From Octopus sinensis (lineage: Eukaryota): a DNA stretch of 64,000 nucleotides. Under the pieces are notes generated by a model. It saw only the letters and a list, made by a program, of their open reading frames with translations. It had not been told where the DNA came from and did not search any database. Numbering within the stretch: position 1 is the first letter of the stretch; each line of letters opens with the position of its first letter. Positions 1 through 64,000 of the stretch are shown here, piece after piece. The translations under genes were made by a program, and so were the position numbers. The stretch is from positions 12,710,001 to 12,774,000 of the forward strand of contig NC_043007.1 of the NCBI RefSeq assembly GCF_006345805.1, written 5' to 3'.

Positions 1-368
1 TTGCTGGTTTTGTTTGTCCGTTTCACATCTCCTTTTTCCATGCTAGAATGGGCTAGACAAATGTATTATTGAGGCATTGCTTTACAGTCTCATGCCCTTC
101 CTGTCACTAACCCTTATCTAATTTTCAAGTAAAGGACCTTTTATTTCACAAATCTTCAAAGGAGTGGATAATTTCTTGACAGGAGACATGGCAACAACAA
201 TGCTCATTGCTTTTGTAGAACGCAGATGTAAACAAACACACACACAGCTTTGGTCAGCTCAGAATGATATTAGAAGACACTTGACTTAGATGCCTTTTAG
301 TAAGACAAAGCAGAAGTCCTGTGGTTGGAAAGCAAACCCACACTTGCCTACTTACTGAAGTATAAATA

Positions 369-748
369 GGCGCAGGAGTGGCTGTGTGGTAAGTAGCTTG
401 CTTACCAACCACATGGTTGCGTGGCACCTTGGGCAAGTGTCTTCTACTATAGCCTCGGGCCAACCAAAGTCTTGTGAGTGGATTTGGTAGACAGAAACTG
501 AAAGAAGCCCGTCGTATATATGTATATATATGTGTGTGTGTATATGTTTGTGTGTCTGTGTTTGTCCCCCAACATTGCTTGACAACCGATGGCGGTATGT
601 TTACATCCCCGTAACTTAGCGGTTCGGCAAAAGAGACCGATAGAATAAGTACTAGGCTTCCAAAGAATAAGTCCTGGGGGTCGATTTGCTCGATTAAAGG
701 CGGTTCTCCAGCATAGTCACAGTCGAATGACTGAAATAAGTAAAAGAG
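369..748 (+). mobile_element. tRNA-derived SINE family A (internal TA/TG microsatellite); B-box segment deleted in this copy
   Basis: ggcgcaggagtggctgtgtggtaagtagcttgc...gaaataagtaaaagagt. Near-identical copies at 2995, 6551, 13004 and 37088. Confidence 0.9.
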
Positions 749-1332
749 TCTCTGTGGTTTTACATAGGTATAGATTTTTATGTAGTTGCTCTCATTAACA
801 CTGGTCCTTTACTTTGGTATATAGTATATTTATTCTGAATAATTTTTTAAAACTTTTCTCCCCCAAGGTCCAAAAGTATATAACAGCTGCATATTTTATT
901 CCATACTGGCATGAGACGGACTAAACTAGAGAAGGCAATAGTTTGTGGTCTCATACTCTTCCTGACTTCAGTTCTTGTTTTGAAGCACATCTTTTATACC
1001 ACAACTTCATATGAACTACTGAGCTTTTGAACCTTTGTGTTTACAAGGAACATAAACATTGTCTCTGGCAGCTGAACAATGTTAGTGCAAAGAAACAAAG
1101 CTATAAACACACACACACACATACATTCGTTAGTCTTGATAGAGGCAAATTCTAATTGTATACTAAAAGAAAGGCTAATATTTAATTATTTTATTACAGT
1201 TTAGGAAATATGTCATTGGTTAAAGATTTCCAATAAGCCAATCATGCTATCCTGGGCTCCTAACAATGAGTGTTCAGAAGGGTGCTACTAGTTCTTCAAT
1301 TTTTTTACCTATGTTTTAAAAAGATTCGAGTA

Positions 1333-1555
1333 AGGTCGTTGCTAGTGCCGCCTGATTGGCCCCGTGCCGGTGGCACATAAAAAGCACCTACTACACTCTC
1401 GCAGTGGTTGGTGTTAGGAAGGGCATCCAGCTGTAGAAACTCTGCCAGATTAAGATTGAAGCCTGGTGCAGCCATCTGGTTCGCCAGTCCTCAGTCAAAA
1501 TCGTCCAACCCATGCTAGCATGGAAAGCGGACGTTAAACGATGATGATGATGATA
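1333..1555 (+). mobile_element. SINE family C with (ATG)n tail
   Basis: ...ggaagggcatccagctgtagaaac...ccaacccatgctagcatggaaagcggacgttaaacgatgatgatg; many copies in the window. Confidence 0.85.
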
Positions 1556-1599
1556 TTTAAAACCTTTGCTGATATACTTTGTTGAATACTGTCTGTGTG

Positions 1600-2100
1600 T
1601 GTAGTGGCCATGTGGTTAAGAAGTTTGCTTTGCAACCACATGGTTTCTGGTTCACTCCTGTTGTATGACCCCTTGGATGAGTGTCTTCTTGTAAGACCGC
1701 GAGGTGACCAGTATCCTGTGAATGAAGTTGGTCAACTCAAACCATACCCAACACCCCAACTCGATAGTCAGTGTTGGTTTGCTCATGTACATTTAACTTA
1801 GCAGTTCAGCAAAAGAGACCAATGGAATAAAGAGCAGGCTGGAGTGATCAACTAAGCCCTTCACAGTGGTGGCCCCAACATGGCTGCAGTCCAATAACTG
1901 AAACAAACAAAAGAATAAAAGAAATGTGTGTGTGTATGTATGAGGTGCCAGTTGAGCTTTGTGGTTAATAAGTTCACTTCCTAACTGCGTGGTTTCAGGT
2001 TCACTTCCTCTGTGTGGTGCCTTGGCCAAGTGTCTTCCAATACAGCCTTGGATTTGGTAGACAGGAACTGAAAGAAGTCTGACCAAATGTTTATGCCCAG
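1600..2100 (+). mobile_element. Two degenerate SINE A copies
   Basis: gtggttaagaagtttgctttgcaaccacatgg and gtggtgccttggccaagtgtcttc segments match family A. Confidence 0.7.
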
Positions 2101-2994
2101 GTGTCGAAACCATAGTAATATCCATTAGGCAGCTGATGATGAGAATCATTGCTTGATAGGCTTACTGTCTGTGAATCTTTTGTATCTTAGAGTTTTATTA
2201 TTGAATTATTGAGTTGTAATTCATTCTCATATGGTTGAAATTGTTAAAGGGGCCATGGTTTATGGTGGTTTAAAACTTATTTGATGGCTTGATTGAATTC
2301 TTAAGATATTTTCCTCTTTTCAATAATTTTCAGGTTGTGCATGCATCATAACATATAAAAAAAAACAACAAAAAAACAACTAGCTTTTTTCTGTCAGAAA
2401 TATTTGTTGACTGATCACATTCTTCTAAAGAAATCAAAATGTTTATTTATTATTTTAAAGTACATATTTGTATCACGGAGATGTACTTGCATGGCAAGTC
2501 TTCTGATCTGAGACTGTGTTGAAACTAAAACGAATTGCTGTATGGAAGAGAAAACATTATCCATTTAGAAATGTAAGCTTCACTTAAACATTCATTGTTT
2601 GTAATGTGGTGTCAAAATCACAGTTTCAAATGACAAGAATGCTGACACCACATTACAAACAATAAATTTTTTAGTGACATTAACGGTCTTTGTGTGTTTC
2701 TGAATGGCTAACATGTCTCTTCCATTCTGCATTATGTTTTATAAGTTTTTTTCACAAAGCAAAAACAGGTCATCTGAAAATGACATTTGGTGGCTTCTCA
2801 CATTATCTTCTCTCATGTGTATCGTTGTATTGGCAATTTTCTCTTTGCTTAAAATTTCTTTGGCATGTATATCCAATTCCAGGAGGCAGAATAAGATTGA
2901 ATACATGTATGCTCACCTACGTACGTATGTTGTACATTGTCCTGTTTAGTTTTAATCAGTAGAAAAAAGTGACTCAAAGGCTGAAAGTTTCATA

Positions 2995-3382
2995 TACTCT
3001 TTTACTTGTTTCAGTCATTTGACTGCGGCCATGCTGGAGCACCGCCTTTAATCAAGCAACTCGACCCCGGGACTTATTCTTTTGTAAGCCCAGTACTTAT
3101 TCTATCGGACTCTTTTGCCGAACTGCTAAGTAACGTGGACATAAACACACCAGCATTGGTTGTCAAGCAATGCTAGGGGGACAAACACACACATGCATAT
3201 ATATATATACATATATATGACGGGCTTCTTTCAGTTTCCGTCTACCAAATCCACTCACAAGGCTTTGGTCGGCCTGAGGCTATAGTAGAAGACACTTGCC
3301 CAAGGTGCCACGCAGTGGGACTGAACCCGAAACCATGTGGTTGGTAAACAAGCTACTTACCACACAGCCACTCCTGCGCCTA
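2995..3382 (-). mobile_element. SINE family A, full length
   Basis: Reverse complement of 369-748, with the B-box region (gggactgaacccg) intact. Confidence 0.9.
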
Positions 3383-3526
3383 TATGTGGAACTTGCTTAC
3401 CAAACACGCATTAAACTCTTAGCCTTTGAATCACTTTGTAACTTCTGCAGATTGAAATAAAAATAAACACACACACACACTGTTGAGTTACATTTTTCTT
3501 GTTTGTATTACCAAACCTATAAATAT

Positions 3527-3587
<61 letters not shown>

Positions 3588-3914
3588 ACATACATACACA
3601 TACACACTCTTACAAAGAAAGGGCTGAGGTTGACAGCCTGATCAAGCGTGCAAGTGAAAACTTTGAAGTCACTGTCAATCTCGACCGTTTCCTTATAGAA
3701 GTTAATAATTCTGTATTCTACTAAAAATTATTGAATAACCTTTCAGTTTCATGTTAATTTGTTTTTATATACAACTTGATATAAACACTAATATAATTGC
3801 ATATACACCCACACACACACACATACTTCAGTATAACAACTAAACAAAAAACAAAAATCGATGATGTTTGTCAAATATAGATTAACATAATGTAGGCACA
3901 GCTATGATTATGTA

Positions 3915-4650
3915 ATTAAGTAGCTCACTTTGCAACCATGTGGTTTTGGGTTCAAACCCCACTATGCAACACCTTGGGCAAGAGTCTTCTACTATGGCCC
4001 AGCGTCGACCAATGCTTTATGAGTGAGCTTGGTCGATGGAAACTGTGTGGAAGCCTGTCTATGTGTGTGTGTGTCTTTGTTGCTCATCCCCAGCATTTGG
4101 CAGCCAATGTTGGTTTGCTTACGTCCCCATAACTCTAGCAGTCTGACAAAAGTGAGTGTTAGAATGACTACCACACTTCAAAGAACATAAATACTGGAGT
4201 CAGTTTGTTCAACTAAAACCCTTCAATGTGGTGCCCCAGCATGACCACAGTCCAATGACTAAGTAAAACATAAATGTATACATATATAGGTGTAGGCGTG
4301 GTTGTGGGTAAGAAACTTGCTTCCCAACCACATGGCCCCGAGTTCGGTCTCACTGCGTGGCACCTTGGGCAAGTGTCTTCTGATACAGCCTTTGTGAGTT
4401 GATTTGGTTGATGGAAACTGAAAGAAGTCCATGTGTGTGTTTTTGTATCTGTGTTTGTCCCCCACCACCGCTTGATGATGGGTGTTGGTTTATTTACGTC
4501 CCTGTAACTTACTGGTTCTGCAAAAGAGACTGATAGAATAAGTGCTGGGCTTATAAAGGAAAAAAAAGAATCCTGCAGTTGATTTGTTTGACTAAACCAC
4601 TTTAGGGTTGTGCCCCAGCATGGCCACAGTTAAATGACTGAAACAGGTAA
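3915..4650 (+). mobile_element. Two tandem older SINE A copies (about 3915-4270 and 4290-4650)
   Basis: Both show the head, ccttgggcaagtgtcttc, gaaactg and the ccccagcatggcc...aatgactgaaaca tail. Confidence 0.8.
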
Positions 4651-4669
4651 ATGGTATTTCTTAACAATA

Positions 4670-4865
4670 ACTGACACTCCGTCGGTTACGATGATGAGGG
4701 TTCCAGTTGATCTGATCAATGCAACAACCTACTTGTGAAATTAATGTGCATGTGGCTGAGTACTCCACAGACACATACCCTTAATGTAGTTCTCAGGGAG
4801 ATTCAGCATGACACAGAATTTGACAAGGTTGGCCCTTTCAAATACAGGTACAACTCATTTTTGCC
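4670..4865 (-). mobile_element. 3' part of another SINE-like interspersed repeat
   Basis: The minus strand reads ...ctacattaagggtatgtgtctgtggagtactcagccac...actggaaccctcatcatcgtaaccgacggagtg, which I recall as an octopus SINE body. Not verified. Confidence 0.5.
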
Positions 4866-6550
4866 CAAAGTATCACATGGCAGAGTTGAACTGAGTGGTA
4901 AGAAGCTTGCTTCCCAACCACATGGTTCTGGGTTCAGTCCCACCGTGTCGTACTTTGGGCAAGTGTCTTCTACTATAGCCTTGGGCCAACTAAAGCTTGT
5001 GAGTGGATTTCATAGATGAAAACTGAAAGAAGCCTGTAACATGCATCTAAGAGCTCTTGAGTCATTCTTTGGCTACCACCTGTTATTCTACAATAGGGTA
5101 CATTTCCAGGGCAGGACATGCATGTGGAACTCCTCTCTGTATAAGATCAATAATATTCACCCGCGTATTATATTACCCTTATAGAACAGCCAATCACTTA
5201 GAGAGAAACACGTAAGCATACAACCTTTGCTCAAATACCTTTGTGAACATCAAAGTACAAGAGAAACTATATTCTGTACTAACAAATCCATGACATACCT
5301 GACTAATAACACCAACCTTACATATGACAACAGGAAATACCCTAAATGACAACAATTAGTAAAAATGAGACCCACCCTTATCATACCCCTTCATTGTTTT
5401 GTGAAGAAAAGTAGACACACCCAATTACTCAGGGCTTAAATACTTGACTTTGTACCTTTGATTAAATCCAATAATACCAAAAGCAACAAAAATAGTCACA
5501 CCTGGTGTCTACCTAACAAAAGAGAAACACCCACAATCTTGTTAACAAACTTCTACATGCATGAATGAATTTTAAACAATAACAACAACCTCAAATTTAG
5601 TCAATCAAAATTTTTCAAAAACACTTTTCCATAACAACCAACCATAAAAATCTAATTCCCACCCTCAATGAAACCTGTACACCCAAGATGATTTTAAGTC
5701 AGCAAAACTAACTTTAATGCATTGAACTGAACATAAAAACATTTATGGTGGTTTTTATGGTTTTTTTTTAAATTCAAAATTTACTTTAAAATAATAACCT
5801 CAATTTAACATATCTATCTTTATGTATATAATGTAAGTAGCTATGTAGCTCCTCTGCAACAAGAAATCTGTTCTGCTCTACTACTCCTTTCTCTCTCTCT
5901 CTCTCACATACACACACACAGTTTCTGCCTACTGGATTCACTTAGTAGGCATTGGTTTGGTGCTGCAGTGGCAGATACTTCCCCAAGGTACCACAGGTGG
6001 GGGTTGAACCCAAAACCATAAGGTTGATATCTGATGCCTGCACCTATTTTATGAATATCCATGAATTTTGTTTTTACTATTCTCATTTAGCTTATTTTTA
6101 TTCTGAAGAGATTAGTGAGGCTTGATAATCTTGGATTAAGCTTATCTTTTTTTTTTCTTTTCCTGTATTATCTTTTAATTAATTTTTCTCTTAGGCCAGT
6201 AAAATGTTATTATCTAACATCATTGGAGAGTTAATAGTGGATTTTTATTTCACAACCTCCATAGATAATGTTTCACGTGGTTGAAACATTATCCATATTA
6301 AAGCAAAACAAAAAAAAAAAAGCATCATTTGCAATTTCGGTATCTAAGGAAAGTAGAACCAAATTAAGAAGACATGTGGAAGAATCTTCTTTGATTAGCA
6401 GGCCCCAGATTTTATAACCAATGTTGAACCAACGTTACGTTTGTATATTATAACAAGTTTGTTAAGAATTAACAATTTAGGTCTAATATTTCACAATTCC
6501 ATCTCTCCTTGTATGCTACTCATTTCCATTTTAAAATCTTCATCCTCATA

Positions 6551-6720
6551 GGCAGGAGTGGCTGTGTGGTAAGTAGCTTGCTTATGATCCACTTAGTTCC
6601 GGGTTCAGTTCCACTGCGTGGCACCTTGGGCAAGTGTCTTCTACTGTAGCCTCGGCTGACCAAAGCCTTGTGAGTGGATTTGGTAGACGGAAACTGAAAG
6701 AAGCCCATCATATATATGTA

Positions 6721-6763
<43 letters not shown>

Positions 6764-6980
6764 GTGTGTGTGTGTTTGTGTGCCTGTGTTTGTCCCCCCC
6801 CCAACATTGCTTGACAACCGATACTGGTGTGTTTACGTCCCCGTAACTTAGCAGTTCAGCAAAAGAGACCAGTAGTATAAGTACTAGGCTTACAAAGAAT
6901 AAGTCCTGGGGTCAATTTGATCGACTAAAGGCGGTGCTCCAGCATGGCCACAGGCAAATGACTGAAACAAGTAAAAGAGT
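6551..6980 (+). mobile_element. SINE family A, full length
   Basis: Complete head-to-tail match to the other copies, with a long internal (TA)n(TG)n. Confidence 0.9.
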
Positions 6981-7226
6981 CATCTCACTCATTCTTATTG
7001 AAAAGAGCATTGTTGCTGTGAGAACAATTACGACCCATGTAATCTGTTTTTTACATTTTTCTTGCCCCACCCCACCACCACCAACTTCACTTTGTAAATG
7101 AACAATCTGGTGTGTTTATTTTAATAGCCTATCAATGTATACAGTGAGTTTCTGTGCCCTGAGTGTTGGGAAGACACTCAACAAGAAAAGGCAATCTGAA
7201 AGTTGGAAGAGGAAAAGATCACTATC

Positions 7227-7259
<33 letters not shown>

Positions 7260-7260
<1 letters not shown>

Positions 7261-8275
7261 TAAAAAATTCCAAATTTCTGGCACAAGGCCAGCAGGTTTA
7301 AGGGTGGGGTTGGTTGATTACAGAGACACATTGCTTTATCAAACCTGAAAGGGTGAAATGTAAAGTTGACCTGACGGCAAACTGGCAGAATCGTTAGCAC
7401 GCCGGGCGAAATGCTTAGTGGTATTTCGTCTGCCGCTACGTTTTAAGTTCAAATTCTGCCGAGGTCGACTTTGCCTTTCATCCTTTCGGGGTCGATTAAA
7501 TAAGTACCAGTTACACACTAGGGTCGATATAATCGACTTAATCCGTTTGTCTGTCCTTGTTTGTCCTCTCTGTGTTTAGCCCCTTGTGGGTAGTAAAGAA
7601 ATAGGTATTTCGTCTGCCGTTACGTTCTGAGTTCAAATTCTGCCGAGGTCGACTTTGCCTTTCATCCTTTCGGGGTCGATTAGATAAGTACCAGTTATGC
7701 ACTGGGGTTGATGTAATCGACTTAATCCGTTTGTCTGTCCTTGTTTGTCCCTTCTGTGTTTAACCCCTTGTGGGTAGTAAAGAAATAGGTAAAGTTGACC
7801 TCACTGACATTTGAACTCAAAATGTAAAGAGCTGGGAGACATGTAAAATATTTTGTCTGACATGCTAACATTTCTACCAGCTTAAGCATTAATTTGTGAA
7901 TGAGTGGACATAACCTAAATCTTTCAGTTTAAGCATTCATATAGTCAATTTCAACATTCTTTTGTCATTTTTATTTTTTCACTTTATTATTATTATAATG
8001 GGTGGATGTTGGGAAAATGGCCAGTATGGATGGACCAATTCTGAGATTACACCTGCAAAAAACAAAAGGTTTAAAAAGAGAAAAAGCTCTTGCCCTGTTA
8101 ACCAGACACTTGTGGCTTTTATGGGTTTTTCCATGAGTAACCTTTAAAGTGCCGCCTCCTATTGGGAGTTCTACTTATTACATTTTTTAATTTTGTTATG
8201 AAATGTTTACACGGACCTTTGTCTCGTGTTGTCCTTCAATGTTTTGATTTATGTTAGCCCTTGTGGCCCAAAAAG

Positions 8276-8321
<46 letters not shown>

Positions 8322-8921
8322 GGCATCAAGCTGGTGGAATCATTAATATGCCGGGTAAAGTGCTTAGCAGTATTTCATCTGTCTTTACAGTTTGAGTTCA
8401 AATTCCACCAAAGTTGACTTTGCCGTTCATTCTTTCGGAATCTATAAAATAAGTACCAGTTGAGCCCTGGGGGTCAGTGTAATCAATTTATCCTCTCCCT
8501 CAAACTTGCTGGCCATGTCCCAAAATTTGAAACCATTATTATTATTATTATTATTTATTTCTTTATTGCCCGCGGGGGTGGGGTGGGGGCTAAACATAGA
8601 GGGGACAAACGAGAACAGACAAAGGAATTAAGTCAATTAGATTGACCCCAGTGCATAACTGGTACTTATTTAATCAACCCCGAAAGGATGAAAGGCGAAG
8701 TCGACCTTGGCCGAATTTGAACTTAGAACCTAACGGCAGATGAAATACTGCTAAGCATCGTTAGCCAGTGAGCATTTTGTCTGTCCTTAATGTTTGAAAT
8801 TCAAATTCTGCTGAGGTCGACTTTGCCTTTCATCTTTTCAGGGTCAGTAAGATAAACACCAGTCAGACACTGGACCTGCCCCTTTCCCAGACATTGCTGG
8901 CTTTGTGCCAAAATTTGAAAC
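7260..8921. mobile_element. Cluster of SINE family B copies in both orientations, including a tandem internal duplication (7420-7600 repeated at 7603-7790)
   Basis: Recurring ctggcagaatcgttagc...gagttcaaatt...ggtcgactttgcctttcatcctttcggggtcg...aagtaccagtt, separated by (AAT)n/(TTA)n. Confidence 0.85.
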
Positions 8922-9157
8922 TATTGGGTTGGTGCATAATTATTGCGGCTTTTTTCAACAAATTTTATTCAGCTGAAACAATAACAATACTTAACAAAAA
9001 CATCTTTAAATGACAGTCTGACTGTCTGCCAAGCAAATTAGGGAAGCAGTAATTGAAGTAGATGATGAATATGCTCCAGAATAATCATTTAAAGATGTTT
9101 TTGTTACATGTTGTTTTTGTTGAAAAAAAGCCACAATAAATATGCACAAACCCAATA
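8922..9157. mobile_element. Mariner-derived MITE (HSMAR1/MADE1-like TIR) with TA target duplication
   Basis: TA-ttgggttggtgcataattattgcggcttttttcaaca ... tgttgaaaaaaagccacaataaatatgcacaaacccaa-TA. The arms also pair internally (aacaaaaacatctttaaatga / tcatttaaagatgtttttgtt). Confidence 0.85.
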
Positions 9158-10259
9158 TTAACAACATTATTATATAATAAAGTTCTGTCCTAGTTTTAAT
9201 CCTCATTTTTTTGTTCACACAAAATTAAAAACTATTTTTAGTCACAAGAAGACAGACTTTTTTTTTATTATGTACTCTAGTCATACTTGTTGCATATTTG
9301 AAAGACTAGCTTATTAATCTTATTTTATTTTTTTATCTCAGTTAAAAAAGGCAACCCCCTCCCCTCTAAAAAAAAAAAGCAAAAGACCATCATGGGACAT
9401 AATGTGAACCATTGCTAGCAAATTATATGACAAGTTAGATAGCATTTTACAACAACAATTGCCATTGTCATCATTGTTAATATACTCATAAGCTGTAAAT
9501 TTTCGACATTCCATTTTCCCCCCATTTTTATGGGTCAGTCAAGTTTGGACAATAAGACTTCTTCCTCTGAAATAAATGTCTTTTTTGTTTGTTAACACTT
9601 TTTTTATCTCTACTCAAGTATTTGAAATATATTCTCACCTTTCACTCTCATCATACACCAATGCCACTTCTGTTTTCTCAAACTTCCTTTATCCTCAACA
9701 GTCCATCCCTTTTTTGCTTTATTATATACCGAAGAGTTATTAAATAATAAACTTAATGTTTCATATGTACGGGGTGCGTGTGGTGTAGGATATACAACCA
9801 CCCCACATTGTTTATAAAGTTATTTTAATTTATCTTGGTGCCCTATTTTTTCCTCTTTTCTGTACACCATCTCCTTGATGTTCTTTCCAACCATTCCAAC
9901 ATCATTTAGAAATTACTCTGCACATTCACAAAGTCAGTTTATCTTATTAGTCGGCCCCCAAGCTTTTCACTCACTGTCCATAGCCTCAAAGCCAGAAATT
10001 CTGGTGTGTTTATAAAATCACTCTCTACACGTGTACTGAGAAGTATTCCTGTTACAGTTTTATTGAGTTACTGGTGATTTATATGTGTACTATCTTTTTT
10101 GTTTTCAGTGTGTTTTAAACCCAATTTCAAATATCTTGTGTTTCTTTGTGGACGTTCTGTTCTCTGTGTACACTAGATTGTGTCGGCACATTTTATTAAT
10201 GGTCATACGCACACAGAAAGAGCTGATAGGTTCACTGAAGTTTTAATTTGAAATTATTT

Positions 10260-11105
10260 GAATAATAATAATAATAATAATAATAATCCTTTCTACTAAA
10301 GGCACAAAGCCTGAAATTTTGTAGGAGGGGACTAGCCAATTACATCGACCCCAGTGTTTCACTGATACTTTAATTTATCAACCCCAAAAGGATGAAAGGC
10401 AAAGTCGACCTCGACAGAATTTGAGCTCAGATCATAAAGACATGAAATGCTGCTAAGCATTTTGCCCGGTATGCTAACGATTCTGCCAACTTGCTGCCTT
10501 AATAATAATAATAAGAAGAAGAAGAATGTTTAAAATTTTGGCACAAGACCAGCAGTTTTTACAGATTGAATAGTCAGTTACATTGACCCTTGTGCTCAGC
10601 TGGTATTTATTTTATCAACCCCTAAAAGATGAAAGGTAGTCAACCTCAGCAGAGTTTGAACTCAGAATGTAAAACTGAAACAAATACCACTAAACATTTT
10701 TGTCTGACATACTAACATTTATTTCTTTACTGCCCACAAGGGGCTACACACAGAGGGGACAAACAAGGACAAACGGATTAAGTCGATTATATCGACCCCA
10801 GTGCGTAACTGGTACTTATTTATCGACCCCAAAAGGATGAAAGGCAAAGTCGACCTCAGCGGAATTTGAACTCAGAATGTAGCAGCTGACGAAATACCGC
10901 TAAGCATTTCACCCGGCATGCTAGCGTTTCTGCCAGCTCACCACCTTAATAATAATAATCCTGGGGTTGATGTAATCAATTAGGGAGTCCTAAACAATTA
11001 CATCGACCCCTAGTGTTCAACTGGTACTCGTTTCAGTGGTCCTGAAAGGATGAAAAGCAGTGTCAACCTCAGTGGAATTTGAACTAAGCATTTTGTCTGA
11101 TGCGC
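10260..11105 (-). mobile_element. Four stacked SINE B copies separated by (AAT)n
   Basis: Repeated cgaccccag...aaggatgaaaggcaaagtcgacctc...gaatttgaactcag at about 10285, 10530, 10727 and 10985. Confidence 0.85.
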
Positions 11106-11829
11106 CAATGATTTTAACAATAACAAGATTTCTAATAAAGGTAAAAAGGACAGTAATTTTGTGGGTTGGAATTTGTCAGTACCGACAGCTTTGCTCTGTC
11201 CTAGTATTTGACTGTGAGTTTTTATCATGTCCTCAAGGATGACAGCTGACCTCATTGAAATATGAAGTTAAACTGTAAAGAGCCTGAAGAAATACTCAAA
11301 CACTAACAATTCTGCCAATCCATCACCTTTGTAGGCTCTCATGGTTTCCGATCTTAACTGGTCAGACGTGTTATCATGTACATGCTTTGTCTTGGTTTAA
11401 AAGATGGACTACAAAAAATATTCTGCTCAACACCACAGACTTGCTTGTCAGTTGCTTGACCTTAAACAGTTGAGCATGTCCCTTAGTGGCTGACTAGCAG
11501 GAATAGTGGGGGAGTGTCATAGCTATATGTTGAGAGGAATTCTTTAGGGGTTTGAATAATTCACATCTGGAAATATGGGTATTTTGTTCATCAGCCTTAT
11601 TCAGGGACCTCTTGAGTGGGGATACTTGAACTGGAGAAAATTCTAATTGGGTCCCAACTGTAAGGTCATGCACTGTTTATCTTGATATGAAAACACCATG
11701 TTGTACACATGGTGTTGTGATGCATGTGCTTGGTGTACCCTTATCAGATGGCTAATCACGAGGGGTATATTTATGTCCTAGTGTCACTTTCAAGGCATGC
11801 ACTGCTCTTTTATTCAATAGTAATAACAA

Positions 11830-12240
11830 CAATAATAATAATAGCTTCTGATTTAGGTACAAGGCCAGCAAGTTTGAGGAGGAGGTGTCAGGTGATTTTA
11901 GCAACTCCAGTGCTTGATTGATACTATATTTTATTGACCTGGGAGGGATGGAAAGCAATGCTGACCTCAGCAGGATTTGAACTCAGAACGTAAAGGTCTG
12001 GAAGAAATATTGCATGGAACTTGGTGTGATTCTCTGATGATTCTGCAAACTTGCCACTTTGTATAATAACGGTGATAATAATGATTTCAAATTCTGACAC
12101 AAGGGCAGCAATTTCAGGGAAGTGGGGGGAAAGTCTATTGATCCTAGTACACAACTGGTATTTATTTTATCAACCCTGAAAGGATGAATGGTAAAGTTGA
12201 CCTTGGCAGAATTTGAACTCAGAATATAATGTAATATTAA
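11830..12240 (-). mobile_element. Two SINE B copies
   Basis: ggtacaaggccagcaag...gatttgaactcagaacg and gacacaagggcagcaa...gaatttgaactcag. Confidence 0.75.
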
Positions 12241-12419
12241 CAACAACAATAATAATGATGATGAAAATATTCTCAAGTGTATACTTCTGATGATCTATGA
12301 GAAAATTTAACATAACTCAAGCAGATCAGTTCCAAGCTGCCATTAAATATGAAATAAGTAAAAACTGATGTTGTTTAATTAGCTTATAGTACATTGTAAT
12401 TACAATGTACCGGATGTCT

Positions 12420-12640
12420 ACATTCCCAATCATCGCTTGATTTGCAAGAACTAGTAACCAATGGCACATAGATTATACCCTTGCTGCCACTTTAAAATAA
12501 GGAAGGCTACATTCAGTACTGTCTGAAATCTATAAAATAAATTTTAAAAAACCAACCATGGGGTGGTCACATCTGAAATACATTTGATCATAAGTCTGCT
12601 AGATTGGAGTTGACCTTGAGCTGAACAAGAACAATTTAGG
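12420..12640 (-). mobile_element. Unclassified interspersed repeat family F (also 16655-16725, 36575-36640, 39883-40045)
   Basis: The minus strand reads ttgttcagctcaaggtcaactccaatctagcagacttatgatcaaa; compare tttagctccagcttggacctggttgagcagacc at about 39890 and caagcaggcctatgatcaaag at about 36593. Confidence 0.55.
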
Positions 12641-12718
12641 AGAGTTTCTAGTTGAAAATATGAAACATAATTTCATCATGTCATATTATGTGCTGAAAAT
12701 AAATAAAGATATATATAT

Positions 12719-12757
<39 letters not shown>

Positions 12758-12760
<3 letters not shown>

Positions 12761-12990
12761 CTCTGTGGTAAGAAGCTTGCTTCCCAAACACATGGTTCTG
12801 AGTTTGGTCCCACTGCGTGGCACCTTGGGTAAGTGTCTTCTACTATAGCCAAGGGCCAACCAAAGCCTTGTGAGTGGATTTGGTAAACGGAAACTGAAAG
12901 AAGCCTGTCGTATATATGTATGGATGTTTGTGTGTCAGTGTTTGTCCCCCCAACCATCGCTTGACAACCGATGTCGGTGTGTTTATGTCA
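12758..12990 (+). mobile_element. SINE A, 3'-truncated
   Basis: ggctctgtggtaagaagcttgcttccc...gcttgacaaccgatgtcggtgtgtttatgtc. Confidence 0.85.
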
Positions 12991-13003
12991 TTTGACTGTA
13001 ACT

Positions 13004-13352
13004 ATGCTGGAGCACTGCCTTTCATTGAGCAAATCGACCCCAGGACTTACTCTTTGTAAGCCTAGTACTTATTCTATCTGTCTCTTTTGTCGAACCGCTA
13101 AGTTACGGGGACGTAAACACACCAGCATCGGTTGTCAAGCGATGTTGGGGAGACAGACACACAAATATATACACACACATATACATATATACGACGGGCT
13201 TCTTTCAGTTTCCATCTACCAAATCCACTCACAAGGTTTTGGTCAGCCCGAGGCTATAGTAGAAGACACTTGCCCAAGGTGCCATGCAGTGGGACTGAAC
13301 CCGGAACTATGTGGTTGGTAAGCAAGCTACTTACCACACAGCCACCCCTATG
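13004..13352 (-). mobile_element. SINE A abutting the previous copy in inverted orientation
   Basis: Reverse-complement match ending ctacttaccacacagccacc. Confidence 0.9.
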
Positions 13353-14519
13353 CCTACATCAATAATAAAGTACTAACGTTTTGATTGTTTGTCCAGTATC
13401 CTTGGTGTTTGGGTCACAGCTTTATGACACCCTCAAAAATATATACTAAAAATAGTGTCAGTGTAATATAGTTTAACAAAAGTCTGCTCTAAAATGTGTT
13501 TTGAATGCTTTTTAAAACCAGGCGATAGTTGCGGTGCTGCAGATATGGCTGTATGCTTTTAAAAGTTTTCTTTGTAACTGCATTGCTCTGAGTTCAATTC
13601 CACTGCGTAGCACTTTAGACAAATATCTTCTGCAATGGCCTCAGGTTGACCAAAGCCTTGTGAATTAAATTTCGTTGAGGGAAACTGTGTGTAAACCTGT
13701 TAAAGAGGGTCCATTCTTGTTTTTGTATTGGTCAACTTAATCAGTTTACCACCTAACCTTTGGCCACCTCTGGGACAGTCCACTGTTATAAGCTCCATGT
13801 TACATCTTCAGTCTTTGTATAACTTACTCCCTTCCTCTCACTAAATCTCAGTGCTTCTGACAAAAAGGTTATTCACGTGTTCTACCCTTACTCCTCTGGC
13901 TAAAGCCATAGCAGTAAATATTTTATTATCGAATATATTCCAGCTTGTTTCTTACATGATTAGTTAATAGTTTCAAATATTGGTAGTTTACGTGTCTGTC
14001 TGTCTGTCTATTGTTTGTGGTCACAGGTTTGTTGTCACTTAGCCATAATTTTTTCCCCCCTGACTGTATTCAGTTGTTTGTTTTTTGCGGCAAAATACAC
14101 CACTTAGTTTCACTGGCCTTAGTTACTCTCACTTCTGTTTCCTTCACTTTTATTTACTTTTTGTGTTTTTTTTGTCTTTTGTTTTAAATTATTCTAAAAT
14201 CAGTGCAGAATTTGAGTCAGATTATTTATCTATCATTCATACTTATTGTGTTCATAATTTTGTAATTTAGATAATTAACTATACTTCTTCAACCATTAAA
14301 AAAAAAAAAAAATGCTTCCTGAAATTTTAGTGTCGAGTCCAGACAGATTTCATTCCCAATCTCTCTTTGGTTGATGCTAAATAATTTTATTGATTTTTAG
14401 TATATTTGTAGTACTTTTTCTATTTTCTACTTAAAAAAACTCTTTTTTGATTCTCAAATTTTACTATTATCAGATGAAATTGTAAAAGAGTGATATTTTA
14501 ATATATATATATGTATATA

Positions 14520-14870
14520 TATATAAGATTAAATAAGGGTAGAAATTAATATCAATCAATTAAAACCAGTGGCTTAGCATATTTAAAAATCCAAAGATTA
14601 AAAATTGTTTTACATACAAAATTTAGAGGACTGACCACAAAAAAGTGGACAGCCTATATGCTAAACATAGACATCAAATCTTCATTACCACGAAGAATGT
14701 GTTCTCAAGAAAAATCTCAGCACAAAACCAAAATGTAAAAATAAGCAAGACAAATGAAAATATATGAAATAAAAAAACGATTGATTTTTATTCTTCGTGG
14801 TAATGAAGATTTGATGTCTGTTTAGCATATAGGCTGTCCACTTTTTTGTGGTCAGTCCTCTAAATTTTGT
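14520..14870. mobile_element. Unclassified repeat with a fold-back (self-inverted) end; same family as 62395-62772
   Basis: Arm 14616-14698 is the reverse complement of 14790-14870 except for a 2-nt indel. The lead sequence ataagggtagaaatt...aaaccagtggcttagcatatttaaaaatc is shared with about 62402. Confidence 0.8.
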
Positions 14871-15084
14871 GTGTGTGTGTATATATATATATATAGTCTG
14901 TGTTGCTTGAGACTTCTGGGACTTTATTTCACCTGGTAGCTTATTAAACTAATTCATCTGAAAAAGATACCAAGCAAAATTTAAAGTACCAACCAACATA
15001 GATTATAATAGATTTGACTTTACTCTCAGTATTGATTCCCTCAATTGGTAAATATTTCATTATTATTTTGAAATTTGCTTTAAA

Positions 15085-15092
15085 ATTTAGCA

Positions 15093-15135
<43 letters not shown>

Positions 15136-15141
15136 TTAGCA

Positions 15142-15209
<68 letters not shown>

Positions 15210-15240
15210 GATCTATCTATCGATCTATCTATCTATCTGT
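15085..15240. repeat. (TATC)n microsatellite, interrupted once by a duplicated tttagca segment
   Basis: Direct reading. Confidence 0.95.
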
Positions 15241-15244
15241 CTTT

Positions 15245-15305
15245 CTTTATAATATAAATAGCTATGTAGCTCCTCTGCAGCAAGAAATCCATTCTGCTCT
15301 GCTCC
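15245..15305 (+). mobile_element. Unclassified two-copy repeat (also about 5820-5885)
   Basis: tagctatgtagctcctctgca(a/g)caagaaatc...ttctgctct is present at both sites, each after tatct/tatat sequence. Confidence 0.5.
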
Positions 15306-16294
15306 CTTACTCTCACACTTTAAATCTTCATCCCATAGTTACCTTCTCTCTTTACTCTAGCCCCACTCAATCAAAGGGGATCTTAGTCTTGCCAACTATG
15401 TGGCAACTTTACTAGTGTTGGCTCCATGGTAAAAGTACCCAGCACATGCTGTAAAATTGATTGGCTTTAGGAAGAACACCCAACCACAGAAACCATTCCA
15501 AAGAAAGCATTGGGGTTTGATGCTGTGTTTGGATCTGAAAAATACTGCTAAACTGTCCAACCAATGGAACATGGACAGTGTGTGTGTATCAAGTAATTTA
15601 ATATCCCATGGAAATTTTTCTTCTCTTTATTGGTTAGTTTTCAAAATTTAAGAAAATATTTCATTCTTCTTGAAAACATGTCCCTATTAGGGTTATGAGG
15701 TTATTGTTAATAGAAAGGGTAACAACACACTTGGTCTGGCTTTTTGTTTTAAATTCATTTTCTTAACCGTTGTAGATTACAAAGATTATCTTAATAATTT
15801 TTAGGTCTACAGCAATTAATTGAAGTGACTTGGAATCAATTAGATTTGTCTCTTGATTGGTTTGTTTGTTTTCTGCTTGACGCTGGAGCATTCTGTTACT
15901 AGTATTTCATACCAAACTTCAATCCATACTACCATTTCCTAGTGTTCTTGTGAAAAATATTGAAAGTCCAGTTTTAATTTTTATTGTATGGATTTCTTTT
16001 CTGCTTTTTATTAATCACCTCCACATCATTGTAGTGTTTTGCTAGTGTTCTTTTCTACCTGGTTAACACCTAACACTTTTTATAATAACAGCTGCTCCAA
16101 TTATAATTTCACTGTTCTAACAACTAATAATTCATCTACTACATTACAGATATTTAAAATATTAAATTTTGTCTTTCACTACTGAGAAATAATAATGAAA
16201 AGAAGACAATGCTATTTTTTACATGGTCTCACCATCTTAAAAGGAAAAAGTGAAGGACACATAAAATAATTTAATACTAGCTACCAGTATAGTG

Positions 16295-16640
16295 AAGGCA
16301 CATGGCTCAGTGGTTAGAATGTCGGGCTCACCATCATAAGGTAGTGAGTTCAATTCCTGGACCAGGCTGTGTGTTGTGTTCTTGAGCAAGACACTTTATT
16401 TCACATTGCTCCAGTTCACTCAGCTGTAGAAATGAGTTGTGACGTCACTGGTACCAAGCTGTATTGGCCCCTTTGCCTCTCCCTTGGATAACATCGGTGG
16501 TGTGGAGAGGGGAGGTTGGTGTGCATGGACAACCACTGGTCTTCTTTAAACAATCTTGCCCAAACTTGTGCCTCCGAAGGGAACTTTCTAGGTGCAATCC
16601 CATGGTCATTCATGACCAAAGAGGGTCTTTACCCTTTTAC
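16295..16640 (+). mobile_element. tRNA-derived SINE family G, full length, with TTTACC-type tail
   Basis: A-box ggctcagtggttaga, B-box gagttcaattcc, central ttcttgagcaagacact. Second copy at 45428-45686 on the minus strand. Confidence 0.85.
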
Positions 16641-17122
16641 TAGCTACCCCTAAAAAGACAAGATTATCAAGGCTGGAATGATCATAAACCTGCTTAATCA
16701 GAGCTGAACTGGGGCTAAAAATAATTACTCCCTTACAATTTATTGAACATTTTTTTAATTAATGTCATACCAATCTAGTAAAATAGAATTAATGAAATTG
16801 GTAAATTAAATTGAAGGATTAGTTTTTTAAATGATTAAGTAACTGGTGATGGTTTGCAATATTTGTTAAGTTCAATTGCCATTAGTAATATAGAGTCTAA
16901 TATTTTGGGCCTCCAATGGAGAGTGAAGAAGAGGGAGAGAGGAGTGTTGTCACTTTGGCCTTTGGCAAGTAGCTGGAACAGTTTCTTAAAGCAATTTTTA
17001 TCAAAGTAGAAAACCATCAAAGGAAAGAATTTGATTCTTAAGCAATCTGTCTCAAAACTGCACTGACTTTCATTGAGGACTCATTCTTTGTGGAGTGACA
17101 TACATTCTGTTTTTCACTTCAG

Positions 17123-17145
17123 GAATACCATCCGGATCAAATTGA
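17123..17145 (+). CDS. PACSIN: Candidate 23-nt microexon of PACSIN/syndapin (EYHPDQI plus 2 nt), alternative to exon 27758-27906
   Basis: Acceptor ttctgtttttcacttcAG, donor GA|GTGAGT. Phase 0 in, phase 2 out, the same as exon 27758-27906. The peptide begins EYxP[D/E] like that exon. Confidence 0.55.
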
Positions 17146-17732
17146 GTGAGTCTTTCGTGGAAATTCTAGTGTGAAGTCTTGTACAAACTCTCATTTCACT
17201 AACTGCCTGGTGCTGCCTATGAAACTATGAGCTGAACAGTTTGCTTGGAGATATTGGTATAAATTTGATGAAAGAAAACAGAAAACCTTGCTTAATTACC
17301 CAGCTGTTGTTATCATGTAGATCTTTTTGTCTTTGTATCATAGTTAAAAGAATCTTTATAATTATATCTCAAGAATGTATAAGTTTCTAAAGTTTTCTCT
17401 GTATTAAGAAGGCTGTACAAATTGTTTTAGCTTTATGGTATGTGATCATTATATAATTGTTATAGCTTTTATGTTCTCTGGAAATCTCATGTTAGTTTTT
17501 TTTATTTTTTAATCGAATTTCAATTTATAAAAAAATTTATTTAAATTAGAAAATCAGTAAAATGTAATGGTGATTTAAAAAAAAAAATCCTGTAATGTTA
17601 TATAGAAACCATGCTAGTTATCTTTGTTATTTTTTCATACTTTTTTGCTATTTAAAAGGAAAAGGTTTAAGGAATTATATGAAATTATGTATCATCTTAA
17701 ATTCCACAACCATATATTTTTATAAACTTGTC

Positions 17733-18020
17733 TTTTTTTTCTTTTTTTTTTTTCAAGTTAATCATAAGTTTTAATGTAATAGATAGAAAACGAAGTTATG
17801 TATATATTTTACGGAGCCTGCATAATAAGTCCTGCAAGGAAAGCGCTACCAATATTTACAACCAAAGTTTAGTATCTTAGAAGAACGTATATCAGCCATC
17901 AAAGTTCCAACTCCAAGACCTTTCTTTGTTCACTGATATGTGAACCTTCGTTCTTAGTTATTCTGAACAAACTTGGTCTTGTTCAAAAGTTCATCATCAT
18001 TTATTCCATTTAATTTCCAT
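17733..18020 (-). pseudogene. Probable processed retrocopy (3' end of an unidentified mRNA)
   Basis: The minus strand reads NGINDDELLNKTKFVQNN*ERRFTYQ*TKKGLGVGTLMADIRSSKILNFGCKYW*, then a short UTR, ATTAAA (17770-17775), and a poly(A)-like tract 16 nt later (T-run 17733-17753). Confidence 0.5.
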
Positions 18021-18299
18021 GCATGTTGAGTAGGCATATGCCCATATTAGGCGTTATATGAACTTGAGGATTGTTATGATTGTGGAAATCAACATTTTGT
18101 TATTGTTGTTGTTATGTTTTATGAGGAATTTTATTTATTTTTCAAGATGAGTCAAGTTTTAGATTAATCTGGATCTGATTAGTCTCACTTCTGTTTATAG
18201 TTGTTCATATATTATTTATTGGTAAGGAAGATGTGTTGATAAAATCAATAGGGTGACATACAAAGCTACTTTGTAGTGTTTAATATGTCGTTATGTTAT

Positions 18300-18850
18300 G
18301 AATTTAAGCCTTCCCTATCGGGGTCAACTTCGCCTTTCATCCATCCAGGGTTGATAAAATACAGTATCAGGCAAGAACTGGGTTGATGTAAGCAACTATA
18401 CTCTATGTCTGGCTTTGTGCCTATGCTAGAAACCAATATCATATTTATTGCTAAATTGCTCGTTAAAGTCAATTTGTGTGTGTATGTATGTATATATGAT
18501 GCATGTTTATGTTCTTTCAACAAACAAGTGCCTTTGTATTACATTTATAAAAAGTTTTATAGATGTATTTATAAATAATTCGATTTTTTTACAAAAGAGA
18601 TGGAGTAGATTTTTTTCTATAAATTTACCTTTTTTCGACTGTAAACTTAGCATTCCCGTGTTAACATTTTGTTTCAAGTTAGCACGCCAGGTGAAATGCT
18701 TAGCGGTATTTCGTCTGTCTTTACATTCTGAGTTCAAATTCCACCGAGGTCGACTTTGCCTCTCATCCTTTCAGGGTCGATAAATTAAGTACCAGTTGCA
18801 TACTGGGGTCGATCTAATCGACCGGACCTTGAGCCTAGAGTAGAAAAGAA
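18300..18850. mobile_element. Inverted pair of SINE B copies (18300-18440 minus, 18680-18850 plus)
   Basis: Family B motifs on opposite strands; the 18680 copy is close to consensus. Confidence 0.75.
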
Positions 18851-18950
18851 TATTTTGTTGCAATGAATCGTACATGATAGTAGTTTACTAAGTTTCACTA
18901 ATTATTATTTTAACCTTTTGCAAATGGACAAGTTATAAATGGAAATTTTA

Positions 18951-19369
18951 ATATATTATTTACAATTGTTGGATAGGTGTCCTCATCTTGTTTACTCTTA
19001 CCGCAACATTTCAGCTGATGTACTCTCCAGCCTTCATCAGGTGTTCTGGTGGAATTTCGAACCCAACCCTTTATTTCACTAATGGGGCACTCTGTTCTCA
19101 TTCCTAAGGTATTTTTTTCTACTGATATTATTTCCCAAGTCTCTGCCTGAGTTCAATCCCAGGCAGGGACTTGGGAAATAATATCAACAGAAAACATCAA
19201 CAAAAAAATACCTTAGGAATGAGAACAGATTATCCCATTAGTCAAATAAAGGGTTAGGTTTGAAATTCCACCAGAACACCTGATGAAAGCTGGAGAGTAC
19301 ACCAGCTGAAACGTTGTGATAACAACAAACAAGGTGAGGACACCTGTCTGTCCATTGTAAATAATGTAC
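18951..19369. mobile_element. Long fold-back of a Penelope-like terminal repeat
   Basis: Arms of about 200 nt around the loop at 19150-19159. Each arm has ctgatgaa(g/a)gctggagagtaca(t/c)cagctgaaa, the kind of motif found at Penelope-like element termini. Family assignment is inferred. Confidence 0.6.
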
Positions 19370-20789
19370 ATAATTCCCCATCTCAAAAATATTGATTAGA
19401 CAATCTTAACATATTTTTGTTACTTAATAGTTTTAATTACACAATCAAAATTTCTTTCAAACACATTGATCTTTAAATATGGCCGGTTTAACTTTTGTAT
19501 GTCAGTGTTTTTCAGTTTTTTTGGGGTTTTTTTCTTGACTGGTTCGCTTTTGAAATTGTAGCATTGTCTTTCAAATGATAATACAATGTTTTTGAGGGAA
19601 AATCACATCTTTAGGTTTGATGGTGGTAAAGAGAATGTGTCAATGTGATCAACTATCCCGCTCTTCCAAAATTTCAGGCCTTGTGCCTACAGCAGAAAGG
19701 ATTGTTATCGTTAGCACCTTCGTTAGAATACTTAGCAGCATTTCTTCTGGGTCTTTGCATTCCGAATTTAATCTTTCCACTCGTGGAATTTAATAATTAG
19801 GGACCAAAGGGGATTAGTGGCATACTACATTGTCAAGACAGTGCAATAAAATAAAGAAGTGGGGTGGGCATCAAGTCATTGTCAGAGGAGGAAAATATAT
19901 ACAGTGTACATTCTGATCAGAGAATGAATGGTTTTGTATAAAACATTAGATAGATCCTCTCCTTGCCACCGCTATCCTACCTAATTTTCAGTCTCAAATA
20001 TTTTTATGACTTTTAAAATAATTCGGCCACCAGCAGAAACAGCCAGTACGGCTATAAACACAGTTGGATTTCCTTGGTACTAAACTCTTATGCTCACCCA
20101 AGCCACTCTAACCCAGGATGCTATAATACCCTTGATAGATAGCAATGAACAAATAAGTTCCCTGTCTAGAGATAGAGATTATTGCGCTATGGATTACAGC
20201 GGCCTACACTTAATTTACTTCACCATTATGTGTCTGTGAAAGAGAGAGTGTGTGTGTGTGTGATTGAGTGTGAGAAGGCAAGAGACAACTTCCAAACAAA
20301 GGAAGCTCATTTCCTCATACAACTTTCGTAGTATATTTGTTGAATGTAGTTTTAACCATGTTGTACTATTTATTGTATTTCCTTTGTTATTTGAAACTAA
20401 CTGCAATAAAATCTCTTTAACATTGAAATATGACTAACATTTGTTTTTTAATCTTAAAATGAATTTTTAAAACTGCTTTTCTATTTATATACCATGTTTG
20501 TTTATGTATAATACACCCTCATATATAACATGCCCCTCTAATTTTGGTCTATGAATTCCCAGGAAAATATCTTATATACACTGACTTTTCTAAATTAGAA
20601 GTGTCAAATCAAATTTATAATTGCTTTCCAATATATTTGGAGAAAATTTGTACATGCTAAGCAAAAGCATCTTTAAAAGTGACTTGGGAACTTTGCTGGT
20701 TAAAAGCAACTTTTAACTTAACTGGCAAACATGTGATATTACTACAGTCAACCTTATATAGCAAACTATAAAAAGAATGTGTTATGTAA

Positions 20790-21165
20790 ACCCGTCCATT
20801 TAAATATAACCAATGGTCCTCTGTCTAGAATGTACCACCTTAACCACGTTCAGTCATGCAGCCCAGCGTCCAGAGGGTGAGCTGATTTGTGATGTCCTCC
20901 TCCCACCTCCCACTTCCCAGCTGGCGCAAACGCACGGGCGGGCAGCTGAAGACCTGGGCAACGACAATAAAGGAGGACCTCTCCAAACTATCAGGTCCGC
21001 AGGTGGTCGGTCTGCGCAGATGGAACTGCGAATGGCTCGCTATCTCCAGTGACCTCACACAGGACTGTCAATCGTGGGCCGCCATGGTTCGTGATGCCGT
21101 CAGGACCAGAGAAAAAGCCAGCTCAACCCGCCCTGGGTGAACGCCGTCACAAGTACAAAGAAATG
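20790..21165 (+). mobile_element. 3' end of an RTE-clade LINE (degenerate ORF2 C-terminus, CAAGTA tail)
   Basis: Frameshifted HAAQRPEGELI...WRKRTGGQLKTWATTIKEDL...LTQDCQSWAAMVRDAV...STRPG*, then cacaagtacaa. Confidence 0.8.
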
Positions 21166-21699
21166 TCTAGAATGTCTATGGTAAGAAACGAACTATCACA
21201 AAGCACCATTCTGGGCCTACTTTTGGTTCTCATAATGTTGGCCTTGACAAAAAATATACAGTTAGCCACTCTCAGTGGATATACAGTCAAGATAGACAAA
21301 AATATCTGTGATCTCCAACAAAATCTAGACATCAGATACAACAGTAAATGACATATATTGTACAAGACAAAAAGAGAAAAAATGTCAAAATTCTGAGCTA
21401 CCAGGAACACCTCAGCACATTATATCTCTACTCTTTGGAACATTGATGGAAATAATGTGTTGTTATTTGTATGTGGAAGATTGTTCCAAACTTTGGCATG
21501 CAACAGAGAAAACAAAAACAAGAGAAACATGAAGAATGGAATGTACTGCCAGGTCCCAACACCCTTTCCCTCAAGCTATTATTTCAAGTACCTTTACAGC
21601 ACTAGTTTGGTATTTTCAAGCCCTCAATTATATATATGTGCATCTGAAAAGTTTTACAAAATTTGACCAAAGTTTCTCATGATATTTTGAAATGTATCT

Positions 21700-21965
21700 C
21701 GGTGTACTTCTTCCTAGGTGCTTCTATTAATTTGCCTTACCACTAATCACAGTCTTTTGTCTCTCCACCACTCTGAAGCTTTGTCTCATCACCTCATGGT
21801 CCTTCATCTCATTATTTAGTGTAGCCTGTTACCTTGCCATCCACCAGTTCTGTTTTGTTATCCTCCGTGGTCCCTTGCCTTGCTACTCGCTGTGATCCTT
21901 CATTTCAACAGTCTTTTTACCTCCCTGGTCACTACTGTCATTTGTCTCACCATCTTCTATAGTCC
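21700..21965 (-). mobile_element. Highly degenerate RTE LINE fragment (endonuclease-RT linker)
   Basis: The minus strand reads ...KGPRRITKQNWWM..., resembling RTE P.R..TWWWN. Purine-rich coding strand. Confidence 0.35.
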
Positions 21966-23169
21966 TCCATTTCATCACAGAACATGCACACACAACAAAA
22001 AATAACTGGCTGACTCTTTTGTTGTGTATCCTCTTTCAGCATGAACTGGATACAGTTTAGCATGTCAACATCACCAGAAAAGAAAAACAGTAACTGGATA
22101 GAAACAAAAAAACATCCCTTCTGCCCTATATCATTTGTTATCCAGAATCACTGTCCTGCTTGGCAAATAGGTGTGGATGCAGCTTTCAAAGCCCATGTTT
22201 CCTTTGTACATTTCCCTTTATTTTTAACATAGCATCTATGATTGAATGCCCTTTCTATCACCAACCACTTCACAGCATGAACTAGATCCATTTTTATCAT
22301 GCTACCAGTTCTATAGAGCTTGTCTGTCGCTCAGAGAGTTTCCTTTTCTCTATAATCAGTTCTTATTCAGAGTTGCTGCCTTCCTTTATGTTCAGTATTG
22401 ATCATTATCAACATAGAATATGTATTTCAACATCTGTTCGACATAAACTGTGACACGTGTGCCCCTCGTTCTTTATGCTTTTGATATTGATTCATTTCAA
22501 GAATAGTTTGTGGCAGTTGAGTCACGGAAGCAAAATGCCAAGCGGTATTTAGGCTTGGGATTCAAAATCTCATCAGTGGTTTCAGGTTTGGTCCCACTGT
22601 GCAACACCTTGGGAAAGTGTCTTCTACTTAGAGAGCCAGGCCTTGTGAGCTAAACTTGGTAAATAGAAACCAAAAAGAAACCTTGTGGGTGTGTGTGTGT
22701 GTTATATAATTCTTTTAGACAGCAGTCTGGAAATATCTCGACTGCTGGTTTTCAGGCGTTTATGGTCTCTATCAGCACATAGGTATACAATTACGTGCTT
22801 TGACTGCAGAGTGTTTAGCTCTTATTTCTAGCAATGTAGGTGTTTACAACACCCTCAGTCATATTTACTGACGGCTATAGTACATATATTTATATATGTA
22901 TATGTATGTCTATGTGTGTTCATGTATCTTTTGACATCGTGCATTAATTGTAGACAAATTGCACTGTCATACAAACAGGTATTTCTTTGCAGTCTTCTTT
23001 GTGAAAACTTATTCAGACTAAGGGAAATATTACCTCACTTGGAAATGAGTGAGTGTTGGCAGCAGGAAGAGCATCCAACTGTAATAAAATCTGAATCTTG
23101 TCTGACCCATGCAAGCATTGAAAAGTAAATGCTAAAACAATGAAGATATACATGGTTAGAAAAGATTTG

Positions 23170-23330
23170 GGTGGTCGGTCTGCGCAAATGGAACCACGAA
23201 AGGCTCGCTATCTCCAGTGACCTCGCACAGGACCGTCAAGCGTGGGTCGCCATGGTTTGTGATGCCATCAGGACCTGAGAAAAAGCCAGCTCAACCTGCC
23301 CTGGGTGAACACCAACACAAGTACAAGTAA
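23170..23330 (+). mobile_element. Second, shorter 3' copy of the same RTE element
   Basis: High similarity to 21003-21155; ends cacaagtacaagtaag. Confidence 0.85.
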
Positions 23331-23962
23331 GAGTTCAAATCCCACCTGCCTGGAGAAGGCAATGAGAAACAGCTCCAGTGTTCATTCCAAGTCTAGTCCT
23401 GGTACCCGAAGGTCCAGTAATCTGCTAAACAGCAGCAGGGAAGGGTACAGGCACTCCCAGGTTGTATAGAGAGTGCTGGAGAAGGTTCACATTTACAAGA
23501 CCTGCCCAAAGATAGACCACCACTAGACATAGTAGTCACATGTTGACATAGATGCTCTTGGTCCTCCCATGTTTGATCCAGTAGAGCATTGAGAATGTGG
23601 TAACTGGAGGAGAAGAGGATTGCGCCAGCAGTTGGTTGGTGCCCATTTTGTAGCTCTGAAGCAACATGAAATGATGTGTCTTGCTCAAGAGCACAATGTA
23701 ATACTTGGTCCTTAAAGCAAATCCTATAAGGAGCAGAGCACCAAAATATTGTATTACCTCTACACTGGAGACCCAATCTGAATACTTGCTACTGAGAAGT
23801 CTCTGTTAAACACCCAAGGACTATATAGGGTAGTGTTAAACTCACAAATGGATTAAGACTACTACCTACACACTGAAACAGGTTTCTGTGCCCCAAATAC
23901 AAGAATGAAGTTTCTGTACAGTTTCCATCTACCCAATATTAGTCAGAAATATAGATAGATAG

Positions 23963-24801
23963 AGAGGGTGATTAATAAACTGTTGTCTAAATTATGCAAA
24001 ATTGAAAATAACACTGACATCTCATTTTAGCAGAAATATTTACCAAAATTACATTTTAAAAATATCTTGAAATGCTAAACAGTAAATTTATTCAATAAAA
24101 TCGCCATTGGCTTCAACCACAGCCTCCAGACGACTTTGGAATCTCCTGCAACTCTTCTGGACGGTCTCCTTGTTTAAGTTGGTGAATACTGCCATAATCC
24201 TTGCCTTCAGTTCTTCTTTGGTGTTACAAGGAGTTTTGTTGGTTTCTTGCTCTACTATGCCCCACACATAATAATCAAGGGTGTTGCGGTCTGGGGAGTT
24301 AGGTAACCAGATGTTAGGGGTGATATGATTACAGAAATTGTCTGACAACCACGGCTGAGTTCTCCTGCTCGTGTGATATGGTGCAGAGTCGTGTTGCCAA
24401 ACATAGGGTCTTCCAGCAGCCACCCTCTTGACTCAGGGCAGCACTCCCTCCTCCAGGGACTTGATGGAGGCCTCCAAGTTGAGTCTGGAGGCATCACTTG
24501 TGATCACTCCAAACACAAGGATGTTGATTGGATGTTTGATTTTTATCACTTTTGGTACATGTCCTTAGACTGACACCCAAACACTCTGAACTGTTCATAT
24601 TGGAACTCCCAGTGCAAACGCCGAGTAGTACAGCATGTTGTTTCCAAATTTCTAGCAGAGTGAAATGCATCATGGTGCTGTTTTTTCTCACAGACAGTGC
24701 CCAACTGACCCTACTACACTGTGGGGTTTGCAAAATCAAAGACAATGCGCACGTGCAAAATTAAAAATATAAAATGGCAACAATTTACCCATCACACCTT
24801 A
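23963..24801 (-). mobile_element. Degenerate Tc1/mariner-superfamily transposon (maT/DD37D-like), internally deleted
   Basis: VFGVITSD...LP*VKRVAAGRPYVWQHDSAPYHTS...NIWLPNSPDRNTLDYYVWG...LEAVVEANGDFIE. Imperfect TIRs gggtgattaataaactgttgtc and ggcaacaatttacccatcacacc. Confidence 0.85.
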
Positions 24802-24818
24802 CACACACCCACACACAC

Positions 24819-25037
24819 ACAGGTGATATTGGAAAATTCCTGGCTTCGGCTAACAAAAAATACCAGAGGATCAGTTAATTATGATTTTCTTCAACATATA
24901 CACCTCTCATATTTGCACACTTATTGCAGTGGTCCTTAAGTTTTTCGAAGCCCTGTAAAAGAACTTAGAAGGTTGGGCCTCCAATCAAGCCTTTCACAAA
25001 ACCCTTAAAGCCAGGAATTTTTCAGCACCCCCTTGTG
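24819..25037 (-). mobile_element. Mariner-derived MITE keeping the transposase C-terminus
   Basis: TIRs acaggtgatattggaaaattcctggctt and aagccaggaatttttcagcacccccttgt. The minus strand reads QGFEKLKDHCNKCANMRGVYVEEN. Confidence 0.75.
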
Positions 25038-25041
25038 TATA

Positions 25042-25074
<33 letters not shown>

Positions 25075-25282
25075 TATATATATATATATATATATTCATA
25101 CATCTGTCTTATCTGCACCTACATACATGTAACATCAGTATGTATATATTTTATCCATAACTAGATGCAGGTAATATCTGCCTTGGTGAATTCCTTCTGA
25201 CCCATGTGAGCATAGACACTGAAGCAATGATGATGTATATGTCTGTGTGTGTGTGTAGAAAATTCTCTATTTTATCTACGAA

Positions 25283-25445
25283 TCATCATCATCATCATCA
25301 TCATTTAACGTCCGCTTTCCATGCTAGCATGGGTTGGACGGTTCAACTGGGGTCTGGGGAGCCCGAAGGCTGCACCAGGCCAGTCAGATCTGGCAGTGTT
25401 TCTACAGCTGGATGCCCTTCCTAACGCCAACCACTCCGAGAGTGT
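25283..25445 (-). mobile_element. SINE C, 5'-truncated
   Basis: (CAT)n-tttaacgtccgctttccatgctagcatgggttggacg...gatgcccttcctaacgccaacc. Confidence 0.9.
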
Positions 25446-26249
25446 AGTACGTAACAATAATACATCTATCTATTTCATTTGCACCTACATGTAACATTGG
25501 TACACATATTGATCTTACCAATGCTTAAACAAAGGTTAAAGCAACCTGACTGTGCTGCTTTGTATTCCTGTATACGGTATGCACACACACACACATATAC
25601 ATACACACGTGCATGGACACATGCGTGCGTGCTCCCACCAATGTGTATATTTATGTATGAGGTGTTTTGTTAGTGTGCTTGCCACACTTCAATCGTATTG
25701 TCCCTTATTGATTTCTCGTCCATGGCAGTGTGCCAACTCCAAGAATCTCTCTGCAGCTGTTTCCTACCATTCAGTTTGATTAATGGCAAAGACATTGATC
25801 TCCCTCTTCACAACATCTTTAAAGCCAAATGCCAAGCTCAATGTCTGTGTAGCATGAATGCCAGCTCACCTTAATTTGTCCTGCGGTAATCCTCCATCTG
25901 ACAGTTGTCAGACAGTATCACCCCCCACCCCCCACCAAAGATGATTGAACATGGCTTTAATCTTACTGCAATAATAGAAAAACGTATATTGAGAGCACAT
26001 GTGGTCGCAAGTGGGTGCTCAGAGCACATGTGGTCGCAAGTGGATGCTCTTTAATAAACTCTTTGATGTCAGAGGCATTTCCTATGTAACGGGGAATTGG
26101 CAGCCTTTTTTTCCAGTTAATGCACCCACCCTTATCTAATGCAGGGTAACCATGTACCTCCTCTGTAGCAAGGTACCTGACATAAAGCCACCTCCGTCTC
26201 TCGACTACACCCTCTGCACATTCAATTAAAAGGGTTTTATTTTTTTTTC

Positions 26250-26860
26250 CTTTTCTTGCAACCTTTACTTGTTTGACAACCTTACTGGTGCCAGTGCCGC
26301 ATAGAAGACAACCAGTAGACATAGTAAAGTGGTTGGTGTGAGGAAGGGCATCCAGCCATAGAAACCATGCCAAAACAGACATTGGAACTTGATGCAGTCC
26401 TGTGGCGGTGCCCCAGCATGGCCGCAGTCAAATGACTGAAACAAGTAAAAGAGTATATTTTTATGTCCTCAAAGGGTTTATGTTTTGTTTGTTTTTTTAT
26501 CTCATTTCATTTTGAAATATGGGATAATAATGGAGTAAAATGTGGGGTAATAATGAAGTAGAATACAGGTAATAATGAAATTAAATGTGGGATAACAAGA
26601 AATGTAGGTTAAAAACATGAAGTGTTGGGCAATAATGAAGTAAAGTGTGGGGTTATAATGACAGGAATGCAAATCATCATCATCTAACATCCATTTTCCA
26701 TGCTAGCATGGGTTGGATGGTTCGACCGGGGTCTGGGAAGCCAAGAGGCTGCACCAGGCTCCAGTCTGGTCTTGCAGTGTTTCTACAGCTGGATGCCTTC
26801 CTAATGCCAACCACTCCGTGAGTGTAGTGGGTGCTTTTTACGTGCCACCAGCACAGGAAA
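26250..26860 (-). mobile_element. Two SINE C fragments (26250-26400 plus, 26675-26860 minus) around a degenerate minisatellite
   Basis: ggaagggcatccagccatagaaacc on the plus strand and catccattttccatgctagcatgggttgg on the minus strand. Confidence 0.7.
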
Positions 26861-27295
26861 AGTAATTACTTAAATTCAGAGAACTAACGAGATATAATGT
26901 GGAGTAAATAACAAAGTAAAATGCCGAATAATAACAATAAGAAATGTGGAGCAATGATGAAGAGAAACCTGGAGTAATAATGAAGAAGCAACAAGAGTAT
27001 TATTCCCAGAAGTTCCTCAGTGGAGAGTATTACTCTTACTACAATACTAACATAGTGAAGCTCCTTAAGGAGTACTCTTTTGTACAGAAATAAATGAGGC
27101 TGGACAATCTGATGCGAAGAGTGAGGGATAATTCAAATGGGGATGGGGATGGCCAGTGGTAAATAAGAAGGGTTCTGTATTAAGAATGAAGAGTGGATGT
27201 AAACAGAAGTGACTCAAGGGAATGGGAGTGATGACTGGCAGCTCAAGAAAGAATTTTCAGATACCGTTCTTCAGTGATTAGTTTGATGTTTTATA

Positions 27296-27530
27296 AGGCG
27301 GCGAGCTGGCAGAGTCGTTAGCACACCGGGCGAAATGCTTCATGGTATTTCACCCGTCGTTATGTTCTGAGTTCAAATTCCGCTGAGGTCGACTTTGCCT
27401 TTCATCCTTTCAGGGTCAATAAATTAAGTACCAGTTACACATTGGTGTCAATGTAATCGACTTAATCCGTTTGTCTGTCCTTATTTGTCCCTTCTATGTT
27501 TAGCCTCTTGTGGGTAATAAAGAAACAGAT
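27296..27530 (+). mobile_element. SINE B, full length
   Basis: aaggcggcgagctggcagagtcgttagc...tgtgggtaataaagaaa. Confidence 0.9.
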
Positions 27531-27757
27531 CAGTTTGATGTTTTACCACTTGCCAAACCGTTTCCTCGTGGTACTTTATTTAATTAAAATTTTGAAATTG
27601 TATATTTACGGAAGTAATTAGCAATTTCCAAAATTGTATAATGCTTTTTTATTCAGTTTCCAATTTCATATTTATAGCTTTTGCTTCTTTTGGTGGAGTG
27701 TTTTTTTTTTTCTACTTGCATTTTAGTAAATATTTATTTTCGTTCATTTTTGCTCAG

Positions 27758-27906
27758 GAATACTCACCAGAATTGCACAATATCACCAAAACAAAGAAGC
27801 CAACATTTGGTTCAAATGAAGGCATCACCATAACAGGTATCAAACACAACCGTGAAAGTTATGCTGCCAACTCAGACCATCCTCCGGCAGGATCCAATTA
27901 CCAAAA
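27758..27906 (+). CDS. PACSIN: PACSIN/syndapin exon immediately after the F-BAR domain (EYSPELHNITKTKKPTFGSNEGITITGIKHNRESYAANSDHPPAGSNYQK)
   Basis: Acceptor ttcatttttgctcAG, donor AA|GTAAGA. 149 nt, phase 0 to 2. EYSPEL...EGITITGI resembles the vertebrate PACSIN segment EWSADL...DGVTLTGI (recalled, not aligned). Confidence 0.9.
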
Positions 27907-28189
27907 GTAAGAATATCATGGTTTTTATTTGATTTTTCCTTTTCTTTTTTTTTTTGTATGTTTATTATTACTGTTTGATTTTTTTTTTTCTGCTTCATTG
28001 TTTTGAAGTCTTTTTTTTATTGTTGTTGTTGTTTTATACATCACAAATATTTATTTCAGGACCTCAACAACCTATCCATAATTGCATGTGTGTATGTATG
28101 CATAATACACACACACACACACAATATTTATATCACAGATACACACATTCACAGACACCAGATGTACATATACAACACATTTACACATC

Positions 28190-28630
28190 ATCATCATCTA
28201 ATGTCCGTTGTCCGTGCTGGCATGGGTTGGATAGTTTGACCAGGGCTGGCATGCTGGAAGACTGCACCAGACTCCAGTCTGATTTGGCATGATTTCTACA
28301 GCTGGATGCCCTTCCTAATGCCAACCACACCGAGAGTATAATGGGTGCTTTTACATGTCATTGGCACATGTACCATTTGTGTGACACCAGTATCTGCCAC
28401 AACTATGATTTTACTTGGCCTGATGGGTGTGCGTGTGTGTGTATGTATATAAAATATTTCATGTCTGCTTTACATGCTGGCATGGATTGGTCAGTCCAAC
28501 AGGATCCAATGGGCCAGAGGACCACATCTTGCTCCAGCATGTCAGTTTTAAAATGGTTTCAATGGCTGGATGCCCATTCTAATACCAACCACTTTACAGA
28601 TAGTACTAGTGTTTTTATGTTGCCCCAGCA
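28190..28630 (-). mobile_element. Two SINE C copies
   Basis: catcatcatctaatgtccg...gatgcccttcctaatgccaacc, and a more diverged copy at 28455-28630. Confidence 0.75.
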
Positions 28631-28766
28631 CAAGTGAGAGGAGGCTTCATGCAAAATATTGAGGGGCTTCCAGTATGATTGTGGGGACAGAAACAGGCTT
28701 GTTGTTGTGGAGATTCATGGCTACTCTACATATTATATAGAGCTGGTTGGGAGTGGATGGATGGAG

Positions 28767-28802
<36 letters not shown>

Positions 28803-30841
28803 AAAGGTGATAAAGTGCCAGGGGATATCCTCAATGTACAAGAAGGTGAACAGAAGATAGTCTGGGGACAGAAGATAAAGAATGATGGGTGAAGGTTGCA
28901 AAAGTGTGAGGGTAAGTGAGAGATGGTTATAAATTGGGGTGCATTGAATGGTGAATGAAGGTGAGGGACGAGGAAGAGAGTGATGACTGGCGGTACAGGA
29001 AGGGTGTTGACTAGCAGAATAAATAAATACAATAGGAGAGGGATTTAAGGGTGAGTGATAAAGAGTGGCAAATAAGGTTGGAGATGGTCAGTTGATGATA
29101 AGCATGAGTTTGTTGGATGTTGCTAAAGGATGAGGAAGTTCTTCGTCATTTAATGTCCATTTTCCATGCTGGCATGAATTGGATGGCTTGACAGAAGCTG
29201 ACTAGCCAGAGGACTGTACCAAATTTCACTCACACACACACACAGTTGCAAACATCACACACACACACATATATATAAACATATTTTAGCATATATATTC
29301 TTTTCTCATTATTTGCATCTTTTTCAGTGAAATTTTAATATAATGAAATATTTTTTTTTCTTTAAAGGATTTTTTTGTCCAGGTTGAAGGCCCATCCCGT
29401 AAGACTTATTCCCACTTGGTACTTGGAACTGTACAAGTTGGCAGTTAGGCTTTTTGTTCTTCAGATATCTTGACTCAGTAATACACCAAAGTACTTTTTA
29501 AAGCATTTCAAAAAAAAATTTTGTTTTTAATTTTACTTTTATTAATTCATTTCGGAGATAGGGGTGGGGAGTAATTTTTTAATAATTAATTATCAATAAT
29601 TGCCATTATCAAATAGCTCCAAAAAAGCCTCATGATAGCAAAAGAGAAAGGCCACCAGCCAGCTATCCGAACTGTTGGAGTGGGCTACACCTGCCTACCT
29701 CGGTTGAGGTAGATCCAGCCACCCCTGTTAACGGGGACAAAACTCAGATTTAAAACACTGGATGATGATAGTGACTGCCCCCTTCCTCATGGGAGTGTGC
29801 TGACCCTATGAGTAAAAGATCTGGATCTACCTACAGTTACATTGATTTTAATGCTGATACCAATATCAAAAAACACTATATTTGTATAAATTCTTACTTG
29901 AAGCTTTAGATATAAACATTTCTGTTCACAAAATAAATATGCTACGTTTTGGTTGTTGTTTATGTTAGATGGACATCAAACACCTAAGAAACCAAAACTG
30001 GTTTCTTGTGGTCTTAGTATCAAAAAAAAAAGGGAAAAAAAGCTAAAAGCAGGTTAGATATAAACTTTTTCCAGAAGTTTTCTTTTACCCCAATGTTTTG
30101 TAAGGTGGATATATTAGAAAATCAGAGATTTTTAGATCATGTGATTTGGTTTCATGAATTTTGTTTTTGCTTTGATGACATTTTTTTTTTGTCTTTGAAA
30201 TAAAGAGTTTGAGTTAGTTTAGGGATGTAGATACAAGATAATGGCAAATGGTATTCTATAAATTTTTAAAATTGAAGAAATATTTTCAAGTTTCACTTGC
30301 TGCATTGTAATCTAATGTAGTGAAATGAAAATATAAAAAGAAATTCTAATGGATTATTGTCGATTGATTGAATTATTTTAATTAAGCTGGTGTTAAGGTA
30401 TGTAATAAAGTTAGCATTAAAATTGTAATTAGAAATACATCCAGGGTGGAGAAAAATTAGTATTAGTTAAGGATTAATATAATTTTTATTATTTTGTCAA
30501 GTAAGGGACATAACTCCAGTCATGTTTTCTATTATTATGACCTCATCATTGAAGCAAACATAGACATAGTGTTGGAAGAATCACTAAGTACAAGATTACA
30601 TATTGGTTGGTTGGCAGATAGAAATAGAATTATTTGGAGAATATAATTTCATCATAATATTATTGATTGTTTGATATTATATTTATAAATCTCTTATGAA
30701 TATAGTTTTGTGTATGTGTGAATTTAATAGCACTCTATTAAGCAATAAAAGTATGGCAGCATTATTTACTTTTTACTTGCTTGGTCTGGAGGAAGGGCTC
30801 TTTTCAGACACCCCCCCCCCCGACCAGTGAGACTGATGCTG

Positions 30842-31070
30842 TTAACCCTTTCGTTACTGCATTTATTTCGAGATGCTCTGTGTTTCTTCCAATTACTTTG
30901 AATATAACAAAGAATTTAGTAAAATAACTTAGCCATCGTTAATCTAATGTTAGGGACATAAATTGTGACTAAGGTTTGGTGGAAAATTTTAATTGAAAAC
31001 TTATGAAAACAAGACATTTGTACTCAGAGCCAGAGCCGGTTTCAGCCGGGTCGGTAATGAAAGGGTTTAA
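30842..31070. mobile_element. piggyBac-like MITE
   Basis: TTAA-CCCTTTCGTTAC ... GTAATGAAAGGG-TTTAA. The internal sequence matches 33612-33818. Confidence 0.8.
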
Positions 31071-31383
31071 GAGTTCATCTCAATTTGTAAGTCAACAGTT
31101 GTGTAAAAGACATGAACAGGGAGAAAATTCCAGAGGTCTGACATTTTGGGAGGGAAGAACTGGATATAATGGTTAATGCAGGGCCTGGGAGCAATTGATG
31201 AAGAGATGAGGAGAGACTATTAAATAGGGTTAAGGAGTATTTTCTAATCAATATACATGTGTTGCTAACGAGTATCCTCTTTACTGTTGTTTAAAAACTA
31301 ATATTGGAAATATTTTATTGGATCATTAGTAACGTTCATACATTATATCTTGTTTCTTCCATTGATGCTGTATATTTTCACAG

Positions 31384-31554
31384 ATTTACTAGTGGTGTGA
31401 AATCAAAGCTCTCTTACGTTGTCAACATATCAAAATCCTTTACTGGAAGGTGGTGGACAAGCCATGCCACAAATGCCATGATCAAAATCTCTGAGTCCTT
31501 GTCTGCTCATGCGCTGTGTGGCCTGGAAGCTATTGATAAAAATCCGTTTGGCAG
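31384..31554 (+). CDS. PACSIN: Candidate cassette exon with NPF (FTSGVKSKLSYVVNISKSFTGRWWTSHATNAMIKISESLSAHALCGLEAIDKNPFG)
   Basis: Acceptor gtatattttcacAG, donor AG|GTTTGA. 171 nt = 57 codons, phase 2-2. Only this frame is open. NPF at 31541-31549. Confidence 0.55.
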
Positions 31555-32117
31555 GTTTGAGCCTCCTCACCGCAACTGCCACAAACCTTCAATTTATTCG
31601 ACCAAATACTGTAGCAATAGCTATTGGACTTTAGCATGCCACAGCTTAGTACCCCTTAGTTTACCAAAGTCACTATACTATTTTCTGTTGTTTTATTCCA
31701 AAATATTCACTCTTGTAATTTTGTATAAATAAGTAAAATAAAATAAATTAAATAAATACAATAAAAATAAATAACATAATTTGGTTATTATTAAATATAA
31801 CTTCAACCAATTTCTAATTTCCAAAAAATGTTTTGTCAATAATAATAATTATAATAAATATTGGTGATTTTTCAAAAAAACATATCTCTTGTAAATATAT
31901 TAATAAATACGGACACCAAGATTATTCTGTTAATGTATAGATGCCAGGAGTATTCAGTGGTTCCAGAACTTTGTATATTTCTCATAAACTACCCGGTGTT
32001 ATATTATGTTGATTTCTGTACATGTTTAATCGTTGCGAACATTTCACCAGCAACTAAATATTATTTCATTTAGTTTCGGCATTGTTCATATTTGAATGAG
32101 CCGTATCAGTTTCTTTT

Positions 32118-32347
32118 TTAACCCTTTAGCATTCATGTTTCTCTGTCAAAATGAAAAACTCATTTATTTACCATTGTTTTGAATTAATCATGCATTATCT
32201 CATTGCTTTGAGATTTCAATGATGTGGTTGTTTATTTTTAGAAGGACATTGTAGGGTAGGTGTGAGAGGCAGGATCTGGCAAGTTTGAACATAAAACAGG
32301 TAGAATATTTAGGCCAGATATGGCTGGTTTAAATGCTAAATGGTTAA
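32118..32347. mobile_element. piggyBac-like MITE, second family (also 51245-51437, 54309-54497)
   Basis: TTAA-CCCTTTAGCATT ... AATGCTAAATGG-TTAA. The internal gacattgtagggtaggtgtgagagg...ggatctggc is shared by three copies. Confidence 0.8.
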
Positions 32348-33269
32348 TTCTGAGTATTGCTATTGGTTAAATTTGTTTTAACACAGTCTACAGAGATCTT
32401 TTACCTGTTATCCTTATAGCCAGAAAAAAGAGCTGTTATATTCTAGACATTAACTAATTTTATTTTCAAAATAACAATTATTCACAATATTATGTGTAAC
32501 CATCAACATTTTGGATTAATCTTTTCTTTTTATTTCAGTTTTTCAAACATTAGTTTGACCATTTTAGTGGTAAAAAGTTATTTTTTTATGTCATTGCTTG
32601 TTATGTTGTTATTTCATTATTTTATATATGAATATTATCTGAAATCTTCCTGTTATCAAGGAAACTATCCTTCTGGTAGTCCATTTTAATTATACATAGA
32701 TGTGTCATTTCTCTTTATTGAATTTACTCTTGTGTGAACAAACTAAGACACACTGAAGTCATTTTCTCAGTTATTTTTGTTTTTCTATTTCTTTTTGTGT
32801 TTATTCTCAGTTGGGACCTGAATCATTAAAAAACAAAAACAACCTATCTTTTTAGAATTACACTTTAGCTGTAAATTAATTTCACTATCATTCTATACAC
32901 ATTTTCTTTTTACTATTGGTAGTTTACAAATTGTGCAGATATATTTTTGCCAGATGTGTATATTTAACTTTAGTAAAATGAACACGTTTCTGTTTAATTT
33001 AATCAGAATAATTTAGCAGGTAGGATATGGAGTATAGAGAAATTGCTGTAAATTTTAAATTTCATATGATGAAAAACTTTCTAGGAGATGATTATAATCA
33101 GTTGTTAGAAATGGAGGATTTAAATGAATTGAAAGAACAAATATCATTTGAGATATTTGGATATAATTCTTTTAAAATTCAAAGGAAGTAGAAATGAAAA
33201 GGCGGGGTATTTGTATCTGACAATTTTTGTTTAAAACAAATATGGTTTCTCTCAAAAGGAAAAATATAT

Positions 33270-33880
33270 TGAACCCTTTTGTTACCATATTTCTGTTGAA
33301 ATATACTGCCTTTGTTCTGTTTCATTTGATTTTGAAAATAATGAAGAATTCTGTAAAATAGCTGTCGTTATTCAGGTTGTGGGCTGGCAAAATCGTTAGC
33401 ACAACACACAAAATGCTTGGTGGCATTCCGTCCATCTTTATGTCCCAAGTTCAAATCCTGCTAAATAAGTACCAGTTGAGCACTGAGGTCAACATAATCA
33501 ACTTGCATCCTCTCCCCAAATCACTGGCCTTTTGCCAAAATCTAAAATTCATTATTAAGCTGCTGTTTAGAACATAAACCAACAAGATGGAAAATCTTAA
33601 CTTAGACAAGTTTAACCCTTTCATTACTGTATTTATTTATTTCAATTACTTTAATAATACCAAAGAATTTAGTAAAATTTAGTTATCATTAAGCTAGTGT
33701 TTGGAAATAAATTGTGACTAAGGTTTGGTGGAAGATTTTAATTCAGAACTTATGAAATCAAGACATTTGTACTCAGAGCTAGAGTCGGTTTCAGCTAGGT
33801 TGGTAACGAAAGGGTTAAAACTAAAAATTTGTGTAATAGTACTAGAGACAGTCCTGGGTGGGTTGGTATCAAAAGGGTTA
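33270..33880. mobile_element. piggyBac-like MITE interrupted by a SINE B (33375-33555) and a second MITE (33612-33818)
   Basis: Outer ends aacccttttgttacc and ggtatcaaaagggttaa. Rejoined halves match the uninterrupted relative at 47180-47393. The inner MITE is bounded by TTAA on both sides. Confidence 0.7.
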
Positions 33881-34755
33881 AAATATATATATATTTCCTA
33901 AATTAGCATTGTGAGTTGTTTTAATTGCTAAATGGTTTGTAGCTTTAATTATTTTTCTTAAATAATGGCCCTTTTTTTTTTTTTTTTTTAATGACCATAA
34001 AAATGAAAGAAGGCCAAAAATGTATTTATGTTTAATGAGTTGAATGGTAATGCATTTTTACAGTAACTCTGCATTGCAAATATTTTGCATGGAACATTTT
34101 TTTTTTGCTTGTTAAGTAAACAAATAAATTGCAGAATTAACATTGTTCCTTTGCTTGCCGATCTTGGGAAAATGAGCTGAGGTTAGCTTGTGTTTTGTAT
34201 TTGATGCCTCTTCTGTATGACAAGGGCTTCCTCTGTATCAATAAGTATGTCTATGATTTGTTGCATCTTCCCAATCAGTTAATCAATCAATCAGTGAATT
34301 GTTAGTTTGGTTTGATCTTTAGAAATATTCTGTTCGAAATGCCGTTTCTTCAAATGCATTTCATTCTTTACCTTTTTCACTCTGCTTCCCTTTCTCTCTC
34401 TCTCTCTCTCTCTCCCGATCTTAGAATAGTGTTTTAACATTCAATTTGTAGTTCAAAAGCATGGAGCTTCTGTCTTTTGGAAGTTCAGTTTCACCAGGGA
34501 TATTGATAATGTTCTATGTCCCAATATCATCAAATATTCATGGAGAAATTTAATTCTAGCATTTATAAGCACTGAAGAACATTCAATTGTATTAATTCAC
34601 TTTTAATTTTAAAAGTATTTCAGTTTCATTTCATTTTCAAAAAATAAAATAAATGCACTGTAGGAAGTCTGTTACAGGAACAAAAGTATAATATATTAAG
34701 AAAATTATCAAACCATGATTATTATTGTCATTATTCTTCTTATTGTTGTTATTAT

Positions 34756-35225
34756 TAAGGTGGCAAGCTGGCAGAATCGTTAGCATGCCAGACCAAATGC
34801 TTATTGGCATTTCTTCCAGTTTTACAATCTGAGTTCAAATTCCACCAAGGTGACTTTGCCTTTCACCCTTTCAGGGTTGATAAAATAAGTACCAGTTGAG
34901 TCACTGGGGTCGATGTAATCAACTTACCCCTTCTTCCAAAAGAGCCACCCTTGCGCCAAAATTTGAAACCATTATTATTATTATCATTATTATTAAGGCA
35001 GCAAGCTGGCAGAAATGTTAGCATGCCTGGCGAAATGCTTAGCAGTATTTCGTCTGTCTTTACGTTCTGAGTTCAAATTCCACCAAGGGCGACTTTGCCT
35101 TTCGTCCTTTCAGGAGTCGATAAATTAAGTACCAGTTGCGTCCTGGGGTTGATCCAATCAACTGCCCCCCCCCCCAAAAAAAATTTTCAGGCCTTGTGCC
35201 TAGAGTAGAAAAGATTATTATTATT
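34756..35225 (+). mobile_element. Two tandem SINE B copies separated by (TTA)n
   Basis: Both begin aagg(t/c)(g/a)gcaagctggcaga and end in TTA repeats. Confidence 0.9.
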
Positions 35226-35359
35226 TTCAAAAGAGAGTAGTCTTTGCTAATTCATTCTTGAAATGTATATTTGAGTAAACAGTGACATTGCTTATGATAG
35301 TGACTATTGAAGATACATTAGTATGTGTGTGTGCGTGTGTGTATATATATATATATATA

Positions 35360-35510
35360 TCATCATCGTCGTTTAACGTCCGTTCTCCATGCTAGCATGG
35401 GTTGGACGGTTCGACCGGGGTTCTGGGAAGCCAGAAGGCTGCACCAGGCTCCAGTCTAATCTGGCAATGTTTCTACAGCTGGATGCCCTTCCTAACGCCA
35501 ACCACTCCGT
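35360..35510 (-). mobile_element. SINE C, 5'-truncated, inside (TA)n
   Basis: catcatcgtcgtttaacgtccgttctccatgctagcatgg... Confidence 0.9.
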
Positions 35511-35874
35511 ATATATATATATATATAATTTATGTTCTATCATTTTGCACAGTAATACATGAATGTGTGGGGCCTAGTAGTTAGGGTGTTGGACACAAAA
35601 CCATAGGGTTGTGGGTTCAGTTCCTGGACAGGGTGCCACATTGAGTCCTTGTGCAAGGCAATTCATTTCACGTCACTCCAGTCTATTCACAGGAAAAGAA
35701 GAAAAAAATTTAAAAAACTAATGCTGGCACAACTGTGACATCTTGGATGTTCCTTTGGGTCGGGAGTTGGGGAGTGGCGATAGGTTGTGTGTGCCTGGTT
35801 GTGACTATATTGGTGCTAAGCCAAGCACACTACATGCTAGCATGTCACAGTCACTTGCAAGTGATGGCATAGTG

Positions 35875-35916
<42 letters not shown>

Positions 35917-36802
35917 CACTAACTATTGCTTAATCATCCTCTCACACCGTCTCCGATGAAGGGATATAATTAATAAATATCCTGGAAACAGCTGTAAGAC
36001 CTATCTATAAATGTTCTAATATCTACACAGCCTTGGTTTTTTTATCTCATTACGCAAAAAATTCTTATATATATATATATGCAAACACACATACACACAC
36101 ACATAAATATATTTTCTTAAGTGTAATATTTATTAGATGACTGCCAGATTTTTTAACTGTATACATACTGCATACAGTAAAGTTGTGTCATTGACCAGAT
36201 CGTAAATGAATAATAAGGCACTGATGCTGAATAATGTGTGTGTGTGTGTGTTTGTGTTCTATTGTAAAAGCAACACAAGAGTCTGTGTTGGCAGAACAAT
36301 CTGATTCAAACACACAAGATTCAACTCGGTTTCAAATCACCTGCCAAACAGGTAACAACAATTGTCTACTCGAGTAGTTGTTGTTGTTGTTGTTGTGGCA
36401 GCTCCCTCATTGTCTCATTGTATATTTGAGTAATTGCTTCTTGATTTACTATTACTGAGCCACCTCATTAGCAGAATTGATTGCTTTTTTTTTTTTTTTT
36501 TTTTTATATATATATAATCTCAAGTTAGAAAAAGGGATGAAATTTAATTGTAGTTTCACAGTTGAATTAACCAGATAAGTTATCACTCCTAATCAAGCAG
36601 GCCTATGATCAAAGCCACTCCAACTATGACCAACCAGTTTTTGTATTTGCTTGTAGTAAATAAAATATTCAATGCTTTCCATTATTATGTTTCATAGATG
36701 ATTTGAACATTATTTTTTTTTCTGCCATTGGCTCTTTTCACATGACCATATATAGACTGCCATCTATTCATTGGTCATTTGACATAACAAGGCAGATAAA
36801 TG

Positions 36803-37075
36803 CTAACTCGGATGCATGCAGTAACCTGATGGTTGCAGCCATCTTTGCCTGATCTTCTTGCTAACTTTCAGCAGGTCTCCATAAAGGCATCCATTTGTCA
36901 TATGTTGCTGCCATTTCACATTTAGGGCCATTTGTAGCATCCTTGTGGTGCATCCATTTAGCCCGTTTGATAACTTCATTGTCAGTGTCCATGTTTCACT
37001 GCCATATAATAATAGCACTGATTCGACTATGCAGCATTCCTTTAAACTTAGATATCCTGAAGACAAGGGAGCTTC
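36803..37075 (-). mobile_element. RTE-clade LINE ORF2 fragment (post-RT region)
   Basis: VESVLLLYGSETWTLT...TRMLQMALNVKWQQHMTN..LYGDLLKVSKKIRQR; YGSETWTL is an RTE signature. Confidence 0.85.
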
Positions 37076-37087
37076 ATTAGTTTTTAC

Positions 37088-37375
37088 AGGAGTGGCTGTG
37101 TGGTAAGTAGCTTGCTTACCAACCACATGGTTCCAGGTTCAGTCCCACTGCATGGCACCTCGGGCAAGTGTCTTTTGCTATAGCCTCGGGCCGACCAAAG
37201 CCTTGAGAGTGGATTTCGTAGATGGAGACTGAAAGAAGCCTGCCTTATATGTGTGTGTCTCTGTTTGTCCCCCACCTCCAACATCGCTTGGCAACTAATG
37301 CTGGTGTGTTAACGTCTCTGTAACTTAGCAGTTCGACAAAAGAGATCAATAGAATAAGTGCCAGGCTAGGCTTAA
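37088..37375 (+). mobile_element. SINE A
   Basis: Direct match to the family A head and body. Confidence 0.9.
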
Positions 37376-38588
37376 GTATGAAAGAGTGATAGACTGAGAA
37401 TCCAGTGTATCAAGGGGCAAAGCTATTATAAAACACAGGGCACCAACTGTTGTAGGAATCTTCACATGTCTATGTTTCATATAACTTTTTTGTGAAATGC
37501 CAAAGTTTGAGTTTGTACCCACTTCCTATAGGATTGTTGTCACATGCAAGGAGCCAGTGAGTGGACTTATTGATGTTATGTCATCTTGTTAGGAAAATAA
37601 AAATAGGCGAAACCTGGAAATATCTCTAATAAAATCTGATCATGGTTTAGTTGACATTATCTCAGTTATTTTCCATAAAAACACTGGCCAACCACACATT
37701 TGATGACTGTTTTTAAGTATTTCTTGGTGCATAATTTTCTGTGTGTAATGTTTCATTTGAATTTCTAGAATTGCGTTAAGATTGTTTTATTTTGCAGCCT
37801 ATTTAATTTTACAAATTGTATTTTTGTTTGTTTCTGTTTTTTTTTTTTTTTCAATTCATTAGTATTTATAGATTTTGATTTCACTTTGTGATTGCTTGGA
37901 CCTTTTCTGCTTTATATGTAGAAGAGTTAGGAAGTCGTGACTTAAATTAGATAAGAGAAAATTATTTAGAATTACAAATTCAGATAAAGGTATTACCAGA
38001 AAGGATTTTTTGAATAATGATGCTATGAATACATGAGTAGCCTCCAAGAGGTTGAAATTATTGAGCGAAAATTGGAAAACCAAAAAAAAAAAAAAAAAAA
38101 AATCAAAAATTACAGTTCTAATTCTTCTAAAAACTTTCAACATTTAATGCAGTCAGTTAGGTGTTTACAGAACCCTGTGTTATCATGTTTATATATTATC
38201 CCTTTATAAAAAAACAATAGGACAAATTTAGGGTTATACATTTCAACATTTTTTGTAGGGAAACTTTAAACTATTTTAATTTTAACAAATTAATGTATTT
38301 TGTATATTTAGGGGTAAAAATGCAAAATTTTCATTTAGGCAATTCAAAGTAGATGTTATAAAAAATATATTGTAAAAAAATGTATTTTTACTTTTCTCGA
38401 AATTTTAATAACCTGAATATTTACTAATCTACACTTGTAAATGATATTTTCAGATTATAATATATTCCAGGATAATTACTGTAAAATAATCCCCTCTCTT
38501 TCAATGGATTATCTAAATACTATGCTTTTAATGCTTAAAGTCAGTAAGCTGTTTCAAGTTTATCATTCCTACTTGGGAATTTTTTTAG

Positions 38589-38819
38589 GGAAGAGCCACA
38601 GCGTGAGGACAAAAAGAATCCTTTTGATGAGGTGCCAGAAAAGGATCCGGCAGATAGCAAAGGGAAACAGAATGCCACTGTTACAATCGAGCAGAATGCC
38701 CCTGTCGCAATTGAGCAGAATGCCCCTGTCGCAATCGAGCAGAATGCCCCTGTCGCAATCGAGCAGAATGCCCCTGTCGCAATCGAGCAGAATGCCACTG
38801 TTGCAACCAAACAAAAAAT
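38589..38819 (+). CDS. PACSIN: Cassette exon with NPF and six 8-aa repeats (EEPQREDKKNPFDEVPEKDPADSKGK, QNAPVAIE-type x6)
   Basis: Acceptor aatttttttAG, donor AT|GTAAAA. 231 nt = 77 codons, phase 2-2. NPF at 38617-38625 is followed by acidic residues. Confidence 0.75.
38668..38811 (+). repeat. Exonic 24-bp minisatellite, 6 units
   Basis: Unit cagaatgcccctgtcgcaatcgag (QNAPVAIE). The four central units are nearly identical. Confidence 0.95.
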
Positions 38820-40049
38820 GTAAAATAGCGCTCTCTTATATATCTGCTGCATGCCGGCCAGTAAATTCTGCCTTTTACCCATCTCTGCGTTCTCTTATAA
38901 TTTTCAGATACAATCTTTAATTCATAATACGTCTACTTAACTTTCTTATACCCACTCTTCTAAACCAGAACTATTCTTTATCTAAATTTCCCTAATCTGC
39001 TTTCCTTTTTTTTTTTTCCAAAGTACTCAAAAACCAGCTAATGATTTCTTAAGCTTTGTAATAAATCAGCTCGTAGATTTACCAAAGAAATTATCAACAT
39101 TTCATTTAGTCTCTAATTGATTGTAAAGTAGAACTTCATATACGATAACTAATAATAACCCAATCATAACTCACCAACAATATAATTCCATAAATTAAGA
39201 AGGAACCGCAGGCAGGAATAAAAGTTGTGATCCACTTAGATTATCTGTTGACTTTTTAATGCCTTAGGAGAGGAAGAGTACCTCAAATGACTCTTAATAA
39301 AAGTTTCTCTGCCTAGTGGGAGACCTACACAAATATTTGCAACCATGGGCCATCTAGTACTGTTAAATCTGAACATGAACTGACCATCTCCTTTCCAGCT
39401 GCCTAATTTCAGTCGCATGGCATTGGTTGACCTGAGCCTATGGTTGTAGACCCTTGCAGAATAGGACGCACGGTGGGATTGAACCTGAAATCATGTAATT
39501 GTGAAGTGAGCTTCTTGGCTATACAGTAATACCTGGGATTACTTCAATGTTAGTAGTATAGTGATCAAATACAATTTTATCATTGCCAAGGAAAATATTT
39601 TAAATTTGGATCACAATTTTTATTCCTGTCTGCGGTTCCTTCTTAATTTATGGAATATGTTATCTCCGATATTTGCCTGAGAGAAAATTTAGTTTGAATA
39701 GGTTAAAACTTAACATTTTTTTTTTTTTTGTTGTTAGTACAAACAGGCGAGATTTTAATTAATATGAAAAACTGGTATACAAAGTATCCTAAAAACTTAT
39801 TACCATGTTTTATGTGTGTATTATTAATTGAGAAATTGGATTTCTAATCTAGAATTAGAAAGCTTAAATACCATAGGATATTGTTGTTGTTTAGCTCCAG
39901 CTTGGACCTGGTTGAGCAGACCTCTAAATCAGATGTTCAAGCTTTGACCTTTTTTTTTCTTTAAGCATAATATATGTAGGATTACACTAACTAATGTAGA
40001 TATTCTTCATTTTTTAAAGATTATAGGGTGCAAAAATTTGGCTGCTCTG

Positions 40050-40214
40050 CAGTGTCCCCTCAAATTTTCCCCAATCACTTAACAGAACTTTTCATGCCTT
40101 GAGCAGAAATATTCTAAATGCAATGCTAATGCGTGGCATTCAAATTTTCATGCAGCTTATCTAGCATATCTTTATGAATTATAGTGCGCAGCCGCAAGCT
40201 TTCTGGGACCATTG
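40050..40214. mobile_element. hAT-like MITE
   Basis: Ends cagtgtcccctc and gcgcagccgcaagctttctgggaccattg resemble CAGTGTTCCC...GGGAACATTG termini. Confidence 0.45.
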
Positions 40215-42048
40215 CTGCTATGTATAAGATTACGTAAAAAGCAACAATATCAATGAGTTTGATCATTTGGAATGGTTTTTTTGAGTGTCTCAAAATTTCA
40301 TTTCAAAAACCTAAAAATATTTGTTTTGTGGATTTTTGGCCACAAATTTAAATGATGTAAATTAGAAATAGCAAGAATTAAGCTTTTTTTTTTTTTCTTG
40401 CCACCTTCTCGTTGTTGTTGCTGTTATTTCAAAGACTTTGTCCATCTGAGTTGGTTTAAACACATTTTTGTGTGTAGCTTAAGTTTTTATTTAATAATCA
40501 CCTCATTTTTCCTTATTACACAATTGTCATGGGGGGGGGGGTTATTGTTTTGTTGTGTGTGTTTCTTTTATTTCATGTACTACTAACTTGATTGCAGTTG
40601 AATATTAACTGTGTTTTTCAAATCACAAATGAGTTTACATATTTCTAAATTTAACAAGGTAGACCTTTTTCCTTTTTTATATTTGAACTTGGGCTTCTAC
40701 TGTGTTACCTCAATAGACCAAATCAAAGACTTTTATAATATTTTGGGGTCATTCTCATTAGATAAATTTCCTGCTAATATCTTTTCCACAACAGAATGTC
40801 TTTGGTGAGTTTGCAAATACAAACGTTTGGACACATTATTGGAGATTATTTACAAATTGAGATATTAATCTCCAAATGGTTCATCTTAAATTCATCTTAA
40901 ACTTAAGGTTAACTCATTAAACAGCTTCTGTACAGCTCTCCCCAATTTATATTTGTTACTTTCGAAGAAAAAAAACAATGAAAAAATATTTACATTTCTA
41001 GTTCTGTATTCAGTTCCAAATTTGGTCAGTAAAAGGAATATATTAGGAATAGGCTTAATTCTTGGGAGAGGCATGTTCTCAAAAAATATCACAGTTTTAA
41101 TAATTGTAAGAAGACTGCTGCACTGGCAAGTCAAGTTTCTTCAGCAGACCTGATAAAAATAACTCAAAGATTTTTATTTTAATAATTTTATGGCATAGTC
41201 AAAAGAAGGCAAAACTGGTGTGAAAATTATCCACAAATTAGACAACTGATCCAAATGTTTATGATAGACTGGAATCTTTTAAAGAACTAAAGACATCCAA
41301 AGACCCAACAGTGGTGTTTAATCAAGCTGCAGATTAAGATTAACTCTCTACAATAAGTACAGGCTTCCATGCAGTTTCCATTACAAGGATTAAGTTAACC
41401 CTTAACCCGTGGTATAAGAAATTTGCCTTAGGTACTACAAAGTACTACATAATCCGGAAGTAATTTCCTTCACTTCACATACCAGCACCCTTAACATCAC
41501 ACATCTTAGGATTTACAGTTAATTATGTGGGAACTGGGGCAAAACCTGGGAGAATACTAGTTCTTATTTCTACCAATTCTACAAGAAATAGGGACCGTAT
41601 TTTTTAATCAATGAAGGGCTATTTAATATTCTTTTATTACAGCATGATTCAACCTTTTTCCCCTTTGATTATTGATCTCCTAATAACGGTCAATCTCATG
41701 TTAACCTAATCTCAACTATCATCCCATTATTCTCAACACTTCTTTCTTTCTTCTACTTGAAGATCTAACTGAAATGGCTTATCCCCAACAATATTTTTTT
41801 TTTTTTTTTTTATAAATCTAAATATTTCTAACTTCTGAATTGTAAGACTTTTAATTCTTCATTCTCAGTTATGTTGTGTTTACTTTTTTTTTTTATATAT
41901 ATATACTTAAATTCAGAAGTAGTTTCCATGATATTGACATTACTAACAGATCCTTATTTTTTTTTTTTAATAATCTTTTGGAATTTCTAATTAATTTCTA
42001 ATCTGTCTTGCTCTATGATTATGTGTGTGTACACAGACACACACATCT

Positions 42049-43262
42049 TTGAGGTCTCTACCAAAAAAAAAAAAGAAACCAGACTTTATTTTTTTAAATC
42101 TGTTGCTTTACAATTTTTTTCACCCCCAATATAGTCCTGCCTTTATAAACACACTGTTCCCAGTGGGGATGGGGAGGGGGGGTTCTCATCTAATTTTGTA
42201 ATGTGTTTTCAGGAGAGTCTGTATTTCTCAAAGCAGATTTTCATTAATCTCTTCTATCATCTGAAACTAGTGATCATTCAGGGTGGGTTTCAAGTGTAAC
42301 AACTTTCCCCCCAAAAAATTTTTTTAATCCCACAATCATTTCTGGAGATTAGGGCCTGCTGCTGGTGGGGATGCTAAAAAACCATCTTGTTGCTTTGCCA
42401 AACGGTCACAGATAGGAGAGTGACAGTTGAGGAAATGCATTGTCACTGTGTCTCTCAAATGTCTCAAGACATCTAAGTAAAATTCTTTCCCACTCACCCG
42501 ACAATGGGGGAAACATCCTGATGAGTGATGCACCCCTAATCAAGAATGACAATCAACATCACTTTCTAATTTGAGCAACTCTGATTTGCTTTCATTTTAA
42601 TTTTTTTTTTGCAGTGACATTGGTCTAATTCACATCAACAACTATTGTTTTTGATATTGGTAGCTCTTGTGTTTTGTCACATTTATAAAACTCTACAGAA
42701 AGTTTCCATCTGTATTCAAGCAATTAGACAAGTCCCAACTCTCTTGAATTCATTTAGCACAAACTTGTACAGTTGTCTGTTAAAGTTTTCCAGAAATTCA
42801 TGGAAAGTCAATTGACAATATTCATGGAATCACACAATGGGATTATTGTCTGTTGGTGGAAGATTTAGGGTCATCTTCAGTAGATGGTCTTATTTGCTCA
42901 ATTTGAAACTCTGGTGTTACTCATGACATTTGTGCACAGCTCGTTCTCCTCTCAGGCCTGATGCAGCATTAGAAAAAGTCTCCATAAAAATGTTTTTATC
43001 CAATATAAAACAGAAAATTTCATAGAAACGTGTACTTCTTGCAAACTTCTCATCGTTCATCTTGCAACAAATTGCCAAATGTACTAGGCATTGGTTCGAG
43101 CACATGTCCATTGATGATTAAATGACGTAGCAAGACGTGACTATTATTTGATAGAGGATCACGGTCACCCACATACAACAACACTACAATTACAAACATA
43201 CTACACCCACCAACTGGTGGGTGTGCGGTTTTAAAAGTCTGGTTTCTTTTTAGACAAGTTTT
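42049..43262 (-). mobile_element. Near full-length (about 1.2 kb) decayed mariner transposon
   Basis: Inverted ends aaaaagaaaccagacttt and aaagtctggtttcttttt. The minus strand gives KEFYLDVLRHLRD, typical of mariner transposase. Confidence 0.75.
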
Positions 43263-43649
43263 GTGTGTGTGTGTGTGTGAATTGAATATTTTTGCAAAGT
43301 GTTTTTACTATAATTCAGTTTTGCTTTTTTTAAACTCTTGTGAATCAAATTGATAAAAAGATTTTGTAACTCTGAAAAAGTAAAATGCTTTTTATTCCTT
43401 TAGATATGGTGAATGGTTATGTATCTGTGAATATTGAAATATTAGCAAAATGTTTTATCAAGCTAAAAGGTCATCAGAAATTGTTATTCGCCAATGCAAT
43501 ATATTCTCCTTTTTCAGAGAAGAAATTTACTTATTGTAAATTCAGATATAATTCAGCCATAGTAATTACAGGTACAAGCATAGTCATGTGGTTAAGAAGT
43601 TTACTTTGCGATCATGTGGTTTGGGGTATCAATCCTACTGCGTGGCACC

Positions 43650-43905
43650 TTGCTGGCCCCGTGCCGGTGACACGTAAAAGCACCATCCGTTCGTGGCCGT
43701 TCGCCAGCTCTGTCTGGCACCTGTGCAGGTGGTACGTAAAAAACACCCACTACACTCGCGGAGTGGTTGGCGTTAGGAAGGGCATCCAGCCGTAGAAACA
43801 CTGCCAGATCTGACTGGGCCTGACGAAGCCTTCCAGCTTCACAGACCCCAGTTGACCCGTCCAACCCATGCTAGCATGGAAAGCGGACGCTAAATGATGA
43901 TGATA
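43650..43905 (+). mobile_element. SINE C inserted into a SINE A (A parts 43585-43650 and 43920-44140)
   Basis: The A head ends at gcgtggcacctt, the family C body runs to gatgatgatg, then the A body resumes. Confidence 0.75.
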
Positions 43906-45427
43906 GACTAGAGTTAACCAATACACTTATGAGTGAAATCTGGTTGGTGGAAACTGTGTAGAAGCCCATCTTATGTGAGAGTGTGTGTCTGTGTTTGTCT
44001 ATATCCTTATAAAATGGTGCATCGAGATGCATCCCTTTATGGCAGTCACTAAATCGGGGTCAGTAAAATAAGTACCTGGTTGAAGTAAGCTTCGGGGTTT
44101 GACATGGTTGCAGTCTGTTGGCTGAAACAAATAAAAGAGTATTTAAGAGGATGAATATGTAATATCTTTATGCAGCCCCTCAATTACAATATTATTGAAA
44201 GCCCCTTTATTATTTTAAATTCCACTTGATTTGAAAACTCATAGCTAGATAGACAGATATAATAGTTGGACAAAACAGTTCTGTGTGAGAGAGAGAGAGA
44301 GAGGAAGAAAGGGATAGAGAGAAAGAAAGGGGCAGAAAGTGAGAGAGAGAAAAAAGGGACAAAGAGAAAAAGAGAGAGGGGGAAGAAAAAGCATTTTACC
44401 TTTTGCCTGACATTTTTTTTTTCCAATTTGTGTTTGTTTCAAATTTTATTTTGCATATTCTCCCTCAATTTTCTATTTAACCATGTTGATGTTTTGTTTG
44501 TATTTGGTCTGCAAGATTCTTGATGTGAACTTGTGTGTTGAAAGAGATTTTGTTGTATCTTGGAGTAGAGTCATTACTGGCACAATGACCCACCCAACAT
44601 ACAACAAAATATATTTATATGCAATTTATTAATTTCATTTCTGAAATAAAAGAGTATTTAAGAGGATGAATATGTAATATCTTTATGCAGCCCCTCAATT
44701 ACAATATTATTGAAAGCCCCTTTATTATTTTAAATTCCACTTGATTTGAAAACTCATAGCTAGATAGACAGATATAATAGTTGACCAACAGCTGATAGTT
44801 TGTAAAATCTCCATTAGCATCACAGTCTAGGATGGACCCTTATGTTAGAGTCTAAGTGGCCCCTCCCTTTAGAATAGACCATTTGAATGAATGTCTGAGG
44901 TTATTTGATATCAACTTTGAAATATTAAAACAATTTTAGTTTAATTTGATTTATTTTTCTCCTATTAGGTCTATTCTATGAGGAAAAAAATGCCAGTAAT
45001 TTATAGCTATTCAACAGATTTCTTCAAATTTTAATGTCAACTGATTAAAGAAAATTCTAATTAATATGGTTATCTCTTTGTTATTAGTATTTCTGTAGAG
45101 GAACATTGCCCTTGTTTTAATTTGTTTCGAAAATAATGAAGAATTTAGTGAAATAATGTGGTCGGTACAAAGCTAGTGTTTGCAAAATAAATTGATGTTT
45201 GGACAGGAAGTTCTAATTTAGATCACATAAAATGGAAAGGGTGTATCATATAAATTAGGGGACATATCGAAAGTGTTCAATAACATATTGTATAAAACGG
45301 TAAAAACTAATAATGTCAGTCTGTCAAAGACGATTTAATGTTTTACACCATCTACAAAAAGGTAAAATATATCTGCCTATAATGAACTTTACTAAATTTG
45401 AATTAAATCTTTGAATTATTATATAAT

Positions 45428-45686
45428 AAAGACCCCCTTCGGTCATGAATGACCATGGGATTGCACCTAGAAAGTTACCCTCCTAGATACAAGTCCGGGC
45501 AAGGTTGTTTATGGAAGACCAGCAGTCGCCCATGCATACCAGCCTCCCCTCTCCACGCCACCAGTGTTATCCAAGGGAAAGACAAAGGTCGACACAGCTT
45601 GGCACCAGTGACGTCGCAACTCATTTCTACAGCTGAGTGAACTGGAGCAACGTGAAATAAAGTGCTTTGCTCAAGAACACAACACT
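45428..45686 (-). mobile_element. SINE family G, 5'-truncated
   Basis: Reverse complement of 16370-16630. Confidence 0.85.
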
Positions 45687-45687
45687 A

Positions 45688-45898
45688 ATAAAAATAATAA
45701 TAATAATGAAATTATTGTATACAGTGCTCAGGTGCACTACAACTTGTCAAAAGTGCATATAAAGAATATGCAGTAATGAACAAATGTCTGGAAAGCGAAC
45801 ATTTGTACATTACTGCATATGCTTTATATGCACTTTTGAAAAGTTATGGTGCACCTGAGCACTGTATACAATAATTTCATTATTATTATTTTTTTTAT
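45688..45898. mobile_element. Fold-back of a LINE/SINE-type 3' end with (TTA)n tails on both sides
   Basis: Arms of about 100 nt, loop 45788-45798; cagtgctcaggtgcac / gtgcacctgagcactg. Confidence 0.75.
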
Positions 45899-46597
45899 CA
45901 TATAATAATTTAAAGATTTAATTAAAATTTTGTAAAGTCCATTTTGTGTGTGAGTGTGTGCACGCACACTATAACTCCATTTTGCCACAACAGGACCAGT
46001 TACAAGTCGATTTATGGCTAAGCTGTTTATCTATTTTATTACCTGCTGCCTTTAAATAAATTATTCTCATCAATATGGATCAATACTGCCTTGATGGTAA
46101 CATCATATGAAAAATCTAAGATAGTGGTCAAGAATATGCAGTTTAATTTTGAAGTGAAATATTTATAGTTGACCTGAGAGCTAGATCTAAATGAGCAACT
46201 GGATATATTGGAAAATGGTTGTTAAAAATATCTCCTTAATCTGTGCCAAATTGGAAAAGCAGGGATGGAATGATATTTATTTCTGTAGTATAAATCAATG
46301 TTCTTTTGGAAGATGTCTTAAGATCCTTTTACACTTGGCCTGAAGCATGAACGTCCTGTGCTGATTAAGGCCATCCATCTTAAAATAGAGACTTTTGTGA
46401 ATGATGCATTTGTGATCAATGATAATTGTTTAGAAACAGATTTTGTGAATGCAAATTAAAAATGGAAAGAAAGAAAAAAAATGTTGCATAAGTGTTGGAT
46501 ATGCTTTTCCTTATATTGTCATACATAATGAAAGATGGTTGGGATTAAAGTAAGCAGTTAGATTAAGATTTCTGGAATAATTAGATTATACATAGAA

Positions 46598-47100
46598 TCA
46601 TCATCATCATTTAAAGTCCGTTCTCCATGCTAGCATGGGTTGGACAGTTCGACTGGGGTCTGGGAAACCAGGAGGCTGCACCAGACTCCAGCCTGATCTG
46701 GCAGTGTTTATAACAGCTGGATGCCCTTCCTAATGCCAACCATTCCGTGAGTGTAGTGGGTGCTTTTTTCATGCCGCCGGCACAGGTGCCAGGGGAGGCA
46801 GGCAGCGGCCACGATCGGTTGGTGCTTTTTACATGCCACCGGCAGAAGCCAGTCAAGGCAGCACTGGCATCGGCCACGTTTGGATGGTGCTTTTTACGTG
46901 CCACCGGCTCATCATCGTCATTTAGCATCTGTATTCCATGCTGGTATGGGTTAGATGCTTTGGCATGATCCAACAGGTCAGAGGACTGTTGAGCTCTAAT
47001 GTCTGTTCTGGAATTGCTTCTATGGTTAGATGCCATTCCTGGCACCAACCATTTCACAGAATGTACTGTGTGCTTTTTCACTGACACTCATGAGGTCACC
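46598..47100 (-). mobile_element. Two tandem SINE C copies
   Basis: Both start (on the plus strand) with catcatc...attt and carry the tgcccttcctaatgccaacc-type motif. Confidence 0.8.
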
Positions 47101-48882
47101 AAGTCGTTCGCAAGACAAGAACCCTTGAATTAATCATAAACTAATAAAGCAGAAATACTGACCATTTTTCAGAACTGTAAATTAACACAATTCTTGCTAT
47201 ATTCTGCTTTGTTTCAATTCATTTTGAAAATAATAAGGAATTTAGTGAAATGACTGTTATTATTATTAAGTTGGTGTTTGGAACAAAAATTAACATGGAA
47301 TATTAATGAAAGCTTTTTGGGTCATTTTTAACAATGTAGTTTGTATTGTAGTACCAGGAGTGCTTCTCGGGTGATTTGATATCAGAAGGTTTAAGCAATA
47401 TTCAATCAAAATTTTATCCCTCCCTACCATTCCAATATAAAGGTAAGAAATAAGTTTCAGCTGTACTCATAAGTTGTCCTACTTAGGGAAAAAAAATAAC
47501 AAAAAAAAACAGTATAAACAGACAATGGTCTCTGAGCATGTTATAACTTATAATTTTACATGCATGAACTAAAAAAAAAAAGGTGGGGGAGGTGGGGTTG
47601 AACTAAGAGCAATTATCAGTTTCTCTGGTGTGAAGTAGATGAGAGACAAACGAGTCTATGACTAATTTTTATGGGCAACTTTCCCAGAGGAAGCTGATAT
47701 CCATTCTGAAGTTACATAAACTAATATAAGAATTAATAATTTACTCAGTGCTTCTGGTGAAATGTTTGTTGTACATTTAAACTCATGACTCATTAACAGT
47801 TGATACTCTGATATTTTATTGGTTTAGAAGAGAGTTATTGAAAATGATGAGTTTGTCAATATCTGCAAGATGGGTTAATCTAGTTTAATATAGATTTACG
47901 GTAGCAATAAGATTGTTTTCATTAAGTGGGAACAGCTAGGATTTTGTCCAACCCTTCATTTTATGAGTTTTTTGGGGGTTTTTTTTTTCTTGCAGTCACT
48001 ATTAAATGAGCAGTCTAGCAAAAAAAAAAGAAAATTGCTTTTGTATGTATGTGTATAGGATGGGAGTTAACTTTAGTGCAAAGATGTTTTTAGATCAAAC
48101 GTTGATTTACAACTAATTTTTGTGTATTAGGAAGGAAAAAACAAAATGAGAATAATGGTTTAATCTATCGGGAAAATTGTTATTTTGTCTAATCAGTTGA
48201 GCATCATGATTGGACTTTGTTTCTCTCGCCTGTTTTTTTATTATTTTTTTTTTCAAGTAATTTCATTTTATTTTCAGCTCTCATACAAAATATATTTCAG
48301 GTCCCAACAAATACATCATACTAAATTGTTTCTATTTATTTGTATGAATTTGATAAACAACACATGTATTTGATATTGTTTATTGATTTCTCTTTTTCTC
48401 CCAATTTTATTATTGTATTTTCTTGTGTGTGTTTGTGTGTTTCTTCTTGCAAAAGCAATCTAATATCTATTTATTTGTTTAATAACTATTGATTCTATAA
48501 ACGAATTGAAATTTTGGTGAGCTTTTTTTCAAACACACGAGGCGCTATTTTCTTGCCTTTTTTCTTTTTTCACGTTTGTTGTTTTTTGTTTTATTAATTC
48601 TCTCATCTATATTGCCCATACCTATCAGAAAAAATATCCTCTCAAAGAAACCTAACATCCACTTTAAAAAAAAAAAATTCTTGTTTTTTTAAAAATCTAA
48701 TAATTTATCTTAAAATGCATGGAATGGTGTGTGTGCGTGTTGTGTGTACATGTATGCGTGTGTGTTTGTTCAGTTTTACTTTGGCTCCACATTCCCTTCC
48801 CGCCAAAAATTAAAAACACAATACTTTTAGCTCTCGACTTCATTGAATTTGAACAGTCTTATAGCTCCTATACCTTTTATAG

Positions 48883-48990
48883 GCAAGAGAGCTACGATGA
48901 AAGTCTCAATCCTTTTGGAGAGGAATCTGACGACGAAGATATACATAGTGATGCTAAACATTTGGTGAAAGATGCATCTCAAAAGAAAAA
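48883..48990 (+). CDS. PACSIN: Linker exon with acidic NPF motif (QESYDESLNPFGEESDDEDIHSDAKHLVKDASQKK)
   Basis: Acceptor ccttttatAG, donor AA|GTAATG. 108 nt = 36 codons, phase 2-2. NPFGEESDDED resembles PACSIN2 YNPFEDEDD (recalled). Confidence 0.85.
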
Positions 48991-49516
48991 GTAATGATAG
49001 GTTTGCAGTTCAGTGTCTATAATTTAAATTACTAAAAAAACATTTTATTTACTGCATCTTGGCATGAAATGAAAGTTCCTGTCAACAACATACCTCTTCC
49101 TATGCAGACTTTTGCCATTATAGATTAGACGGGCTCTTAAAAGAAAAAATAATAATAAATTAAATTAAATTAGAATTTTTCTTCTCAGCTCTTCAGTTTT
49201 AGTTCTTCTGAAGTGGGGGGGGGTATGATTTTCTAGCTTAGTACAAAGAAGAAGAAAATTCTTTAATTTAATCCATTCTTATTTTACAAGGAGCTGATCT
49301 TTGAGCTTACACAACACTAACAGACTTTCTTCAGGTTGTTTGTTACAGCCGATAGATTATTAAATGATTCTTATCTGGATCACTTAATAATTTACAGGAT
49401 TGTGTAGGTTATATGATTAAAATAGCAATTGTTAACATGAAATTGAAATTTTTATATCCAATCGTAGCAATGATGTTTTCTAAGTCCTTTGTTCCTTCCT
49501 CTATTTACCTTACTAG

Positions 49517-50384
49517 CTCACCCAGGCAGAAAGGACCTTTGAACACTGGCATAAAAATCAACCCAACTACTCAGTCACCCGCAGGTATGGGGCCTCAAGG
49601 ACGGGGTGCTGGACCAGCTAAATTTGGAATGGATCCACGTTCCCATGTTTCAAGTCCCCGTGGCATGAGACCACCAGGTATGGGTCCAGCTGGCATGAGA
49701 CCACCTGGTATGGGTCCACCTGGTATGGGTCCACCTGGCATGGGTCCACCTGGCATGGGTCCAGCTGGCATGAGACCACCTGGCATGGGTCCACCTGGCA
49801 TGGGCCCACCTGGTATGGGCCCACCTGGTATGGGCCCACCTGGCATGGGCCCACCTGGAATGGGGCCACCTGGTATGGGTCCACCCGGAATGGGCCCACC
49901 TGGTATGGGTCCACCTGGCATGCGACCACCAGTAATAAATGAGCCAAAAGTAAGTCCAGGAAATCGACGTGGTAGCATGACACCACAACCCCAGGGTCCA
50001 CCTAACCCAATGATGAGACCCATGATGAATCAAAATGCACCTACAATTCACATAGAAGAGAGGAGACCTAGCTCTCCATCGCCGATCCCAACCAGAAAGA
50101 ACCAGTATAGAGGAATACCTGATAACTTTGACCAAGAAATTCGAGACATGATACTTGGGAAACCTGCTGGAGGTAACAAAGGAATCGGTGTCAACAGAAA
50201 TATAAACACTCCAAATAAGAACCTGAACAATAATAGGAGCCCTATGCATCAATCCTCTCCATATATAGACAGCCGAAAAGGATCAACTGACTATGGAGTT
50301 TTGAACAGATCCAACACAGATCAGTCGATTGAGGGTTATTATCGCAGTGTTGAAACCGAGTCCTTGTCTGATTTCTCTGATTGA
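49517..50384 (+). CDS. PACSIN: Large Pro/Gly/Met-rich exon with 18 x GM(G/R)P(P/A), ending in TGA; would give an SH3-less isoform
   Basis: Phase-2 acceptor tttaccttactAG|C TCA CCC, in frame with the 323-aa ORF 49413-50384. The frame stays open to TGA at 50382-50384. A donor CAG|GTAGGT follows at 50394/50395. Confidence 0.7.
49662..49931 (+). repeat. Exonic 15-bp minisatellite, 18 units (GGY ATG GGN CCA CCT)
   Basis: 270 nt = 18 x 15. Unit variation is mostly at third codon positions. Confidence 0.95.
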
Positions 50385-50766
50385 TCTCTACCAGGTAGGT
50401 ACGATCCTACACCCGCCCCCACCACAGGCAGTTAGCTAACTTCCCATTGTTGTAAACCTGTATCAGTTGTTCCATTTGCACCGCTCCAGATCTGACCTTG
50501 CAAACAAACAACATCAGTACAAACCAAGACTCGCCACCCCCCCACCTGCTTTTACCTACAGTCACAACAGGGTTACCACGTGCCCTTATTTTCCATCGTA
50601 CTTTCTCTAAGGGATTTGCTTCAGACTGTTATTTATGAATTTGTGTCGGGAGGTGGGGAAAGATACATACATACATATATATGTGTGTATGTGTATATAT
50701 ATATATATATATATATGAATATTCACAAATCTGGTTGTAGCTAATTAATTTAAGAGCATATGCATG

Positions 50767-50798
<32 letters not shown>

Positions 50799-52999
50799 AT
50801 ATATAAAAACACAATGTTATTTCTTATCATGCTTATACAATAATCTTTTTACCCTCAGGTCTGTTTTCCTCTAACCGTTTTTGTTGGTGAAATTCAATAT
50901 CACTCATGAATTATAACACTGTGCAGTTAAATTAACACAAATTTATGCTCAAAGACTAACAAAATAACGACGTTCGTTAAGGTTTTCATCTTAATATATT
51001 TAGTAGGGAGTGTAGGTACCTTAAATTTTGTACAGGGGCTCATCTGACTTTTGCTTACATTCTCTATAACCCCAGGTAAGGCTAGGTACACCTTGGTTCA
51101 TCTTTAATGTTTCCTCAGATTCACGACTTGCATATCATATGCAATATGTAATATAAGGTCTTTCCTTTTACAATTTACTGAAATTACTGTTACACATTGT
51201 ATATAAGCTTAGCTTTTAGACAGACAATATATTTTCTTAGTCCGTTAACATTCAGACTAGTTTCAAAATCTTATGCTCATTCACATTGTCTTGTAGCTTT
51301 GGCATTTCAATGATGTGATTGTTTAGTTTAGAATGACATTGTCAGGTAAGTGAGAGAAGTTAGATCTGGTCAGTTTCAACCTAAAACGGACAGAATATTT
51401 TAACCTGATATGGCCCGCTTAAATGCCAAAAAGTTAATAAAATTCAAAAAGAAGGAAGCAAGCACCTGTCTCTATATTTATTCTTCATCAGTTTGTATTC
51501 TACCTGTCCTATATATAAACTTGTAGAATGTAGAATATTTGCTTAAAAATATTAAATGATTATTTGGACTGTTTCCTTTCTTTAAATAAGTTGGTTAATA
51601 TCAATGTTTATCATTATCTATTATGTGGGATTTTTTTTCCAAATTTCACTTAAAAGAATAATTTTCTGGCTAGAAGAGTTCCTAATTCATTTTATAGCAA
51701 TCAACCTAAAATATCTGCATAGGAATGGCTATGAAGAGCAGGTTCCTTTTTGTTATTCCCAAAGATTTTATATAGCCGCTTTCTGTCCAAATTTTAACCA
51801 TTAATTTCTCTCCGTTGATTTCATTTTTCTTTTCCTTTTGTCATCTGTTTGTCTAATTTGATCCGTCTTTCCTCAATCTGATGCCATGACAGTTGCAGCC
51901 AGTGCATGTTGCTATTTGCTCGTTTTTGAAACTGCATGCAACACCTTTTTTTATTTTTCTCTCTTTGATTCTTTTATATCTTCCTTATTTCCTTCCTTTC
52001 TTTTCATCTTTGTAATTCTTCTTTGTATTGTCAGCTGTCTGAAAAGCTTACTGTTATATTTTATAACAAGCTTGCAAATATTTTCCATTCAGGTCTAAGG
52101 TTTAGGTTATTTTCATGTACGTTTTGTCATATCATTGATAACACATATTAATATGATTTTGAATTTAAAAAACAAACTCTGCTTATTTGAATTTTGAAAA
52201 AAAATTGTGTTTTGCAGGGAAGGGGAATTTTTCTGGTTTTTCTTAATAGCATTCAATCATTTTTTATTTTCTACCTGACTTGTAACTATAACACAACAGA
52301 TGGAATGAAACTATTGTATTACTTGAATCTTGTGGATTTTTCTTACAACCATTAGTCTAACACTGAAGGAGATAAGGACCTGTTACACCAGACACACACT
52401 CATTTGATCATTTTTATGCCTGTTTTTTCCATGCTAGCATGGGTTGGACAGAAGTTTATTCAAGACAGTAGATTATAGTTAGACACATTCCCTGTCACCA
52501 GCCATTACTTGTCTTTCAAGTAAGGGTGTTTTTGGGGGTTTGCTTGTTTTTTATTTTTATTTTTTTATTCTGCTGGTCTTTGAAAACACTGAGCAACAGG
52601 ATGTATTGTCAATGGGAAATGCAAACATTACATCACTGTATTATTCAGACAGTGACCAGTGAGGTCAAGAAACATCAGCATTTGTACACACACACACACA
52701 CACACACACACGTATACATACTTAGATAAACTAATTTCCATATTTGTTCCTGTCTGACAATTCACAAGGCATTGGTTGGCACAAAGCTATATTTGAAGAC
52801 ACTTGCCCTGGGTGTCCTACAATGAAATTGAAACCATGTGGCTACAAAGTGAACATAAATATATTCATTTATTAAGGTACATGTCCTAGTGGTTAGGTTG
52901 TTGCACTCGTGTTTTCACAAGATGGTGGTTTTGATTCCTGGACTAGGTGGTGCTTTGTTGTTCTTGACCAGAACACTTCATTTCAAATTGCTTAATGAC

Positions 53000-53570
53000 C
53001 ACTGATATCTGACATGTGGCACACCATGCACCTGTACAGGTAATAGCAATTTGATGAAGGGAGTGCGCTAACGTATGCCACATACATTTGATCACTACAA
53101 AAGAAATCATCTGTGTAGGTTGTGCAGCACAAAGTTGCAGAATCCTCTTCAGTGTGAGAGTCCACTGTACCAAACCAGAATTGGTTCAGTTCCCTATAAC
53201 ATTTGCCGTAGGAACTGAGTTTGTCTCTAATCAAAGAAATTACTGAAGTTTGGTGCTGTGATTTACTGAATCCAACACCTTTTCCAGATTCCTCATTGGA
53301 ACTACAATTGGTTTTGGCTCTCACAAATCCTCCCTATTTTTTCATTTCAACATGATGGTCGTCCACTCGTGACAGAGGAAGACCATTGCCGACTTTTAGG
53401 AACATTTTGCGCTCTAGGACTAACTTATATTTTGCATTTACGGCTCTGTTGGTGGCTAATGAGCCCTGCCCTTGACAACCATACATGGCTGCAAACATTG
53501 CAGGCCAAGCTTTCCCCATTCACTATACAAGCCATGCGCTTTCAAGCAGCACACTTAAATTCTTCATGCA
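53000..53570 (-). mobile_element. Decayed mariner transposase fragment (HTH region)
   Basis: The minus strand gives SGRPS...and LSSYG...HTEED...TDD...DQM, a frameshifted version of mariner SGRPS..ELGLSYGSV..ILTEDL..LTDDQ. Confidence 0.55.
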
Positions 53571-54999
53571 GAATACGTACATGCATATGCATGCACACAC
53601 ACACACACACTTCTCAAGTATTTTAGAAAGGTTGTTTGTTTCAGTCAGCATTTTCTTTTTCAGTACAAGAATTATATTAACTTTCCTTTTGCAGACAAAG
53701 AGGATTTTGGTTTTTGTTTTGGCTTGGTTTTGTCTGCTTTTAACAGTTCTGAACCTTGCAAGTAACTGGAAGCTGTTTTATCGTTAGAAGGCAATATTTG
53801 GTAATGAGGTAGATTATAAAAGATTAACAGATCATTAATCCGAAATGATGCACTGTTTAAGTGCAAGACTTCAGATTTCATTGGAGTCGTGGCTAAATAG
53901 CTTCATCTAGGATTTGAAACTGGTTCATAGGTTTACTGGAGATTTACTCTGTTTTTTGAAATGGTCACCGCTACACCAGACATTAAGGCTTGAATTTTAA
54001 ATTAAAATTATCGCTGACCTGGTCTTGATGATATTTTCGATTCCAATTTGCTATGGAAAGCATTGATAAATACATTTGGTACAAGGCCACAGAATATATA
54101 GGAACCAAAATCAGTTTTGGTTATAACGAAAATTATATGAGTTCATATTGGAGATTTCTTACTTTGTCGGCTCTAAAGAAATGGAAAGCAAAGTTGGACT
54201 GTCAAGATTTGAGCTTAGAATGTAGGACATCAAGATCAAATATTGTAAGACTACATTTAGTTTGTTGAGCTGGTGTTTCTCTCTCTGCAGATTTTCAGTA
54301 TTTGATGATTAACCCCTAAGCATTCAGATTAGTTTGTGAAATGCATTGTAGCTTATAGCTTCGAGATATTGAGGATGTGATTGTTTATTTTTAAAATGAC
54401 ATTGTGGGATAGGTGAGAGAGGCCAGATCTGGCCAGTTTGAACATAAAACAGGGTGAATATTTTGGCCTGATGTGGCTGATTTAAATGCAAAAATTTAAT
54501 TAAAAATTGATTTACAAATAGAATGCAGCTTAGTTTTTATGCTTTCCTGAACAAATAAACATTCCGTTGACTTATTTTTTGCTTTCCTATTCTAAGCTTT
54601 TCTATAAGTGTTCTGGCTCCAAGAATTTACCGAAACAGTCTAGCTTCAATATTTCTCTGTTTTTCTTGTACTTTTTATTATTATTATTACTATTATTGTA
54701 TTGGCATGCTGCATTTTACAAAACAGCAACTTACCAATATGTTATATTAAATGAGTTTCAATTTTCTTCTAAATTTAATATTATTCGTCTTTTCAAGTAA
54801 AATTTAGATGTCATACTCTAAATCTTTATTAACTTGTTTCTTTTATTTTTACTATCATTTGTTCCTATTTTGGATTCATCTGCCAAACTTTTTTTTCTGT
54901 TTTGATTGGACAATATTTTTCTGTTTTCAGACAAAATCAATAATTCTTTAAAATATTATTATTGGTATTGTGATGCTGGATTGATTGAATTGTTAAAGA

Positions 55000-55600
55000 A
55001 TTGGTGGGGAAAATACCTTGTGGTGTTTGTTCTGGTGTTTATATTCTAAGTTCAAATCCATCCAGGATTGGTAAAACCAGTGCAAGTACAGGGACCGTTT
55101 TGACCAATTCTACCAAATTTGAGGCTTTGTGCTTAGGTTAGAAACGATTATCAAAGATGTGGTTTGACAGAATTGGTTTAGCATTGAGCGAAATATTTTG
55201 CAGTATTTTGTTCCAAGTCTTTCCAGCTTGAGATCAAATCCTACTGAGTTTAACTCTGCCCCTTCATTCTTTCAGGGTCAGTAAAACAAAGTTCCCGGCA
55301 AGTACTGGGGTTGATGCAATTGACTTGTCCCCTCTCCTATGTCCTTCTGCCAAAATTTGAAATCATCATCATCATCATCATCATTGTGCCAAGCAGCACT
55401 TCTCCTGGCTCTTTACATTCTGAGTTCAAATCTCATTGGGTCAACTTTGCCTTTCATCCTTTCAGGGTAGATTTAATTGACTAGCCCCTTCCCCCAAATT
55501 TCAGGCCCTGTGCCTATAATAGAAGGGATTGTTATTATTATTATTATTATTATATTATTATTATTACCATCATCATCTTCATTGAAGTGGGTTGACAGAG
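55000..55600 (+). mobile_element. Cluster of three to four degenerate SINE B copies
   Basis: Repeated gagttcaaatc...ctttgcctttcatcctttcaggg and aggccctgtgcctataatagaaggga motifs, with CAT/TTA spacers. Confidence 0.7.
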
Positions 55601-56295
55601 TTATTAAAATGTTGTACAAAATGCCTTGTGGTATTTAGTTACAGCTCTTTACATTCTCAATCCAAGTCCAACTAAAGTCAAACTTCACATTTCATCCAAT
55701 CCTAATCCTGGGGTAAATTTAATCAGTTAATCCGCTCTCTGCTTAAAAACTTGTGGCTTTGTGCCTTCTGATTTTAAGAAACTGAAAGAAAAAAAAAATT
55801 TGTAACTCAATAATTTGAACAGTTAATAATGTCTAAATCTTCATTATTGTTTCAAAAATGTAAAAGAGAAAGTTCTGGAAACCACCATTACTTCTAATTC
55901 CCTTCTATTGCACAGCTATATATATATGTGTATGTCTATATATATATATATATATATTATTACTAGAATCAGTGTGCTTTATATGTTTGTATATTCAATT
56001 TTTTTGCATTTATTTTAATGTCGTTCCTCCATGTCGCTTTGCATGTGATTTTCTCAACCATTTTCCTTTATTTTTTTTCTTCTTTGTATCCTTTATATGC
56101 ATGTTTTCCTTTGAAAATCCCTGTGTTTTTTCTGTAGATTTAAGGGTATTTTTTTTTTCTTTCTAAATCTTCATTATTATTTTTTTTCTTCTTCTTTCCA
56201 TTTAAAAAAAAAAAAAAAACTTGTTGCACTCCTTGCTTCTTTTTGTCTCCCTGTTGCCACAATTCCACCACCGACTATTTCTGTTAACTTTGCAG

Positions 56296-56579
56296 TGCTG
56301 AGACTGCTGACAATCATAACCCTGATTCAATATACTCCAGCTCAACATACGTTGCTCCTCCTCCTTACTCTTCTATTACTGCTCCTACTACTACCACTAC
56401 CACTACTACCACCACTACTGATATCAAAGATGCTGATGGTAGGAATCCGTTTGGTGACCCCGACAGCGATGATTGGCTTGACGACACAACATTGGTGGAT
56501 GATAACCGACCAGGTGTGCCAGTGCGCGCTTTATATGATTATAGTGCAACGGCTCCAGATGAGCTGACTTTTAAAGCAG
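56296..56579 (+). CDS. PACSIN: PACSIN exon with PPPY, poly-Thr, NPF and the N-terminal half of SH3 (GRNPFGDPDSDDW...VPVRALYDYSATAPDELTFKAG)
   Basis: Acceptor aactttgcAG, donor G|GTGAGC, phase 2 to 1. ALYDY and DELxFKAG are SH3 signatures. This frame is missing from the ORF track and was translated by hand. Confidence 0.95.
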
Positions 56580-57784
56580 GTGAGCTCAGATTACTCTAAA
56601 AAAAAAAACACTGAAAGTGATCAAATATACTAAATGGTGTCATGTTTGAAAAATCAAAAAGCAATTCTTCGATTAAGTTTGCTCTGGAATAAATTAATCA
56701 TTTCTTTTCTAATCTAAAAAAAAAAAAAATTCCTGCTCTTTTTTTTTCTGCTTTTTTTCATGATTCTTTTCATGAATTTGAGGTTTTGTTATTTTTCTTT
56801 TATTTTCTGGACAAGTTCTGGACATTGGTTGATTTTCTTGGTTTTTCCCAAATATTTTTGGTTTTTTTTTCTTCTGTGACTGACTCCTAATCTTAAAAAT
56901 ATAATCTAGCCTTTTGATTATAGGGACCAGCTTTATCTTTTAAATCTTGAGTAGTGATTATCACATTTAATTGTATTGATGTGGGTTTAGTCCAAAGATC
57001 ACAGTCGTTGAGCTTTTTAGGGCCTCCCAGACTGGTGAGAAGGACACTGATACCCAACCTGAACATCACCATGAAAAAATATAGGTAGGAAGGTGACCAG
57101 AGGTCTTGGCTAGAATGCTTATGACAGAATGAACTCTACTAAAGTTACTCAAGGACCAAGAGGTGGCTTGAAACTAGGCAGAATGTTAAACTTGGCACCG
57201 AAGTAGAGTTAGAAGTTTGAAACCATCAGTTGTGTATCAGGTATAGGGAAGCTTTTTCACTGAGTCCTCAAACCAACAAATTCTCTGGATTACTTGTAAA
57301 ATTAAAATAAGATTGTGGAAGGTGTTTATAAGCCATTTAAGAAACACACAAAAACCATTAGATTCACTTTGACATTTAAATTTAATTTGTCAAAATATTT
57401 TCGCTTTGAGACTGCGACCTGTTCACTGACAAAACTTCGTGCTGCAATTGTTTTTGTTCCAGCACAAATCTCAGATCAAGTCACTCGCTATGCAAGTACA
57501 TCTCCCTAAAATAAGATTTTTAATTAAAATATTGAGACTACAATTATTAAAACTACTACCATATTTTGTTGGTTACTTAGGTATTGTTTCTGTCTTTCCA
57601 ATTGTAAAAAATATTACCGTTTTTTACTTTGGGATTTTATTAAATGAATCTATTTTACAATAGGTGATATTTAGCAAATGATATTTTGCATTTCTGATTC
57701 TTTGCTTAACACCAGTAAGTAGGTTGTATCAGTATTTGAAAGCTTTCTCAATATTCATATTTCATGTTTATTCAGCGTCTGAAC

Positions 57785-57933
57785 CAGTCATGGCCAAACT
57801 GCAGGCAGCAGGACTTTCTGTTTGTTCTGCCTAATGAAAAATTACCTTCAGCATTATTTAGTAATGTGGCCTGTTTGATAATAGTGCTGTGTCTCAAGTG
57901 GCCTGTTTTTCAAAAAAGATTGCCCATGTCCAG
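57785..57933. mobile_element. Possible hAT/Charlie-like MITE
   Basis: Ends cagtcatggccaaactgc and aaaaagattgcccatgtccag. Confidence 0.4.
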
Positions 57934-59795
57934 TGTAATTCCTTAGGAAAATTCAGTGTGTTCTATTTCACTAGTCTTAATTTGTTTGTTTGCATTCTTC
58001 CTTGTTGAAGAAATGTTGTCAGTGCTTTGTTGTTCTCAAACCAGTTTTGATTTACTAACTTAGCAACGAAACCTTTCAGTCACTTTCTGAAGCCATCGGA
58101 TTAGCATTCAGTTAAGCCTAGAATGTCAAAATGTTTGCTGCAAGGAATGCAGTTTTGTGTCTGTAATGCCCTGCTGTACACTGCTTCTCTACTAACCCCT
58201 TGTTTCACTCTTTATTTTATTCTTTGGTCAAAATGCTGAAGGGCAATGACCATGAATTCCTGTATGGCCTCTGGCTGATGCAAGGGAAGGACAAGATTAT
58301 TCTCTGACCAGAGATCTAGTTTGAATTATTATAACGGTGTGGATTCTGATAAAAGCACCAAAGATTCAGCTGGTCATGTTAAAACACAACAGATGCTGTC
58401 TCCCACTCAAAGACAGGATTTGTTCCACTGGACATCCACACAGTTTCCATCTCCCAGACTTACCTACCCAAAGCCATGGTAGAATGAAACTGCTCAGTGT
58501 GCTATGCATTGGGATTGAACCTGAAATCACATGGTTGCAAAACAAACTTCTTGACCACTCAGTCCTGCTTGCGTTTATTTACAAAACTTTGAAGGGTTTT
58601 GTTGTTGTTTTTTATTTTTCTTCTGTTGTTGATATTTTACAAAAACAGGAAATATTTAGATAGAAAGCAGAAAGCTGGAAATTTAAATCACAGAATGATG
58701 CCATGCGATGCTGCTATGGTAATGCTAAATTGTTCTCATGGAATAGACAGAAGTAATATTCTTGAATTATTGTGTACGATACTCTAGTAAATCATTATTT
58801 CAGTGATTGGAAGGGGTTTCGGATAACCCAACTAGAGTTTTAAGCTTTTGAACTGTGGATGATTTAAAAGTAAAAAACTGTCTGGGAGAAGAAAGATTAT
58901 ATTTCCCATCTTGTTTGTATCTCTTCACACCATATTTGGTTATCACAGAACAAAGCTTTAGAATCTAGAATTGAGATATTACAGTTGCTGAATATGAAGC
59001 TACAGAACATTCTTTCTCATCTACTTTCCTGATACCTCAAAACCTTGCCTAATTTCCAATGTAGTCGCCTTTCACTGAAACCCAGCACAAAAATACATCA
59101 TTTTCCTTCAACTTCATCATCACCTGTTTATTGTTTCAGTGTCTTTTATTCAATATTTCACAACCTACTCATTCATTAGTTAAAAAATCCATCATTTATA
59201 TTGTGGCATTTTTTTTTTTACCTCCCTCATATTAAATAATACCACTTTTAAAAATTTTTTCTTAATACTTTACATTACTAGATGACAAACTGTTCTGGAT
59301 TGGAGTTTTGAAGCATGCAGTTATTGACCCACCAGTTTACGCATGTCTTCCAATCTTCTCTTTAAAACCTTAGTTATTTTCTTTTTCTTAATTTGATTAC
59401 TGACATTATGTAATTTTCATTAGTTGTTAATAAATTAAATCTACTTGTAGCTTTTCAAAAATAAATTAGAAAGAAAAAATGTACAAATTTTCAAGTAACG
59501 TCACAGCCACAGTTAAATTACTAGTTTTTTAAAAACTTTTTTATTTGTTTTTCTTTAAATTATTTTCTAAATAATTTAATTCTATTTTAAATCTGTAATT
59601 TTACTTTTAATAGAAATATCTAATATCTCAGCTATGCATCTGTCGCAAGAGAGAGAGAAGCTGTCTGTATATGTGTGTCTGTCTATGTATGTATTCATAG
59701 ATATTTAAAGAAATACATATTTATGAAAATTATAACACAAGGTGTTAGGGTTTGTTTTTAAATGTCTGTCTGCAAACTAATCTTTCTCCTTTTAA

Positions 59796-59912
<117 letters not shown>

Positions 59913-60463
59913 AAAAACACTTAGATAATACGCTAATATAGCCCTTTTATTATCACACAAGACCTTTTTTGCCCTGACCTGGAGTATAATATCAAAACTG
60001 GAAAAAAAAAAAATTACACATTAACATTGAATATCTGTATAATCCTTCTCATGGTACCGATTATAGCTTCCCTTGTCTGAAGAACTATTGTGCAACAACC
60101 ATATCTATAGCTTAACGTTTCACACACACACCCACACACACACACACACATCAACACGGTCAAGAATTGACAGATTCCTTGTGACTTTAGTCCAGTGTTG
60201 GACCTTATATCCAATATTCCCACTGAGTCTGTTTTTAATGATAACCAAATTGGTTTGTACGTCATTGATCAAAGTTCAGGATGTAATCACCGTGAACTGT
60301 AAACCAATTTAGAATTGATTCCACCTTCTATCAGTTATTGATAGTTTCCCCTTTAGATTATTGGCAGAAAGGTCACTACTTTTAGTTCAAACAGTCCAAC
60401 TACAGTAAATTTCCTACATGGTATACATGTCCAAGGGGGTAGGGGAATATTAAACAGAATTTT

Positions 60464-60492
60464 ATATGTGTGTATGCATGTGTGTGTAAGTG

Positions 60493-60531
<39 letters not shown>

Positions 60532-60799
60532 TTGCATATTTGTGTATGCATGTTTGTATGTATACATGTAAGTTTGCATATATATATATGAGTGCATGTG
60601 TGTATAAGTGTATATATGTATGTTTGCATATATCTGTGTATGCATGTTTGTATACATGTAAGTTTGCATAATATATATATATGAGTGCATGTGTGTTTAT
60701 ATATATGCATGTATGTGTATATGTTTGTGTATGTGTCTATATATATATATGTATGTTTCCATATATCTGTATGCATGTTTGTATGTATACATGTAAGTT

Positions 60800-60835
<36 letters not shown>

Positions 60836-60921
60836 TGCATGTGTGTATATATGCATGCGTGTGTGTGTGTATATATATATATATATATGCATGTATGTGT
60901 ATATATGTTTGTGTGTGTGCC

Positions 60922-60953
<32 letters not shown>

Positions 60954-61020
60954 TACATGTATATATATTTATGCATACATGTGAATGCGTGTATGATATA
61001 TCTATATTGCTATATATATA
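60464..61020. repeat. Compound TA/TG/CA microsatellite with higher-order units, in the putative 3' UTR
   Basis: Recurring gtatgcatgtttgtatgtatacatgtaagtttgcata(ta)n tgagtgcatgtgtg blocks at about 60540, 60640 and 60770. Confidence 0.9.
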
Positions 61021-61416
61021 TAGCAATGAAGTTGTTAAAAATTTCTCCATTTTCATTTTTGTTATGTTAGTAATACAGATTATATACGGAAGTAGCTTAA
61101 CTGTCTTGCTAATACAGATGATGATGATGAAGGTACAATTTACAGATTAATTGTCATAGAAATTAATACAAGTTAGATTGCAATACTGGAAGTCTATATC
61201 TCCTAGCAAAGCAGATTATTCTACAACGGTTGAGATTAATGATACAAGAGTAATTGTTGGAAACAAACAAACAAGAAAGAAAAAAAAACAACCTTGAACT
61301 GCAATATAATTAATTATTCTGCAAAACTCCTTCACACTGTTATCCTAAAACTCTACACACATTTTAATGGATGGGCTTTAAAAAAAAAAAAAAAATTTAA
61401 CAAAAGTTAGCTGAGC

Positions 61417-61422
61417 AATAAA
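61417..61422 (+). promoter_or_regulatory. Candidate polyadenylation signal of the syndapin transcript
   Basis: AATAAA followed about 20 nt later by a GT/T-rich tract (gtctttttttttttttttt). It is the first clear AATAAA I found after the stop. No expression data. Confidence 0.35.
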
Positions 61423-62394
61423 TGGTATTTTATCAATCTACGTCTTTTTTTTTTTTTTTTAACTTCGTTTTAATTAATTGTAGTTGATTATGTTAATTAA
61501 AATCCTTTTTTTTTGTCTTTTTGCACACAGAAAGTGCGAACCACTATTTTTCAATTCCCAAAGACAGCCTCGTTGTTGATATTTTTGTCACAAAAATGCA
61601 AAAGTTCATATTTTGATTTTTATTTCGTATTATCTAAAGCTATAAGACGATGGCAAAGTTGCAGAACTATTAACACGCCAAGCCATATGCTGACAGGCAT
61701 TTCATTTGTCCTTATGTTCCGAGTTCAAATTCCGCCAAGGTCAACTTTGCTTTTCATTATCAAAATTGCTGGCCTTGTGCCAAAATAAGAAACCAATATT
61801 ATCTGAAGCTATATAAGCTTTTTGTTTGTTTTTGTTTTCCTTTGAAATATTGCTATATTTTTTTCATATCTTTCCTTCCTCCTCATTGTTCTCTTCACTT
61901 AGTGGAGCCTTAATAATCAACATCCAACCTAATTATTCAGAAGTAGATATTAATTAAGCAATCTGTTAAAATTACACTCTACTTCCATTGGTAAATGCTT
62001 TTTTTTTTTTTTAAGAATTTAAGCTAATTTCATAAGTTTAATTTATATTATTTAAAATATTTTACGCACACACACACAACTATTTCAAGCATTACCTCCT
62101 CTTACTTTTTTTTCTCTATTTTTAATATCATTTTATTACGGAGCTGATAAGAGAATCTCTGAAATCTGCCCAGATTTTTCTTTCAGCCAAAATCTCCCAT
62201 CAGTATTGAATGGAGTTATAGTTATCTCCCTTGTATATTTTGCTATTCCGTGATTTCCCTTCACTGCAAATTTAGTCACTCCATCATCCACTTTTATTAC
62301 TATCAGCCTTTATATATTTTTTATAAAATCAAACAAAATATTGTAATAGATTTTCTTAAAATAGTATGGAAATTGATTTTATAGACATATATAA

Positions 62395-62769
62395 TTAAAT
62401 AATAAGGGTAGAAATTGATGTTAATCAATTAAAACCAGTGGCTTAGCATATTTAAAAATCTGAAGATTAAAAGCTGTGTTACATACAAAATTAAGAGGTC
62501 TGACCACTAAAGTGAACACCTTATATGCTAAACATAGACATCAAATCTTCATTACCACGAAGAATGTGTTCTCAAGAAAAAATCTCTGCAAAATGTAAAA
62601 ATGAGTAAGACAAATGAAAACATACAAAATAAAAACGTTTTTATTTCGTATGTTTGCTCATTTTTACATTTTGGTGTTTTGCTGAGAACACATTCTTCGT
62701 GGTAATGGCGATTTAATGTCTATGTTTAGCATATAAGGTGTTCACTTTAGTGGTCATTCCTCTTAATTT

Positions 62770-62772
<3 letters not shown>
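62395..62772. mobile_element. Second copy of the 14520 family, also folded back
   Basis: Arms 62485-62636 and 62637-62772 are centred on the palindrome aaataaaaacgtttttattt. Confidence 0.8.
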
Positions 62773-62794
<22 letters not shown>

Positions 62795-62800
<6 letters not shown>

Positions 62801-62934
62801 CATCATCATCGTTTAATGTCCGCTTTCCATGCTAGCATGGGTTGGACGAATGACTGAGGGCTGGTGAACCTTAGTCATTCATCCAACCCATGCTAGCATG
62901 GAAAGCGGACATTAAACAATGATGATGATATATA
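62795..62934. mobile_element. Fold-back of a SINE C 3' end
   Basis: (CAT)n-gtttaatgtccgctttccatgctagcatgggttgga...tccaacccatgctagcatggaaagcggacattaaac-(ATG)n, loop 62860-62868. Confidence 0.9.
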
Positions 62935-63455
62935 GATATATTATAATTAGCAATTATTTGCACCGTTTAGAAATTCAGCTGATGATAAATGTAACAGCAG
63001 AAATACACAATTGAAGGGAAATGTAGGTGTGATACTTTCAGAATTATTCAATTATTATTAAGTTGTAATATATAATTATTGATTTATTGATGATCTTAGC
63101 ATCTAAATTTATAAAACGAATTATATAAAAAAAAATCTAAGTAACCTGGGTTGTGACTACTAAGTTTTTGTATAATGAAGAGGGTGATCTGATTCTGAAG
63201 ATTAAAATGGTGTTCAGTGTTGCACATATTGATTTACTGTATCTGCTGGCATACAAGACGCACCCCTATTTTCCAAATATATTTTGTATTAAAAAAAAAA
63301 ATGAAAAAAAAATTAGCATTTGAACATACACTTAATGATATTTTTATGTGGCTTTGTATTGGGGGAAATGTTTGATTCTGTGTGTGTGAATATGTCTGAT
63401 ATTGCCAGCCAATCAATATTATTGTGTGCATATAACTCTTAATATTTCTTACCAA

Positions 63456-63685
63456 TGTGGCGAGCTGGCAGAATCGTTAGCATTCCAGACGAGATGCTTG
63501 GTAATTTGTCCATCTTCGTGTTCTGAGTTCAAATTCTGCCATGGTCAGCTGTGCCTTTCATCCTTTCAGGGTTGATAAAATAAGTACCAGTTGTGTACTG
63601 GATGGGCGGGGGGTGAGGGCAATGTAATGGGCTTACCCCCTCCTCCAAAATTGCTGGCCTTGTGCCAAAATTTGAAATCAATATT
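63456..63685 (+). mobile_element. SINE B
   Basis: gtggcgagctggcagaatcgttagc...aaattgctggccttgtgccaaaatttgaaa. Confidence 0.85.
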
Positions 63686-64000
63686 ATATGTGTTGAAATA
63701 AATGACAAAAAAAAAAAAAAAATTCTCATCCAAAGAACAAATTGTTCCTTCTGCAATAATTGCAGAGAATGCATCTTTGTCTGTTTATCAAGGAAATCCC
63801 AAATTTCTCTTGGACAGATTCTGAAATTTTATATGTACAACAATGAATTTGTTGATCTTTGAAAAGTTAGGATTAAAACCTACCAGGATGGAAGTGTTGT
63901 ATACGTAGCTATTTTTGACAATTGTTCTAATAATTAATTTGATATTTCTATCAAAACTTTTGTGCAAAACTAACAATTTAAATATTTGTTATACCATGTA

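Follow-up and report, generated by a model that had tools for sequence, protein, structure and literature searches.

Can a 23-nt exon that appears in no annotation take the place of the first linker exon in octopus syndapin? Syndapin links membrane curvature, dynamin, and actin during the recycling of synaptic vesicles, and the region right behind its F-BAR domain is an established point of regulation, as illustrated by PKC phosphorylation of PACSIN2 at S313. A preliminary description of this locus proposed that a candidate microexon (m23) and a 149-nt exon (e149) form a mutually exclusive pair derived from an ancient exon duplication. Here, we examine this proposal in a 64-kb window, i.e., the whole stretch of DNA that was analyzed, and weigh it against other explanations for the 23-nt element.

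The Syndapin Gene and Its Exons

In the window lies the PACSIN/syndapin gene of Octopus vulgaris, represented by its 3′ part (Table 1). Its assignment as a syndapin is borne out by the exons, which match PACSIN isoforms of O. vulgaris with 100% identity. The identical O. vulgaris proteins carry the FCH domain PF00611, and a PDB search matched PACSIN F-BAR structures (E = 1e-118). NPF motifs are encoded by four exons and the SH3 domain by the last two. No last F-BAR exon is present inside the 64-kb window; alignment with O. bimaculoides places it about 0.7 kb upstream of position 1.

Table 1. Exons, flanks, and RNA duplex arms of the syndapin locus (positions in the 64-kb window).
Feature	Position	Strand	Description
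dock	14194..14228	+	upstream duplex arm; core TCAGTGCAG at 14200; in 62-nt conserved island 14188-14249
m23 upstream flank	17020..17122	+	conserved intronic; polypyrimidine tract and acceptor ttctgtttttcacttcag
selector	17036..17071	+	downstream duplex arm; core CTGCACTGA at 17058; 52-87 nt upstream of m23 acceptor
m23	17123..17145	+	candidate microexon, 23 nt, GAATACCATCCGGATCAAATTGA; EYHPDQI + 2 nt; phase 0 in, phase 2 out
m23 downstream flank	17146..17336	+	GTGAGT donor and conserved intronic sequence; in-frame TGA 17147-17149 if unspliced
e149	27758..27906	+	canonical first linker exon, 149 nt; EYSPELHNITKTKKPTFGSNEGITITGIKHNRESYAANSDHPPAGSNYQ + 2 nt; phase 0 in, phase 2 out
e171	31384..31554	+	phase-2 cassette exon, 171 nt; NPF motif; possible partner of m23 or e149; unannotated
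e231	38589..38819	+	phase-2 cassette exon, 231 nt; NPF and five IEQNAPVA repeats; used in P0121, P0125, and P0126
e108	48883..48990	+	phase-2 cassette exon, 108 nt; NPF; used in P0001 and P0125
e284	56296..56579	+	284 nt; phase-2 acceptor; last NPF motif and first half of SH3
last coding exon	59806..59912	+	second half of SH3 and stop codon

The cassette exons differ in their conservation and use. e171 is conserved in Argonauta and O. bimaculoides with its splice sites kept and an in-frame 3-nt indel, and it occurs in none of the database isoforms examined. Because a conserved coding exon is thus missing from every isoform, the annotation of octopus syndapin is demonstrably incomplete, which adds to the case for m23 as a further overlooked exon. 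e231 has no match in the Argonauta locus. Read-through of the e108 donor leads to QKKK-stop and an SH3-less isoform, with AATAAA at +163; this form is annotated in O. vulgaris (P0124) and also found in cuttlefish (P0123 and P0128, one of them a Logan transcript). A Pro/Gly/Met-repeat terminal exon of the same gene also gives SH3-less forms.

Anatomy and Reading Frame of m23 and e149

m23 sits in a long intron between a strong acceptor (cattctgtttttcacttcag) and a gtgagt donor, while e149 is framed by a strong acceptor (tttcgttcatttttgctcag) and a gtaaga donor. Both exons start with GAATAC, encode EYHPD and EYSPE, respectively, and lead from phase 0 to phase 2, in agreement with the preliminary description. 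If m23 and e149 are joined, a stop arises inside e149, and if both are skipped, a phase-0 donor meets a phase-2 acceptor. The proposed rule that exactly one of these two neighboring exons keeps the frame, whereas both or neither breaks it, holds in all three species compared (O. vulgaris, O. bimaculoides, and Argonauta hians). Since m23, like e149, ends in phase 2 and the other combinations run into a stop, the choice would be frame-coupled, and this frame argument makes it plausible that m23 is mutually exclusive with e149. The chance expectation for EY.P[DE] is 0.06 occurrences in 27.7 kb, and the combination of this motif, an AG before it, and a phase-2 GT arose in 0 of 300 first-order Markov simulations.

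The segment that the choice would switch had been characterized as 42 residues of basic, low-complexity sequence. The size is correct (49 codons in e149 versus 7 in m23), but the segment is not merely of low complexity, as e149 aligns to a stretch of human PACSIN2 in which a PKC site (S313) and the conserved motif G(I/V)T(I/L)T are located. Phosphorylation of S313 reduces membrane binding of PACSIN2 (PMC4832444). In the AlphaFold prediction, approximately the first 10 residues of e149 are ordered (pLDDT ~75, short helix) and the remainder falls below 50; the length of m23 roughly equals the ordered part. Nothing in the sequence indicates how e149 would be skipped on use of m23.

Conservation Among Octopods

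Orthologs of m23 are present in Argonauta hians (L001:51875-51897; EYHPDQI, one synonymous change CAA>CAG) and in O. bimaculoides (L002:52702-52724; DYHPDQI, GAA>GAC, E>D). Splice sites and frame are kept in both species, and hence the exon is not a chance occurrence. Both substitutions fall at third codon positions, and D is found at the first residue in 9 of 54 other PACSINs; with three species and two substitutions only, this codon-position argument is weak (p about 0.09).

m23 is embedded in a block of 317 nt (17020-17336) that is 88-96% identical between Octopus and Argonauta. Identity amounts to 88% at positions -80 to -1, beyond which the upstream sequence does not align, and to 92% at positions +1 to +60, and the block stops near 17336. 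In the alignment with Argonauta, the block (E = 2.5e-86) outscores every short coding exon of the gene, including e149 (8e-42), e171 (4e-39), e284 (5e-76), and the last exon (2e-25), and only the Pro/Gly/Met-repeat exon of ~0.9 kb scores higher. The m23 block and the dock are the sole unique conserved islands of the 14-24 kb intron between the F-BAR exon and e149, the remainder of which shows no Octopus-Argonauta alignment. Conservation of the flanks equals that of the exon, and the conservation of m23 is thus by itself no proof of coding constraint. At e149, whose splice sites are strong, only about 25 nt upstream and 9 nt downstream align with Argonauta, a pattern that would be expected of a constitutive exon.

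A neutral pseudo-exon that resembles an exon by chance and has no function would be in line with the absence of m23 from all annotations and assemblies searched. However, it would account neither for a block of such identity in an otherwise unaligned intron nor for a conserved complementary partner 2-3 kb away, and we regard it as extremely improbable. With respect to its length (within 3-27 nt) and its strongly conserved flanks, m23 resembles neural (eMIC/SRRM4-type) microexons, but its 23 nt are not a multiple of three. The UGC nearest to the 3′ splice site lies ~62 nt upstream, within the selector.

Origin of the Shared Motif

The residues common to m23 and e149 are the most conserved ones past the exon boundary in 57 PACSINs ([ED] in 54/54, Y in 50/54, [ED] in 47/51). 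At the DNA level, 12 of 23 positions differ, and the identical bases are found mainly in motif codons, the pattern expected under selection on the peptide. A local alignment of the m23 and e149 regions scored no better than shuffles, with only the codons for E, Y, P, and D/E being alike. Since there is no DNA similarity beyond these codons, a duplication origin is unproven. Moreover, no m23-like exon was found in the orthologous intron of the gastropod Haliotis, and the suggested ancient exon duplication is thus not demonstrable. Tandem duplicates at this junction do exist in other phyla.

A Conserved Long-Range RNA Duplex

The dock and the selector are predicted to pair with -29.7 kcal/mol, and likewise in O. 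bimaculoides and Argonauta, over a span of about 2-3 kb (2.2-3.0 kb). Among 12,751 windows of the 64-kb stretch, the selector is the best partner of the dock (z -6.1), and the same holds in the Argonauta locus across 19,184 windows (z -5.6). The complementary 9-mer cores occur in one copy each per locus. A second selector near e149 was found neither in Octopus nor in Argonauta.

The long-range duplex points to selection on RNA structure in the intron. Together with conservation that reaches well past the 23 nt and the absence of EYHPDQI transcripts from the databases searched, it might indicate that the block is a conserved intronic element other than an exon, for instance an enhancer, a structured RNA, or a decoy exon for long-intron processing, with frame and peptide being coincidental or a relic. 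This would require acceptor, donor, phase-correct open frame, and EYxP[D/E] to coincide, for which the chance is well below 0.01. Furthermore, the block has no Rfam match above threshold, and its local fold is no better than that of shuffles (z about +1), so that we consider a non-exon element unlikely. The signature of a recursive splice site or RS-exon is absent as well: joining the upstream exon end (...TTTGTC in O. bimaculoides, ...TTTGAG in Argonauta) to the GA at the start of m23 regenerates no GT.

Possible Productive Versus Unproductive Use of m23

e149, which measures 149, 149, and 152 nt in O. vulgaris, O. bimaculoides, and Argonauta, respectively, is contained in all database isoforms of six cephalopods, none of which has m23 instead. 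EYHPDQI was found neither in a protein or assembled transcript among 5.8 billion clusters (lengths 69-219 and 239-761 aa) nor among all members of seven cephalopod clusters. No m23 isoform occurs among roughly 15 database sequences from the six cephalopods, and the literature searched holds no account of the pair, consistent with its being undescribed, as had been supposed.

If e149 is constitutive, m23 might act as a poison exon: its inclusion would create a stop in e149 (F-BAR followed by EYHPDQIENTHQNCTISPKQRSQHLVQMKASP-stop) and either lower syndapin by nonsense-mediated decay (NMD switch) or give an SH3-less F-BAR protein. The premature stop arises in 3/3 species and, with e149 retained, lies >50 nt upstream of the last junction. 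A length that is not a multiple of three is unusual for coding microexons and usual for poison exons, and thus the 23 nt of m23 count against a coding role. Very high conservation of exon and flanks, as seen for m23, is also expected of regulated unproductive-splicing exons, and the presence of e149 in all known isoforms with flanks that are not conserved fits the same picture. Functional conserved non-triplet microexons are documented (e.g., the 28-nt tnt-3 exon of C. elegans; PMC13247117). A poison exon leaves unexplained, however, that the proper frame of m23 yields the four most conserved post-F-BAR residues while the remainder of the exon is unrelated to e149, and that both interspecies substitutions spare the peptide. 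We therefore see a poison exon as a serious rival, if less probable than the mutually exclusive reading. The poison-exon and mutually exclusive readings are compatible, as double inclusion could be the enforcement arm of an exclusive choice.

Alternatively, the acceptor (17122/17123) might be used without the donor. Translation would then end at the TGA overlapping the donor (…NWPEFV-EYHPDQIE-stop), and intronic polyadenylation would yield an F-BAR-only syndapin. The two SH3-less forms of the same gene offer a precedent for such a composite terminal exon, and Argonauta has an AATAAA at +119 followed by GU-rich sequence. In O. vulgaris, on the other hand, no AATAAA or ATTAAA is present within 1.5 kb downstream (background 2 per kb), no polyadenylation site position is conserved across the three species, and the consensus GTGAGT donor is kept in all of them. 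Moreover, no F-BAR-only protein ending in EYHPDQIE was found in the databases, although its length is within the range searched. A composite terminal exon hence appears very unlikely.

A Proposed Frame-Coupled Splice Switch After the F-BAR Domain

Taken together, m23 is conserved and unannotated, and it is very probably a regulated alternative exon. We assign a probability of roughly 45% to the reading that it is a genuine alternative microexon of octopod syndapin, mutually exclusive with e149 through the reading frame and controlled by its flanks and the duplex. Established here are the features of the sequence and how they are conserved, the frame rule, the duplex, and what e149 is homologous to; the splicing-in of m23, the accompanying skipping of e149, any tissue specificity, and the consequences for the protein are inferred. 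m23 would be translated in frame straight after the last F-BAR exon and, with e149 skipped, be spliced to the phase-2 acceptor at 31384, 38589, 48883, 49517, or 56296, resulting in a full-length F-BAR/NPF/SH3 protein. Transcripts with both exons or neither would contain a premature stop and be removed or give a truncated protein. Inclusion might be controlled by the conserved intronic flanks and the duplex, which ends 52 nt upstream of the acceptor.

The m23 isoform would retain the [E/D]-Y-x-P-[D/E] cap conserved after the F-BAR domain in PACSINs and lack the ~41 subsequent residues, i.e., the basic T-K-T-K-K patch aligned with PACSIN2 S313 and the GITITGI motif. The predicted syndapin product has a shortened linker, and its binding to membranes would no longer be tuned via the T-K-T-K-K patch. 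A more far-reaching proposal, which we consider rather doubtful, is that octopods use this size-asymmetric switch (23 versus 149 nt), gated by the conserved 2-3 kb duplex, probably in particular cell types such as neurons, to change membrane binding by removing the PKC-site-like patch and GITITGI while leaving F-BAR, NPF, and SH3 untouched. If true, a splice switch that deletes the stretch after the F-BAR domain would be a new, genetically encoded setting of syndapin activity, and m23 would exemplify a coding microexon that all cephalopod annotations have overlooked. The dock and selector islands offer a simple mutable handle on the role that long-range RNA structure plays in splicing beyond insects and vertebrates. 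If m23 is a poison exon instead, it would represent conserved dosage control of an endocytic gene, which would be new for the PACSIN family.

Comparison With Known Systems

FGFR2 IIIb/IIIc are frame-enforced mutually exclusive exons, where the reading frame is lost if an mRNA contains both or neither. m23 and e149 are similarly adjacent alternatives of which only single-exon mRNAs would be productive, with exclusivity here deduced from the frame. Known pairs have comparable lengths and show clear homology, whereas m23 and e149 differ in size (23 versus 149 nt) and share no detectable DNA homology. In the insect mutually exclusive clusters of Dscam exon 6 and 14-3-3 zeta, docking sites and selectors pair at the RNA level. 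Likewise, an octopus intronic element past a constitutive exon pairs with sequence ahead of an alternative exon. In contrast to the insect clusters, where a selector lies ahead of each alternative exon, the octopus has one selector, that of m23, and none upstream of e149. With this single selector, a mechanism of competing structures is absent, and the effect of the duplex on splicing is putative.

Alternative exons (exon A) at the same junction after NWPxF[E/V] and with an [E/D][Y/F] start are annotated in RefSeq for syndapins of ticks, spiders, the horseshoe crab Tachypleus, insects, Artemia, and the brachiopod Lingula anatina (X3), which we count in favor of m23 being an alternative exon. 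As with m23, the cap motif is kept whichever exon is used. Exon A has about 37-51 codons, is in frame, and carries its own basic patch and GITL motif; it is added before exon B rather than replacing it. m23, in contrast, consists of 7 codons and 2 nt, shifts the phase, and would depend on the skipping of exon B (e149) to be productive. With only 7 residues, homology of m23 to exon A cannot be shown. If octopods do use the switch, alternative splicing of this junction in arthropods and brachiopods as well would make it an ancient regulatory hotspot of protostome syndapins.

The highly conserved, regulated tnt-3 microexon of C. elegans (28 nt; PMC13247117) is, like m23, not a multiple of three. 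Its inclusion shifts the downstream frame to another C-terminus, while the frame after m23 can be restored by skipping the next exon. In vertebrates, the long and short isoforms of PACSIN2 differ in how many NPF motifs they contain and leave the segment after the F-BAR domain untouched (PMC9285741), whereas the m23/e149 switch would alter the very segment that directly follows the F-BAR domain.

Exon structure and reading frame

On its + strand the window encodes the 3' portion of a PACSIN/syndapin gene, whose database proteins contain F-BAR (PF00611) and SH3 domains. Alignment to O. bimaculoides places the last exon of the F-BAR (…MSMNWPEFV, ending in phase 0 at a GTAAGT donor) ~0.7 kb before window position 1, and tblastn with an approximate PACSIN1 query found no F-BAR exon in 1..17122. 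The preliminary description had proposed a candidate 23-nt microexon (m23) and the 149-nt exon starting EYSPEL (e149) as a mutually exclusive pair. When the sequence was read directly, the features of both exons were all found where that description had placed them, and both exons are indeed phase 0 in and phase 2 out. Inclusion of both breaks the frame as claimed and reads EYHPDQIENTHQNCTISPKQRSQHLVQMKASP-stop. Furthermore, this frame rule is kept in all three loci compared, with 23 nt for m23, 149 nt (window), 149 nt (O. bimaculoides) and 152 nt (Argonauta) for the EYSPEL exon, and a stop upon double inclusion. Every acceptor after e149 is phase 2, and each cassette exon has a length divisible by three.

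Features of the syndapin locus and of the RNA duplex near m23 (window positions; exons e171 to e284 are named by length in nt)
Feature	Position	Strand	Content	Sequence
Last F-BAR exon			3' end in O. bimaculoides	…CCTGAATTTGTC
Dock	14194-14228		upstream arm, pairs with selector	core TCAGTGCAG
Selector	17036-17071		downstream arm, pairs with dock	core CTGCACTGA
m23	17123-17145	+	candidate microexon	GAATACCATCCGGATCAAATTGA; acceptor side cattctgtttttcacttcag; donor gtgagt; genomic continuation 3' of m23 GTGAGTCTTTCG
e149	27758-27906	+	canonical first linker exon	first 12 nt GAATACTCACCA; borders tttttgctcag, GAATACTCACCAGAA…CCAAAA, gtaaga
e171	31384-31554	+	NPF motif	first 12 nt ATTTACTAGTGG
e231	38589-38819	+	NPF motif, five IEQNAPVA repeats	first 12 nt GGAAGAGCCACA
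e108	48883-48990	+	NPF motif	first 12 nt GCAAGAGAGCTA
Pro/Gly/Met-repeat exon	49517-50384	+	many (P/A)PGMG repeats	first 12 nt CTCACCCAGGCA
e284	56296-56579	+	NPF motif, SH3 first half	first 12 nt TGCTGAGACTGC
Last exon	59806-59912	+	SH3 second half, stop	

The phase-2 cassette e171 (FTSGVKSKLSYVVN…AIDKNPFG) and its splice sites are conserved in both Argonauta (168 nt) and O. bimaculoides; each has lost 3 nt without a change of frame and keeps the NPF motif. None of the database isoforms carries e171, which would seem to be another coding exon of the gene that annotation has missed. The repeats of e231 are five tandem units of 24 nt. Octopus isoforms use this exon, but no counterpart could be detected at the locus in Argonauta, and it may, on this comparison, be specific to the Octopus lineage. 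The Pro/Gly/Met-repeat exon lies within an ORF at 49368-50381, encodes ~290 residues and has a conserved counterpart in Argonauta (72% across 933 nt). It is annotated as an alternative 3' exon replacing SH3 in CAI9729814 (O. vulgaris) and XP_036362971.1 (O. sinensis), and is joined to the SH3 exons in the O. bimaculoides model XP_052827969.1.

Conservation of the microexon

Whole-gene loci of Argonauta hians (L001, 96 kb) and O. bimaculoides (L002, 94 kb) were compared with the window. The orthologous Argonauta intron spans 14.2 kb from …NWPAFE/gtaagt to the EYSPEL exon and contains m23 at L001:51875-51897 (cattctgtttttcacttcag/GAATACCATCCGGATCAGATTGA/GTGAGT) with one synonymous change. In O. 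bimaculoides m23 is GACTACCATCCGGATCAAATTGA (DYHPDQI, starting GACTACC) with identical splice sites. The two substitutions among species both fall at third codon positions, and the D in first position is the state of 9/54 other PACSINs.

Octopus and Argonauta introns are otherwise unalignable. Dispersed repeats aside, unique collinear alignment is confined to the coding exons, parts of the 3'UTR, the m23 block, 14188-14249, 31926-32030 and 55838-55897. The intron between the F-BAR and e149, which measures 23.6 kb in O. bimaculoides, has just two unique conserved islands over its full length: the m23 block and the 62-nt stretch at 14188-14249. The m23 block (17020-17336) aligns to Argonauta with E = 2.5e-86, compared with 8e-42 for e149, 4e-39 for e171, 5e-76 for e284 and 2e-25 for the last exon, and is outscored solely by the ~0.9-kb Pro/Gly/Met-repeat exon. 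Between Octopus and Argonauta the exon itself is 96% identical; identity in the flanks is 88% (-80..-1) and 92% (+1..+60), and it decays beyond. O. bimaculoides adds little because it is too close to the window species (97-98% at the m23 block versus an intron background of ~88-90%). Thus far m23 is seen in two octopod genera, Octopus and Argonauta, and this conservation excludes a chance origin. The 2-kb orthologous intron of the gastropod Haliotis asinina contains no exon of the form [ED][YFW]xx[DE] after an AG, and metagenome DNA scans with the microexon and with the selector gave 0 matches each.

The m23 block might instead be a non-exonic conserved element, but splice sites, frame and motif coincide in it, and it shows neither an Rfam family (one sub-threshold snoRNA-like match in 16500-17900, E = 0.55) nor a stable local fold. 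A local hairpin hiding m23 and its donor was also rejected (predicted fold z +1.0 and +0.9 versus shuffles, no compensatory change). Recursive splicing at m23 is ruled out, since the junction of the upstream exon with m23 does not recreate GT.

The other two islands shared by Octopus and Argonauta are non-exonic (+ strand): 31926-32030 (72%) lies ~370 nt downstream of e171 and 55838-55897 (87%) ~400 nt upstream of e284, and neither pairs significantly with the m23 flanks. A short dispersed repeat with many copies (7373-7783, 8328-8530, 18732-18822, 27294-27468, 34751-35225, 63463-63675 and others) recurs at both other loci, that of O. bimaculoides and that of Argonauta; such repeats are normal intronic content but a source of spurious cross-species matches.

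Putative m23 peptide and the F-BAR/linker junction

After the NWPxF[E/V] exon boundary, 57 PACSINs show [E/D] (54/54), Y (50/54), any residue, P or E, and [E/D] (47/51), and m23 carries exactly these conserved residues. By chance, the 27.7 kb upstream of e149 should contain the motif EY.P[DE] 0.06 times, and 0/300 Markov simulations produced it behind an AG and in a frame that stays open as far as a phase-2 GT. A third match, GAATATGCTCCAGAATAA at 9067-9084 (+, EYAPE-stop), has no preceding AG and no Argonauta alignment and is probably due to chance; two intronic matches against 0.06 expected are curious.

The preliminary description had suggested that m23 and e149 look like an ancient exon duplication. 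The DNA agrees in the motif codons alone (GAATAC, CCN, GAN) and the local alignment of the 300-nt regions scores 10 versus 10.7 ± 1.4 for shuffles, so a duplication is not demonstrable. The likeness of the two exons is the pattern expected if selection acted on the peptide rather than on the nucleotides.

AlphaFold2 predicts the F-BAR of the annotated isoform with high confidence and a short helix at EYSPELHNIT (pLDDT ~75), and pLDDT is <50 from residue 376 up to SH3. On this model, the contribution of m23 would be limited to roughly the ordered cap. In the alignment of e149 with human PACSIN2, the octopus T of K-T-K-K lies opposite S313, whose phosphorylation by PKCα reduces membrane binding and tubulation (PMC4832444). 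Most PACSIN sequences conserve the G-I-T-[IL]-T motif of e149. An m23 isoform would lose both the S313-aligned site and this motif, a loss that would presumably alter membrane binding.

Alternative exons beginning [E/D][Y/F] are annotated at the same junction in many arthropods and in Lingula, so the F-BAR/linker junction is a recurrent site of alternative splicing; these differ from m23 in being in-frame cassettes before an EY(S/T)PE(L/V) exon. In RefSeq isoforms of the brachiopod Lingula anatina (P0017/P0005) and of many arthropods (P0106, P0108, P0041, P0049 and others), two tandem related exons follow the F-BAR, each reading EY(N/S/T)(P/E)E…, then KK…, then GI(T/Y)L…, and the first is a cassette. 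The pair looks like the product of an old tandem duplication in the syndapins of protostomes, and we found no description of it in the literature. Octopus-genus proteins (P0001, P0125, P0126) all have NWPEFV in the last F-BAR exon. E ends this motif (NWPxFE) in 56/57 aligned PACSINs, including Argonauta, cuttlefish and squid-like transcripts, and on this alignment the E>V change is specific to the Octopus lineage and affects a nearly invariant residue adjoining the alternative junction.

Transcript evidence and the possible fate of m23-containing transcripts

Over the lengths covered, EYHPDQI was found in no sequence of a collection of 5.8 billion clusters of proteins and assembled transcripts. 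A junction-focused search over 239-761 aa returned seven candidates, all with EYSPEL, and a 125-aa junction query over 69-219 aa returned no cephalopod sequence. This absence is weak evidence because the clusters listed include no Logan-derived Octopus PACSIN. Annotation pipelines often miss microexons, and de Bruijn assemblies tend to lose minor isoforms.

Every member of the seven cephalopod clusters uses e149, which has strong splice sites and non-conserved flanks and is not skipped in known isoforms. Such a seemingly constitutive e149, the non-triplet length of m23 and its conservation would all fit a poison exon, kept alongside e149 and leading through the premature stop to NMD or to an SH3-less protein, but the preserved cap motif of m23 would then be left unexplained. 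Alternatively, m23 could be a composite terminal exon ending EYHPDQIE-TGA. Its donor resembles that of e108 (AAAAA/GTAATGA, 48980-49000, +, with an in-frame TAA) in containing a stop codon, and the gene does make SH3-less forms by read-through of e108 (…QKKK-stop), which are annotated in O. vulgaris (P0124) and occur in cuttlefish (P0123, P0128, including a Logan transcript), with an AATAAA 163 nt downstream. However, AATAAA/ATTAAA occurs 0 times within 1.5 kb after m23 in O. vulgaris, and O. bimaculoides and Argonauta show no conserved poly(A) signal site.

Long-range pairing upstream of m23

The 62-nt island (14188-14249) is complementary to the upstream flank of m23. Its dock arm pairs with the selector in 9 + 6 + 6 (+4) base pairs, the pairing being split by a 1-nt bulge, with ΔG = -29.7 kcal/mol in the window, -29.7 in O. 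bimaculoides and -29.6 in Argonauta; 2.8, 3.0 and 2.2 kb separate the arms, respectively. RNAduplex scans of the dock against every 45-nt window ranked the selector first across all 64 kb of the window (12,751 windows, z -6.1) and likewise across the complete Argonauta locus (19,184 windows, z -5.6). Within the 11-18 kb of intron covered downstream of the dock, the runners-up lay near -23 kcal/mol. As the arms do not differ between species, there are no compensatory changes, and the evidence for the duplex is therefore the joint conservation of two complementary islands. The stretch from the selector to the m23 acceptor holds a probable branch point (gtgAc, about -25). No second selector was found near e149, so the arrangement is not a competing docking/selector system; apart from the dock, pairing of the m23 flanks with e149, e171, e284 or other conserved islands did not exceed shuffles.

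Relation to known splicing systems

Taken together, we rate m23 as an alternative microexon, conserved and unannotated, that is accompanied by a long-range duplex. It is almost certainly a functional element, and we put the probability that it is spliced into some transcripts at about 0.85. That its productive use is mutually exclusive with e149 is more tentative, at slightly less than even odds. The finding is solid and testable, with moderate reach. As the preliminary description had supposed of the exon pair, we found no paper on syndapin mutually exclusive exons, and none on a PACSIN microexon at the m23 site or on splicing of cephalopod syndapins; nor did we find a description of alternative splicing at the PACSIN F-BAR/linker junction. 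The kinds of system considered here are all known, namely mutually exclusive exons enforced by frame, neural microexons, poison exons and long-range pairing within introns, and in the linker of PACSIN2 alternative splicing of an NPF exon is known (PMC9285741).

Follow-up and report, generated by a model that had tools for sequence, protein, structure and literature searches.

PACSIN/syndapin proteins share an architecture in which an F-BAR domain is followed by a linker with NPF motifs and a C-terminal SH3 domain. The SH3 domain keeps the F-BAR domain autoinhibited, serves to recruit dynamin, synaptojanin and N-WASP, and links membrane curvature with dynamin and actin. In mammals, splice variants of PACSIN2/syndapin II are distinguished by an NPF-containing linker cassette, and we know of no described PACSIN isoform in which the SH3 domain is exchanged for a long P/G/M repeat tail; a literature search for cephalopod work on PACSIN or syndapin gave no relevant result. 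As for the P/G/M-rich sequences themselves, PPG-Phi (Phi being a hydrophobic residue other than Trp) is the ligand of Smy2/GIGYF-type GYF domains (PMC10187677), and the SmB/B' tail, which carries a PPG signature, recruits the GYF domain of CD2BP2 and the WW domains of FBP21 (PMC11412891).

The locus described here resembles the PACSIN/syndapin family in that the host gene combines a PACSIN linker exon and NPF motifs with an SH3 domain that is C-terminal and complete, and in that cassette exons of one phase make up its linker, a design to be expected where linker splice variants occur. It differs in its PGM-repeat tail, which is without relatives outside cephalopods in the searched collections. 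All coordinates refer to the window, that is, the whole 64-kb stretch of Octopus sinensis DNA that was analysed, and a slash within a splice-site sequence marks the exon boundary. A preliminary description had placed the PGM exon inside a PACSIN gene, and we found it there, on the sense strand between the NPF exon and the SH3 exons.

Exons of the host PACSIN gene

The most 5' PACSIN exon that we identified, at 27758-27906 (+), is the linker exon just 3' of the F-BAR region (EYSPELHNITKTKKPTFGSNEGITITGIKHNR...), which was found by tblastn with the PACSIN C-terminal fragments P0063, P0101 and P0117 (matches at 27755-27853). It codes for the post-F-BAR PACSIN segment (EYSPELHNITKTKK...GITITGI) and has a phase 0 acceptor and a phase 2 donor (CAAAA/GTAAGA). 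No F-BAR exon was detected in 1-27700 of the window by motif scan or by sensitive tblastn with F-BAR-containing fragments, and that domain is therefore placed upstream of the window. A further linker exon is the NPF exon at 48883-48990 (+; QESYDESLNPFGEESDDEDIHSDAKHLVKDASQKK), which matched a mollusc-like PACSIN fragment (P0060, SYDESLNPFG), has an alternative acceptor at 48865 and ends at a donor, AAAAA/GTAATG, that leaves two codon bases. Downstream lie two canonical exons, the first of which, SH3 exon A (56296-56579, +; acceptor phase 2, donor GCAG/GTGAGC phase 1), encodes a poly-Thr run, the third NPF motif and the first half of the SH3 domain and is matched by 120 PACSIN/SH3 proteins. The last one (59806-59912, +) supplies the second half of the domain and a TGA stop. 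Spliced together, 56296-56579 and 59806-59909 give a complete Pfam SH3_1 domain (1-48/48, 45.3 bits), and of the 140 protein matches to the SH3 exons, those that carry a name are PACSIN ('protein kinase C and casein kinase substrate in neurons') or antigen EG13. With NPF motifs at 48908 and 56444, two marks of a PACSIN gene were found in the window, namely a linker with NPF and a C-terminal SH3 domain of PACSIN type.

Between the first two of these exons we identified a 231-nt candidate cassette exon with phase 2 at both ends, at 38589-38819 (+), from its sequence, its splice sites (tttttttag/ and /gtaaaa) and weak tblastn matches to the NPF region. It codes for EEPQREDKKNPFDEVPEKDPADSKGK, with a further NPF motif at 38617, followed by 5.8 copies of a 24-nt repeat (QNAPVAIE), which Tandem Repeats Finder located at 38668-38806, and may be one more alternative PACSIN exon that bears repeats. 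In SH3 exon A, an uninterrupted run of 11 Thr (APTTTTTTTTTTTDIK; 56380-56420, +) stands just before the last NPF and is possibly an O-glycosylation or phosphorylation tract, or a simple codon repeat. A second open frame at 56115-56564 (+; 90 aa, Leu/Thr-rich) nearly spans the same exon and is probably a by-product of its ACT/ACC repeat composition.

Elsewhere in the window, three ORFs (24088-24423, -; 20889-21140, +; 36803-37126, -) resemble, by eye, transposase or reverse-transcriptase tails of mobile elements, with no Pfam match at E<=0.01. A dispersed short repeat, translating as ...NSAKVNF(T/A)(I/F)HPFRVDK... or ...CAFHPFRVDKISTSCVL..., occurs on both strands at many sites (examples at 7116-7400, -; 11983-12276, -; 61674-61910, +; and 63505-63624, +) and is presumably a SINE-like element. 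Long TA/CA/TATG-type microsatellites occupy intronic sequence at 50660-50810, 3' of the PGM exon, and at 60400-61000, past the last exon.

The PGM exon and its constraint in cephalopods

The PGM/PPGM-repeat coding exon spans 49517-50384 (+), including its TGA stop at 50382-84. A split codon (N) takes its third base from position 49517 and the reading register starts at 49518, so that the exon comprises this split codon and 288 full codons; the register beginning at 49517 was rejected, as the frame-1 translation runs into stops. The exon is preceded by a polypyrimidine tract and TAG acceptor (49478-49516, +; TAG/C at 49515-16). The ORF that contains it is, with 323 codons, the longest in the window (the runner-up has 159 aa), and the exon forms a GC island, with 47-63% GC against 25-36% in the flanks. 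Its core is an array of 15-nt units at 49661-49930 (+) that encodes P(P/A)GM(G/R), for which Tandem Repeats Finder gave a period of 15, 18.0 copies, 85% matches and a score of 351. Motif counts yielded 18 GM[GR]P[PA], of which the preliminary description had likewise counted 18, with four GMRPP, together with 15 PPGM. The kinase motifs RRGS, RRPS and RKGS and the several SP/TP sites noted there before the stop are also present, once each for the first three and ten times for SP/TP. Across the 18 units, minor bases numbered 22 at third codon positions, 6 at first and 1 at second, in agreement with the variation at third positions reported earlier.

AF2 predicted a disordered tail (mean pLDDT 50) with one short helix (206-212, QEIRDMI), which lies in the most conserved block, where pLDDT is highest (69). 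That block, RGIPDNFDQEIRDMILGKPAGGN (50109-50177, +), corresponds to invariant columns R198-N220 in the cephalopod copies and holds the sole predicted helix. At the end of the exon, the acidic, serine-rich C-terminus YYRSV(E/D)TESLSDFSD with its stop (50337-50384, +) is invariant as well, the stop being matched in all three relatives described below. Peptides of the tail include GIPDNFDQEIR and SVETESLSDFSD.

Three relatives of the tail were recovered: P0002, a stand-alone 279-aa gene model of Octopus bimaculoides (UniProt A0A0L8IC45); P0001, an ORF on Logan contig L002 from another octopus-like species; and P0003, an ORF on Logan contig L001 from a much more distant cephalopod, whose identity with the window tail is 40% by the best BLASTP alignment and 58% when the aligned columns in alignment A1 are counted. 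Both contigs are genomic, with the upstream intron present before the same acceptor, tag/CTCA(C/G)CCAG, in the same position and phase. A profile search with the last 129 residues of the tail against 1.84 billion representatives retrieved these cephalopod clusters and none outside cephalopods, and Pfam and PDB sequence searches with the tail gave no significant match; within the collections searched, the PGM exon is restricted to cephalopods.

Conservation is that of a coding sequence. Compared with L002, the exon is 92-94% identical and essentially free of indels, whereas identity is 87% in the upstream intron, where 432 nt contain 66 gap columns, and 90% in the 123 nt downstream, which contain 8. 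In 150 post-repeat codons, the Nei-Gojobori method counted 16 synonymous and 14 nonsynonymous differences between the two (dS 0.18, dN 0.041, dN/dS 0.22). In the more distant L001, 67 of the C-terminal 129 residues are identical to those in the window and 38 of these 67 (57%) are written with different codons, so the constraint is on the protein and not on the DNA or RNA. The blocks that are invariant even when L001 is included are NPMMR, SPSP, RGIP(D/E)NFD(Q/K)EIRD(M/L)ILGKPAGGN (the conserved 23-residue block, RGIPxNFDxEIRDxILGKPAGGN), SSPY, RKxS and YYRSV(E/D)TESLSDFSD-stop, RKxS being the only basophilic phosphosite kept there. About 450 nt of non-repetitive sequence 3' of the array is kept in frame across cephalopods. 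The array itself differs in length from one species to another (18, about 12 and about 9 copies), always by whole units, and the L001 unit is altered (GPRGAGVGPPGM, GPQGPHMGPPGM) with PPGM retained.

That the open frame arose by chance from a GC-rich microsatellite-like repeat, or is a fragment of a mobile element and hence no gene feature at all, might be suggested by the simple 15-nt tandem array at its core and by the empty Pfam and PDB searches. Against this, the post-array sequence stays in frame across cephalopods, the splice signals are conserved, the window has a single copy of the locus and a Pfam search found no transposon domains. Given cephalopod conservation, the indel-free exon, its dN/dS and the changed codons under identical residues, we regard such an origin as effectively refuted and scarcely conceivable. 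The protein-level constraint and the disordered, proline-motif-rich tail put forward in the preliminary description were thus both upheld, and we hold with high confidence that the PGM segment is a real coding exon under constraint.

Predicted splicing of the PGM exon into PACSIN transcripts

The acceptor of the PGM exon has phase 2, in common with those at 38589, 48883 and 56296 (SH3 exon A). Throughout the linker (27906, 38589-38819, 48883-48990 and 56296), donors leave two codon bases and acceptors supply one, so that, with all boundaries including 49517 in phase 2, any combination of these exons is in frame; judged by sequence, the PACSIN linker looks built for combinatorial splicing. Agreement in phase alone has a chance of 1 in 3. 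Joined to the NPF exon, 48990 to 49517, the PGM exon reads on in frame (aa/c; ...DASQKK-N-SPRQKGPL...), with the predicted junction peptide ...DASQKKNSPRQK. Because of its sense-strand place between the NPF and SH3 exons and its matching acceptor phase, which like the acceptor position is kept as far away as L001, the best reading, which we hold with moderate confidence, is that the PGM exon is part of an SH3-less PACSIN isoform; since its stop is conserved, a product spliced this way would be without SH3. In such an isoform, the NPF exon donor between 48990 and 48991 would be spliced into 49517 instead of 56296 with the frame kept, giving a protein composed of the F-BAR domain, the linker with NPF and a 289-residue disordered tail that ends at the stop at 50382-84, without SH3.

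The same exon could instead be part of a separate gene that lies within the PACSIN intron, with an internal promoter and a short first exon near 46.5 kb or in the intron immediately 5' of the PGM exon, which would encode a free, disordered PPGM-repeat protein of ~260-290 aa with no link to the F-BAR domain. The O. bimaculoides protein A0A0L8IC45 is modelled in just this way, from a 7-codon first exon (MKDGGGL) followed by the PGM exon, and a counterpart of that first exon with a good donor, ATGAAAGATGG...AAA/GTAAGC, is present in the window at 46529-46552 (+). The counterpart (ATGAAAGATGGTTGGGATTAAA/GTAAGC, about 46529-46552, +) is, however, interrupted by an in-frame TAA and reads MKDGWD-stop, so the mini-exon is not conserved as coding sequence; it could be a non-coding first exon. 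Octopus copies also have in-frame intronic ATGs just 5' of the acceptor, but these fall within the polypyrimidine tract, and in L001 the stretch from the last in-frame intronic stop to the acceptor is free of in-frame ATGs. Reading the hydrophobic intronic N-terminus MKLKFLYPIVAMMF as that of a secreted protein was likewise rejected, as it is a translation of the polypyrimidine tract with no counterpart in L001. The position of the first in-exon Met differs among three species, yet the region that precedes it is kept in frame despite a 4-codon length difference between them, and the acceptor phase is the same as in all PACSIN linker exons, both of which speak against the nested gene.

A nested gene would also be in keeping with the search results, in that no spliced PACSIN-tail protein was found in the collections searched. 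Word-index searches and an exhaustive profile search for transcript-derived homologues returned only P0001, P0002 and P0003, none of them spliced to PACSIN: all are genomic ORF calls (L001 and L002, with the intron) or the stand-alone model (P0002). A transcript-derived protein joining PACSIN and the tail was thus absent from 5.8 billion and from 1.84 billion proteins, but octopus PACSIN itself is missing from the same collections, so this absence weighs little. On balance, we see the nested gene as a possible, if doubtful, origin of the PGM exon.

How a transcript including the PGM exon would end is bound up with a strong 5' splice-site consensus, CAG/GTAGGT (50395-50400, +), that lies 10 nt past the stop and is identical in L002; L001 has AAAG/GT 11 nt past its stop, at the contig end. 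The first AATAAA on the + strand past the PGM stop is at 51436, 1 kb downstream. A donor 10 nt after the stop suggests that the exon may be an internal, stop-carrying cassette rather than a terminal exon. The PGM exon may thus be an internal cassette whose conserved donor between 50394 and 50395 is used, with the SH3 exons becoming 3' UTR, or it may be the last exon, in which the mRNA ends, with a long UTR. Of the earlier proposal that this exon ends the protein, the conserved stop stands, and the idea of a terminal exon has to be modified, as the strong donor hints at an internal one.

Two ways of rejoining the SH3 domain to the tail were considered and rejected. Up to the donor at 50394 the PGM exon measures 878 nt, which is not a multiple of 3. 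PGM repeats and SH3 in one frame could also come from the internal donors CAG/GTATGG (in the repeats) and GGAG/GTAACA (50173), but both have phase 1, so that SH3 exon A would be entered out of frame. Editing of TGA to TGG, or read-through, into the SH3 exons has no conserved frame to follow, and stop read-through is unsupported because the spacing from stop to donor is 10 nt here versus 11 nt in L001.

As a cassette, the exon would place a stop ~294 nt 5' of the last exon junction, an arrangement for which nonsense-mediated decay is predicted in vertebrates. This, together with the strong donor 10-11 nt past the stop in all three genomic copies, would suit a regulatory 'poison' cassette, whose inclusion puts a stop before SH3 and sends the PACSIN mRNA to decay, the tail itself being functionless. 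For that purpose the stop alone would suffice, yet ~290 codons are kept open, dN/dS is 0.22, protein blocks are invariant while synonymous sites are saturated, and the exact C-terminus is conserved. A pure poison-exon role is therefore unlikely in view of the protein-level conservation, and we consider it very improbable.

Candidate ligand motifs of the tail and their possible meaning

The preliminary description had likened the repeats to the PPGMRPP unit of SmB. This unit did not prove to be conserved, GMRPP occurring 4, 2, 1 and 0 times in the window, L002, O. bimaculoides and L001, and it is PPGM that is conserved instead (15, 8, 11 and 8 copies in the four species). The SmB/B'/N and PGM tails are alike in being disordered, C-terminal and P/G/M-rich with PPGM(R) units, but they share no sequence homology, the PGM tail having no PDB match, and their settings differ, an Sm core protein in one case and a cytoplasmic membrane-remodelling protein in the other. 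Another parallel is offered by partners of GIGYF1/2 such as TNRC6, TTP and ZNF598, as PPGM fits their PPG-Phi motif and is the sole repeat element kept in the four cephalopod copies. In the known partners the motif (PPGL, PPGF) occurs once or a few times, whereas the PGM tail is a 15-fold array. Within a region predicted to be disordered, PPG with a hydrophobic, non-Trp residue after it is found 15 times here as PPGM and 8-11 times in the homologues, and the conserved PPGM points, at the level of sequence, to GYF-type PPG-Phi recognition rather than specifically to the SmB/FBP21 type.

Two other motif classes fit poorly. The four PGM-tail arginines in a P/G/M context (GMRPP) recall the 'PGM motif' of CARM1 substrates, but they are not conserved across cephalopods, and a later map of CARM1 substrates confirmed the enrichment in proline and not that in G or M (PMC5458078). 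The CARM1 idea is weak because the arginine unit is not conserved and a role of G/M is unconfirmed. The classical SH3 ligands PxxPxR and RxxPxxP were rejected on inspection, as they misfit the repeat register.

If the PGM exon is spliced into an SH3-less PACSIN isoform, the product would be predicted to retain F-BAR dimerisation, membrane binding and NPF-EHD binding, and could heterodimerise with the canonical PACSIN form. It would forfeit SH3 autoinhibition and the recruitment of dynamin and N-WASP; with SH3 absent, the isoform would therefore be uncoupled from dynamin, synaptojanin and N-WASP. In exchange, the tail would add about 15 PPGM (PPG-Phi) motifs, of the type bound by GYF domains and by some WW domains, as well as two short linear motifs that are conserved and putative phosphosites for basophilic and proline-directed kinases. 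Binding to such domains, condensate formation and a dominant-negative effect, all raised in the preliminary description, are speculation. A fuller scheme can be drawn, in which a cephalopod PACSIN isoform produced by an alternative 3' exon has its SH3 domain swapped for a 15-fold PPG-Phi array and forms a multivalent platform on the F-BAR dimer, recruiting GYF machinery (e.g. the GIGYF-4EHP repressor or CD2BP2) or phase-separating at membranes or synapses, under regulation by the conserved RKxS/SP sites; taken as a whole, we judge this scheme improbable.

An isoform that gave up the SH3 reader for a multivalent ligand tail would mean that an endocytic hub had been rewired in one lineage, whose animals have unusually elaborate nervous systems, and membrane remodelling would be tied to GYF/WW partners otherwise known from RNA metabolism. 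Even if the PGM exon belongs to a nested gene, it defines a conserved, cephalopod-only family of disordered proteins, marked by a pair of invariant linear motifs and without known relatives.
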